Shown here piece by piece: positions 1-64,000 of a stretch of 64,000 nucleotides of DNA (positions within the stretch are counted from its first letter, which is position 1; each line of letters begins with the position of its first letter). A program made the translations under genes and the position numbers. Under the pieces are notes generated by a model. It did not search any database. It saw only the letters and a list, made by a program, of their open reading frames with translations, and had not been told where the DNA came from. The DNA is from a virus. Taxonomy: Duplodnaviria > Heunggongvirae > Uroviricota > Caudoviricetes. Location of the stretch: the IMG/VR virus record IMGVR_UViG_3300033146_004404, positions 137,185 to 201,184 of that record; one strand, 5' to 3'.

Positions 1-2082
1 TAATCTAATTATAAATTCATCTATTAAGTTTACTGAACCTGCTTTTGTGTCAATTGCTGTTACGTAAGCTTCTGTAAGCTGTGCTTTCTTATCAATTATT
101 GACTGAGCTTTTGTTCCATCTTGTGTGATAGTCCAATCAAGTCCATCGTTGTCAATAAAAACTCCAGCATTTCTAATCATCTCATCTTTAATTTTTTCTA
201 TCTTTCCTGTAGCTATAAAGTAAAGTTCATCTTTAATCTGCTCACAAGGTTTACAAGCCTTGCATGGAATTATTGATTCATGTATAATTGTTTTAGCTGC
301 ATCTGCTATTTCTTTATTGATTTCTCCATTAAATAATTTAACCATTTCTGTAAGCTTAAGTGGATCAATATAATCAGGAACGTCTGCTGCTGCGATGTTA
401 AGAGATGTCTCATCAAGATTCTTCTTGATATTTAGAGATAGCTCACTTTTAAACCAATGCAACATATTGCATAATTGTTCAGCAAATCCACAAGTGTCTC
501 TAACTTCAATAAGTTCATCAATTATCATCTGTTTAGTATCTGCATAAATTTGATCTTTAAAAGCTATCATTTCAGAAGTACTATCTATTACTTCAGCAGC
601 TACTGCTATAGCATTTGCTTCTTTAGTTGAAACTCTTAATAGTCCAAAATCACTATTTATGTTAAAACTAACACAGTCATCTAATACAACTTTTGTTGTA
701 TCAAACCCAACGTTGTCAATGCTGTAAATTACGTTTTGTAATATTTGTATTTTATTACTTTGTATTAATTCTTCCACTACAGCTATTGTAGTAATATCTT
801 CTATTGAACCTGCTACATTATTTACTTTCTTGCTTATTTCTCTATTGAGCTCTAGCTCAGAGGCAGCTTCTATATCTAACTTAGGGAAAACTGATCCGTC
901 GGTTTTATTATAAGCAGTTAAATTAAATACAAGCATGTTTCTTAATGCTTGTATGACGTTATCAGCAGCAGCTTCAGCTAAGCCAAAGTCTGCGAATCTT
1001 TCATTATCAGCTGTAGGAATAGATTGAGAAACAGCAAATTGTCTTCTAAGAAGTTCTTCTGTTTCAGCAACAGCAACTTTTTTGTTCATCTCTAACATAC
1101 CGTCGAGCATAGCTTTCATCGCTTGTTTATCTTCAACGTCAGCATTTGCCATATCAGGAATGCTCAATACATCCATTTCTTCTTTGTTTACTTCTGCTAT
1201 AATGTCTTGAACAACAGTCTTTTTTCCACATCCAAGTCCTGCAATTATATATTCTATAATGATATCTCTTAATGCTACAACGTCAGCCAGATCTTCCAAT
1301 ACAGGAATTGGGTTCCCTTGAGTATAACTTTGAATAGACGAATTTATTGATCCTTCTACTGCTCTAATGGCAGCAAGTGCATCAAGAACATCAGGACATC
1401 TTTGTTTAGATACTTCGAAATTAACTAATACTTCTTTTGTTACATTTTCAATATTTACTTTTGTTGTTACTATAAGATTTGTAATAACAATGCTTTGCTC
1501 GTTTGTAATAACTTTTGTGTATAAAGGAATATTTAATAATATATTCTTTAATAGTTCTATTAAATAAGGAGCAAACCCAATCAATACCTGTAATACCAGC
1601 TGAGCTATATCAGCAATAAGTTCTCCAATAGCCATAAAGTTACATACAGCAATATCATTTATCTGCGATGCCACTTTTACAGCAGGTTTTGCTATCAGAA
1701 AAGCTTTTCTTCCATAATCAAGATATTTATAGACACCAATAGCTTTAGATACTGGCTTAATAAGACTCTTCGCTACGGAGTTAGCAACAATAGTAGGAGA
1801 TCTTCTAGCTGTTTTTAACAGCCTTTCCATCTCACGAATAGATAAAGCATTTTTTTGATTATCTATTCCTAAGTATTTAGCGACTGTAATTGTTTCTACT
1901 GAATAGCTCTTAACTGAGTATGTTTTTGACTTTCCAGCTAAAGCTCCAGAAGTTGCTTTTGCGGCAGCAGCTTGTTTCTTAGCGGCAGCTATTGATGCAT
2001 CAGCCTTTCTTTCTTCTTCCGCTGCTTGTTTCTTTGCTTTCTTAGCCTTCTTTTTTGCTTTACATATTGAATTACAGCCCAT
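1..2082 (-). CDS. Large hypothetical tail/baseplate-module protein (>694 aa, 3' end outside window)
   Basis: ATG at 2082 preceded by AAGGAA. The frame was open in the segments I read and no closed ORF in this frame is in the track. N-terminus MGCNSICKAKKKAKK is K/A-rich, followed by a hydrophobic stretch IGELIADIAQLVLQVLIGFAPYLIELL. Co-oriented downstream of the spike gene. Confidence 0.7.
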   Translation of the reverse strand, partial: MGCNSICKAKKKAKKAKKQAAEEERKADASIAAAKKQAAAAKATSGALAGKSKTYSVKSYSVETITVAKYLGIDNQKNALSIREMERLLKTARRSPTIVANSVAKSLIKPVSKAIGVYKYLDYGRKAFLIAKPAVKVASQINDIAVCNFMAIGELIADIAQLVLQVLIGFAPYLIELLKNILLNIPLYTKVITNEQSIVITNLIVTTKVNIENVTKEVLVNFEVSKQRCPDVLDALAAIRAVEGSINSSIQSYTQGNPIPVLEDLADVVALRDIIIEYIIAGLGCGKKTVVQDIIAEVNKEEMDVLSIPDMANADVEDKQAMKAMLDGMLEMNKKVAVAETEELLRRQFAVSQSIPTADNERFADFGLAEAAADNVIQALRNMLVFNLTAYNKTDGSVFPKLDIEAASELELNREISKKVNNVAGSIEDITTIAVVEELIQSNKIQILQNVIYSIDNVGFDTTKVVLDDCVSFNINSDFGLLRVSTKEANAIAVAAEVIDSTSEMIAFKDQIYADTKQMIIDELIEVRDTCGFAEQLCNMLHWFKSELSLNIKKNLDETSLNIAAADVPDYIDPLKLTEMVKLFNGEINKEIADAAKTIIHESIIPCKACKPCEQIKDELYFIATGKIEKIKDEMIRNAGVFIDNDGLDWTITQDGTKAQSIIDKKAQLTEAYVTAIDTKAGSVNLIDEFIIRL

Positions 2083-2091
2083 TATATTTCC

Positions 2092-3162
2092 TTATGCTTT
2101 TACTTTATGAGTAGCAGTTAAGACAGTTCCATCTTCCATTCTATAAGAGAATGGAACTGAAGCAGTTACTACATATTCATTACCTAGACCGCCAAGCATT
2201 ACTTCATCTCCTGATAAAGTAATTTTACTTTTACCATAAATATTCACTTCATCTTTACTTACTGTAACGCTTGCATCTTTAGTCTTTAAATTGACTTCTT
2301 TTGGATTACACGTAACTGATGTTGTTCTTCCTGTATTGCTATTAGTTGATTGAAGCTTTACTTCGGATTCATCTATTTCAATTAAATTTTCTGTTTTAGC
2401 TTTAGAACTATTAGATATTATCTTTATATCTTTTTCTATAATTTCAATTCCAAAGTAATCTGTAGTATCACCTTTTCCTTCAACGTAAGACTTAATATTT
2501 ATAGCTGTAACGCCTTTATTAGAAGATGTTTTATCAGTGTTTGTTTTAATTGCTATCTCTTGGTAATCAGAAGGAGTAAAAGCTCCATTGCTTTCATTCC
2601 AAGAAGAAACATGAGTAAGAGTATATTCATCTGCAGACATAACAGTTAAGTTTTCTGTTCTGTGATTGTCCCAGTTCATAGAACTAGCATTTCCAGACTC
2701 TGTTGATTTTTGTCTTATTACTATACACCCACCATCAGATTTCATTTGAGATCCATTAGCTGAAACTCCATCAGTGCCAACACCTTCGAATTCTAATTGG
2801 TCGTTTGGAACAGTAGCCCCTATGAACTCACCATCGGCATCAAATGTTGGTCTAGCGAATGACCCCATCCAAACAGCTCTATCTGTATTTCCATCTAAGA
2901 AACTTACCATTCCAACTGAGTTAACTTGCGGTAATGAAAACATTCCATGTCCGCTTCCGCCACCTATAGGCATACCAACAAAGCATTTAATGTCATTAGC
3001 TAATTCTTTAGTGAAAGCATCTTTGTTGTACCCTTGAGATAAATCCCATTCAATTGTTTCATTATAAAAAACAGAGACTCGAACTCTTAAGTATCCTCTT
3101 TGAAAAAACTCTGAGTTATCTGTAACTATTGCTTGGTAGATACCAAACTTTGGATATGCCAT
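2092..3162 (-). CDS. Baseplate spike, gp5/gpV/VgrG-like OB-fold protein
   Basis: GIYQAIVTDN...GYLRVRV and GMFSLPQVNSVGMVSFLDGNTDRAVWMG match the gp5/gpV OB-fold pattern; C-terminal short beta-strand repeats. Confidence 0.8.
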   Translation of the reverse strand: MAYPKFGIYQAIVTDNSEFFQRGYLRVRVSVFYNETIEWDLSQGYNKDAFTKELANDIKCFVGMPIGGGSGHGMFSLPQVNSVGMVSFLDGNTDRAVWMGSFARPTFDADGEFIGATVPNDQLEFEGVGTDGVSANGSQMKSDGGCIVIRQKSTESGNASSMNWDNHRTENLTVMSADEYTLTHVSSWNESNGAFTPSDYQEIAIKTNTDKTSSNKGVTAINIKSYVEGKGDTTDYFGIEIIEKDIKIISNSSKAKTENLIEIDESEVKLQSTNSNTGRTTSVTCNPKEVNLKTKDASVTVSKDEVNIYGKSKITLSGDEVMLGGLGNEYVVTASVPFSYRMEDGTVLTATHKVKA

Positions 3163-3171
3163 TATATCTCC

Positions 3172-3474
3172 TTAAACTATTTCTGATACTTTTTTAGGTG
3201 TAGGAACTTTAATAACTCTTCCAGTATAGTATCCTTCTGGCGAGTCGTTTATATCATTTATATATGTAATTACCCAATGTAGATCACCTGTACCATAAAA
3301 CAGGTTAGATATTAAGTCTGGTCTAAAATTAAAAGCTAAAGGAATTGTATAAAGAGATATGCTGTCGTCGTTTAATCTTTCCTTTAATGCTTCTGTATCT
3401 AATATTCCTTTTTGGTTATGCTGAATATCATCATTCCAAATATCTGGAAAAAATTGAAATCTTGAATATGACAC
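3172..3474 (-). CDS. Baseplate wedge gp53-like / LysM-like protein
   Basis: RPDLISNLFYGTGDLHWVITYINDI...GRVIKVP pattern; lies next to the spike gene. Confidence 0.75.
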   Translation of the reverse strand: MSYSRFQFFPDIWNDDIQHNQKGILDTEALKERLNDDSISLYTIPLAFNFRPDLISNLFYGTGDLHWVITYINDINDSPEGYYTGRVIKVPTPKKVSEIV

Positions 3475-3485
3475 GTTTTATCTCC

Positions 3486-5000
3486 TTAAAGCGTTGGCAC
3501 TATTGAATAATAATCTTCAAAGCTTGGCAACACACCAATATACATAGGATCTATTTCATTAAGAGTTACAGTAACTTCAAATGTCATTAGGTCTACTATT
3601 CCATTATTATTCTTATTTAATATAACTGGTGAGTTATCCCAGTCTTTCTTTATATCTACTTTAGAAACTACAAAGCTTCTATGATATACTTTAGTAGAAC
3701 TAGCCATTTTGTATGGATATGTTAATAAGTTATTGAAAGGCACTGTTTGTGTTACTTCTTCGCTATGATTAACTTGCGTAGTATCACCAAAAACAATTTT
3801 TACTACAGGAGGTCTATAGAAAGATCCGGCTTCTTTTGATGTTTGTGGAAATACTAATCCTCTATATGCCATCTCTATGCTCTGTATATTTCTAAGTGTA
3901 AATATTTTCATCCAACTATCTACACCAGAATTATCTCCAGTCTTAACACTTGTATCATCAGCATCTGGTGTTAATACAGTATAAGTAGTTGTTAAGTTTA
4001 CTGAAGAACCTTCTGTTTTTATATATGATTGAATGTCACCAATTCTGCTTAAAATTGACGTTGCTTCATATTTAGCAGCTCTTCCAGATTCAGATATCTT
4101 AGGATTGAACTCAAAAGGTATTGTATACTTAGAAGAAATGCCGCCTTCAGTATTTGGATTTACTGGATAGACATGTAGAGCTCCAAGGTTTGAAATCTGC
4201 CCTTTTACGTTAAGGCTTTTTGTTATCTGGTCATAGCTCATAGTATCTGCTGAGTATGGAACATTAATTAAATTAGACGATTTAAAGAAAGGACTTAGGT
4301 TAAAGAAATCTATTTCATTATCGCTTTTAATCTTTTTATCTTCTGTTATAGTTACTTCAGTATAGTTATCTTTAGTTGTGTCTTTTGATACATCAGTGAG
4401 TTTTTTAGTTTTTATCTCATTACTGATGTTTCCTATTTCAACAGAATCTTCAGCTATATTTATCTTAGAGCTTTCAACATCTCTTATTAAACTATTACTT
4501 ACGTTCGACTTGTCTGCTTTTCCATATGCATCGATTAATTTTGGAATAATAAATAATTCATTTTCTGGCTCAATGGAAGGAGACAACTCTTGCTTACCTT
4601 TGTTGTCTTGAGTTACCTTAAAGTCTGTTTTTGATTTAGATTCATATGTAGCGGATGATGGCAACCCAGGAATTTGTTTTTCTTCTGTCGTCCAAGTACT
4701 TATAGTTAAATCAGAATCAATCGGTTCTATAGGGTATTCCCTCGCTGCTCCAAAAGCTCCTAAGTTATTAATATTCGTTACTTCAAAGAGACCCTGAAGT
4801 GCATCAGTAGGATCCTCTTGAGGTTTAGCGTCTTTTCCGGCTATTTCTCCTAACAGTCCAAATTCAATTTTTTCCTCAACTAATTCCTCTATTTCAATAG
4901 CAGTATCTTCTTTTACTGTTTCTCCATGAGTAGGAGGATTTAATTCTATGTTCTCTGGATCTACTAGAGATAGATTATAGTTTATGTAATTCTTCTTCAC
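3486..5000 (-). CDS. Putative tail tube initiator / baseplate-tube junction protein
   Basis: C-terminal half IPFEFNPKISES...YRPPVVKIVFG...FEVTVTLNEI resembles tube-fold initiator proteins; located between the tape measure and gp53-like genes. Confidence 0.5.
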   Translation of the reverse strand: MKKNYINYNLSLVDPENIELNPPTHGETVKEDTAIEIEELVEEKIEFGLLGEIAGKDAKPQEDPTDALQGLFEVTNINNLGAFGAAREYPIEPIDSDLTISTWTTEEKQIPGLPSSATYESKSKTDFKVTQDNKGKQELSPSIEPENELFIIPKLIDAYGKADKSNVSNSLIRDVESSKINIAEDSVEIGNISNEIKTKKLTDVSKDTTKDNYTEVTITEDKKIKSDNEIDFFNLSPFFKSSNLINVPYSADTMSYDQITKSLNVKGQISNLGALHVYPVNPNTEGGISSKYTIPFEFNPKISESGRAAKYEATSILSRIGDIQSYIKTEGSSVNLTTTYTVLTPDADDTSVKTGDNSGVDSWMKIFTLRNIQSIEMAYRGLVFPQTSKEAGSFYRPPVVKIVFGDTTQVNHSEEVTQTVPFNNLLTYPYKMASSTKVYHRSFVVSKVDIKKDWDNSPVILNKNNNGIVDLMTFEVTVTLNEIDPMYIGVLPSFEDYYSIVPTL

Positions 5001-5042
5001 TCAATTCTCCTAATCATTTTTACTACTATTTTTATGCTCATC

Positions 5043-8000
5043 TTAGGTTCCGCTTCCATAAGCATCATAACTACTACGCTTAATTTTTTTGACAAAGTGA
5101 CTTGCTTCTGCTATCTCTGTCTGTTTCTTAACTTCTTCTGCCTGCTGAATAATGACAACTTGTTTTATTTCTTCTTTTTCAATTAATGTATCTAGCTTTT
5201 TGTTTGTCTTTTCTGCTTCTTTAAGCGCTTTCTTTTGAGCTGGACTAGTAACAACTTTTCTGGCATCTTCTGTTTTAACAAATTCTGTAGCAGTTGCTTG
5301 CATAATAAATGGCATTAACTTGGTTGTTGTAGTTTCTGTATCAGGATCCGTATTTTCTGCTGTTTGCTCTGATAAGTCTAATTGATTTGAAGTATATTCA
5401 TCCATTCCATTTAAATCTACTTTAGGAATCTCTCCAAACTCTGAGTCTTTAAATGATTTTCCTATTGTTTCAGAGGCTTCAATCATTGCATCTCCAGAAG
5501 ACTTAAATGATCCTGCCATTGCCTTCATTCCATTTATCATCGCCTGTTCTTTTGGAGTTGCTTTCTTCCCCATATCAGCAATAAACTGTCCTAGTTTAGC
5601 TATATTTTCAATCAAGAAACTTATTACTTTAAGTAAGTAACCTAATACTTTTAAGATTGGAGGAAGCGCTGCTTTCACAAGTTCTATAAAGATAGGAAGT
5701 ATTGCCTTCATTACTTCTACGAGGACTCCCATGATAGGACCAAGTAAACTTCCTACTATTTCAACAAGTGGAAGTAAAGCATTAATTAATTGATCGAATA
5801 CTGGCATTAACTGCTTTTCTATTATTGGCATCAAACGTCCTACTACTTTATCAAAAACTCCTTTAAGTTTATCCATTATTTTTCTGAATCCATCCATCTT
5901 CATCATTGCGCCGATTAACATGCCACCAATTAAAGCAATTGGCCCACCAATTTTTGATAGTCCTGCGCTAGCTAATTTTGTTGCTCCGCCTATTCCTTTG
6001 GCGAAAGTTTTTGCTCCCTTTGCGAAAGTTTTTGCAAGCCCTTTCGTCAAACTTCCTTCACCGACTGCTCTCAATGCTTTTAGCCAATTTTTAGGATTAA
6101 TTCTCTCTTTAACAACTTCTGCCCCAGCGATAAAAGAATCTCCTAGTTGCCCGATTCTTTCTTTAAGTCCAAGAACTAAGTTATCTTTTACCTGAATGGC
6201 TGCAGCTGCTAGTTTTGCACCCATAGGTTCAATAAGAACATCTAGGTCAGTTCCTGCTAAAGCTCCTAGCTGAGCTTTCTGGTTTGCATTAATTTCTTCA
6301 GTTAAGGCTTGCCATCCATCAGTTCCTTCTTCAAAACCTTGTCTCTGTGCTAATAAAATCTCTTCTGATGCAGCAAGACGATCATATTCTCTTTGAGTTA
6401 TTGCAGAAGTCGTACTTAAAATATCGTTAAGTTTTCCTTTAGATTCTTCTTGTGATTCAAGAACTTTAAGTTCTTGTTTCTTTTGATTTTCAAGATGCTC
6501 AGTTTGTGCTTTATGTAATTCAGTGTTTTCTGATCTAATTCCTCTAAGTTTCTTTCTTTCTTCATCTAACTCCATTAGCTTTTCACTGCTGATACCAGCT
6601 TCAGTTTTTGCTGCTTTTATCTCTTCTAGTCGTGCTTCAATTATTCTATTAGAACTATCAAGTTCTGATAGTGTCAATTCAGCCAGTTCTTTCTGTCCCT
6701 TTATTCTAATTAAGTCTGAGTTAGCTCCAGCTAACTCAGACTTGAGCTCAATAGCTTGCATTTTTCTTTGTTCTTTTGATAGATTCTTTAAGTAAGATTT
6801 TTCTCTTGCATGCGATCTTGTCTTAACATCCTCAAGTTTATCAAAAGCTTTTTGCTGAACTTTTCCTTGATGAGCAAGCTCTTTACTTATTAATTTTTGT
6901 TCTCTCCCTTGAGCCCAAGTGAGTTTACCTGTTCTACTTATTAAGTCAAGTTGATCAGCTCTTGTTCTTAAATCCTGTATTCTATTCTCAACTGCTTTCT
7001 TGTCATTGTCTAAAAAGTTAATTTTCATCTTAGCATCTTGTCTAGTTAGCTTAATTGCTTCCAACGTATTTTCATTTGCTCTCTCAATCCATTTACTGAT
7101 CATACTAACTGGCTTTGCTCCAGCTGAAATCTTATCTAGCCATTCCGCATTTGCCTCTGTTAATTTTTTTGCTGAAGCGTTTATATTTGTATTTGATAGA
7201 ATTTTAAAATAGTTTGCTGAAGCTTTTGTTGCAGCATAGTTGCTGCTTTCTATAATTCTGTCTTGTAAATTTGTAGTATAGTTTTTGACGGCTGCTGCCA
7301 TTATTCTAACGAACTTCTTAGAAGATTTTTGAGCACCCATCTCCATAGACTCATCCATTCCAGTATCAAGAGATTCTCTTAGTTGTTCTCCTATTTCTGT
7401 ATTTACAGAGAAGAACTTCTTTCTAAATATTTTAAACGCAACGACTGCAGCAACAATACCACCAACTATAGCAACTGCAATTCCTTTACCGCCTTTTCCT
7501 GAGAACATTCCCATGAAGTTTTTAGCGTATCCAAGTAGTTTATCAAAGTTTTTAGCTATGAATGTTGCCGCCATGTTAATTAAAGGCATTGCTTTTGAAC
7601 CAATTTGAACAGCAAGTGCTTTAAATTTTTCCATACTTGTCGAGAGTGCTTTTTGAGCTGTAGCTTGTTTTTCCTGTTCTTCTGACATCTTACCTGCACT
7701 TCCTGTCATTCCAGCGAACGTCTTTTCTAACTCTCCTGTATCCATCTCTCCCATTGCTCTTAAGTCTGTTAAACTCATTCCCATTGACTTAGCCATTTGA
7801 GAAGCAGCAATTGGATTCATATTCTTAAGCTCTGCTCCAAGATCTTTAAATCCTCCAACTAAAGCTGCAGGGTCTATATTTCCAGACATAGCATCTTCCA
7901 TTGTGACACCAAGTTTACTAAACAATAACATATTATCTTGTATAGCACCAGGATCCATTAATTTTTCTATGAAGCCTGCAGCTACTTCTGCTTTTATACC

Positions 8001-8795
8001 AACGCTTGCGAATGCTCCAGCTAGTTTTGTAACTCCTGTTGAGAATTTCGCAACATCTGCTGATGATTTTCCAAGCTGTCTTAAGTTTGTAGTTGACCCA
8101 ACTATTGTTTCACTAAGTCTATTGACTTCACCTGAAGTTAAACCAAAAGCTCTTTGCGCTCCAACCATTCCTTTTAATACATTTTTTATTTGTTTAGTTC
8201 CAAGGCCGCCCATTTTATATAAGCTACCTGTAAGATTTTGAACTGCGTCATCACTTGCTCCAGTAATTTCTCCAAAATGAGCTCCAGCTATAGCTAAGTT
8301 TCCGACATCTTTTGTTGCAACACGCATTCCCCTTAATACTTTAATCCATTCTTTTGATCTATCCAAAGAGATTCCAGTAGCCATTGTAGTGTCAGTTACA
8401 GCCTCTGTTAATGCTCCTACTGACTTTCCACCTTCTCCCATCCTATATGACAGGTCTGTCATCTCCTGATTTAGACTAAATACCGAATGGACTATATCTC
8501 CAAAACTAAAAATAGCAAAACCTCCAAGAATTGTTCCGACAATTCTTTTAGCCATACCTGCTACTTTCTTTAATCCGTCAAGAAGCTTATCTGTATGAGC
8601 GCTTGTTTTTTCTGAGTTTTCTGCTATGTCATCATAATCTTCATTTAGCATATTTGAAGATTTGGTTGTTTTTTCCATTGTTTTATTTATTTTTCCAGAG
8701 ACATCATTGATATTATTCATGCTGCCTTCTGCTTTCTTCATGGACTCGTCTAAGCCATTAGATATGTTTAAAAATAAATCTGCTGAATTTGCCAT
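5043..8795 (-). CDS. Tape measure protein
   Basis: 1250 aa, helical and A/G/M-rich, with coiled coils and amphipathic 11-residue-like periodic segments; lies in the tail module. Confidence 0.8.
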   Translation of the reverse strand: MANSADLFLNISNGLDESMKKAEGSMNNINDVSGKINKTMEKTTKSSNMLNEDYDDIAENSEKTSAHTDKLLDGLKKVAGMAKRIVGTILGGFAIFSFGDIVHSVFSLNQEMTDLSYRMGEGGKSVGALTEAVTDTTMATGISLDRSKEWIKVLRGMRVATKDVGNLAIAGAHFGEITGASDDAVQNLTGSLYKMGGLGTKQIKNVLKGMVGAQRAFGLTSGEVNRLSETIVGSTTNLRQLGKSSADVAKFSTGVTKLAGAFASVGIKAEVAAGFIEKLMDPGAIQDNMLLFSKLGVTMEDAMSGNIDPAALVGGFKDLGAELKNMNPIAASQMAKSMGMSLTDLRAMGEMDTGELEKTFAGMTGSAGKMSEEQEKQATAQKALSTSMEKFKALAVQIGSKAMPLINMAATFIAKNFDKLLGYAKNFMGMFSGKGGKGIAVAIVGGIVAAVVAFKIFRKKFFSVNTEIGEQLRESLDTGMDESMEMGAQKSSKKFVRIMAAAVKNYTTNLQDRIIESSNYAATKASANYFKILSNTNINASAKKLTEANAEWLDKISAGAKPVSMISKWIERANENTLEAIKLTRQDAKMKINFLDNDKKAVENRIQDLRTRADQLDLISRTGKLTWAQGREQKLISKELAHQGKVQQKAFDKLEDVKTRSHAREKSYLKNLSKEQRKMQAIELKSELAGANSDLIRIKGQKELAELTLSELDSSNRIIEARLEEIKAAKTEAGISSEKLMELDEERKKLRGIRSENTELHKAQTEHLENQKKQELKVLESQEESKGKLNDILSTTSAITQREYDRLAASEEILLAQRQGFEEGTDGWQALTEEINANQKAQLGALAGTDLDVLIEPMGAKLAAAAIQVKDNLVLGLKERIGQLGDSFIAGAEVVKERINPKNWLKALRAVGEGSLTKGLAKTFAKGAKTFAKGIGGATKLASAGLSKIGGPIALIGGMLIGAMMKMDGFRKIMDKLKGVFDKVVGRLMPIIEKQLMPVFDQLINALLPLVEIVGSLLGPIMGVLVEVMKAILPIFIELVKAALPPILKVLGYLLKVISFLIENIAKLGQFIADMGKKATPKEQAMINGMKAMAGSFKSSGDAMIEASETIGKSFKDSEFGEIPKVDLNGMDEYTSNQLDLSEQTAENTDPDTETTTTKLMPFIMQATATEFVKTEDARKVVTSPAQKKALKEAEKTNKKLDTLIEKEEIKQVVIIQQAEEVKKQTEIAEASHFVKKIKRSSYDAYGSGT

Positions 8796-8846
8796 TGTTT
8801 CTCCAAATACCTGTTTATGTTATCTTTTCAATTATTCTTCATAACG

Positions 8847-10799
8847 TCAAGTTTCGATTCCTGTTGTTGGATATCTTTGAACCTCAAGAATTGTTTTAAA
8901 TCCTGAAGCGTTGATGTTGTGAGTAATCTTCTTTATTAGATAATATCCAGTTAGGTAACTCTGGCTCAATATCTTTTTATTTGAACTTTTACTATATTCA
9001 TTATAGCTTCTGTATACGTTTATCTTTATGTAATATTGAAATGGCTGTAGTGAAGAATCAAACATAAAGAACGGATCTCCAAGTATCTCAATAGTTCCAG
9101 TAAATATACCATCATTCATATTTTGAACTACTTTCGTAGCAATTACATTAGCTCCCCCTTCTCCATTATCTTCAACAATCTTATTTACTAATGAGAAACT
9201 TCCATTATTAATTTTATCAGTCAATGCAGATGTTATATCAGCAGGTGCTGATCCTTGATTGTTATCCGTTTCCTTATTAGGTGCTGAAATCAAAGCGTCA
9301 AGATTTTCACCTTTAACTACAATACTCTGATTAAGTTGGACAAAATCCAAACTATTTTTTACGTTAAAATTTTTTATTAATGAAGTAGGTGACTGCATAT
9401 AATCATAACTTCTAACAAAACCTTGCTTTGTATTATCAAGTCTTCTATAGAAGAATCTGATAATAACTATAGTGTCAGTTATTGCTCCGTCTCCAAGATC
9501 TGTCGTTTGTTCATTTATAGAATATGTATATTTAATTGGCTCAAACGCTGTAGAGTCATATTTCTTAGTAGTGTTATCCATTATCTTCTTTACAACTTCA
9601 GCATCTGTTATGTACTTATTAGTATTTTTATTTCTTAAAATACAAGGAACTTTACTAACAAAATCGTTAAGAAGATTTTTCAATGACATAAATTCATTTA
9701 TAATTTTTCCTGTCATTTCCCCGTTTGCGCTTGTTTCATATCTTGGTTCACCACCAAGAGACAAACTTATATTAAGCCATTTTGCACTTTCTTCTAAGTC
9801 TTTTCTTTGTGCTCTTGTTAAAGATCTTGGATAGGTTTTAGAAGCTCCTTCTTTCGACGATACTGCCCATTGTATTGGAAGATCACTCGGAACTCCATAA
9901 TCAACATTTGAACCCAAAGCACTAGTCACGTCATTAGGCAATATTGGTTTTGATGGTGCCGATGATGTACTTCCTGCTAATACTCCTTGCACTACTTGAA
10001 CTCTTCCTCCAGTAGCTGAGTATATTTGCCGAGCTATACCATTAAATAGTTTCTTCGGAGTTCCTTTCATTAAAGCAAAGCGTTTAATTATTTTAGTCTT
10101 ATCTAAGAATGAATTTGAAATAGAAACTCCTTTTACATCAGCAGACATTCCTTTTTGGGTTAGATTAAACTCTAGCCCCATCATCATGAAGTAAGTCCAT
10201 GGGCTTTTAATATAAAGAGATCCTTTTTTTGAATTTGTAGTTCTAGCTTTCCATTCAGGAGATGATTTCAAAGCTGGTCTATAAACGTCTGTGCCGCCTC
10301 CAGGATCAGAGTATCCAAATCTAATTCTAAAATTTATATTAGATGAAGGATTTGGCATAAATTCTAGCACTGCTTTAGGAGTTGCCTTTGCTAATGAATT
10401 CATAGCAATTTCATTCCCTCCTTTAACTGCAACCATAGACTTTATTATGATGTTCTCAAGTCTCTCAAGATCTTTATCAAACAATTGAAGCTGGCAGTTT
10501 ATAACTCCACCAGAATCTTCTAATGTAACGTTCTCAAAGTAATTATCAAATCTTAATGAACTTTCATCTCCTTGTTTGAGAGGAACTGAATAAGTGTCAC
10601 TAGCCGCTCGTGAAGTTACTGTAGTCCACTCATTTTTAGAAGATGGAGTTATTTTATTTAAATTTGATTCTTCTGTTATATTTGTTCTAAATTGAATTTC
10701 AACCCAAGGGATTGAAGGTAGTATTCCAGTCGCACTTTGGTTTGTGTTGTTTGCATCTAGCTTAAATGAATCTTCTGCTCTTACTATTTCTTTTGCCAT
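8847..10799 (-). CDS. Baseplate hub protein (gp27/gpD-like)
   Basis: INFRIRFGY and C-terminal GTIEILGDPF...TGYYLIKKITHNINASGFKTILEVQR are typical of hub proteins. Confidence 0.7.
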   Translation of the reverse strand: MAKEIVRAEDSFKLDANNTNQSATGILPSIPWVEIQFRTNITEESNLNKITPSSKNEWTTVTSRAASDTYSVPLKQGDESSLRFDNYFENVTLEDSGGVINCQLQLFDKDLERLENIIIKSMVAVKGGNEIAMNSLAKATPKAVLEFMPNPSSNINFRIRFGYSDPGGGTDVYRPALKSSPEWKARTTNSKKGSLYIKSPWTYFMMMGLEFNLTQKGMSADVKGVSISNSFLDKTKIIKRFALMKGTPKKLFNGIARQIYSATGGRVQVVQGVLAGSTSSAPSKPILPNDVTSALGSNVDYGVPSDLPIQWAVSSKEGASKTYPRSLTRAQRKDLEESAKWLNISLSLGGEPRYETSANGEMTGKIINEFMSLKNLLNDFVSKVPCILRNKNTNKYITDAEVVKKIMDNTTKKYDSTAFEPIKYTYSINEQTTDLGDGAITDTIVIIRFFYRRLDNTKQGFVRSYDYMQSPTSLIKNFNVKNSLDFVQLNQSIVVKGENLDALISAPNKETDNNQGSAPADITSALTDKINNGSFSLVNKIVEDNGEGGANVIATKVVQNMNDGIFTGTIEILGDPFFMFDSSLQPFQYYIKINVYRSYNEYSKSSNKKILSQSYLTGYYLIKKITHNINASGFKTILEVQRYPTTGIET

Positions 10800-10871
10800 T
10801 AATTTTCCTCTGGTATTATCTTTTCAATAAAAAAGTAAAGTTATACTTATAATGAATATAAGGTTTGTAAT

Positions 10872-11039
10872 ATGAAATTTAGTGAAGTAAAGAAGATGAT
10901 AGGCAAGAAGGTTTCAAGTAAAAGACTTAAAGAGATCATAAATAAAATAACTCCTTCTGAGTTTCAAAAAGAGATTAGAGGGAAAGGATCTATATTAGAT
11001 ATAATAAAAAGGAAAATAAAAAATGAAAAGGACTCATAA
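10872..11039 (+). CDS. Small basic hypothetical protein (55 aa)
   Basis: Read manually: MKFSEVKKMIGKK...; AAGG upstream; below the ORF-track length cut-off. Confidence 0.5.
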   Translation: MKFSEVKKMIGKKVSSKRLKEIINKITPSEFQKEIRGKGSILDIIKRKIKNEKDS

Positions 11040-11220
11040 AGAAAGCATAACATTAAACGTATTAGTAATTGCATCTCTGTTAGCTGTAATAATCACACCT
11101 TTTGTAAACTTTGGAATTCCAATGCTTATTCTTGAAGTGTTAGCTCACATAGTAGTTTCAGGAGTGTGTTTAACAGCAATTGTAGTTGGTTTTGTGTTAA
11201 ATCTTATGAACGTTCAGTAA
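11023..11220 (+). CDS. Small two-TM membrane protein
   Basis: 65 aa with two hydrophobic segments; AAGGA upstream. Confidence 0.55.
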   Translation: MKRTHKESITLNVLVIASLLAVIITPFVNFGIPMLILEVLAHIVVSGVCLTAIVVGFVLNLMNVQ

Positions 11221-18520: not shown

Positions 18521-20485
18521 ATGGCAAAAGAAAAAGAAGTAGTAAAAGAATCTTCTGTTTTTGATAGTCTTGATGACATGATTAAAAAGCAATTCAATAA
18601 CGTAATTGACCTTTCTAAAGTGGATGGAAAAGTAAAAACTTGGTATGACACTGGAGTTACAGTGTTAAATTATGCTATGTCAAGAAATTTGAGATATGGT
18701 ATTCCTGGTGGAAGAATTACATCGTTTTCAGGATTAAGTGGTTGTATTTTTGATAATACAATTATTAAAGTTAATAGAGGTAAAAGAACTGAGTGTGGAG
18801 AGTATACAGTAAAAGAATTATATCAAAAAATGGGATATGATGAAAAATATACTGGAAGAAAATTTGATATGTCTTTACCTACGAATACATTTTCTTTTAA
18901 AAAAAGCTGTATAGGGCATAATGAAATTGTTGAAGTTATTGACTCTGGTGAAAAAGAAACTTTCATGTTAAAAACAGAGAGTGGAAAAACAATAATTGTA
19001 TCAGAAGAACATCCGTTCAAAGTTCCTGATGAAAACATAAAAGGAAGAGGAGATCCAGAAAAAGATGACTTTGTCGCTTTGAAAGATTTAGTTGTCGGGG
19101 AAACAGTAATGGTAAAGTCTTCTGCTGATCAAGAAGTTGACTTTGGAAGTAGAAAGAAAAACGGAAGAGGAATAAATGATATTCAATATCCTACGAATAC
19201 TTGGAGAAAAGAGACTAATGATGTTTTAGAGGGTTTAGCTAAAAAAGAAAATAATAAAAATCATTCTGTTAAACAAAACTTTAGAGATTTTAGACATAAT
19301 GATTTTCATTGGGAAAAAATAGTTTCTATCAATAGCGTTGGAAAAAAACACACTTATGACATACGAATGAAAAAGCCATATAGTAATTTTGTAGCTAATG
19401 ATTTTGTAGTTCACAATACAGGTAAATCACTTATTGCAGCAACTGCTATGAGAGATCCACAGATAGATATGATTATTGTTCTGGAAACAGAAGGTGGTGG
19501 TCACGCAAAAGAACTTATTGAGTTCGCAGGAGTTGATCCTAAAAAAGTAAGAATTGTAAAAGCTCATACTTTTGGTAATTATAAAATAAATAAAAAAACA
19601 AACAAAATTGATGAAGTTGCCGATTCGAAGTTTCCTGCTAAGTTGGAATCTCCTGATAATCACTTTGTTGAAGGCGCAATAAGACAAACGAAGAAAATTG
19701 TTAATGCCTTACAGTTTAATAAGAAGTTAGAAGATGCTAAAATTCTTTTAATTCTTGACTCACTTGGAAACTTGCAGTCAGTTAGAGAGTTCTCTGGAAC
19801 TGTTGATATGGGAGCAAGAGCGCAGGATGTTGGTAGATTTTTTAGAACGTTCGACACAGCATTTGAAAAGTCTAACATAGGTTTTGTTTTTACGAATAAA
19901 ATTTATGTAAACCTTGGAAATATCTACGATCCTTATAAAGAGACGGGTGGAGTAAATGCTGAATATAATCCTTCAGTTTCTTGTAGGTTTACTGAGATGG
20001 CAGCACATGCTGAAGTTTCAGATAAAGAGATGTCAGCCGAAAAAGACCGGAGAAAAACTTCTCTTGGTTCCTCTTTGAAAAGTATTAGAGGACAGATTAT
20101 AAAATCTAGGTTTGGAACAGAAAGAAGAAATTGTTGGTTCTTGCTTGACTTTGCAGTTGGGCCAGTTAAACATTCTGGATTATTCACACTACTTAAAGAT
20201 TTTGGATTAGTTTCTAAATCTGGTAGTAGATACTCTGTTAATGGATGGAGAAAAGATAATTCTTTTTATAAGAAAGACTTCATTAAATTGTTAATGGAAG
20301 ATGAAGAAGCTAATCTTGATATCTTCCAAGCTCTATTGGATGCTAAAGAAGTTAGCATGAAAGAAGAAAAAAAGAACTTGAATGTCAATGACTTAACAGA
20401 AGTTAATAACATAGACGATGAAGAAGATGATGAATACGCAGCTTCAGAAATGATAAATGCTATGGAAAATTTAGAAGAAGGATAA
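18521..20485 (+). CDS. recA: RecA/UvsX recombinase with intein in the Walker A motif
   Basis: GIPGGRITSFSGLSG|intein|TGKS, ILDSLGNL, TGG, KSRF; ATG 18521 follows GAAGG. Confidence 0.9.
   Translation: MAKEKEVVKESSVFDSLDDMIKKQFNNVIDLSKVDGKVKTWYDTGVTVLNYAMSRNLRYGIPGGRITSFSGLSGCIFDNTIIKVNRGKRTECGEYTVKELYQKMGYDEKYTGRKFDMSLPTNTFSFKKSCIGHNEIVEVIDSGEKETFMLKTESGKTIIVSEEHPFKVPDENIKGRGDPEKDDFVALKDLVVGETVMVKSSADQEVDFGSRKKNGRGINDIQYPTNTWRKETNDVLEGLAKKENNKNHSVKQNFRDFRHNDFHWEKIVSINSVGKKHTYDIRMKKPYSNFVANDFVVHNTGKSLIAATAMRDPQIDMIIVLETEGGGHAKELIEFAGVDPKKVRIVKAHTFGNYKINKKTNKIDEVADSKFPAKLESPDNHFVEGAIRQTKKIVNALQFNKKLEDAKILLILDSLGNLQSVREFSGTVDMGARAQDVGRFFRTFDTAFEKSNIGFVFTNKIYVNLGNIYDPYKETGGVNAEYNPSVSCRFTEMAAHAEVSDKEMSAEKDRRKTSLGSSLKSIRGQIIKSRFGTERRNCWFLLDFAVGPVKHSGLFTLLKDFGLVSKSGSRYSVNGWRKDNSFYKKDFIKLLMEDEEANLDIFQALLDAKEVSMKEEKKNLNVNDLTEVNNIDDEEDDEYAASEMINAMENLEEG
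18743..19417 (+). mobile_element. Cis mini-intein (225 aa) in RecA
   Basis: Starts CIFD, block B SEEHPF, ends TYDI...NFVANDFVVHN followed by T; no intact endonuclease. Confidence 0.9.
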
Positions 20486-20488
20486 ATA

Positions 20489-20821
20489 ATGGCAAAAGAA
20501 AAAGTTAAAGATTTAGAGGCAAGAACAAGCATTTCACCTCTAGGAGAAATGATAATAATCAGCTTTCATAAAGCTGAAAAGAAAAACAAAACAGAGTCTG
20601 GGCTTATTCTAATGGACAATGGCGAAGACAAGTATCATTCAGTAGTTGACGCTATTGGAAACAAAGTTGATCTTGAGACATGTGGATTTAAAGTTGGAGA
20701 TAAAATAATCTTTAATCAGCACGATGTAATGTCGTTTAATGAAACTGATCCAGAGAATCCTTTGAAGGAAATCCAGAAAGGGCTGATTAAAGCAGACTCT
20801 ATCTGGGGAGTTTACGCATAA
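20489..20821 (+). CDS. groES: GroES-like co-chaperonin (gp31 analogue)
   Basis: ISPLGEMIII...KTESGLIL...VVDAIG...KVGDKIIF. Confidence 0.8.
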   Translation: MAKEKVKDLEARTSISPLGEMIIISFHKAEKKNKTESGLILMDNGEDKYHSVVDAIGNKVDLETCGFKVGDKIIFNQHDVMSFNETDPENPLKEIQKGLIKADSIWGVYA

Positions 20822-23212
20822 TTGAAGCTTCTTATTACTGACTCTCACATAGCTTTAGGCGGAGTTCCGGATTTGTTGATTAAGGACATAAAAGCCGAGT
20901 TCACATTTAAGGACATGTCTAAAACTATGACAAGAGGCGGGTTTGATAAGAGGAAAGTTAAAAATGTTTGCTTTGCTGGTCAAAAAGGCAAAGCCCTCGT
21001 TTTTAGAGCTGGGTTTTTAAAGGAGCTTCTGCTTTATTTAAAATCAAGTAATGTAAAACTTGAAGAAATTCAAGATAAAAGAACAAAACTAATAACAGAA
21101 AAATATACAGATGGAGAATTACGAAAGTATTTCAATCCTGATTTTAAATATGTAAAGCATCAAATAGGATCGCTTCAGGCAATGCTTAAGACAAATATTG
21201 GCATAATAAAAGCACCAACATCTGCAGGAAAATGTTTTGGCGAAAATACTGAAATTCTGATGTTTGATGGTTCTATAAAGAAAGTGCAAAAAGTAGTTGT
21301 AGGAGATACTATAATGGGTTGGGACTCAACTCCAAGAAAAGTTTTGTCTACAACTTCTGGAGTTGATACTCTATATAAAATTAAAAACTTAAAGGGTAAT
21401 GGTTTTCATATAGTTAACAGCTCTCACGTTATTACTTTAAAAGCTACAAGAACTTTATCAAAAGAGATAAAAAAGAATGATGTTATAGACATATCATTAA
21501 AAGAGTATCTTTTAAAGAATAAAGACTTTAAAAAAGTATTTAAGTTATTTCAAGAACCAGTTATTGCTTGGCCCGAAGCGAGTCATAAGCTAGATCCATA
21601 TTTTCTTGGAGTGTGGCTTGGCGATGGTAGAAGTAACGCTCCTTCTATTACTTCTATAGATAATGAAATTATCGAGTATTTATATGAATATGCAGAATGT
21701 TTTAGCGACTTAAGTGTTTCTGTTTACGAGCAAGAAGATAGATGCAATAATTATGTATTGACAGGACGAAAGAAACAGAAGAATGCTATAACAGAAGAGT
21801 TAAGAAGGCTTAATCTCATTAATAATAAACATATCCCAAACGATTTCTTGATAGATAATTTTGAGAATAGACTAAAGTTACTTGCAGGATTATTAGATAC
21901 AGATGGCTATTTAGATAAAAAGAGAGGAGTGTTTGAGTTCTCTCAGAAAAATAAAAGATTGTCAAGCGAGGTTGTTTTTTTAGCTAAAAGCCTTGGGTTT
22001 TATGCTTCTATGAACAAAGGAAAAAAGAAGTCACAAAATGGAATTGAAGGGTTGTATTATTCATTGTATATAGCTGGAGACATTTGGAAAATACCGACGA
22101 AGATAAAAAGAAAACAGGCTTCCCCAAAGATTAAAAAAAAGCATGAGCTGAAAGATCCAACGAAAATAGGATTTAGCGTTAAAAAATTGGATGAAGGTGA
22201 TTACTATGGATTTACTGTCGATGGAGATGGAAGATTTATGCTTGGCGACTTTATAGTTTCTCATAATACTGAAATAATAATTGCATATTTAATGATAACT
22301 AAGCTTCCTTGTTTAGTTTTAGTTGACAGTGTTTCTTTAGCGACACAGACAGTTAGAAGGTTTACTGAAGCTGGACTTAGTTGTGGAATTTGCACTGGAA
22401 AAGGAAAGATTGATGGAGATCATGTTGTTTCAACAATAGGCTCTTATAAAAAACTTGGAGATTTAACTAGGTATAAAACTGTTATTGTTGATGAGTGTCA
22501 TATAGTTGGCAGCAAGAGCTTTCAAGAATTTTTTGAATTAACAAACTATCCTTATAGATATGGATTTTCAGCGACTCCGGACGGAAATGATAAGTATAGA
22601 TTTGCTACTGTTAGGCAGCACATCGGCGATATCTTATTTGAGATCTATACAAAAGAGTTGATAGAGAATGATGTAATGGCTAAGCCTGTCATAAAATTCT
22701 TGACAGTGGATTGTATAGCTACTCCTTCGTGGGATTCAGCGTATGATAAATGTATAGTTAATAATAAAAGAAGAAATGAAAAGGTTATAGAGATTGCTGA
22801 AGAGCATAAAAATGTTCCTGTTTTAATTTTATATAAGATTATCGAACACGGAAAGGTCTTGGGAAAAAAGATTCCTAATTCAGTTGTGTTGAGTGGATCT
22901 GATAGCAATGCTGTTAGAGAAGAAGCAATAGCAAAATTTATTTCTGGTGAAATAAAATGTTTAATTGCAAGTAACATTTTTAAACAAGGTATTTCAATCA
23001 GCAATATAGAAGTGCTGATAAATGTTTCAGGCGGCAAGTCTAAAATAGAAGTATTACAGAAAATAGGTAGATCGCTTAGACTAAGCAAAGGTAAAACAAC
23101 TGCTTTAGTTTATGATTTTATGGACTTAGGGAATAAGTTCACAGAGAAGCATTCATTGCAAAGAGAAGATCTTTATAAGAAGAATGGATTTACCGATATA
23201 GAGCATTTATAA
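20822..23212 (+). CDS. uvsW: UvsW-like SF2 DNA helicase with intein
   Basis: APTSAGK|intein|T, VDECH, GFSATP, QKIGRSLR. Confidence 0.88.
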   Translation: MKLLITDSHIALGGVPDLLIKDIKAEFTFKDMSKTMTRGGFDKRKVKNVCFAGQKGKALVFRAGFLKELLLYLKSSNVKLEEIQDKRTKLITEKYTDGELRKYFNPDFKYVKHQIGSLQAMLKTNIGIIKAPTSAGKCFGENTEILMFDGSIKKVQKVVVGDTIMGWDSTPRKVLSTTSGVDTLYKIKNLKGNGFHIVNSSHVITLKATRTLSKEIKKNDVIDISLKEYLLKNKDFKKVFKLFQEPVIAWPEASHKLDPYFLGVWLGDGRSNAPSITSIDNEIIEYLYEYAECFSDLSVSVYEQEDRCNNYVLTGRKKQKNAITEELRRLNLINNKHIPNDFLIDNFENRLKLLAGLLDTDGYLDKKRGVFEFSQKNKRLSSEVVFLAKSLGFYASMNKGKKKSQNGIEGLYYSLYIAGDIWKIPTKIKRKQASPKIKKKHELKDPTKIGFSVKKLDEGDYYGFTVDGDGRFMLGDFIVSHNTEIIIAYLMITKLPCLVLVDSVSLATQTVRRFTEAGLSCGICTGKGKIDGDHVVSTIGSYKKLGDLTRYKTVIVDECHIVGSKSFQEFFELTNYPYRYGFSATPDGNDKYRFATVRQHIGDILFEIYTKELIENDVMAKPVIKFLTVDCIATPSWDSAYDKCIVNNKRRNEKVIEIAEEHKNVPVLILYKIIEHGKVLGKKIPNSVVLSGSDSNAVREEAIAKFISGEIKCLIASNIFKQGISISNIEVLINVSGGKSKIEVLQKIGRSLRLSKGKTTALVYDFMDLGNKFTEKHSLQREDLYKKNGFTDIEHL
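21233..22267 (+). mobile_element. Cis intein with LAGLIDADG endonuclease (345 aa)
   Basis: Starts CFGENT; YFLGVWLGDG and LLAGLLDTDG; ends YYGF...IVSHN followed by T. Confidence 0.92.
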
Positions 23213-23217
23213 TTATG

Positions 23218-23268
23218 AACGCTTCCAAGTTATGTAAAGATACATATATAACTCGGAAGCGTTTTTTT
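23218..23268 (+). terminator. Terminator hairpin with late-like motif in loop
   Basis: AACGCTTCC-AAGTTAT...ATAACTC-GGAAGCGTT plus T-tract; loop contains GTAAAGATAC. Confidence 0.7.
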
Positions 23269-23309
23269 GTCTTCCATATAATGTAAAGATAACATAAAGG
23301 AAAACATTA

Positions 23310-25277
23310 ATGGCTAATTTAGAAAATATAATTTTTCAAGAACTAGAAACTGACGATATAAAAGATGCTATGCTCGTAGAAGGGGCATTGTCTTTAACTC
23401 CTATGTTGGCTTTCTACACACTCAAAAGAAATACAATGAAAACTCTAAGAAAAGTAGAGAAAGAGACTGTCGGAGAAGCTAAGAAAAGAGCTAGAAAACT
23501 TAAAGGAAAAGCTTTAACTGCAAGAGAGAAAATAAGAGCAAGCCAGGGATCAGCTGGTGGATCGAAAGGCGAAAACACAGTATATAAACTAACTAAAGAA
23601 CAGATAGAAGTTTTGTCTAAAGTTTTTGAAAAGCATGGGCCAGAAATAATAAAAGACATAATGAAGTTTAGAAAAGAAGTTCTTGCTCCATATCAAGTAA
23701 TTAAACGAACAGTTAAAAACAATAAAATGCTTACTTCTCAAGACACTTTTGGAATGACAAAAGAACAGTTCATCTCATCTCTTGAGTCAGGAAGAAGAAA
23801 GATTGAATCAAGAAACGACAGAGATTCTAACTTTGAAGATTTTCAAGAAAGAATTGACAAGCAAGATAGAATTATACAAGATCTTGAAACAACAAGAGAC
23901 GGAATTAGAGAAAAAAAAGAAATTCCACCAAGGATTTTAGCAAGAATACTTAAAGAGTATGGAGTTGGAAGAAAAGAGTTTGAACAGTTCTCTTTAAGTG
24001 ATTTAAGCAAGGCATACAACAATATCAAGAACGCTGGAGAGGAACTTGGAGAGCTAGGTGGTGATGATGACAACTCATTAGAGAAAGCTGCTGCTATAAA
24101 TCAAAAAGTAAAAGAAATAGTAGATTACAGGAAAGGTAGAGTTGCTAAAAGTGATGCGAAGAAAAGATATGAAAAAAACAAAGCTATAAGACAAGGCAAG
24201 GAATTAAATGCAGACGACGATGGAGAAGTAAATGAATCATTAATTCTTGAATATAAAATTGACTTAACTAAGAATAAAAATTTTAGCCTTGCTGGCGGTG
24301 GTTTCAATAGTGCTCTTGGGTTATATTTTCTTAGAAAGAGCATAATAGCTGAGCTTAAGCCTGAAAGACCTGATTCTGTATATAGAGAAACTTACTTTAA
24401 AATAATCGACGAACTAATAAAATCAACTAAAGAAAAAAAAATAGAGCTTTCAACAAAACAAGTTAAAAGTAAAGCAAGTATAGAATTTAATGAAAAAGAA
24501 AGAAAAATCTGGGAATTAAAACCTGGAATTAAATATCAGTCTGGAAAAATTGGCGATTATATTCAAAAACTTAAAGAAGAAGATTTTTTTAACCCTGAGT
24601 ATATTCATAAGTCACCTGCGTTGTTAAAAGCAGAAAAGTCAATTGAAGCAGGAATTAAAAGATTTGAAAGATCTCTTAAGAGAAAGATAGGTGATGAAGA
24701 CTTTAAAGAACTTAAAAAATATAGATTAATAAATGATCTCATTGTAGTTAGTGATTTAAAATCACCAGATAAACTTTTCAAGTCGCCTGACGAAATTAGA
24801 AAAATGAGTATTGAAAAGAAAGCTGATGCATTTCTTTCAGATGAAAATTTCGAAAGAAGAATTAAGGAAATTCTTAGAGCTGAATATGATTCAATAAGAG
24901 AATTAAATAGTGCTAGAAGAAAAGCTGTTGAGCTGTTTGAAATTAAGAGAAGTCAGGACGATGGAGACATTGCTGATAAGTTTGAGGAAGTTCTTACTAA
25001 AATAAAGAAGAGAAAGGAACTTAAACCTAATAAGGTTGACAAGGGCGATGTTAACGTTGCCGATGCGGACAAAAAGATAGATATTGATGATATAGAAAAG
25101 TTGCTTGTTACGTTAAATAAAAAAGATTATGGCAACGAAGACAATAATTATAACACAGATAATGATAGACTGAGATTGATGATCGATAAGTTTAAGAGTC
25201 AGAATGAAAAAGCTGATGAAGAGCTTGAAGATCTTTCATTCTTACTTAATAATTTTAAGACTAAGGCGCTTAGTTAG
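23310..25277 (+). CDS. Large charged hypothetical protein, probable virion/internal protein
   Basis: GTAAAGATAA at 23283; sites MLVE|G and VNESLILE. Confidence 0.55.
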   Translation: MANLENIIFQELETDDIKDAMLVEGALSLTPMLAFYTLKRNTMKTLRKVEKETVGEAKKRARKLKGKALTAREKIRASQGSAGGSKGENTVYKLTKEQIEVLSKVFEKHGPEIIKDIMKFRKEVLAPYQVIKRTVKNNKMLTSQDTFGMTKEQFISSLESGRRKIESRNDRDSNFEDFQERIDKQDRIIQDLETTRDGIREKKEIPPRILARILKEYGVGRKEFEQFSLSDLSKAYNNIKNAGEELGELGGDDDNSLEKAAAINQKVKEIVDYRKGRVAKSDAKKRYEKNKAIRQGKELNADDDGEVNESLILEYKIDLTKNKNFSLAGGGFNSALGLYFLRKSIIAELKPERPDSVYRETYFKIIDELIKSTKEKKIELSTKQVKSKASIEFNEKERKIWELKPGIKYQSGKIGDYIQKLKEEDFFNPEYIHKSPALLKAEKSIEAGIKRFERSLKRKIGDEDFKELKKYRLINDLIVVSDLKSPDKLFKSPDEIRKMSIEKKADAFLSDENFERRIKEILRAEYDSIRELNSARRKAVELFEIKRSQDDGDIADKFEEVLTKIKKRKELKPNKVDKGDVNVADADKKIDIDDIEKLLVTLNKKDYGNEDNNYNTDNDRLRLMIDKFKSQNEKADEELEDLSFLLNNFKTKALS

Positions 25278-25285
25278 GAGAGTAT

Positions 25286-26053
25286 ATGGCTTTTGTAAAT
25301 GGCTTCTGGCAAGAAGAGACAATATTTGAAAAGAAGAAAACTGAAGAGAAGATAAAACTAAGACCATCTCAGGTAAACTTACAATTCCTCTCTGGAAGGC
25401 CAGCTAAGGGAACTTATATTGTAAGCCATTCAGTTATAATTCAATCTATAGGAGCAGAACCTATTCAGTTAAGAGGTTTGAATAAAAAAGTTTATGAAGA
25501 TTGCTTAATAAAGAGTACTAAGCGGCTAGATCAGAAATACATGAAATTAACTAAGTACACAACAACAAAAGCTACGTTTGAGTTCGATGTTAATAAATGG
25601 TTAAAAGATTCTTTATATAATGTCAAACCAAGCAATAGAGTGTCTAGGTTTGAGCAGGTATTCAAGTTGAAAGTATCTCCACCAGAAATGATATCTTATT
25701 CAGTATCTAAGATTCATTTTGATAAATTTATACTTAATAAATTTATGAACTATATGGATAAAAACAGAAAGAGCAAAGTTTGGTTTAAGAATTTTCTGTC
25801 TAATAAAATGTTTTCCAAAAAAAGCAGAATAATCTCACTTATGTTTGACTATGAATATAATTGGCAAGAAAATAAATTTCTTGCCAAACTTAAACCCTTA
25901 TATATAATGGGTTTATTATTTGCGGTAGGAAATACAGCGAATAAACTAAGAGGAAAAAGTTATATTAAATTTAATTTTGACAGTAAAGTTAGAAGAAAGG
26001 TAGCGAGCTACAATAACGGATTTAACGGCTTTAAAAATAAGCGTTATTTTTGA
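25286..26053 (+). CDS. Basic hypothetical protein
   Basis: RBS AGGAG; 255 aa. Confidence 0.6.
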   Translation: MAFVNGFWQEETIFEKKKTEEKIKLRPSQVNLQFLSGRPAKGTYIVSHSVIIQSIGAEPIQLRGLNKKVYEDCLIKSTKRLDQKYMKLTKYTTTKATFEFDVNKWLKDSLYNVKPSNRVSRFEQVFKLKVSPPEMISYSVSKIHFDKFILNKFMNYMDKNRKSKVWFKNFLSNKMFSKKSRIISLMFDYEYNWQENKFLAKLKPLYIMGLLFAVGNTANKLRGKSYIKFNFDSKVRRKVASYNNGFNGFKNKRYF

Positions 26054-26054
26054 C

Positions 26055-26083
26055 TTGACTAAAAAAGAATAATTTGGTATAAT
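26055..26083 (+). promoter_or_regulatory. Conserved promoter (copy 3)
   Basis: TTGACT-AAAAAAGAATAATTTGG-TATAAT. Confidence 0.85.
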
Positions 26084-26145
26084 AAAATATATTTGCCTCG
26101 TATGAGGGAATAAAAAAAACAATAAATGCTTAAAAGAGGTTTATT

Positions 26146-26571
26146 ATGACAAAGAGAAGTTACGATTTACAAGACATGTTCGATGATATTTTTATGGACA
26201 TAGCTCCAGCACTAGGTGCAACATGCATCTACCCAGCACAAAGTTTCCCGCCATTAGATGTTATTTTAGACGAGAAGACAAAAGATCTTCTTTTTAGATT
26301 CGCCATAGCTGGATACAGCAAAGACGAAGTTGATGTTTCATTTACTGAAAACATCATGACTCTATCTATTGAGCCAAAGAAAAAAGAAAGTGAAAGAAGT
26401 TTAAAGTTCCTTAAGAAAGGAATTAAAACATCTTCAGTAAAAGCAAAGTATGAAGTTCCAGTAACGAAATACAGAGTAGATTCAACTACAGCAAAAGTTG
26501 AGAATGGAATATTAGAAATTTTCATTCCTGCACTTGAAGAAATTAAACCAAAAAGTATTAAGATAGAATAA
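26146..26571 (+). CDS. Small heat shock protein (Hsp20)
   Basis: FPPLDV...AIAGYSKDEVDV...AKVENGILEIFIP...KPKSIKIE. Confidence 0.88.
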   Translation: MTKRSYDLQDMFDDIFMDIAPALGATCIYPAQSFPPLDVILDEKTKDLLFRFAIAGYSKDEVDVSFTENIMTLSIEPKKKESERSLKFLKKGIKTSSVKAKYEVPVTKYRVDSTTAKVENGILEIFIPALEEIKPKSIKIE

Positions 26572-26594
26572 GCTGCGGGTAAAGCCGTTAAATA

Positions 26595-26624
26595 AAAAAA
26601 GGCATCCAATTGGATGCCTTTTTT
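26595..26624. terminator. Bidirectional terminator, perfect palindrome (CCAATTGG centre)
   Basis: A6GGCATCCAATTGGATGCCT6. Confidence 0.85.
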
Positions 26625-26638
26625 GTTGGTTGAGTGAT

Positions 26639-27178
26639 TTAGAATACTGGTGTAGTATCGTCATCATTTCCTTTAAGTGCGTAATCGTATTTAAATGTAG
26701 CAGTACATTCAGATATTCCATCGTCGTCGTAAGAAAGTCCTTCACCCCAAGTTATAGCTGTAGGCCATAAGTAATAAATGTTCCAAAGTCTTACGATTCC
26801 ACCTGCTGGGTCTAACTGTCCCATTGTTGCAGAAGTGCTGTACTGTGATTTGAAATACATCTGTCCAGTAATTGGGTTATAAATACTCTGCGACCAATCG
26901 TAAAGGATCTGTCCAGCAGAATTTCCACCTGCGATGTAATCATAAAAAGAACATGCAAGGTCGTTGTACGTTGGTTTTCCGGCAGTCCAGAATCTTTCGT
27001 TCAATCTCTGCTGTTCAGTTGCATTAAATGTAATACTTGGAATTGTTGCTGTGTGCATTGCAAAGCCAAGTTCTGCTGCGTCTCCACCACCTGGAACGGC
27101 TGCGAGTTGCATAACGAATCTGTTTTTCTTTATAGATTCTAATCCTGAGCTTCTACTTGTTGTTAATGATATAGCCAT
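26639..27178 (-). CDS. Tail tube protein, gp19-like
   Basis: NRFVM...IPSITF...AGKPTYNDL...ILYDW...WPTAI...LSYD...TFKYD. Confidence 0.8.
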   Translation of the reverse strand: MAISLTTSRSSGLESIKKNRFVMQLAAVPGGGDAAELGFAMHTATIPSITFNATEQQRLNERFWTAGKPTYNDLACSFYDYIAGGNSAGQILYDWSQSIYNPITGQMYFKSQYSTSATMGQLDPAGGIVRLWNIYYLWPTAITWGEGLSYDDDGISECTATFKYDYALKGNDDDTTPVF

Positions 27179-27276
27179 TAATTTTCTCCTAATTGTAGTT
27201 GTTATTGTAATCTTAACTTACCACGTAAATAAGATAGTTGTATAAAAAGTTATCAAAGAAAATTCATTGAGGATAT

Positions 27277-27867
27277 ATGAACAGAAAAGAATATCAAAAA
27301 AAGTATAGAGAGCTTAATAAAGAAGAAATTACTGAGTATAAGAAGGTTTGGTATAATGAAAATTCCGCTGCTATTCTAAAAAAAAGTGCTGAATATTACC
27401 AGAGTAATAAAGAGAAAATAAAGGAGAAGAATAAAAAGCGAAAGAAGCTGAAAGAAAACCTTGATTCTAATTACAAAACAAAAGTTAATGTAGCTACTTC
27501 TATAATGACAGGGATAGCAAATCAGGAATTTAGCGATAAGCTTAGTAGGTTTCTTGGTTATTCTTTCTTAGACTTAAAAAAGTATTTAGAGGATCTGTTC
27601 GCTGAAGATATGACTTGGAAAAACTTTAGTGTAAGTCAAGTAAAGGATGGATCATGGCATATTCATAATCATATTCCAACTTATATATATAATTTTTATG
27701 ATGAAAGTGACATAAAAAAATGTTGGAGTTTAGAGAACTTATCTCCTATGTGGAATAAGTATGCTAACAATACATTAAATTGGGAAATAATTAACGATAT
27801 GGGCTTGTCAGAACTGTTACCGGAGATAGTCCTTGTTGAAGACATAATAGGTGATATAAAGAAATGA
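27277..27867 (+). CDS. HNH-type homing endonuclease-like protein, possibly degenerate
   Basis: K/Y-rich helical N-terminus; MTWKNF...WHIHNHIP...CWSLENLSPMW (family consensus is WHIDHI). Confidence 0.6.
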   Translation: MNRKEYQKKYRELNKEEITEYKKVWYNENSAAILKKSAEYYQSNKEKIKEKNKKRKKLKENLDSNYKTKVNVATSIMTGIANQEFSDKLSRFLGYSFLDLKKYLEDLFAEDMTWKNFSVSQVKDGSWHIHNHIPTYIYNFYDESDIKKCWSLENLSPMWNKYANNTLNWEIINDMGLSELLPEIVLVEDIIGDIKK

Positions 27868-28148
27868 AGTTTAATACTATGGTTAAAAAGTTTGTATATT
27901 TTCTTGAGAATAAAAGGGAATATAGTGAGAAGTATGCTTCTATGATAATGGAAGAATCTACAGCGTGGAATAAGGAAGAAGTTTTAAAAGATTTGGTTAA
28001 ACAAGTTGGTATTTTTGTGGAGTATGAAGAAGTGAAAGATTCTAAGGTTGATTTTAATTATCTTCCATTCTGCGAGAAGTTCAAACAAAGAGAGCTAAAA
28101 GTCTTGACAAAAAAAGAACAATATGGTATAATTACATATGATAAATAA
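27864..28148 (+). CDS. Hypothetical protein
   Basis: ATGA overlap; 3' end contains promoter copy 4. Confidence 0.55.
   Translation: MKFNTMVKKFVYFLENKREYSEKYASMIMEESTAWNKEEVLKDLVKQVGIFVEYEEVKDSKVDFNYLPFCEKFKQRELKVLTKKEQYGIITYDK
28104..28132 (+). promoter_or_regulatory. Conserved promoter (copy 4)
   Basis: TTGACA-AAAAAAGAACAATATGG-TATAAT. Confidence 0.85.
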
Positions 28149-28338
28149 AGAATACGTTGAAAAGAAAAAAGAGCTAGACGACCTTGCAGAAGTAATCACT
28201 GCAGCAAAAAAAATAGGTGAATTGAAAAAAATAATTAGTGAAGAAGAAAAACTGGGATCTCTTAAAATGAATACAAAAAAAATAATAGAAGCTCAAAATA
28301 AAATGGCTACTGTTTTACGAGAGGTGACAGATGAGTAA
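28138..28338 (+). CDS. Small coiled-coil protein, probably leaderless
   Basis: ATG lies 5 nt after the -10 box; no SD. Confidence 0.55.
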   Translation: MINKEYVEKKKELDDLAEVITAAKKIGELKKIISEEEKLGSLKMNTKKIIEAQNKMATVLREVTDE

Positions 28339-29314
28339 AATATTAATCACTTCAGATTGGCATATTCAATCTGGGATTTATACAAGCATTGGGATGGACT
28401 ATATTGATTATCTCTCAACGTTTTGTACAGAAAATGGCATAGAGGATATTTTTATTGCTGGCGATATATTTGAGAAATCAAGTAAGATCAGTAATGATGC
28501 ATTTATTCCACTATTCTTTAAATTCATGGAGCTTAAAAAGAAAGGCTTCAAAATAACCATAGTACTTGGAAACCATGACATCTATTCAGTCGATAACGAT
28601 AGCTTGGTAGAGACGTTCGCTGTGTTTGGAAAAGTATTTAAAGAAGTTGGACAAATAGAATTAGGTGGAAGAAAAATTGATTTACTTCCTTATACAAAAG
28701 ATCCAAACAATATTCCTCCAATGGGAGATGTATTAATCACACATCTAAGTATTGCAGATTTTGCATTTGATAATAAATATCATGTAAGTGAAAAAGCTGG
28801 ATTCTCAAGAAAACTCTTCGAGGATTATGACAAGGTATTTACAGGACATTTCCACAGACCGCAAAGCAAAGACAATATTATTTATATGGGATCTCCATAT
28901 CAAATGAACTTTGGAGAAATAGATCAGCAGAAAGGATTTATTGTTTTTGATCTGGAAACAAATGAATATGAAAGACATATGTATACTGGTGCTCCAACAT
29001 ACAAAAGGATAAAAAGCAAAGACTATAATAAAGTTGATGTAAATAATTGTTTCGTTCAGGTTGAAATTGAAGAGAAGCTAGATAGTTACGTTCAGCTCAA
29101 ACACATACTTTATGAAAAAGGAGCTATTGAAGTATCTCCCGTATTTATAGAAAATGCTGATGCAGCGGCAAAAATAAATAATGATTCAAAAATTGATGTC
29201 AATAATTCTGTTCCTGACATGATTAAAGAGTACATAAATGACAGTATTGAAATTGAAGGTATTAAAGCAGATAAGCTTATTAAGATTTTTGATAAGCTTC
29301 TAGGGGAGATGTAG
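28331..29314 (+). CDS. Recombination endonuclease subunit, gp47/SbcD/Mre11-like
   Basis: SDWH, AGDIF, GNHD, GHFH, YMGSP metallophosphoesterase motifs. Confidence 0.9.
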   Translation: MSKILITSDWHIQSGIYTSIGMDYIDYLSTFCTENGIEDIFIAGDIFEKSSKISNDAFIPLFFKFMELKKKGFKITIVLGNHDIYSVDNDSLVETFAVFGKVFKEVGQIELGGRKIDLLPYTKDPNNIPPMGDVLITHLSIADFAFDNKYHVSEKAGFSRKLFEDYDKVFTGHFHRPQSKDNIIYMGSPYQMNFGEIDQQKGFIVFDLETNEYERHMYTGAPTYKRIKSKDYNKVDVNNCFVQVEIEEKLDSYVQLKHILYEKGAIEVSPVFIENADAAAKINNDSKIDVNNSVPDMIKEYINDSIEIEGIKADKLIKIFDKLLGEM

Positions 29315-29475
29315 TGAAAACAGTAAAAGGAAGAGTTAAAGCATTACCGACTTTATTTAAATATTACTTAGATGATATGATCTTTATTTCTTTGACTAAT
29401 GAAAAAATATCTGTGTTTCATGATGGATCAATAAAGAGAACTATCAGTTCAAAAACAAAAGGAGCTAGAAAATAA
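29314..29475 (+). CDS. Small hypothetical protein (53 aa)
   Basis: GTG start after GGGGAG; fills the gap between the gp47- and gp46-like genes. Confidence 0.5.
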   Translation: MKTVKGRVKALPTLFKYYLDDMIFISLTNEKISVFHDGSIKRTISSKTKGARK

Positions 29476-31650
29476 ATGAATTTACAGGCAGTAAAATTTA
29501 AAAATTTTAAAAGCTATCCTGATGTTGAGACTGTAGTAGACTTAAGCTTCGACGGAATAAAACTTTTACTTGGCCCAAACGGTGCAGGTAAATCTACATT
29601 CTTCGATGCTATAGTCTGGGCCATCTATGGAAAAAACAAAGATGGTGTTGACGGAGTCATCAACAGAAAGACTAAGAAGAATTGTAAGGTTGAGGTATGC
29701 TTTAAAATATCAAATAGCAATTACTCAATTATTAGATATAGAAAGCATGACACAAATGGAAATAAACTATTATTTTTCAAGAATAATAAAAACATCTCAC
29801 AGAGAACAACAGGAGCAACGCAGGAGTTAATAGACAATACAATTCAGATATCGTACAACACAATGATATCTTCAATAGTACTGTCATCTGAGTTGTATAC
29901 TTCTTTTCTTAGATCTTCAAGATCAGATAGGCTAAAAACGATTGAATCTATTCTATCACTTAGATCTATAACAGATTACTATACGAAGTTAAGAAAGTTG
30001 AAAGGGCCTATTGACGAAAAAGTAACTGACGTTGAAAATGAAAAGAGAAAAGCAGAAGTCTCAATATCAACACTACAGGAAAGCGTTGAAGAATATAAAA
30101 GTAATACTAAAGAACTATTATTAGGATTAAAAGCAAAGAAAGAAAAGCTTCAAGAGGATGTTTTTGATTTAACAAAGAAAATTGCTGAGTATGATAAGAT
30201 TGATGTTGATAAAGAAATAACTGCAAGAAAAACTTATGAATTAATAACAGAGAAAAATAATAAACTTAAAATAAGAAAAATAGAAGAAGGAGCAAGCAAA
30301 CAAAACATTACAGACTTAACGAATCAGTATAACGATATTCTTGACGAGATTAAAAAGCTTGAAGAAATTGATATTCAAACTAACTTAGAAGAGAATAGAA
30401 AATACGAAGAAGAAACAAAAACTAACGAAAAGATAAAAGCAGCTGTAAATAAACTACTCTTACTTAAAGTTGAAACTAGCGAAACTAAGAAATCAATAGC
30501 AGAAAAGAAAAGACAAAAAAATAAAATAGATGACGAGATTGAGTTAACTTCAGCAAATATTGATGTTTGTCCAGTATGTGGTTCTGTGGGGCAAGAAGAA
30601 AAAATAAAAGAGTTTATAAAGGTGAAGCAGGCAAGCTCAGATAGTCTTAGCTCTACAATTACTGAGCTTGCTGAAGCAACAGTCAAGATAGATAAAAAAA
30701 ATGAAGACATTGACGCTGCTATATTAAAAATAAAGAAGAAGATCGTACAGGTGTTTACTCCAAAATATGAAGAAGATTATCTTATTGAGTTAGATGATAC
30801 AATAAAGGTTAAGAAGCATAAGAGCCTCATGTTAAACAAAGATATTATAAATGGAGAAAATAACAATAGAGAAATAAATAAAAGAGTTGAAGGTATAGAT
30901 GCCGAGATAAAGAATAATTCAGAAGGGATCGAAGAGCCTTCTTATCACATGGTATTCTTAAAAGATTTGAAAGAAAGAATTGAAATAATAAAAGACGAAG
31001 CAGAAGAGAAAAGAATGGAAATTGAGAAGATTGATGTAGAGGCAAGATCTTCATATAATAAAGAATATATAGATACTATCGCAGTTAATATAGAAGCACT
31101 TAAGAAAGAACTTACTAAGATCAAAAAGAAGCATAATAAAGCAGTTGATGATCAGAACCATTATGAAGCTTTACTTACAATCTTTTCTAATAAAGAATCA
31201 GGTTTTAAAAAGTTCTTCATAAATAAAATGATAGGTGTGTTTAACGATAGAGTTAATTTCTACTTGCCATTCTTTTTTGACGAGCAGATAGACATACAAT
31301 TTGATAAAGAGCTTCTGGATAAAATAATTGTTGACGGAGAGGAGGTTAGTTTTACTTCATTCAGTTCAGGACAGAAGACACGGTTTGACTTAGCTGTATC
31401 GTTCTCTTTGTTTATGATGGTTAAAACATTCTTTCCTTCAACAATTAATCTTCTAGTATTTGATGAGATATTAGACATGAACCTTGATAAAAAAGGTTTT
31501 AACTCTGTTAAAGAAATCATTGACAACTTAGGTGAGAACAATACAGTGTTTGTTGTTTCACATCAGGATTACTTAAAAGAGAAATTTCAACATAGTATAA
31601 AAATTGGAATGGACCATAATAAATTTAGCTACATAGTTGGAGAAGATTAA
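29476..31650 (+). CDS. Recombination ATPase, gp46/SbcC/Rad50-like
   Basis: GPNGAGKS, CPVC hook, FSSGQ signature, LVFDE, VVSH. Confidence 0.92.
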   Translation: MNLQAVKFKNFKSYPDVETVVDLSFDGIKLLLGPNGAGKSTFFDAIVWAIYGKNKDGVDGVINRKTKKNCKVEVCFKISNSNYSIIRYRKHDTNGNKLLFFKNNKNISQRTTGATQELIDNTIQISYNTMISSIVLSSELYTSFLRSSRSDRLKTIESILSLRSITDYYTKLRKLKGPIDEKVTDVENEKRKAEVSISTLQESVEEYKSNTKELLLGLKAKKEKLQEDVFDLTKKIAEYDKIDVDKEITARKTYELITEKNNKLKIRKIEEGASKQNITDLTNQYNDILDEIKKLEEIDIQTNLEENRKYEEETKTNEKIKAAVNKLLLLKVETSETKKSIAEKKRQKNKIDDEIELTSANIDVCPVCGSVGQEEKIKEFIKVKQASSDSLSSTITELAEATVKIDKKNEDIDAAILKIKKKIVQVFTPKYEEDYLIELDDTIKVKKHKSLMLNKDIINGENNNREINKRVEGIDAEIKNNSEGIEEPSYHMVFLKDLKERIEIIKDEAEEKRMEIEKIDVEARSSYNKEYIDTIAVNIEALKKELTKIKKKHNKAVDDQNHYEALLTIFSNKESGFKKFFINKMIGVFNDRVNFYLPFFFDEQIDIQFDKELLDKIIVDGEEVSFTSFSSGQKTRFDLAVSFSLFMMVKTFFPSTINLLVFDEILDMNLDKKGFNSVKEIIDNLGENNTVFVVSHQDYLKEKFQHSIKIGMDHNKFSYIVGED

Positions 31651-32078
31651 TGGAAATAGGTAAAGAAATCGAGGCTATTTTATCAGAGATTAAGTTTAAA
31701 CATGACATTGTTGATAAAGTAAAGAAAACTTTTGGGCTTGCCTATTTGAAAGACGGAGTCATCATAAAAATTTTATATAATTTTGAATTGATTGCTGAAT
31801 TGTGGAGTCTATATACTACAGCTACAGCAATTGGTGATAAAAGCATGGTGTCAACAATACTTACAGAAAATACTTCTGGAGGTATTGTTGACACCGGTGA
31901 CACAATGATTAACATTAAAGATGTTAGTGCGATGGTGCCTGTTTATCGCTTCAGGAATGACACTCAAGAAGCTAGAGAAGAAATGAGTGCTAGGATGGGA
32001 GAAATGGAACTCTATTTATTTGGTTCTAATGCTTTCGACGACAATGATGAAGATGAAGACGACTACGACGACTATTAA
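31650..32078 (+). CDS. Hypothetical protein with acidic tail
   Basis: Coupled start; RBS GGAG. Confidence 0.6.
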   Translation: MEIGKEIEAILSEIKFKHDIVDKVKKTFGLAYLKDGVIIKILYNFELIAELWSLYTTATAIGDKSMVSTILTENTSGGIVDTGDTMINIKDVSAMVPVYRFRNDTQEAREEMSARMGEMELYLFGSNAFDDNDEDEDDYDDY

Positions 32079-32109
32079 AAAAGGCAACCAATTGGTTGCC
32101 TTTTTTAAT
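32074..32109. terminator. Bidirectional terminator, 36-bp perfect palindrome (CCAATTGG centre)
   Basis: ATTA6GGCAACCAATTGGTTGCCT6AAT; both convergent stop codons lie in the arms. Confidence 0.85.
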
Positions 32110-33601
32110 TCATATTATTTTTAATTTTATTTTCTGCCTCAGCTGCTCTAACTTTATTTGGTTGGTTGGTATTATTCTTTGCTTTTCTAGCGGCACTTCT
32201 CATAGCCCTACTGTTACGTTCTTTTTTCTTATTTTCATCTCTTGCAGTTTCAGCTTTATTGTATATCTTAAGAGCTTCTGGATCCATTGGATTCATGCTA
32301 GCATATTTTTCAGCTGCTTCGGGAGAAATGTACTTAGCAACTAAAGCTTTGCCTGTAAAAGCATCTTTAACAGCAGTAGCTTTATTTGTTATTGCTTCTG
32401 TTCCTTTTTTAACATACTTTTGATTAGCAATGCTTTGAACTATTTTTTGAGGTTTAGGTATTTTATCAAGGTTCAATCTCTTTTTAAGTGTTTTTGATGC
32501 AGCACCAAGAGCAGTACTTTCTCGTGCGTTTTTAAACTTCTGGGTTGCTTTTATTGAAATTTCAAGATCGTATTTATTTGATACATTATTAGAAGCATTT
32601 TTAAGTTTTCTAGCTTCTGACGAAGCTTTTATTCTCTTAGTAGAATTCGATTTTGATTTAAAATTTACTTGCTGATCTCTTGCTTTGTTTATAAGATTGT
32701 TCATCTCTTTATTATACTTATTAATAAGTTTTCTATTTTTAGCTTGTATAAGAGGGTTTTGAATTACTTTGAAGCGCTCTTCAAACTTACTTAGATTTTT
32801 TTGTTTTATTGCTTCTATTTCATCGGCGATAGAGTTAGGACTATCTTTACTCATTCTTACTTTTGAATCTGGATCTATTTCTTCAGGCTCTTCATAAGTA
32901 GATCCTTCTGCTTCAGCTTTTGCTTTTGCTTTTGCTTTTGCTTTTGCTTGATTAACCCTTGACCTGTCATATGTTGTATCTTGTTCGTTTTCAGGCTTTC
33001 CAATTGAGTTTCTAATTTCTTCACTTTCTGCACTGGCTTGTTTAGCATTTGCTGCCATTACTGCTGGATCAGTTTCATCTGTTTTATCATCTGTTTTATC
33101 ATCTGTTTTATCATCTGTAGTTTTAGTGCCTTCAGCTCCAGCTTTATTTTTATTATTTTCGGCTTTAGCTTCTCTTCTGTACTTAGTTACCGTTTTCGTT
33201 GAGCTAGTAGTAATTGCGCTAATGATTTTATCATCTATTTCTTTAGCTTTATCTTTAACGTCATCTCCAGTATTTCCTTCTGTATTGAAGTTAAGCTTCT
33301 TCATCTGTTCCTTATCTTTGCTAAGGACTGATATTGCAAAAGCTAAATCATAGAATGCTGAAGACGGGTCGTTAAAAATTTTTACCATGGCTGAAGTAGG
33401 ATTCTTTTCGATTCGAGTTTTAAGTTGAAGAACAAGATCTTGATCTATCTTTTTAATCACTTCCTTTGCTTTAGCAACAACTTCAGGAATTCTTTTCCAT
33501 TGTTTCCCAAGCCCTTGAGTTTTAATTATTTGTTTGAAGCTATTGTTATCTTCATTTTCATTTAATGTCTTGTTGTTATAAAATTCTCTAAAAGAGCTCA
33601 T
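32105..33601 (-). CDS. Low-complexity K/A-rich protein, probable internal head protein
   Basis: MSSFREFY...TLNE leader; TDDK and AK repeats; three late motifs upstream. Confidence 0.55.
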   Translation of the reverse strand: MSSFREFYNNKTLNENEDNNSFKQIIKTQGLGKQWKRIPEVVAKAKEVIKKIDQDLVLQLKTRIEKNPTSAMVKIFNDPSSAFYDLAFAISVLSKDKEQMKKLNFNTEGNTGDDVKDKAKEIDDKIISAITTSSTKTVTKYRREAKAENNKNKAGAEGTKTTDDKTDDKTDDKTDETDPAVMAANAKQASAESEEIRNSIGKPENEQDTTYDRSRVNQAKAKAKAKAKAEAEGSTYEEPEEIDPDSKVRMSKDSPNSIADEIEAIKQKNLSKFEERFKVIQNPLIQAKNRKLINKYNKEMNNLINKARDQQVNFKSKSNSTKRIKASSEARKLKNASNNVSNKYDLEISIKATQKFKNARESTALGAASKTLKKRLNLDKIPKPQKIVQSIANQKYVKKGTEAITNKATAVKDAFTGKALVAKYISPEAAEKYASMNPMDPEALKIYNKAETARDENKKKERNSRAMRSAARKAKNNTNQPNKVRAAEAENKIKNNMN

Positions 33602-33625
33602 TCGTTTTCTCCATTTTTGTTTATA

Positions 33626-33659
33626 TTACCTTTACTATTACCTTTACTATTATCTTTAC
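33626..33659 (-). promoter_or_regulatory. Three tandem putative late promoter motifs (12-nt period)
   Basis: Reverse complement reads GTAAAGATAA, GTAAAGGTAA, GTAAAGGTAA. Confidence 0.65.
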
Positions 33660-33688
33660 TTGACAAAAAAAGAATAATATGTTATAAT
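33660..33688 (+). promoter_or_regulatory. Conserved promoter (copy 5)
   Basis: TTGACA-AAAAAAGAATAATATGT-TATAAT. Confidence 0.9.
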
Positions 33689-33706
33689 TAATTAAAAGGA
33701 GCAAAA

Positions 33707-34996
33707 ATGGCATATTCACATCTCCACGTCCATTCCCATCTTGGGAGTCAGCTTGATGGAATCGGAACATCGGAACAATACGCTAAATTAGCAAAAGAAA
33801 TGGGACATCCATCTCTAGCAATAACAGATCACGGAAAAATGAACGGTCATTACGATCACTTCCTAGCTTGTAAAAAACATGGGATTAATCCTATATTTGG
33901 AGTTGAAGCATACGTTGAATTCGAGCTAGAACGATTTGAAGAAAAGAATGGAAAACAGAAAAGAGTTAGAAATAAGAATATGCACTTAGTCCTCCTTGCA
34001 AAGAACGAAGTCGGTTATAAAAATCTTCTTAAGCTGAACTATAAATCTATGTCTGATGAAAAACATTTCTATTACAAGAATCATATAACCATAAAAGAAC
34101 TCTTTGAAAACAAAGAAGGGATAATCGTAGGAACAGCTTGTATGGGATCTCCGTTCGCAAGACTATATAGAGACAAAAAAATAGTAGAAGCAGAGAAGTT
34201 ATTTAAACTATTTAAGAATCAATTCGGTGAAGACTTCTATGCTGAGTTACAAATAAATGAAATAGATCATTCCATTGATAACTTTGAAGAAGGACAGAAA
34301 TCTGTAAACGCATTTATTTTGAGGTTAGCTAAAGAGTATGATGTTCCAGTTGTGCTTACTGGTGACGTTCATTATTCAAAAAAGGGGATGGCAAAAATAC
34401 AAACACTAGCAATAGCAATCAGTAGAAAAGTAACTCTTGATGAACTTGATTGGGAACTTGAAGGAAAGAGTTTGTTTTATATGGACATTCCTGACTTTAA
34501 AAAATTCAATGAAGATTGGGGTTATGGATATACAAATCAGCAGATCGAAGAATGGTGTGAGAACACTCAGCTTATTGCTGATAGATGTGACTTTCAATAC
34601 AGAGAGAGGAATAGAGTTCTCCTTCCAACGTTTTCGGAAGATGATGATGCTTTATTAATAAAAGAAAGTATGAAAGGATTAGCTGAGAAATTAAAAGTTG
34701 AAGACTTTAAACATGCTCCAAAAGAATATAGAGAAAGATTAGCGAAAGAACTTGAGATCATATTAAGGAAGGGGTTTGCTTCATATATTATGATATTATG
34801 GGATGTGTTTAATTTTGCAAAAGAAGAAGATATAATGCGAGGTCCCGCTCGGGGCAGCGGTGGTGGTTCATTACTTTTGTATGCTCTTGATATAACAACA
34901 TTAGATCCAATAAAATATGAACTCATCTTTGAACGTTTCTTGTCGGATCAGAGATCCGTAGATGTTGTTTATGATTGGTTTGGTGAAATAAAATAA
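33707..34996 (+). CDS. dnaE: DNA polymerase III alpha, fragment 1 (PHP domain plus start of palm)
   Basis: HLHVHS, AITDHG, GVEAY, TGDVHY, RGSGGGSL, FERFL; ends before the DIDxD motif. Confidence 0.92.
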   Translation: MAYSHLHVHSHLGSQLDGIGTSEQYAKLAKEMGHPSLAITDHGKMNGHYDHFLACKKHGINPIFGVEAYVEFELERFEEKNGKQKRVRNKNMHLVLLAKNEVGYKNLLKLNYKSMSDEKHFYYKNHITIKELFENKEGIIVGTACMGSPFARLYRDKKIVEAEKLFKLFKNQFGEDFYAELQINEIDHSIDNFEEGQKSVNAFILRLAKEYDVPVVLTGDVHYSKKGMAKIQTLAIAISRKVTLDELDWELEGKSLFYMDIPDFKKFNEDWGYGYTNQQIEEWCENTQLIADRCDFQYRERNRVLLPTFSEDDDALLIKESMKGLAEKLKVEDFKHAPKEYRERLAKELEIILRKGFASYIMILWDVFNFAKEEDIMRGPARGSGGGSLLLYALDITTLDPIKYELIFERFLSDQRSVDVVYDWFGEIK

Positions 34997-35007
34997 AGGA
35001 AGGTATA

Positions 35008-35175
35008 ATGGAAAAAGAATACACAGTGAAATGCGTTGAGTGTGGCAATAAATTTAAGGCAAGGTTTGAAGCGGATAAGCTTGATGGGTATGAAACATTA
35101 GCTTATTGCACAGAGTGTAATGACGTTAAAGAAGTTACTTTATCTGGAGCTTTTCAAGCAAAGAAAAAATCTTGA
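35008..35175 (+). CDS. Small zinc-ribbon protein (55 aa)
   Basis: Read manually: CVECG...CTECN; RBS GGAAGG. Confidence 0.65.
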   Translation: MEKEYTVKCVECGNKFKARFEADKLDGYETLAYCTECNDVKEVTLSGAFQAKKKS

Positions 35176-35200
35176 CAAAAAAAGAATAATATGCTATAAT
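35172..35200 (+). promoter_or_regulatory. Conserved promoter (copy 6)
   Basis: TTGACA-AAAAAAGAATAATATGC-TATAAT. Confidence 0.88.
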
Positions 35201-35207
35201 TGAGTAT

Positions 35208-36524
35208 ATGGAAGAAACAAAAGAAAAAATAAATGATATTATCAACACTTACTTAGATGGCTTTCAAGACCTTGGTTATGAAATAACGGAAGATATAAAG
35301 AAAGCTTTGTTGTTCGCAGAATTTTCAAAAAAGAATTTAATAATTTCTGGTTCAGCGGGAACTGGAAAATCAACATTTATAGAACTATTTAAGAAAAATT
35401 CAAAAAAGTCAGTCGTAACCCTAGCCCCCACTGGGGTTGCGGCTGTTAACGCAAACGGAGTAACCATACATTCGTTTTTTAAAATGGCAATAGGTATAGC
35501 AAACAAATATTCAGTTTCAAAAGAAGCTAAAGAAGTAGTTAATAAAGTCGATGTTATTATCATTGATGAAATCTCAATGGTTAGAGCAGATCTTATGGAT
35601 GCTGTAGATTCACATTTAAGAATCCTTACAGGAAACGCTGATAAGCCTTTTGGTGGAATTAAGATAGTTGCTGTTGGAGATTTATTTCAATTGCCTCCAG
35701 TAGTTCAAAGCGGAACTCCGGACTTTGCTTATATTAGAGATAACTTTTATTCAAAGTGGTTTTTTAGTGCGCCGGAGGTCGGTGAATTTAACGTAGTTGA
35801 ATTAAAGAAGATCTTCCGTCAAAGCGAAGAACAGTTCATTAATACTTTAAATAGAATTCGTGTTGGAAAGCAGTCATGGGATGATCTCAAACTAATAAAT
35901 ACAAGAGTAGTAACAGAAGAGGAGTTTGGTAAAGACGGAGAAGATTATATTTATTTAGCGTCTACTAATAAGACAGCTGATAACGTAAACTCCGAGAGGT
36001 TAAAGAAAATAAATGAACCATCGTTCTTTTTTCACTCATCTACTAAGGGCGATTACCCAAAAGGGTCTATGCCAGCTCCGGAAATAATTGAGTTAAAAAA
36101 GGGCTCTCAAGTAATGATGCTTAGAAATATAGCAGCACACAATCTTTATAACGGCCAGGTTGGAAGAGTAATTGCTTTAGGTGAATACTTTATCAAAGTT
36201 AAATTTGGGAAAGCAGATTATGTAATTAATAAAGAAATCTGGTTGAACAATGAATACTCGTTAGTTGATGGAAAAATACAACTGAAAGAACTTGGTTCAT
36301 ATACTCAGTATCCTTTAAAACTTGCTTATTCAATAACCATTCATAAAAGTCAAAGTAAAACTTATGAGAAGATTTTTATTGATTTAGGTGGCGGTGCTTT
36401 CAGTGCCGGACAGACTTATGTTGCTTTATCAAGATGCAAGACTCTTAATGGAATTGGCCTTAAGTATAAAATTGAAAAAAGAGATATAATAGTTGATAGA
36501 GTTTTAAAAGAGACTTTTCTTTGA
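35208..36524 (+). CDS. PIF1/RecD-like SF1B helicase
   Basis: GSAGTGKS, APTGVAA, IDEISM, GDLFQLPPV, TIHKSQ, YVALSR. Confidence 0.9.
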   Translation: MEETKEKINDIINTYLDGFQDLGYEITEDIKKALLFAEFSKKNLIISGSAGTGKSTFIELFKKNSKKSVVTLAPTGVAAVNANGVTIHSFFKMAIGIANKYSVSKEAKEVVNKVDVIIIDEISMVRADLMDAVDSHLRILTGNADKPFGGIKIVAVGDLFQLPPVVQSGTPDFAYIRDNFYSKWFFSAPEVGEFNVVELKKIFRQSEEQFINTLNRIRVGKQSWDDLKLINTRVVTEEEFGKDGEDYIYLASTNKTADNVNSERLKKINEPSFFFHSSTKGDYPKGSMPAPEIIELKKGSQVMMLRNIAAHNLYNGQVGRVIALGEYFIKVKFGKADYVINKEIWLNNEYSLVDGKIQLKELGSYTQYPLKLAYSITIHKSQSKTYEKIFIDLGGGAFSAGQTYVALSRCKTLNGIGLKYKIEKRDIIVDRVLKETFL

Positions 36525-36549
36525 CAGAAAAAGAATAATTGAATATAAT
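36521..36549 (+). promoter_or_regulatory. Conserved promoter (copy 7, variant)
   Basis: TTGACA-GAAAAAGAATAATTGAA-TATAAT. Confidence 0.8.
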
Positions 36550-36585
36550 ATAATATAATAGACTTATTACCGAAGGAGATAAAAA

Positions 36586-37488
36586 TTGAAGACTTGGACT
36601 GAGCTTAAAGATTTTTGTGAAAAAAGCGAACGTTTTTTAGACTTAAGCGAAGAAGAAAAAAAAAGATATAAAAAGGAAATTGCTGTAGCAAAAAGATTTT
36701 ATTCCAATAAAAGAAATCTTTTTGACGAACTTCAAATAAAAAAGGATAGAATTGATAATAGATACATAATTCCTTTTTTATTAAAGCTTACTGACTGTAT
36801 TGCCAACAAAAGACCTGCTTATATTCAGGTAAAGTCAGGAGCTTCAGGAGGGATAGACATAGACACCGATTGGCAGGGTGATGGTAGAGAGAAAATCTAT
36901 AATTATCTCGTTGAAAAATATGGAATAGAAAGAGTTCTTCATGTAGGAACTTTTTCAGCTCTTGGGCCGGCATCAGCAGCAAAAGATGTTTTAAGAGCAA
37001 ATAAAATTGACTTTGGTAAATCAAATGCCTTCACTAAAGTTCTTGAAAAGCAAGAAAGTTGGGAAGAGAATCTTGAGAGAATTAAAGGAACAGATCAAGC
37101 CAACTGGAGATTCTATGAAGAGAATAAAGAAGTTCTTGAAGATGTTCCTCACTTAATTGGAAAGATAAGACAGTGTTTGCCTTGGAATCAAGATGTAGAT
37201 ATCATTGACGAATATGGAGTTAAAACAAAAAAGCTCATAAAGTTTATAGATCCAGCCCAGGATTATATTTCTTATATGGATAAAGATGGAAATAAACAAT
37301 ATACTAAAAATTATGAGGTATTCCCTTCTGGAAAGAAGAAGATATATGAAATAACTACCTCAAAAGGAAAAAAGATAAGAGCGTCTGCTAATCATAAATT
37401 TTTTTTAAGAAGTGGTGAAATTAAAAGATTAAAAGATTTAAAGAATGACGATGAAATCATCATTGATAGTAATTCCGCCTCCGTGTAA
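36586..37488 (+). CDS. dnaE: DnaE fragment 2 (catalytic DIDTD palm) fused to N-terminal half of a split intein
   Basis: GIDIDTDW..GREKIYNYLVEKYG..VLHVGTF...GKIRQ|CLPW...ASANHKF. Confidence 0.88.
   Translation: MKTWTELKDFCEKSERFLDLSEEEKKRYKKEIAVAKRFYSNKRNLFDELQIKKDRIDNRYIIPFLLKLTDCIANKRPAYIQVKSGASGGIDIDTDWQGDGREKIYNYLVEKYGIERVLHVGTFSALGPASAAKDVLRANKIDFGKSNAFTKVLEKQESWEENLERIKGTDQANWRFYEENKEVLEDVPHLIGKIRQCLPWNQDVDIIDEYGVKTKKLIKFIDPAQDYISYMDKDGNKQYTKNYEVFPSGKKKIYEITTSKGKKIRASANHKFFLRSGEIKRLKDLKNDDEIIIDSNSASV
37174..37485 (+). mobile_element. Split intein N-half (104 aa)
   Basis: Block A CLPWNQ and block B IRASANHKFF; ends at a stop with no HN. Confidence 0.88.
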
Positions 37489-37515
37489 AGGTAATGTAAA
37501 CACGGAGGTGGAATT
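37471..37515 (+). promoter_or_regulatory. RBS-sequestering hairpin with late motif in loop
   Basis: AATTCCGCCTCCGTGT pairs with ACACGGAGGTGGAATT; GTAAAGGTAA at 37485-37494. Confidence 0.8.
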
Positions 37516-37518
37516 TAT

Positions 37519-38388
37519 ATGAAGTGCTTAATATGTGGAGAAGAAGTAGAGAGAAGTAGTTTTCATTTTCATTTAAAAAAACATAATATGAAAATGAAAG
37601 AGTATTATGTAAAATTCAATTTTGACTTTACGAAAAAAGATTATTTAGAAAATGAATATTGTAAAAATGAAAAATCACTGAAACAGATAACAAAAGAATG
37701 TGAAGAGAAATATAATATTTCAAATTTAAAAAGTACTGTACTTGATTTTGCTAAAGAATTTTATATAAAAAAAAGAACTATTTCAGGTGCTGGAAAATTG
37801 TATTTTGAAAATAATGAAATTTGGAATAAAGGGTGTACGAAAAAAGATAATGCTTCTGTAGCTTTATATTCAAAAAAGAAAAAAGAGCTTTATAAAAAAG
37901 TAAGAAAAAAACTAGAAAGTTTATCTATAAGTGAATTACTAAAGTTTAATATTCAACAGAATAAAAAAATTAGAAACATACTAAGAAAAAAGCTTATAGA
38001 AAAACAAGATAATATCTGTCCTATTTGCGAAAGCAGTTTAACAAATTTAGATAAAAGATTGCAACATATCCATCATATAGACAGAGACAATTCAAATGAT
38101 ACAGAAGAAAATTTAATCGTTTTGTGTGCAAGCTGTCATACAAAATTATCTGGGCACAAACACAGACTTAAAGAACTTGATTTTATATTATCTTATGATG
38201 ACTTTGTTAATAATTTAGAACTTGTTAGATATGAAATATCTAAAATAAAAAAAAATAAAGAAGATATGATGTGTCAATTAGAAAGCGTTGATAAATTTGA
38301 TAAAAAAAAGTATTATGAAAATATAAAGGAGAATGGAAAATGCTCGATAAACATATCAAAATTAAAACTGACAGAATTTATTCAATAG
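37519..38388 (+). CDS. Free-standing HNH homing endonuclease between the split-intein halves
   Basis: CPIC...HIHHID...NDTEENLIVLCASCH; N-terminal C2H2-like finger and IWNKG motif. Confidence 0.85.
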   Translation: MKCLICGEEVERSSFHFHLKKHNMKMKEYYVKFNFDFTKKDYLENEYCKNEKSLKQITKECEEKYNISNLKSTVLDFAKEFYIKKRTISGAGKLYFENNEIWNKGCTKKDNASVALYSKKKKELYKKVRKKLESLSISELLKFNIQQNKKIRNILRKKLIEKQDNICPICESSLTNLDKRLQHIHHIDRDNSNDTEENLIVLCASCHTKLSGHKHRLKELDFILSYDDFVNNLELVRYEISKIKKNKEDMMCQLESVDKFDKKKYYENIKENGKCSINISKLKLTEFIQ

Positions 38389-38489
38389 TTGAAAAAGAAG
38401 AAGAAGAAACATATGATATTCAAAACTTTCAAGATGATTGCTTTTTAAAAGAACCAAATTTTTTTGCTGATGGTTTTCTCGTTCATAAT
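38340..38489 (+). mobile_element. Split intein C-half (50 aa)
   Basis: Blocks F/G ending VHN, +1 residue Ser. Confidence 0.88.
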
Positions 38490-38780
38490 TCTGGAAAGCA
38501 TGCTGGTGGAATCGTAATTAGTGACAAACCAATTTATAACTATATTCCTGTTGATAGAGTTCAGGGAGAAGTTGTTACAGCATTTCCAGAAAGTGGAAGC
38601 AACACTGTTCTTGATGAGATCGGTATAATAAAATATGATATTTTAGGTATATCAATCTTGGATGTTATATCAGAAGCTATAGGTATGATAGACGAAGACA
38701 TTTATTTAATTGAAGATGACGATGGAATTCAGAAAGCGGTCCCTGCATCTTACATAGATAACATAATAAAAAAACTTTGA
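38340..38780 (+). CDS. dnaE: C-terminal half of split intein fused to DnaE fragment 3
   Basis: TYDI...NFFADGFLVHN|SGKHAGGIVIS...IIKYDILG (third catalytic Asp); own SD AAGGAG. Confidence 0.88.
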   Translation: MLDKHIKIKTDRIYSIVEKEEEETYDIQNFQDDCFLKEPNFFADGFLVHNSGKHAGGIVISDKPIYNYIPVDRVQGEVVTAFPESGSNTVLDEIGIIKYDILGISILDVISEAIGMIDEDIYLIEDDDGIQKAVPASYIDNIIKKL

Positions 38781-38792
38781 GGTAATTTATTC

Positions 38793-40304
38793 GTGACTGA
38801 TTTTGCATTATTGAACTATAAAAAAAGAGAAAAAAAGAAAAAAATCATTGATGGCTTTTTATTAAATGCAAAGCAGGACGATAAAACACTCTTTAAGTGC
38901 TTGGTGTGTGGAAAAGAAACAAGTAAGACAATCTCTGCTTTGATTAAAAGAGGTATTGATTATAAAAAAATAGACGTAGAAAATAACGATACGATTTTTA
39001 TGTGTCGAAAACATTCTCAAGAAGCTATAACTGAAAAGAAATATGGAGTTAAGAATAATTTTCAAAATCCAGCTTCAATAAAAAAGATCAAGAAAAAGAG
39101 AGAAAAAAAAAGAATAGAAAGTGGAGATCCTCTCTATTTTTTAAATCAAGGTGATCTTATCGTTTTTACTTGTGAAGTATGTGGAAAGAAAACATCCGTT
39201 CAGAAAAGAAAATACACTAGTAATTTATGCAGAGAATGCAAGATAAAAAAGGCTAATAGAGAGAAAATTCTTCCTGTGATATTAAAAAGGCTTAAAGGCA
39301 ACAATATTGAATTGTTAAAACCTTATTCTAACCAGAGAGAGTTAGAAGAAAACGTTCTTTATGATTTTAAGTGCTTAATTTGCAATAATACCTTTAAGGA
39401 TCATCTTCACTCTCATATTCCAAGATGTCCTACTTGCTATCCAAAATATTCTTCAATTGGTGAAAAAGAAATAAAAGTTTTTATAGAGTCTTTAGGTTTT
39501 GATGTCATAGAAAACGACAGAAAGATTCTTAGTGGCCTAGAGTTAGATATTTATATTCCGGATAAAAAAATAGCAATAGAGTTTAATGGTCTTTATTGGC
39601 ATAGTGAGCAGAAAGGAAAAGATAAAAACTACCATTTAAACAAAACATTAAAATGTGCAGAAAAAGAAATTCAGTTAATTCACTTCTTTGAAGATGAATG
39701 GTATAATAAAAAAGAAATAGTGAAATCCATTATTGCAACAAGATTGGGGATAGTAGGTAAAAGAATTTATGCTAGAAAGTGTATTATAAAAAATGTGACA
39801 AATAAAGAGGAAAGAAGATTCTTAGAAGAAAATCATATTCAGGGATATTATCCTTCTTCTATTAAGCTAGGCTTATACTATGAAGAAGAATTAGTTTTAA
39901 TTTTAACTTTTGGAAAATCACGATTTAGTAATCACGATTTTGAGTTAATAAGATTTGCTAATAAATTAAATTCTTCTGTGGTTGGTGGATTTTCTAAGCT
40001 TTTAAAATCTTTTAGAAAAGATAATAAAGGAAGCTTAATAACCTTTTCAGAGAGAAGGCTGTTTTCAGGAAATGTTTATGAGAAGAGCGGTTTCTCGTTT
40101 TTAAAAACGACCTTACCAAATTATTACTATGTAGACGAAAACTATAATAAGAGATTTAATAGAATGAAATTTCAAAAGCATAAATTAAAGAATTTGTTAA
40201 AAGAGTACAATGAAGAATTAACAGAGAAGGAAAATATGATAGTTAATAACTATGATAGAATTTGGGACTGTGGAAATAATTCTTTTGAAATAAAAAAACT
40301 TTAA
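38793..40304 (+). CDS. Hef-like free-standing homing endonuclease (zinc fingers plus PD-(D/E)xK/Vsr-like domain)
   Basis: Several CxxC pairs; ELDIYIPDKKIAIEFNGLYWHS; C-terminal RIWDCG. Confidence 0.75.
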   Translation: MTDFALLNYKKREKKKKIIDGFLLNAKQDDKTLFKCLVCGKETSKTISALIKRGIDYKKIDVENNDTIFMCRKHSQEAITEKKYGVKNNFQNPASIKKIKKKREKKRIESGDPLYFLNQGDLIVFTCEVCGKKTSVQKRKYTSNLCRECKIKKANREKILPVILKRLKGNNIELLKPYSNQRELEENVLYDFKCLICNNTFKDHLHSHIPRCPTCYPKYSSIGEKEIKVFIESLGFDVIENDRKILSGLELDIYIPDKKIAIEFNGLYWHSEQKGKDKNYHLNKTLKCAEKEIQLIHFFEDEWYNKKEIVKSIIATRLGIVGKRIYARKCIIKNVTNKEERRFLEENHIQGYYPSSIKLGLYYEEELVLILTFGKSRFSNHDFELIRFANKLNSSVVGGFSKLLKSFRKDNKGSLITFSERRLFSGNVYEKSGFSFLKTTLPNYYYVDENYNKRFNRMKFQKHKLKNLLKEYNEELTEKENMIVNNYDRIWDCGNNSFEIKKL

Positions 40305-40315
40305 AGGAAGTAAGC

Positions 40316-40540
40316 ATGAGCAAGAAAAAGAAAACTGTCAAAGAAGAGATTGCCTCTAAAAATGAAGTAGAAGTAGAAGTGAAAGCTCCTGAAGTAGAAG
40401 TAGAAGTAGAAGTGAAAGCTCCTGAAGTAGAAGTAAAAGTGAAAGCTCCTGAAGTAGAAGTAAAAGTGAAAGCTCCTGAAGTAGAAGTGAAGCAGACGCC
40501 AAAGTCTAATTACGAAATTAGAACTGGAGTAAAGAAGTAA
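40316..40540 (+). CDS. Small protein with (EVEVKAP)-type tandem repeats
   Basis: RBS AAGGA; terminator follows. Confidence 0.6.
   Translation: MSKKKKTVKEEIASKNEVEVEVKAPEVEVEVEVKAPEVEVKVKAPEVEVKVKAPEVEVKQTPKSNYEIRTGVKK
40363..40491 (+). repeat. Coding tandem repeat GAAGTAGAAGTA(G/A)AAGTGAAAGCTCCT
   Basis: Four full units of 24-30 nt plus a partial unit. Confidence 0.85.
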
Positions 40541-40578
40541 AAAAAGAGTTGGTTTAAAAACCAACTCTTTTTTTACTT
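40535..40578. terminator. Long inverted repeat terminator abutting promoter copy 8
   Basis: AAGTA7GAGTTGGTTT-AA-AAACCAACTCT7ACTT. Confidence 0.8.
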
Positions 40579-40605
40579 GACAAAAAAAGAACAATATGGT
40601 ATAAT
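40577..40605 (+). promoter_or_regulatory. Conserved promoter (copy 8)
   Basis: TTGACA-AAAAAAGAACAATATGG-TATAAT. Confidence 0.88.
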
Positions 40606-40624
40606 GTAATATAAGGAGAAAAAA

Positions 40625-40843
40625 TTGGCTATAAAAAACAAAGAAGTAATGGGGCTAATTAACCAAAAAACAAAAGAGATGGAAAAGCATCTTAATAGTA
40701 TTGAAGAAGAATTAAAAAAAGATGAAGATCGATTTAGTAAAGCAGCTGTGTCATTAAGTGTTGGTAAAGTTATGAAACTTCATCAAGATATAGCTTTTTT
40801 TCTCGGCGTTCATGATGACAATCCAAAATACCTAGGCAACTAG
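40625..40843 (+). CDS. Hypothetical protein
   Basis: TTG start after AAGGAG; has its own promoter and terminator (40841-40872). Confidence 0.65.
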   Translation: MAIKNKEVMGLINQKTKEMEKHLNSIEEELKKDEDRFSKAAVSLSVGKVMKLHQDIAFFLGVHDDNPKYLGN

Positions 40844-40891
40844 AGTTTATCGTGCTAACTCTAAATTTTTTTATGACGTAAAGATAAAGTA

Positions 40892-41817
40892 ATGAATAAA
40901 TTAACCATTAATGAAGCAAAAAAGAGATTTAAAGAAAAGCACGGCGATAAATATAGATATTTTAATTTTTGTAGATATGAAGGAACAAGCCAAAAAATTA
41001 AAATAATATGTCCTATCCATGGAGAGTTCTTTCAGAGTGTAAAAATGCACCTTGCTGGTCAAGGCTGTAGATTATGTAGTTATGAAAAAAGAGCAAGTCA
41101 ATCAAAAAAAACAAGCCTTGTTTTTATAACTGAATCCAAAGAAGTTCATGGTGACGAATACGACTATTCAAAGGTCTTTTATTTAAGGAAAGACAAAAAG
41201 GTAAAAATAATATGTCCTATTCATGGAGTTTTTTTGCAAAGACCTGATGTTCATTTAAATGGAGCTGGATGTCCTACTTGCGGAAGAATAAAAAGTGACT
41301 TAAGTAGAAGAAAAACTACAGAAGATTTCATTAATCGTTCTGTAAAAGTACACGGTAATAAATACAACTACGCTAAAACAAAATATGTTACAGCAAAAGA
41401 AAAAGTGTTAATATGTTGTAAAAAGCACGGAGAATTTTTACAAAGACCAAATAACCACTTAAACGGAGCTGGATGTCCTGTTTGTTGTGAGAGCAGGGAG
41501 AGAAGGAAATAGAGGAAATTCTTACAGAAAGAAAAATTGCTTTTACAAGACAAAAACTTTTTAAGGGTTGTAATGGAGTAAAGAGAGCTCTGCCTTTCGA
41601 TTTCTTTTTAGAAGAGTTAAACGTTTGTATAGAATACGACAGAGTTCAGCATTATAAGCCAATAGCTTATTTTGGAGGTTCCGAAAAACTAAACAAGACC
41701 CAGTAAGCAGATAAAATAAAAAATCTTTTTTGTAAAAAAGAAAAAATAAAATTAATACGAATTCCTTATTATGAATATAAGAATATAGAGGAGTTTCTTA
41801 TGGAGAAAATAAACTAA
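40892..41817 (+). pseudogene. Disrupted homing endonuclease (three CPxHG zinc repeats plus Vsr-like nuclease)
   Basis: Frameshift near 41496; the other frame continues GEKEIEEIL...LPFDFFL..LNVCIEYDRVQHY...TQ*ADKIKNLFC...LIRIPY with in-frame TAA at 41704. Confidence 0.8.
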
Positions 41818-43134
41818 ATGTTAAAAAAACTACAGGAAATGGTAGATGATCTTTCATCTACTAACTCAAAGAATGAAAAACTTGAGAGACTTAAAAAATA
41901 CGATGATGAATTTACTCTTGCATTGATTAAGTACGCTCACGATCCGATGATACAATTTAATGTGACGTCGAAAACTATAAAAGCTTACACAGGCTCTCAT
42001 AAAAATAGAGTTATGGTAGAGGATGACATATTCTCTTTGCTAGATCAGTTAAAAGACAGAAAACTCACTGGTCACGCAGCACTTGCAGCAGTAAGAGAAT
42101 ACGTAGATTCTTTTAAACAGTATGAAGATCTTATCTATTCAATCATAGATAAAAATTTAAAAATAAGAATGAGTGACAGCTCAATAAACAAAGTATTCCC
42201 AGATCTCATCCCAGAGTTCAAAGTGCAACTCGCAGACAAATATAATAAAGACAGACTTCCTCCATTCAAAACAGAGAAGTGGTACTCATCAAGAAAACTG
42301 GACGGTGTTAGATGTATTGCAGTAGTGGATTTTACTTTTGGGAAAGAAGTAGTGGACTTTTACAGCAGGACTGGCAAAGAGTTCTTCACGCTTGGCGTCG
42401 TAGGTGTCGCAATAAAAAAAGAATTAAAAAAAATTTATACCAACGAAAAATTCATCTTAGACGGCGAAATGTGTATTGTTGACGAGAAAGGTGATGAAAG
42501 CTTTTCTGAAGTTATAAAGCTTGTCAGAAAGAAAGATTATTATATAGAAAATCCAAGATATAAAATCTTTGATATAATTCTTTTTGATGACTTTATAAAG
42601 AAATCAGGAAAAACTCTTTTTAGTAAACGCTATGATAAATATATGCAGATTAAATCACCTTCTGGCATTCTTGATCCTGTAAAACAGACAGTCATTGAAG
42701 ACGAAGAAGATTTTAACATTTGTAATGTCGAAGCTATTACGAATGAATGGGAAGGGTTAATAATAAGAAAAGATTGTGAATATGCCGGAAAACGTTCTAA
42801 GAACATGCTAAAAGTAAAACAATTTCATGAAGCAGAATATGTTGTTAAAAGTATTGGAACTGATATGGTTAGATATATTGATGAGACTACTGGAGTTGAA
42901 GCTGAAGAAGAAATGCTTAAGCGAATTAACATAATCCACAAAGGAAACAATGTCGGTGTTGGTTCTGGATTTTCTTTACAGCAGAGAAAAGATTTCTTTA
43001 AAGACCCTTCATTAATAATAGGAAAGACAATAACAGTTAAATTTTTTGAAGAGTCAATGGATGCCAAATCAGGAATGTATTCATTAAGGTTTCCAGTATT
43101 GAAAGCGATTCATGGAAAAGAGAGAGTAGTGTAA
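41818..43134 (+). CDS. lig: ATP-dependent DNA ligase
   Basis: SRKLDGVRC, LDGE, WEGLII, LKVK, SLRFP. Confidence 0.92.
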   Translation: MLKKLQEMVDDLSSTNSKNEKLERLKKYDDEFTLALIKYAHDPMIQFNVTSKTIKAYTGSHKNRVMVEDDIFSLLDQLKDRKLTGHAALAAVREYVDSFKQYEDLIYSIIDKNLKIRMSDSSINKVFPDLIPEFKVQLADKYNKDRLPPFKTEKWYSSRKLDGVRCIAVVDFTFGKEVVDFYSRTGKEFFTLGVVGVAIKKELKKIYTNEKFILDGEMCIVDEKGDESFSEVIKLVRKKDYYIENPRYKIFDIILFDDFIKKSGKTLFSKRYDKYMQIKSPSGILDPVKQTVIEDEEDFNICNVEAITNEWEGLIIRKDCEYAGKRSKNMLKVKQFHEAEYVVKSIGTDMVRYIDETTGVEAEEEMLKRINIIHKGNNVGVGSGFSLQQRKDFFKDPSLIIGKTITVKFFEESMDAKSGMYSLRFPVLKAIHGKERVV

Positions 43135-43166
43135 AGATAATTATATAAAAAAGTAAGGATTATATA

Positions 43167-44630
43167 ATGACTTTAATAGAAGAGATTAGAAGAAACTCTG
43201 GGGTTGAGTTAAATGAGACAATTCATGGACGATTAACAATAAGAGCTATAAAAAAGATTCAGAAAGAAGTTGATAAAATGTATTCTAAGGAAGCAGCTTC
43301 CTTAGACTCTAGTTCCAGTAAAGCTGATAAAAAAGATCTTGAATATTTTGGAATTTTTAGAAGAAGAGTTAGCGAAGTAGTGATAGAGCTTGAAACCCTT
43401 GATAAGAAGACTAATTCATCAAGAGGATTTGAGAGAAGAATGAATAAAGAGAAATTCAAATCTCTTGAAACTAAATATTCTGCTTTAATTTCTGCTTCAA
43501 GACATATGAAGAAATCAAGAAAGTTGAAAATATTAGGGGTTCTAGTTCTAACTTCAGGAATAAGTATGTATATAGCCACCAGAATTGGTGTTGATCTTCC
43601 TAATCCTGGTGGCTTTAATGCGTGGATAAATATGTTATTAGTTGGTGGTGGAATGGGGGCTCTTGGATCGTCGGATTTGAAAAACATGCAAAAAAACGAG
43701 GAAATGGATAAAGCCCTTGTAAGGCTAGTATCAGAAGAGCTTGAGAAAAAGTCTAAGGGAGACTATAAAAAAAAGAGCAGTAAATTAGATGAAAGCGTAA
43801 GTGATAAGGTTGAAAGTTCAAAGAAAAGGATCTTTAGAAAAATAAGAATAGCAGTTGAGCTATCACGAAAAAAACGTTCAAAGAAGTTTTTTGCTGGCTT
43901 GTATAAAATATTGAAAAAGAAAGGTCAGCAAGAAGAAAAAATAGATGAAGCTTTAATAACTAAGGCTGATATTAAAATGCTTTTCTGGGGACATAATTCC
44001 CCAGAAGAAACTAAATCAGTTAATAAAATGACTAAAGATATTTTACGTATTAGCTTTAAAGAGATAAAGAATATAGATAAGATAGAAAAATCTGTAGATA
44101 AACTTTTGAGTCTACTTATTAAGAATGAATATGATAAACAAGATGAGAAAGATTACAAAGAAATACAGAAGGTCTTTAGAAAAAATAAAATAAAAATTGA
44201 AAGTGTTATAGGTGGAGATTCTGATGCTCAAGGAGTTCATCAGTTAGAATCTAAAAAAACAGTTTTTTCTGTAGATATAACAAAGAATAGAGAAATAGTA
44301 AAATCTACTATTATTCATGAATTAACGCATAAGAAACAGTCAGAGCTCTTAAAGAAATACGCCCCAAGAACTTGGAAACGTCTTTGGATGAGAATAAATG
44401 ACAAAGATTATCACGATATTGCAATGGAAGTAGGTGCTTTTCATGAAGAGTATGTTTATTTAATAGAGAAGATGGAAAAAGCTGACAAGAAAACAAAAAG
44501 AGTATTATCAGCTTTTTTAATAGAAGAGATTTTCTACAGAGATAACTTAAAGGACAATATTTTGAGGGACTATCCAAAAAATGATCCTGTAGTAAAATTT
44601 ATAAAGAGAGTTAAAGTAATAAAAATATAA
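43167..44630 (+). CDS. Leader-bearing membrane protein fused to a zincin-like (HExxH) domain
   Basis: MTLIEEIRRNSGVELNE; two hydrophobic segments; IIHELTH...MEVGAF; late motif at 43131. Confidence 0.6.
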   Translation: MTLIEEIRRNSGVELNETIHGRLTIRAIKKIQKEVDKMYSKEAASLDSSSSKADKKDLEYFGIFRRRVSEVVIELETLDKKTNSSRGFERRMNKEKFKSLETKYSALISASRHMKKSRKLKILGVLVLTSGISMYIATRIGVDLPNPGGFNAWINMLLVGGGMGALGSSDLKNMQKNEEMDKALVRLVSEELEKKSKGDYKKKSSKLDESVSDKVESSKKRIFRKIRIAVELSRKKRSKKFFAGLYKILKKKGQQEEKIDEALITKADIKMLFWGHNSPEETKSVNKMTKDILRISFKEIKNIDKIEKSVDKLLSLLIKNEYDKQDEKDYKEIQKVFRKNKIKIESVIGGDSDAQGVHQLESKKTVFSVDITKNREIVKSTIIHELTHKKQSELLKKYAPRTWKRLWMRINDKDYHDIAMEVGAFHEEYVYLIEKMEKADKKTKRVLSAFLIEEIFYRDNLKDNILRDYPKNDPVVKFIKRVKVIKI

Positions 44631-44642
44631 GAAGGGAATATA

Positions 44643-45026
44643 ATGCTAGACATAGATAAAGAAGTGCTGAATGAGAAGTATAATAATGGAGACATGGAAT
44701 ACTTTTTTAGTAAAGCAGAAAAAATTGCTGACTTCTTACTAACTAGAAACTATAAAGTTTTTGATAGCGAAAAAAGAGCCGATATGGTTCAAGAGTGCCT
44801 TGAAAATCTTTGGAAGAAACAACTCCAAGGAAAGATAGATGGATCTAAAAACCTAATGGCTTTCATTTGGAAAAATTCAGATTTTAGGATAAAAGAGATA
44901 TTCAGAAAAGAGAATAACAGGAACAGAATTGCTCCTTTTATTTCATACGATAATGAAGAATTTGAGTTTCTTAAGGGAATCGGCAGCGAGAAGTATAATA
45001 AAGAATTCTTTGAAATGCTTGCTTGA
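44643..45026 (+). CDS. Minimal sigma factor (region 2 only), gp55-like
   Basis: AEKIADFL...ADMVQECLENLWK...DGSKNLMAFIW...IFRKE resembles gp55/sigma region 2. Confidence 0.6.
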   Translation: MLDIDKEVLNEKYNNGDMEYFFSKAEKIADFLLTRNYKVFDSEKRADMVQECLENLWKKQLQGKIDGSKNLMAFIWKNSDFRIKEIFRKENNRNRIAPFISYDNEEFEFLKGIGSEKYNKEFFEMLA

Positions 45027-45028
45027 TC

Positions 45029-45138
45029 TTATTCTCTCCTTGTAAAGATAAAGGAGAGAATAATTATTTTCTCCCTGTAAAGATAATATAAAGGAGAGAA
45101 TAATTATTTTCTCCCTGTAAAGATAATATAAAGGAGAA
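45029..45138 (+). repeat. Three tandem promoter-in-hairpin units (35-40 nt period)
   Basis: TTATT(C/T)TCTCC-(T/C)TGTAAAGATAA(TATA)-AAGGAGAGAATAA x3. Confidence 0.85.
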
Positions 45139-45141
45139 GCT

Positions 45142-45843
45142 ATGACCTTAAGAAAGAAGATAGAAATGACTTCTATCAATGAAGAAAATGAGTATTTAGT
45201 AGAAGGAATTCGATTCTTCAAAACTTCAAAAAAAATCACTTCATATATAAAAAAAATAGAAAAAAAGAATACCAACGGATCTCTTGATGGCCTAATAGAG
45301 CGACTTGAAAGAGTATCTAAAAACTTTGAAGTCGCCGAAAGAATGCACCAAACTGGTAGAAAAACTGAAGCAAAACAATTATATTTACAGTACAAAAAAG
45401 ATAATATTTTATTAATGACTGCTCTAAATAAAGAATCAACTAAGAAAATATTAGTAAGACTAGGAATAGGATTAATTGTATTACAAGTTCTTTTAAGTAT
45501 GACTACCGGAATTGGTTTATATGAAAGATTATTTATGAGAGGAGCATCGACAGCAGCAAGAATGGCTGGAAGATCAGGAGCTTTAGTTTCAACTGAAGTT
45601 CTTAGCGATAATCTTCCTGGCTCATCAGGGGCTCCTTCTTTAGAATCCCTTGACGCATCGCAACTCGTACTAAACAATGAAATAAAAAACTTAAAGAAAG
45701 ATGTAGGTTTTTCTAAAGATGCAATAAAAGACAAAGCTAAAGAACTTGCAGCTCTTGAGAAGTTTGAAAAAGCACTAAAAAAGTTTAATAAAGCAAATGG
45801 AAAAGGACTAAGCATCTTAGATAAGATATTAGGTAGAAAATAA
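45142..45843 (+). CDS. Leader-bearing membrane protein (paralogue)
   Basis: LVE|GIRFFKTSKK...; aligns by eye with the next gene; TM ILVRLGIGLIVLQVLL. Confidence 0.7.
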   Translation: MTLRKKIEMTSINEENEYLVEGIRFFKTSKKITSYIKKIEKKNTNGSLDGLIERLERVSKNFEVAERMHQTGRKTEAKQLYLQYKKDNILLMTALNKESTKKILVRLGIGLIVLQVLLSMTTGIGLYERLFMRGASTAARMAGRSGALVSTEVLSDNLPGSSGAPSLESLDASQLVLNNEIKNLKKDVGFSKDAIKDKAKELAALEKFEKALKKFNKANGKGLSILDKILGRK

Positions 45844-45890
45844 TTTAATCTGTAAAGTTAAGTATATAAATAATAACAATGGAGAAAACT

Positions 45891-46613
45891 ATGAATTTAA
45901 TGGAAGAAATTACAAGTAATGCTGGTGTAGAGTATCTTGAAAAATCTATTTCCCTTGAAGAAGATTTAAAAAATCCAGACAACTTCTATATAACAGAAGG
46001 TCTTGTGTTTTTTAAAACTTCTAAGAGATTAGAGAAATATATCAAAAAACTTGAGAAAAAGAATAAAGACGGAGCTATTGATATTTTGATAAACAAGCTA
46101 AAAGACACACGAGCTAATTTTGTCAAAGTTGAAGCTATGCACAAAAACGGCGAAAGAAAAAAAGCTAAAGAACTATACAAGAAGCTAAGAACTGATAACG
46201 TAGGAATAGTTCGAATGATGAGAAAAGATTCTATGAAAAAAGCTTTAATAACTGCTGGTGTTGCAGGATTAGCTCTTACAGCAGTAGGATTTGCTGTTTA
46301 TGGAATGGGCGGATTTGGTATAGCTGGAGCAAAAATTGCTTCAGGCGTAGGTGCATTAAAAGGCAAGGCTGCAGAAGGAGCAGGTGCATTAAAAGGCAAG
46401 GCTGCAGACGTATTTGGAAAAGGCGCTGAAGCCCCAGGTGTTAGAACTGGATTTGGCCAAGATGTAGGCAACAAAGCTTATCAGGGAAGAAAAATTTTAG
46501 GCGCTAATAAAATTAGAACATTAGAAGCTATTCCTGCGACTCCTTCTGATTCTCAGTACTTAAAAAATATGGAGAAAATGCAAGCAGTTATTTCTGGTCA
46601 TCGAAACGTTTAA
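45891..46613 (+). CDS. Leader-bearing membrane protein (paralogue)
   Basis: MNLMEEITSNAGVE leader after GGAG; ITE|GLVFFKTSKR; G/A-rich TM region. Confidence 0.7.
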   Translation: MNLMEEITSNAGVEYLEKSISLEEDLKNPDNFYITEGLVFFKTSKRLEKYIKKLEKKNKDGAIDILINKLKDTRANFVKVEAMHKNGERKKAKELYKKLRTDNVGIVRMMRKDSMKKALITAGVAGLALTAVGFAVYGMGGFGIAGAKIASGVGALKGKAAEGAGALKGKAADVFGKGAEAPGVRTGFGQDVGNKAYQGRKILGANKIRTLEAIPATPSDSQYLKNMEKMQAVISGHRNV

Positions 46614-46637
46614 GATATAGATCAACTAGATAATTAA

Positions 46638-46666
46638 TTGACAAAAAAAGAATAATATGTTATAAT
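46638..46666 (+). promoter_or_regulatory. Conserved promoter (copy 9)
   Basis: TTGACA-AAAAAAGAATAATATGT-TATAAT. Confidence 0.9.
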
Positions 46667-46672
46667 TCTTAT

Positions 46673-49021
46673 ATGAGAATACTAAGAAAAATAACAAAAC
46701 GAGAATTGAAAGATCATCTGTATGAACTTAATACAGATGATCTTAGTCTTTATAAGGAAGCTAATAACCCTAATTCAATTGGAATCTTCCAATTGAATGG
46801 CGCTCTTGCTAGTGAGATTATAAAGAAAGTTAGACCTTCATGCTTCGACGAAATAAATGCTGTGTCTGCATTCGCCAGACCAGGAACCTCAAGCTTCGTA
46901 GAACAATACGTAGAAAACAGAGAAACAAAAAAATCTCCTTATTCAAATCAAGTAGCTGACTTGCTTACTGAAACAAACAGTATTTGTTTATATCAGGAAC
47001 AAGCCATGTCTATTTTTAACAAGATAGGTGGGTTCTCACTCGAAGAGTGCGACGGAATCAGAGGTCTTATGAAAAAGCTTGGAAAGGCAGATAAGAAAAA
47101 AGAAGATCTTGATAGATGGAATGTTATCATAGCTCAGTTTAATAAAGGCGCAGTTGAAAAAGGCATGTCAATCAAAGATGCTAAAATGATAGCAGCCGAC
47201 CTTTTGAAAATGAGTTCTTATAATTTTAACAAGTGTTTCTCTGGCGACATGGTTATAGATAAAGATAATTCTACTGGCTGGGTTCCTACTATAGAAGAAA
47301 TGTATCTTACAAGAAACGATAGAGAGTGGGCCAAAAATAACGGGCATGATTTTCTTCATTATAAGTATAAAACAAAGGGGTATGTCTCTGGATTTTCTTT
47401 ACAGGAAGATGGAAAGCTCTATAAGAATAAAATAAAAAATATTTATTTTCAAGGTAAAAAAGATGTTTATAGAATAACTCTTGAAAACGGAAAGATGATA
47501 GAAGTCACTGATAATCATAGGTTTCCGGTAATAATTGAAGGCGAAGTAGAATATAAAAGTATTGATTCTGGATTATCTATCAATGACTCTCTTTTATCTA
47601 ACGATGGATATGAGATAACGGATTTTAAAGGAAAATATAATTTTACAAAAAAAAATAATGAAACAAGAAAATTTAAAACTGCAGTTTACTATGGAAGTGG
47701 AGAAAAAAATACTGGTTATATAAATGGTGAGTCTATTAAATTTAAAGAGAATAGAAAAATTCTTCTAGAACAAGCTGAAAATATTTGTCCTATTTGCGGA
47801 AATAATATAAATAGAAAAGAATGCCATCATATCGATGGCAATAGATACAATAACGAACTTGAAAATCTTATAGTCCTTTGTCCTTCTTGCCATAAAAAAG
47901 AAGATTATAAAATTGGCAGAAATAGAAAAGGAGATAAGGGGAAAATTACATCTTTATCTAAGATCGTTTCCATTGAAAAGATCGGTGAAAAAAATACGTA
48001 TGATGTCGAAATGAACGCACCTTTTCATACAGTTTCTGTAAATGGAATAGTTGCTCACAATAGCCACAGTACAGCATATGCTTATATAGCGGCACAGACA
48101 CTTTACCTCTCATATTATTTCCGTAAGTATTTTTATGCTTCTGTTCTTCACTATGAAGTTGGAAGAGATAAGTACTTAATAGAGAGATTGAAAGCGGTTA
48201 AGAAACAAGGCTTTAACATTCTTCCTCCAAACATCAATAAGTCAAAAGTAGCAATCTCTCCAACTGGAGATGACAATATTGTTTTTGGCTTATTCGATAT
48301 TAAAGGAGTTGGTGAAGTTCCTGCAACTACAATAGTTTCACTACAGCCATTCGGTTCATTTGAAGATTTCTTAATAAGAATTCTTGGGCAGAAAGTGTCA
48401 GTAACGGTAATAAAAGCACTGATTGGAGTTGGAGCTTTTGATGAGATTTATAACCTTGATAGAAAAAGACTGATCGAAACTTTTGATATTTATTGGAAAA
48501 ATAAAAAGAGTACGAAAGTACCAGAAAAGCTTTTAGCTGTCTGGGAGGCCGCTCAGGAAGAAATCAGGGCAATTCCTGACATGACCGCTTCCATTGAAGA
48601 ACTTAGAGATTTAGAAAAGAAGTACTTTGGGTTCAATTTTTTCTTGAGTCCATTCAACGAAAAATTTATTGATGCTGTTGATTTAATGGTAACTAAGGGA
48701 ATGATCTATAGAAACTTTGAAGTTATTAAAACTGGATCTATGAAGGTTCCAGCAATAGTTAGCGGCATAAGAATACTTAATGACAGGAACGGAAATGAGA
48801 TGGCATTTCTTGAGCTTGAGGATATTGAAGGTGAATCAATAAGTATTCCTATCTTTCAAAGTTTCTGGAAAGTATTGAAAGCAAGATTTATTCAGGGAAA
48901 AGTTCATATGATAAATCTTTATTACAATAAAGAACAAGAGCAGATAATGTTTGGAAGTAAAAGGTTCATAAAGAAAGAAACAGAAATATCAAGACTTGTG
49001 AAACGATTAGATAATCTTTGA
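46673..49021 (+). CDS. dnaE: DnaE fragment 4 (fingers, HhH, OB) with cis intein
   Basis: GIFQL, RPG, YQEQ, YNFNK|intein|SHSTAYA, PPNINKS, GL..IKGVG, MAFLELED. Confidence 0.92.
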   Translation: MRILRKITKRELKDHLYELNTDDLSLYKEANNPNSIGIFQLNGALASEIIKKVRPSCFDEINAVSAFARPGTSSFVEQYVENRETKKSPYSNQVADLLTETNSICLYQEQAMSIFNKIGGFSLEECDGIRGLMKKLGKADKKKEDLDRWNVIIAQFNKGAVEKGMSIKDAKMIAADLLKMSSYNFNKCFSGDMVIDKDNSTGWVPTIEEMYLTRNDREWAKNNGHDFLHYKYKTKGYVSGFSLQEDGKLYKNKIKNIYFQGKKDVYRITLENGKMIEVTDNHRFPVIIEGEVEYKSIDSGLSINDSLLSNDGYEITDFKGKYNFTKKNNETRKFKTAVYYGSGEKNTGYINGESIKFKENRKILLEQAENICPICGNNINRKECHHIDGNRYNNELENLIVLCPSCHKKEDYKIGRNRKGDKGKITSLSKIVSIEKIGEKNTYDVEMNAPFHTVSVNGIVAHNSHSTAYAYIAAQTLYLSYYFRKYFYASVLHYEVGRDKYLIERLKAVKKQGFNILPPNINKSKVAISPTGDDNIVFGLFDIKGVGEVPATTIVSLQPFGSFEDFLIRILGQKVSVTVIKALIGVGAFDEIYNLDRKRLIETFDIYWKNKKSTKVPEKLLAVWEAAQEEIRAIPDMTASIEELRDLEKKYFGFNFFLSPFNEKFIDAVDLMVTKGMIYRNFEVIKTGSMKVPAIVSGIRILNDRNGNEMAFLELEDIEGESISIPIFQSFWKVLKARFIQGKVHMINLYYNKEQEQIMFGSKRFIKKETEISRLVKRLDNL
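47234..48061 (+). mobile_element. Cis intein with HNH endonuclease (276 aa)
   Basis: Starts CFSGD; TDNHRF; CPIC..HHIDGN..NNELENLIVLCPSCH; ends VAHN followed by S. Confidence 0.92.
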
Positions 49022-49058
49022 TGTAAAGGTAATAATATCAAACGATAAAAGGAAAAAT

Positions 49059-49715
49059 ATGTTATTAACAGAAGAGATTAGAAAGAATGCAGGGTATGAA
49101 ATAGATGAAGGTCGATATTTGACAGAAACAGAAAAAGAGTTTTTAACAGAAGCTAAGAAAAGAGCTTCTGAAAAAATTAATGATGTTTTAGACATCCTAA
49201 AGAAACAAGAAAGAAGAGCTCGTTTACATGCAGAAGAGTACGGCTCTTCAGAAGCTCGATCATACGCAACTAAGTGGGAAAAAGTAGTTGAATCCACTGA
49301 AAAATTTGTAAAAGACTTTGCCCAGACTGAAAAGGATCTAAAAAAAACTAAGTTTAATAGAAATAGAAAAGAGTTTTTTAAGGCTAAAATTGAAAGGTTG
49401 AAAAAAAGCCATAAGTTATTATATGCTGAAGCTAAGGAATTAGATAGAGCTAGGAATGAAGCTAAGAAAGTTGCAAAGAAAAGTATTAAGTTTTCATATG
49501 CTGCTATAGTGATAGCACCTTTAATTTTAGGTTTAGGGTCAGCTATATTTCCTCCTCTTGCAGCATTTTTAGCAGCAGTAGTAGCTTCTACAGTCACTGC
49601 AGTACTTCCTTCAGAACATTATAGAAAAAAATCGGATAAGATGAAAAGCGCAGCTAGAAATAGATTAGTTAATAGTAGAGATGAGGATGAATTGTTTAAG
49701 AGCGTGACTGATTAA
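49059..49715 (+). CDS. Leader-bearing membrane protein (paralogue)
   Basis: MLLTEEIRKNAGYEIDE; hydrophobic hairpin AAIVIAPLILGLGSAIFPPLAAFLAAVVA; late motif at 49023. Confidence 0.65.
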   Translation: MLLTEEIRKNAGYEIDEGRYLTETEKEFLTEAKKRASEKINDVLDILKKQERRARLHAEEYGSSEARSYATKWEKVVESTEKFVKDFAQTEKDLKKTKFNRNRKEFFKAKIERLKKSHKLLYAEAKELDRARNEAKKVAKKSIKFSYAAIVIAPLILGLGSAIFPPLAAFLAAVVASTVTAVLPSEHYRKKSDKMKSAARNRLVNSRDEDELFKSVTD

Positions 49716-49717
49716 TA

Positions 49718-50137
49718 ATGAGGCTTAACCATAAAACTTTAATAGATGATAGACAAGTAACTCCATTTCTAGTACAGGGAGCTAACGTCTATTGTTTTGA
49801 CGAGAAAAAACAAACTGTTATTCTTGATGTTGAAAAATTTAAGAAGAGCAAGAAAAATATTGTAAGATCTATTATGCCAAGAGCAGTAATTAGAAGAAAG
49901 AAAGCTTCCTTTAATTACGCAGGAAGTGGAATAATTTCATTAATAGGATCTGCTGATTATAAAACAATAAAGAAGAAATCTACTAAGAAAAAAATAGATC
50001 TCTCTTATACTGCGGAAGGTTCTATTAAAGTTTTCGGCGCTTCTAATACAAGTATGGAAAATAAAACGTTTGTAGTCCCTCCTATTATAGATAATACTAG
50101 GTACTTAAGACCTACGTTAGACGATGAGTACATTTAG
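49718..50137 (+). CDS. Hypothetical protein
   Basis: Operonic ORF. Confidence 0.55.
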   Translation: MRLNHKTLIDDRQVTPFLVQGANVYCFDEKKQTVILDVEKFKKSKKNIVRSIMPRAVIRRKKASFNYAGSGIISLIGSADYKTIKKKSTKKKIDLSYTAEGSIKVFGASNTSMENKTFVVPPIIDNTRYLRPTLDDEYI

Positions 50138-50143
50138 GAGAAA

Positions 50144-50476
50144 ATGATGGATTTTAGAGAAATATTAAACGAAGAATTAAACGTACAGTTTGTAAATAAA
50201 GAGCTTGCTGGATTAGAAGCTTCTAAGAAGCAGTTAGATGCAGTGGTTCAACAGAATCCATTAATTGGAAAACAAATAGCGGCACCTATAGCTGAAATAG
50301 ACAAGAAAATAACAAGTCTTAAATATGCCGTTGCCGAATATGTTAATAAAGAGAAAATGCAAAAGAAAGCTGGAGTCGGTTCACAAACCCAAGCACAGCC
50401 TACTTTACCTACGCCTGCTGCAAAACCAGCTCCAGCAACTCCTGCTGCAGCTCCAGCAGTAAAACCAGCTCAATAA
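50144..50476 (+). CDS. Hypothetical protein with DFREILNE leader and P/A-rich tail
   Basis: RBS AGGAG. Confidence 0.6.
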   Translation: MMDFREILNEELNVQFVNKELAGLEASKKQLDAVVQQNPLIGKQIAAPIAEIDKKITSLKYAVAEYVNKEKMQKKAGVGSQTQAQPTLPTPAAKPAPATPAAAPAVKPAQ

Positions 50477-50480
50477 AATA

Positions 50481-50509
50481 TTGACAAAAAAAGAATAATA
50501 TGGTATAAT
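50481..50509 (+). promoter_or_regulatory. Conserved promoter (copy 10)
   Basis: TTGACA-AAAAAAGAATAATATGG-TATAAT. Confidence 0.9.
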
Positions 50510-50528
50510 TAAAGCAAGGAGAGAGTTA

Positions 50529-50774
50529 TTGAATAATTTTTGCAGCAATTGTAATACCAGAAATGTTCCCGATAGTTTAAAGAAAAAATTTAACGAAAAT
50601 TATAAACCCACTTTTTTGAATTGCCCTCAAGACGATCCAAATGTAGCTGGGTGTTTAATAAAGAACTCGAAAATAAATTGGAGTAGCTTTTGTAATTACT
50701 TATTTGATCATAAAATGCTAACAGTTGATGAAGCGAGTACGATGGCGACTATGGGACTCTTTATAAAAAAATGA
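50529..50774 (+). CDS. Cys-rich hypothetical protein
   Basis: TTG start after AGGAG. Confidence 0.55.
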   Translation: MNNFCSNCNTRNVPDSLKKKFNENYKPTFLNCPQDDPNVAGCLIKNSKINWSSFCNYLFDHKMLTVDEASTMATMGLFIKK

Positions 50775-51340
50775 CAAAAGAAGAAGCTACGTATAGATTA
50801 GCTTCCGCCTACATTAAAGAATATAGGCAAGTAGGTGGATACTTATTTACAATGAAAAATGTAGATAGAACAAAGTGGATAAAATTCTTTGAGAGAGCAG
50901 CAGGATACCGATCTATAGTAGGATGGAGTCCTGAAGAGCACGTCAAAAGCTGTTTTGAAAAACATGGTAAGATACTTCCTTTCAGAATTTTTGGAAAAAC
51001 TGCAATAGAAGCATGGGAAGAATATAATCACAGATATAAGAATAAAATTAAGAATGATTATATAGTTCAAATGCTAGATTCATACAAAAAAATCAAAAAG
51101 TGGAACAAACAAGAGTATGACCCTACATATTACAGAAGTAATATTCTATTGATGAAAAGAAAAACTTTATCAATCTATTTACTTTGTCTATCTAAAGAAT
51201 ATAGAATTTTGAATAAAGAGCAGCATTACTATACAGAAGAAGAGCTTGATATAAAAAGGGTAATTGTATTCACTAATAAAAAAGTATGGAATAAAATGAT
51301 AGAAGTCTTAAAAGACGACTTCTATCAAAAGGGAGAATAA
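50771..51340 (+). CDS. Hypothetical protein
   Basis: ATGA overlap, operonic. Confidence 0.6.
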   Translation: MTKEEATYRLASAYIKEYRQVGGYLFTMKNVDRTKWIKFFERAAGYRSIVGWSPEEHVKSCFEKHGKILPFRIFGKTAIEAWEEYNHRYKNKIKNDYIVQMLDSYKKIKKWNKQEYDPTYYRSNILLMKRKTLSIYLLCLSKEYRILNKEQHYYTEEELDIKRVIVFTNKKVWNKMIEVLKDDFYQKGE

Positions 51341-51342
51341 AT

Positions 51343-52305
51343 TTGAAGGTACTAATCGATCATATGAACTATCTGTTTATAGGATATCATTCAGCAAGAA
51401 GAAGTTTTAAAGAAGAGACAGGAAAAGATGAAATTCTAATGGAAGATATGGGATTTTTTTATCACATGCTTTTCAAGAATTATAACTACCTCTTCAAAGA
51501 TTATGGAAACTTAATAATCTGCCATGAAGGAAAAGGATCTCTAGATTGGAGAAGAAATATCTATGATGACTATAAAAGAAATCGAGATAAATCAAAACAG
51601 GAGCAATCATATCTTGACCTGAAGCAGACATTCTCAGTTATAGAAAAACAACTTGATTATTATCCTACGAAACAAATTAAAGTGGATGGAATGGAAGCAG
51701 ATGATGTGATGTTTGCTTTAGCTTGTGAGTTCGCCAGTAAAGGTGAAGACGTTACAGTAATTTCGACTGATAAGGACATGATTCAGTTAAAAAATTATTA
51801 TGATAATATTGATGTATATAATTCAATAAAAAAAACGTTCTATAATAAGAGCGAAAATATTGTAATGGAAAAAGCAATCTGCGGAGATTCATCAGATAAT
51901 ATTCCTGGGTTGTATAGAGTTGGGCCAAAGACTCTTGAAAAGATGCTTGTAGATAAAGATCTTTGGAGAAAGAAAATGGCAGGTGGAAATAAAGAGATTT
52001 ATGAAACATTTTCACAGATTGTTGATTTGAGTGCTTTCCCTAAAGAGAAACATGAAGAAGCAGTCAAACAGTTTTATGATAAAAAATATAATTTATTTGA
52101 TCCAAATCAAATAGAACTATTCTATTATGAGAACAAAATGGCAGACCATTTATCAAGATGGGGAAGAGAAGCTGGAGATATAATTGATACTCTTGTTTCG
52201 CAAGGATATAAGACAGCAAATTATGATCCATTTAAAAACACGGACGTTTCAGTTGAAGCGGAAGTAAATACTGAAGTAGATGACTTTTTACAGGACTTTG
52301 TATGA
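51343..52305 (+). CDS. rnh: RNase H / 5'-3' flap exonuclease (T4 Rnh-like)
   Basis: WRR.IY.DYKRNR, EADD, ISTDKDMIQL, GDSSDNIPG..RVGPKT. Confidence 0.88.
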   Translation: MKVLIDHMNYLFIGYHSARRSFKEETGKDEILMEDMGFFYHMLFKNYNYLFKDYGNLIICHEGKGSLDWRRNIYDDYKRNRDKSKQEQSYLDLKQTFSVIEKQLDYYPTKQIKVDGMEADDVMFALACEFASKGEDVTVISTDKDMIQLKNYYDNIDVYNSIKKTFYNKSENIVMEKAICGDSSDNIPGLYRVGPKTLEKMLVDKDLWRKKMAGGNKEIYETFSQIVDLSAFPKEKHEEAVKQFYDKKYNLFDPNQIELFYYENKMADHLSRWGREAGDIIDTLVSQGYKTANYDPFKNTDVSVEAEVNTEVDDFLQDFV

Positions 52306-53324
52306 TAACAGTGGGCGTAGGAAATACAGGAATGAAATTAGCTAGAATGTTTGATGAAGATTCTATTCTTATTTCTACTGCCCATCAAGACTCTGAAAAC
52401 TTTAAGGACTATGAAGTCCATACTTTTACAGAGGAAGGATGCGGCAAGAAATTCGGGACTGGAGTCAAACTTTGGAAAGGAATTACAAATCAATTAGAAG
52501 ATTTGCTCGATGGAATTGAGAATGAGAAAGTTGTTATTTTTTCAAGTTTAGGTGGTGGTTCTGGAAGTTCATCACTTCAGTTTCTATCTAAGATCCTTTT
52601 AGCTAAAGAGAATAAAGTTTTTATAGTTGGAGTTCTTCCATACAAGAAAGAAGTTGTTCCTCCATTAGCAAACGCAGTTCAATCAATAAATAGCTTAATG
52701 CCATTTATCAATGACGTAACTGTTATGCTTTTTGATAATCAAACTCTTCTTAAAGAATATGAAAATTCTTGGAAGGATGTAAATGAAAGCATCATAATGA
52801 AAGTGAATTATGTAGTGAATCTTCTTAAGAAACATTCTGTAGATGGATATTCTCCATTAACTATAGATCAATCAGAGCTTGAATCAGTTGTATTCGGCGG
52901 TGGTTTTATAGATGTGTCAGATGATTTCTTAGAAGAAACAACTCCTAAGTTTCATTATGGAAAGATGGACGCTCAAACAAAAAACGTGTTAATTGCTATG
53001 TTTGTAGATCAATACGTTTCTGACAGAAAAATGGAAGAGTATCATAATACTTTGACTTCAGTTCAAATGAAGTATTCAGGAAGAGTTAAAAACGCTAGAA
53101 TGGTTACTGGGATAGTTAGAGGTAGAGTTCTTGGATCCAAGTCAAACTTAAACTTTAAAGATAGAGCTTATGTTACAATTGCTTCAGGATTAAATGTTGA
53201 GAAATACTCGATTAAGATTGAGAAGCTTAGAGATGAAGCAATAGAAAAGGCAACTATCTTTTCATCAAAAATAGTTGGAGCAAAAGTTGTTAGCAGCAAA
53301 GATTCTAAATTGTTAGATATTTAA
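52302..53324 (+). CDS. Tubulin/FtsZ-family GTPase (PhuZ/TubZ-like)
   Basis: VGVGNTG, EGCGK, SLGGGSGS signature, FDN, IDQSE. Confidence 0.82.
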   Translation: MITVGVGNTGMKLARMFDEDSILISTAHQDSENFKDYEVHTFTEEGCGKKFGTGVKLWKGITNQLEDLLDGIENEKVVIFSSLGGGSGSSSLQFLSKILLAKENKVFIVGVLPYKKEVVPPLANAVQSINSLMPFINDVTVMLFDNQTLLKEYENSWKDVNESIIMKVNYVVNLLKKHSVDGYSPLTIDQSELESVVFGGGFIDVSDDFLEETTPKFHYGKMDAQTKNVLIAMFVDQYVSDRKMEEYHNTLTSVQMKYSGRVKNARMVTGIVRGRVLGSKSNLNFKDRAYVTIASGLNVEKYSIKIEKLRDEAIEKATIFSSKIVGAKVVSSKDSKLLDI

Positions 53325-53325
53325 T

Positions 53326-53354
53326 TTGACAAAAAAAGAATAATATGCTATAAT
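53326..53354 (+). promoter_or_regulatory. Conserved promoter (copy 11)
   Basis: TTGACA-AAAAAAGAATAATATGC-TATAAT. Confidence 0.9.
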
Positions 53355-53373
53355 TACTATAGGAGAAAGAAAA

Positions 53374-53667
53374 TTGGGAAAAAGAAAAACAGCATTAAAA
53401 AAGAACAATCCTAATAGACACAAAGCTTTAGTATTATTGAGAAATCATAATTACATTGAAAACTTTGTAATGAAAAATGGGGTTGAAGTTGCTTTTAATC
53501 CAATGAAAACTTTTCTTATGCTAAAAGAGTATAAGCACGAAGAATTCAAAAAGGGATTAATGAGGTTGGCTTCTAAAATTGCACTCGGAGAAAAGAAATA
53601 CAATGAGATGTCAGAAGCTAAAGGGTTAGCAGAAGCAGAAAAAATAATGGCAGAGGCGGGAATATAA
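53374..53667 (+). CDS. Hypothetical protein
   Basis: TTG start after AGGAG. Confidence 0.6.
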   Translation: MGKRKTALKKNNPNRHKALVLLRNHNYIENFVMKNGVEVAFNPMKTFLMLKEYKHEEFKKGLMRLASKIALGEKKYNEMSEAKGLAEAEKIMAEAGI

Positions 53668-53907
53668 ATGTTAGATCCATCAGAAAAGAAAGCAGTTCAG
53701 GAAAATTTCCAGACATGGTTAGAGATTCAGGACAGAAGAAAAGAACTTACAGTTGAGAATAAAGACGTTGTAGATTTAACAGCATCTCTCTTGGGACAGA
53801 AGACAAAAATGGTTAATAAGCTATTTAAAGTTTTACAGAATAAAATGGAAAATGGCGAAGATGAACTGGAAGAACTTTATAGTTTAATGACAGACATAGA
53901 AGCATAG
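53668..53907 (+). CDS. dsDNA-binding protein, T4 DsbA-like
   Basis: KDVV...LG..KMVNKLF...ELEELY pattern resembles DsbA; RBS GAGG. Confidence 0.5.
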   Translation: MLDPSEKKAVQENFQTWLEIQDRRKELTVENKDVVDLTASLLGQKTKMVNKLFKVLQNKMENGEDELEELYSLMTDIEA

Positions 53908-53934
53908 TAAAGATAAATAATAGAGAGGTCTATT

Positions 53935-54294
53935 ATGAAAAACGACAATAACGATTTATTAGCTTGGTATGATAAAATATTAAACGAAGAGGAAGGGCTT
54001 GGAACTTTTACAGTTCCAGTTCTTCAAAATCAAGAGCAGCAAGAACCATCAATTGTGCAGACACAAGAACCGCCAGAAGGCGATCAGTCGCAGTTGGCGA
54101 AAGATCCTGTTGTCCAGAAAGACAAAGGCAATTCATTAGTTGCTTTTGTCATAGCTAAAAAAATTCAAGACATATTAGTTAGAGTTGCCGGCCTTGAAGA
54201 ACCTTACGAATCTGATTCTGAGGAACGACAAATGATGGTCGACAAATTGAAAAAACTTTATGAAAAACTTGGAGAACATATAGGAAGCTTATGA
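53935..54294 (+). CDS. Hypothetical late protein (ILNE site)
   Basis: GTAAAGATAA at 53907; RBS GAGG. Confidence 0.6.
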   Translation: MKNDNNDLLAWYDKILNEEEGLGTFTVPVLQNQEQQEPSIVQTQEPPEGDQSQLAKDPVVQKDKGNSLVAFVIAKKIQDILVRVAGLEEPYESDSEERQMMVDKLKKLYEKLGEHIGSL

Positions 54295-54500
54295 ATTTAA
54301 GTCTTATAGAAAAAGAGGCTATGTTTCAAGATCTCAAAGAAATCAAGAAAACTAATGCTGCAATAGCAGAAACTAATAAAGCTATTGCAGTATTACTTAA
54401 AGGCATGAATGATTTCTTTAGGTCTATGGAAGAACTTGAAACTAAAGATGACGGAAGTTATCAGAAAGAACTAAGTAAAGGGTATGGGCCAAAAATATGA
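54291..54500 (+). CDS. Hypothetical protein
   Basis: ATGA overlap. Confidence 0.55.
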   Translation: MNLSLIEKEAMFQDLKEIKKTNAAIAETNKAIAVLLKGMNDFFRSMEELETKDDGSYQKELSKGYGPKI

Positions 54501-54610
54501 GCGATGAATATGAGCGATAAATATCCTCCTCTATTGAGTTTCCAGGACTTACAAAAAAACGGAAAAGCTCGTCTATATGGGGTTTTCACTTAAAAATAAC
54601 GAAGGGTTGG

Positions 54611-55057
54611 ATGGTAAAAACGATAGAAGCTTTAGTATCAGTAAAGTTTTTTATGAAAAACAGTAAGATCTTTCAACATTTTATAATTGAAAAAAAGCGT
54701 GGAGTTTCTAAGTATTTACTTGATCCACGCTTTTTAGTTTATGATAGATTGGAAGAAAAAATAAAAGAATTTGCTCTGTCGAATATTTCTGCTGATTATC
54801 TCTTTACAGAAAGGAGAGACGAAAAAGACAGAATAGTTATAGAGTATATAACTAACAAAACTGATAAACCACAAAATTATTATTTCGTAGTTCCTGGATT
54901 TGTTCCGGAAACTTCCGGTTGTTTTGACTGTAAATTTAGAAATGATAAAAATGATAACATAGGTTCTTTTTATTGTACTTTTAAAAAGAAGTCATTTACA
55001 CACAAACTAAAGAACTGTGCATTCTTTAGGCAGAAAGATGGGTTGTTTAAAACATAA
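54611..55057 (+). CDS. Hypothetical protein with C-terminal Cys4 motif; 5' end uncertain
   Basis: CFDCKF...YC...NC; upstream region looks frame-disrupted. Confidence 0.55.
   Translation: MVKTIEALVSVKFFMKNSKIFQHFIIEKKRGVSKYLLDPRFLVYDRLEEKIKEFALSNISADYLFTERRDEKDRIVIEYITNKTDKPQNYYFVVPGFVPETSGCFDCKFRNDKNDNIGSFYCTFKKKSFTHKLKNCAFFRQKDGLFKT

Positions 55058-64000: not shown

Follow-up and report, generated by a model that had tools for sequence, protein, structure and literature searches.

The locus lies in a 201-kb phage record, within the 64,000-nt stretch of DNA that we analysed (the window), and concerns the single DnaE of the record, which is distributed over separate ORFs. The interruption of this DnaE at ..GKIRQ|SGKHAGG.. 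is a split intein. The end of its N-terminal half (IntN, 37488), an HNH gene (37519-38388) and the start of its C-terminal half (IntC, 38340) follow one another on one strand, in the adjacent arrangement that defines a fractured gene. All features that an initial annotation had described were found, at the positions it had given. The features are listed below.

36521..36549, + strand: sigma-70-type promoter, TTGACA-17-TATAAT (12/12 consensus match)
36586..37173, + strand: N-extein, DnaE palm segment from ..GGIDIDTD.. to ..GKIRQ (Pfam DNA_pol3_alpha profile positions 103-193, E 6e-13)
37174..37488, + strand: IntN, 104 aa plus TAA stop, with Cys1 (CLPW), block B ..RASANHKFF.. and a 6-aa tail SNSASV (Pfam Intein_splicing)
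37471..37515, + strand: predicted RNA hairpin, 16-bp stem and 13-nt loop, arms 37471-37486 and 37500-37515 (inverted repeat I8)
37485..37494, + strand: phage promoter-like motif GTAAAGGTAA, with -10-like GGTAAT, in the stem top and loop (motif enrichment, position)
37519..38388, + strand: free-standing HNH homing endonuclease gene, 289 aa (Pfam HNH, PF01844)
38326..38331, + strand: IntC Shine-Dalgarno sequence AAGGAG, within the HNH coding region, 8 nt upstream of ATG 38340
38340..38489, + strand: IntC, 50 aa, with block F ..ETYDIQN.. and block G ..FLVHN (ORF, 18-sequence alignment)
38490..38780, + strand: C-extein, DnaE palm segment from Ser+1 (SGKHAGG .. KYDILG ..; Pfam DNA_pol3_alpha positions 207-260)

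The 300-aa ORF at 36586-37488 consists of DnaE palm residues followed by IntN (CLPW...) from 37174, and passes the cut-off of the Intein_splicing profile PF14890 marginally (36.3 bits against 35.8). Two alleles without the intein, L008 (6467-7081) and L011 (5986-6873), read ..GKIRQSGKHAGG.., with Q joined directly to S; they establish that the junction RQ|SGKH given in the initial annotation is exact. Identity to these empty alleles is 77-78% for the N-extein and 78-81% for the C-extein. The break falls between what we take to be the catalytic DID motif and the HAGG/KYD motifs of the Pol III alpha palm. In this phage group, DnaE has two further ORF junctions that lack any intein, and this holds for L011, the cleanest relative, as well; the pieces can evidently assemble there without a covalent link. 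A genome scan gave six intein profile matches in the whole record.

The two halves also agree in detail with the initial annotation, which had described a 104-aa IntN stopping at a TAA inside a promoter-like motif and a 50-aa IntC with its own Shine-Dalgarno sequence inside the 3' end of the HNH gene: the TAA (37486-37488) is part of GTAAAGGTAA, and IntC overlaps the HNH gene by 49 nt in a different frame. The C-terminal junction reads ..FLVHN|SGKHAGG. C197 (Cys1), S267 and H270 (the block B His) do not vary across seven IntN sequences; D26, H49 and N50 of IntC are fixed in 18/18 sequences, where the +1 residue is S or C. Blocks A, B, F and G are likewise kept, with the +1 nucleophile, over these 7 IntN and 18 IntC sequences. 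Both halves are free of internal stops and frameshifts and have good ribosome-binding sites; their net charges are +4 (IntN) and -6 (IntC). As a proxy for their structure we used a model of P0051, an intein at the same site that is ~40% identical to them. Its pLDDT is 72-91 across the intein part, and its top PDB matches are mini-inteins: Ssp DnaB, gp41-1 (TMt 0.86, rmsd 2.2), NrdJ-1 and Npu DnaE. Judged by sequence, the putative class of the window's halves is that of a class-1 split intein in the DnaE palm, at the canonical endonuclease/split position. With conserved residues and a fold of this kind, the basic IntN and the acidic IntC would associate into a HINT fold and splice in trans through Cys1, Ser+1 and the His-Asn pair, linking ..GKIRQ to SGKHAGG.. 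and restoring the palm.

At its N-terminus, the HNH protein carries a Zn-finger-like module; it also has a WNKG motif and a single HNH motif (CPIC..HHID..NL..CASCH). It matches PF01844 at residues 167-210 (22.4 bits, cut-off 21.4) and 11 PHROG HNH families, and CPIC..HIHHID..NLIVLCASCH is unchanged in five homologues. The protein is, however, shorter by about 66 aa, which include a second HNH motif that is kept in 4/4 homologues (P0200-P0203), and its activity may accordingly be reduced or lost.

Proposed control of the endonuclease gene

The hairpin at the 5' end of the HNH gene takes in both a promoter-like element and the ribosome-binding site. Its minimum free energy is -29.9 kcal/mol, compared with -13.0 +/- 2.9 in shuffled sequences (z -5.7, or -5.74 before rounding; none of 200 shuffles matches it). 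The 5' arm consists of the final IntN codons AAT TCC GCC TCC GTG (N S A S V), and the 3' arm contains the HNH Shine-Dalgarno sequence GGAGGTGG, 7 nt upstream of ATG 37519. The initial annotation had proposed both this double use of the 5' arm and the combination of hairpin, promoter and Shine-Dalgarno sequence, and the design is as it claimed.

The motif GTAAAG[AG]TAA, with up to one mismatch, occurs 25 times against an expectation of 6.7 +/- 2.4, a number that 0/100 shuffles reach, and its copies mostly lie 4-30 nt upstream of ORF starts. Position and enrichment are the grounds on which we infer that it is a promoter. In L008, which has an independent split intein, the motif likewise overlaps the IntN stop codon, and the stop-in-promoter and hairpin design recurs. 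The spacer of L080, a split form without endonuclease, has no significant hairpin (z -0.8). A search of the window against Rfam gave zero RNA families.

The sigma-70-type promoter at 36521 is likely the early promoter for a transcript covering DnaE piece 2-IntN, HNH and IntC-piece 3. An identical promoter is found upstream of DnaE piece 1, the PIF1 helicase and DnaE piece 4, and a scan of the + strand from 36521 to 38780 found no terminator-like sites. From this host-type promoter, a single early RNA would span all three genes. On it, the predicted 16-bp hairpin would mask the HNH ribosome-binding site and keep the nuclease silent, while IntN would terminate at the loop TAA and IntC-piece 3 would initiate from its own Shine-Dalgarno sequence inside the HNH gene. 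Later, by analogy with the homing endonuclease genes of T4 and Aeh1, the loop motif would start RNA near the 3' arm, and this RNA, which has no 5' arm, would allow HNH to be translated. Note that the 5' arm lies in translated IntN, so that ribosomes ending IntN would melt the stem; repression on the early RNA may be leaky, or the stem may even serve translational coupling.

Relatives and states of the insertion site

Besides the empty alleles, several states of the same site are represented among the relatives. P0051 is a contiguous mini-intein without endonuclease, which aligns to piece 2 plus IntN (39%) and to IntC plus piece 3 (47%), and P0152 is a contiguous HNH-intein; the search for contiguous alleles that the initial annotation suggested has thus yielded both kinds. 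The split arrangement with HNH occurs in at least three further contigs, and HNH homologues are co-located with IntN and IntC relatives on contigs of 28490, 3007 and 2948 nt. L080 came from a second scan of genome contigs, the first having been empty. In addition, P0153 is an IntN fused to a Vsr-like nuclease, and P0017 has a C-terminal HNH remnant in frame with IntC.

The 13 N-part representatives, including the window's, all end at one point, and the 18 IntC-bearing ORFs, again including the window's, all start at the same Met; these sequences were drawn from different data sets. Down to about 50-60% identity, relatives have this break point and this IntC start, together with an HNH of this family. 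On these comparisons, the fracture did not take place in this genome. Of the initial annotation's proposal that insertion of an HNH cassette split the intein, the position of HNH at the endonuclease site stands; the claim that the fracturing is still readable in this genome does not, since the break is common to relatives.

The intein parts are 63-83% identical to those of relatives, compared with 48-67% for the flanking DnaE, and the closest DnaE alleles (77-81% identity) are empty. This points to the pre-split cassette as the mobile unit. In such a homing cycle, HNH would cleave the empty alleles of co-infecting relatives, and the entire pre-split cassette would then be copied in.

Other searches gave more distant material. 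At the nucleotide level, no match to the locus came up in 50,697 phage records. A tblastn search of IntC plus piece 3 against phages found distant DnaE only, the best being that of Bacillus phage KLEB27-3, which has no intein at the IRQ|SGKHAGG site and in which an HNH gene splits DnaE elsewhere. A metagenome scan returned unrelated inteins only (in a giant-virus RNA polymerase subunit and a RecA-like protein). We also considered whether the split intein of L008 occupies the same site as the window's other, contiguous HNH intein in DnaE; this was rejected, as the sites differ (LEE|CD and FNK|SH).

Origin of the split form

The locus is very probably a 'fractured gene', that is, a split intein that sits in the palm of the sole DnaE and has a free-standing HNH gene where an endonuclease domain usually is, as the coordinates and conserved residues support; the initial annotation had likewise held it to be a naturally split intein with HNH at the endonuclease position. 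Alternatively, the halves could be decaying, non-splicing remnants, with the DnaE pieces assembling non-covalently as at the other junctions or the gene being dead. The separate, intein-free ORFs at two DnaE junctions (L011 included), the motif lost from HNH and the existence of the endonuclease-less split form L080, as a later stage of the homing cycle, are in line with decay. However, Cys1, the block B His, the block F Asp, His-Asn and the +1 Ser/Cys are retained in all members over ~50% divergence, the halves have kept open frames and ribosome-binding sites, and the break sits between palm motifs (assigned from general knowledge), all of which makes decay improbable. It is more improbable still that the locus is a contiguous HNH intein in which errors of assembly or sequencing created the stop and the frame change, an objection already raised in the initial annotation. 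The sequence comes from a lone metagenomic record, and a run of eight A (38302-38309) is close to the HNH/IntC overlap, but the 13 N-part ends and 18 IntC starts coincide in independent contigs from several sources. Moreover, the gap between IntN and HNH contains two stops, a 16-bp hairpin, a Shine-Dalgarno sequence and an ATG, more than a one-base slip would produce, and the out-of-frame HNH C-terminus (..CSINISKLKL.EFIQ), which overlaps IntC, is kept in three homologues and recognisable in a fourth.

As to how this fractured gene arose, we give a little better than an even chance to a free-standing HNH cassette having invaded a mini-intein, and rank this as likelier than the breakage of a contiguous bifunctional HNH intein, which is possible but on balance unlikely. 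In the latter case, no free-standing gene would have invaded; stops, a hairpin and a ribosome-binding site would have evolved between IntN and HNH, and a later frameshift would have parted HNH from IntC. Residues 102-223 of the free HNH are indeed collinear, from WNKG through the HNH motif, with the in-frame HNH domain of P0152 at the same DnaE site (30% identity, E 2e-8), and over 54 aa the core of the protein shares 48% identity with the HNH of the window's other DnaE intein. IntN and HNH share a reading frame and are merely 10 codons apart, two TAA among them, although a common frame is expected in one of three cases by chance; the in-frame remnant in P0017 also fits breakage. Against it, an endonuclease-free mini-intein (P0051) occupies the same site, and the 33-aa N-terminal module of the HNH family recurs in free-standing PD-(D/E)xK endonucleases encoded at other fractured DnaE loci (hhalign 92.5%, E 5e-7), which suggests a pool of free-standing modular genes. 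The cassette of L008 carries an unrelated I-HmuI-like HNH and shows the same 5' stop-in-promoter design. The IntN tree gives the contiguous mini-intein no place relative to the split forms and yields no order of events. A bolder proposal, which we regard as doubtful, is that this one DnaE site keeps all intein states and that in-frame and free-standing HNH forms interconvert directly there.

Known systems and significance

Split inteins with free-standing endonucleases were described as 'fractured genes' by Dassa et al. 2009 (gp41-1 to -9, NrdA, NrdJ, IMPDH and DnaE-1 to -3; PMC2677866), in line with the initial annotation's reference to such genes in phages. The window resembles these loci in its adjacent, same-strand intein halves that flank a free-standing homing endonuclease gene, in the predicted hairpin upstream of the endonuclease, which would hide the ribosome-binding site and bears a promoter-like element (a late promoter in those loci), in the endonuclease ORF running over the start of the downstream half, and in its phage origin and DNA-metabolism host gene, DnaE being among those known (PMC2677866). 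It differs in that the endonucleases of Dassa et al. are GIY-YIG or Vsr-like only, HNH being merely predicted (PMC2677866), and in the promoter element, which is T4-type TATAAATA there and GTAAAG[AG]TAA here. The likeness of their DnaE-1 to -3 to the window is one of described arrangement.

The same kind of likeness, by description, holds for the PolB of the Pseudomonas jumbo phage MIJ3, with its putative split intein and HNH gene (PMC6892783): in both cases an HNH-family gene of a jumbo phage stands between intein halves of a replicative polymerase, which in MIJ3 is of family B. A related mini-intein is present in another jumbo phage (PMC6892783). For Aeh1 mobE, as for the intron endonuclease genes of T4, translation is confined to late times by a late promoter and by a hairpin that sequesters the ribosome-binding site (PMC2677866). 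As in these systems, the HNH gene here lies between two halves of an essential gene, but the split nrdA of Aeh1, unlike this DnaE, has no intein, so its halves assemble non-covalently.

Among characterised inteins, gp41-1 and NrdJ-1 share the HINT fold with the P0051 model, and IntN is similar in length to those of the fast trans-splicers gp41-1, NrdJ-1 and IMPDH-1, from which the window differs in its longer IntC (50 aa) and its exteins. Similarity of IntN to gp41-1 is distant (E 4.5e-5, in the block B region alone). The initial annotation took Ser+1 as a distinguishing mark; this does not hold, as gp41-1 in its native setting reads SSS at the C-extein junction (PMC7090010), which gives gp41-1 the same Cys1/Ser+1 pair, its Cys1 being deduced from the C1A in the title of PDB entry 6riz. 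The cyanobacterial Ssp/Npu split DnaE intein shares the host protein, Pol III alpha, but its similarity to IntN is weak (E 0.04-0.06), it is inserted in the fingers, before CFNKSH, rather than in the palm, and its two halves, which lack an endonuclease, are encoded far apart rather than adjoining an HNH gene.

The locus is a further example of an arrangement known in phages since 2009, and it leaves current understanding unchanged. With it, the small set of known natural split inteins gains a well-documented family, of 13 N-part representatives and 18 IntC. Given its distant sequence kinship to gp41-1, NrdJ-1, IMPDH-1 and Npu DnaE, the family is worth considering as a further orthogonal trans-splicing pair; the scar it would leave, Ser+1, is small. 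The series of states at a single site is useful for testing the gene-breaking model of Dassa et al., and the two promoter classes around the hairpin offer a clean system for studying how phages time a selfish nuclease. If the direct interconversion of HNH forms were true, the site would provide the first site-resolved natural record of inteins gaining or shedding endonuclease domains, and protein ligation would gain a divergent split intein pair with Cys1 and Ser+1.

The split intein and its host gene

The IMG/VR virus record is linear, 201,184 bp long and about 80% complete by estimate, and the window (bases 137185-201184) is AT-rich with many selfish elements. A scan of the whole record gave six intein-profile matches. 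DnaE (Pol III alpha), of which a single copy was found in the record, is distributed over four ORFs.

DnaE pieces and other intein-bearing features of the window
33707-34996: DnaE piece 1, PHP domain and palm start
36586-37488: DnaE piece 2, mid-palm and IntN (extein part 36586-37173)
37519-38388: free-standing HNH gene
38340-38780: DnaE piece 3, IntC and palm end (extein part 38490-38780)
46673-49021: DnaE piece 4, the last, fingers, contiguous HNH intein and HhH
within a helicase: LAGLIDADG intein
in ORF 18500-20485: further intein

As the initial annotation described, IntN (104 aa) runs from a Cys at 37174 to a TAA at 37486-37488 that belongs to GTAAAGGTAA (37485-37494), its last codons (N-S-A-S-V) make up one side of a hairpin, the 5' arm (37471-37486), and IntC has its own Shine-Dalgarno sequence inside the HNH gene: AAGGAG lies 8 nt ahead of ATG 38340, and the two ORFs overlap by 49 nt in different frames. 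IntC ends in ..FLVHN, followed by SGKHAGG. The proposed junction RQ|SGKH agrees with uninterrupted DnaE alleles in the closely related phage contigs L008 (ORF 6467-7081) and L011 (ORF 5986-6873), which read ..HLIGKIRQSGKHAGG.. and whose exteins share 77-81% identity with those of the window; therefore, the intein sits in the gene precisely and in frame. No catalytic residue is missing, and all are conserved: Cys1 and block B S/T-x-x-H on the N side, and block F Asp, terminal His-Asn and +1 Ser or Cys on the C side. The net charges of IntN (+4) and IntC (-6) would provide the type of complementarity that natural split inteins use to associate. The locus is real, apparently intact and conserved.

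The proposed search for contiguous alleles at the same site returned a mini-intein (P0051) and an HNH intein (P0152). P0051 (434 aa) belongs to a cluster of 5, on contigs as long as 193 kb, and can be aligned to each half of the window's split intein. Its AlphaFold model is confident in the intein part (pLDDT 72-91), and the best PDB matches are the Ssp DnaB mini-intein, gp41-1 (TMt 0.86, rmsd 2.2), Npu DnaB, NrdJ-1 and Npu DnaE. Placed on P0051, the window's break falls between ..DEVFD and LNLNH-LKIIS.., which is the usual position of endonuclease insertion and natural splits.

Among the junctions of the four DnaE ORFs, only one carries an intein. Piece 1 ends in ..ERFLSDQRS plus 12 aa, the first 85 aa of piece 2 are a helical extension ahead of GGIDIDTD, and a PIF1-like helicase gene separates them. 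Since the other junctions lack an intein, and DnaE is still in three ORFs even in L011, the cleanest relative, the pieces at those junctions must assemble non-covalently.

Control elements

Promoters of two classes appear to be present. The first class comprises perfect TTGACA-17-TATAAT sequences ahead of DnaE pieces 1, 2 and 4, of the PIF1 helicase and of one further gene. The second is the motif GTAAAG[AG]TAA(T), which includes a -10-like GATAAT or GGTAAT and is enriched (25 observed vs 6.7 expected); on either strand, many ORFs have it 4-30 nt 5' of the start, at times in tandem. Triple tandem copies of GTAAAG[AG]TAA occur at 33626-33659 (-) and 45042-45126 (+), at the latter alternating with a 22-nt palindrome, GGAGAGAATAATTATTTTCTCC.

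The hairpin has a 16-bp stem (37471-37486 with 37500-37515) and a 13-nt loop, and its MFE of -29.9 kcal/mol compares with -13.0 +/- 2.9 for shuffles (z -5.7). The 3' arm holds GGAGGTGG, 7 nt ahead of the HNH ATG at 37519. In RNA from the likely early promoter (36521), the HNH ribosome-binding site would be hidden in the hairpin; RNA initiated at the loop motif would not include the 5' arm. Such repression of HNH would follow the scheme described for endonuclease genes of fractured loci and Aeh1 mobE (PMC2677866). Because the 5' arm is itself translated, terminating ribosomes will open the hairpin. No terminator-like site was found on the coding strand from 36521 to the end of piece 3; as the IntC-piece 3 ORF has no promoter of its own, it must be read from RNA crossing the HNH gene.

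L008 provides an independent parallel. Its own split intein at ..GGFSLEE|CD.. has its TAA within GTAAAGATAAT, and a smaller hairpin (dG -12.1, z -3.2) covers the Shine-Dalgarno sequence and ATG of an I-HmuI-like HNH gene unrelated to the window's.

States of the site and origin of the split

Family members were collected by searching large protein sets, and counts include the window. In all 13 N-part representatives, the end is no more than a few residues away from ..DEIIID or its counterpart, and the 18 IntC-piece 3 ORFs have a common start. N-part/IntC pairs are co-located on contigs of 12197, 10661, 10494, 13440 and 28490 nt, and HNH homologues (45-71% identical) lie on contigs (28490, 3007 and 2948 nt) that also bear intein halves. 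Six states are counted for the site, including P0153, although this protein is placed only at a palm-domain position.

States counted for the DnaE site
Empty: L008, L011
Contiguous mini-intein: P0051
Contiguous intein with in-frame HNH domain, full-length DnaE: P0152
Split with free HNH: window and relatives
Split, 109-nt spacer, no endonuclease: contig L080
IntN with an in-frame Vsr-like PD-(D/E)xK nuclease domain: P0153

P0153 (518 aa, no locus) has IntN at ..SLVIER|CLAKD.., not established as the IRQ|S site, followed by a Vsr-like domain (DUF559 / MTES_1575) with no IntC in the ORF, and is a half-fractured form.

The initial annotation held that the fracturing event was readable here and that insertion of an HNH cassette had split the intein. 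What can be read is the architecture of a mobile cassette, with no local fracture scar. Within the window's clade (support 100/97 in the IntN tree), identity to the window is 63-83% for IntN vs 48-67% for the adjacent extein, IntC follows the same trend, and the exteins closest to the window's belong to empty alleles. Thus, the intein and HNH unit has a later common origin than the host genes, and it appears to have passed between phages in already split form. The fracture is accordingly not placed in this genome, but as the ultimate origin of the split, we lean towards invasion of a mini-intein, as in the model of Dassa et al. The endonuclease-free allele P0051 exists; the N-terminal 33-aa Zn-finger-like module of the HNH family also occurs in free-standing PD-(D/E)xK endonucleases (hhalign 92.5%, E 5e-7), by which DnaE of other jumbo phages (L076, L077) is fractured at another site; and the 5' design recurs with the unrelated HNH of L008. 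Breakage of an in-frame HNH intein is less likely, though several features point to it: residues 102-223 of the free HNH line up collinearly with the HNH domain inside P0152, its core shares 48% identity with the HNH domain inside the window's other DnaE intein, IntN and HNH share one reading frame with two TAA between, and in the relative P0017 an HNH tail is in frame with IntC. The IntN tree does not discriminate between invasion and breakage.

Compared with its four homologues P0200-P0203, the HNH ORF of the window is missing ~66 aa in frame, a block that in all four contains a second HNH motif (CEICG..HHLD..NL.FLC..CHGK). The window's nuclease may be decaying.

Neighbouring insertions and known systems

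The contiguous HNH intein at 46673-49021 (..SSYNFNK|C...VAHN|SHSTAY..) lies three residues off the classical cyanobacterial DnaE split site. L008 has no intein at FNK|SH; with IRQ|S and LEE|CD also occupied across the two, the phage group uses three different DnaE intein sites. L008 further carries an ORF-less group I intron (6258-6443; Rfam RF00028, 65.1 bits, gathering score 50, E 2e-16) that breaks DnaE piece 2 between ..GASGG and IDIDTD, at the catalytic aspartates, and is absent from this position in the window. The homologues P0005 and P0006 begin with MIDIDCD and MIDVDCD, suggesting that their contigs also harbour this intron.

Directly after piece 3 lie two further free-standing homing-endonuclease-like genes, both absent from L011: a 503-aa ORF (38793-40304; phrog_3339 / phrog_559, E 1e-110 to 1e-117) with PD-(D/E)xK MTES_1575 and Mom-like domains, and a 206-aa Zn-ribbon ORF (40892-41512). 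A small ORF of EVEVKAP-type tandem repeats (40316-40540) is followed by a perfect 21-bp hairpin terminator (40535-40578).

In the jumbo phages L076 (1350-6875) and L077 (2610-7529), of 134-225 kb, DnaE is fractured at ..RPG..|C ... VHN|CGMDK, with an IntC 41-44% identical to the window's and a free-standing TnsA/Vsr-like endonuclease whose N-terminal Zn-finger module is common with the window's HNH; L076 has two additional genes between the halves. The cultured Bacillus phage vB_BauM_KLEB27-3 (OM634661.1, 217 kb; locus 3378-7748) has no intein at IRQ|S, and its DnaE is annotated as two CDSs: the cut follows ..LGLFQIELI, and an HNH endonuclease gene separates the two parts.

Fractured phage genes with an endonuclease between intein halves, cited as established, were indeed described by Dassa et al. 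2009 (PMC2677866), who reported 26 fractured loci (three of them in DnaE, at different sites), noted hairpins with late-promoter elements 5' of an endonuclease ORF that runs into the downstream half, and foresaw HNH genes in the same role. The same evolutionary model is treated for actinophage inteins in a 2025 preprint. Ser+1, taken as a distinctive trait, is not one, since gp41-1 natively has SSS at its C-extein junction. The sequence of IntN shows only distant similarity to solved inteins (best E 2e-5), and orthogonality to current tool inteins is plausible. The window's locus is thus a further example of a known arrangement, at a DnaE site possibly uncatalogued so far; its practical interest is moderate and the conceptual surprise low.
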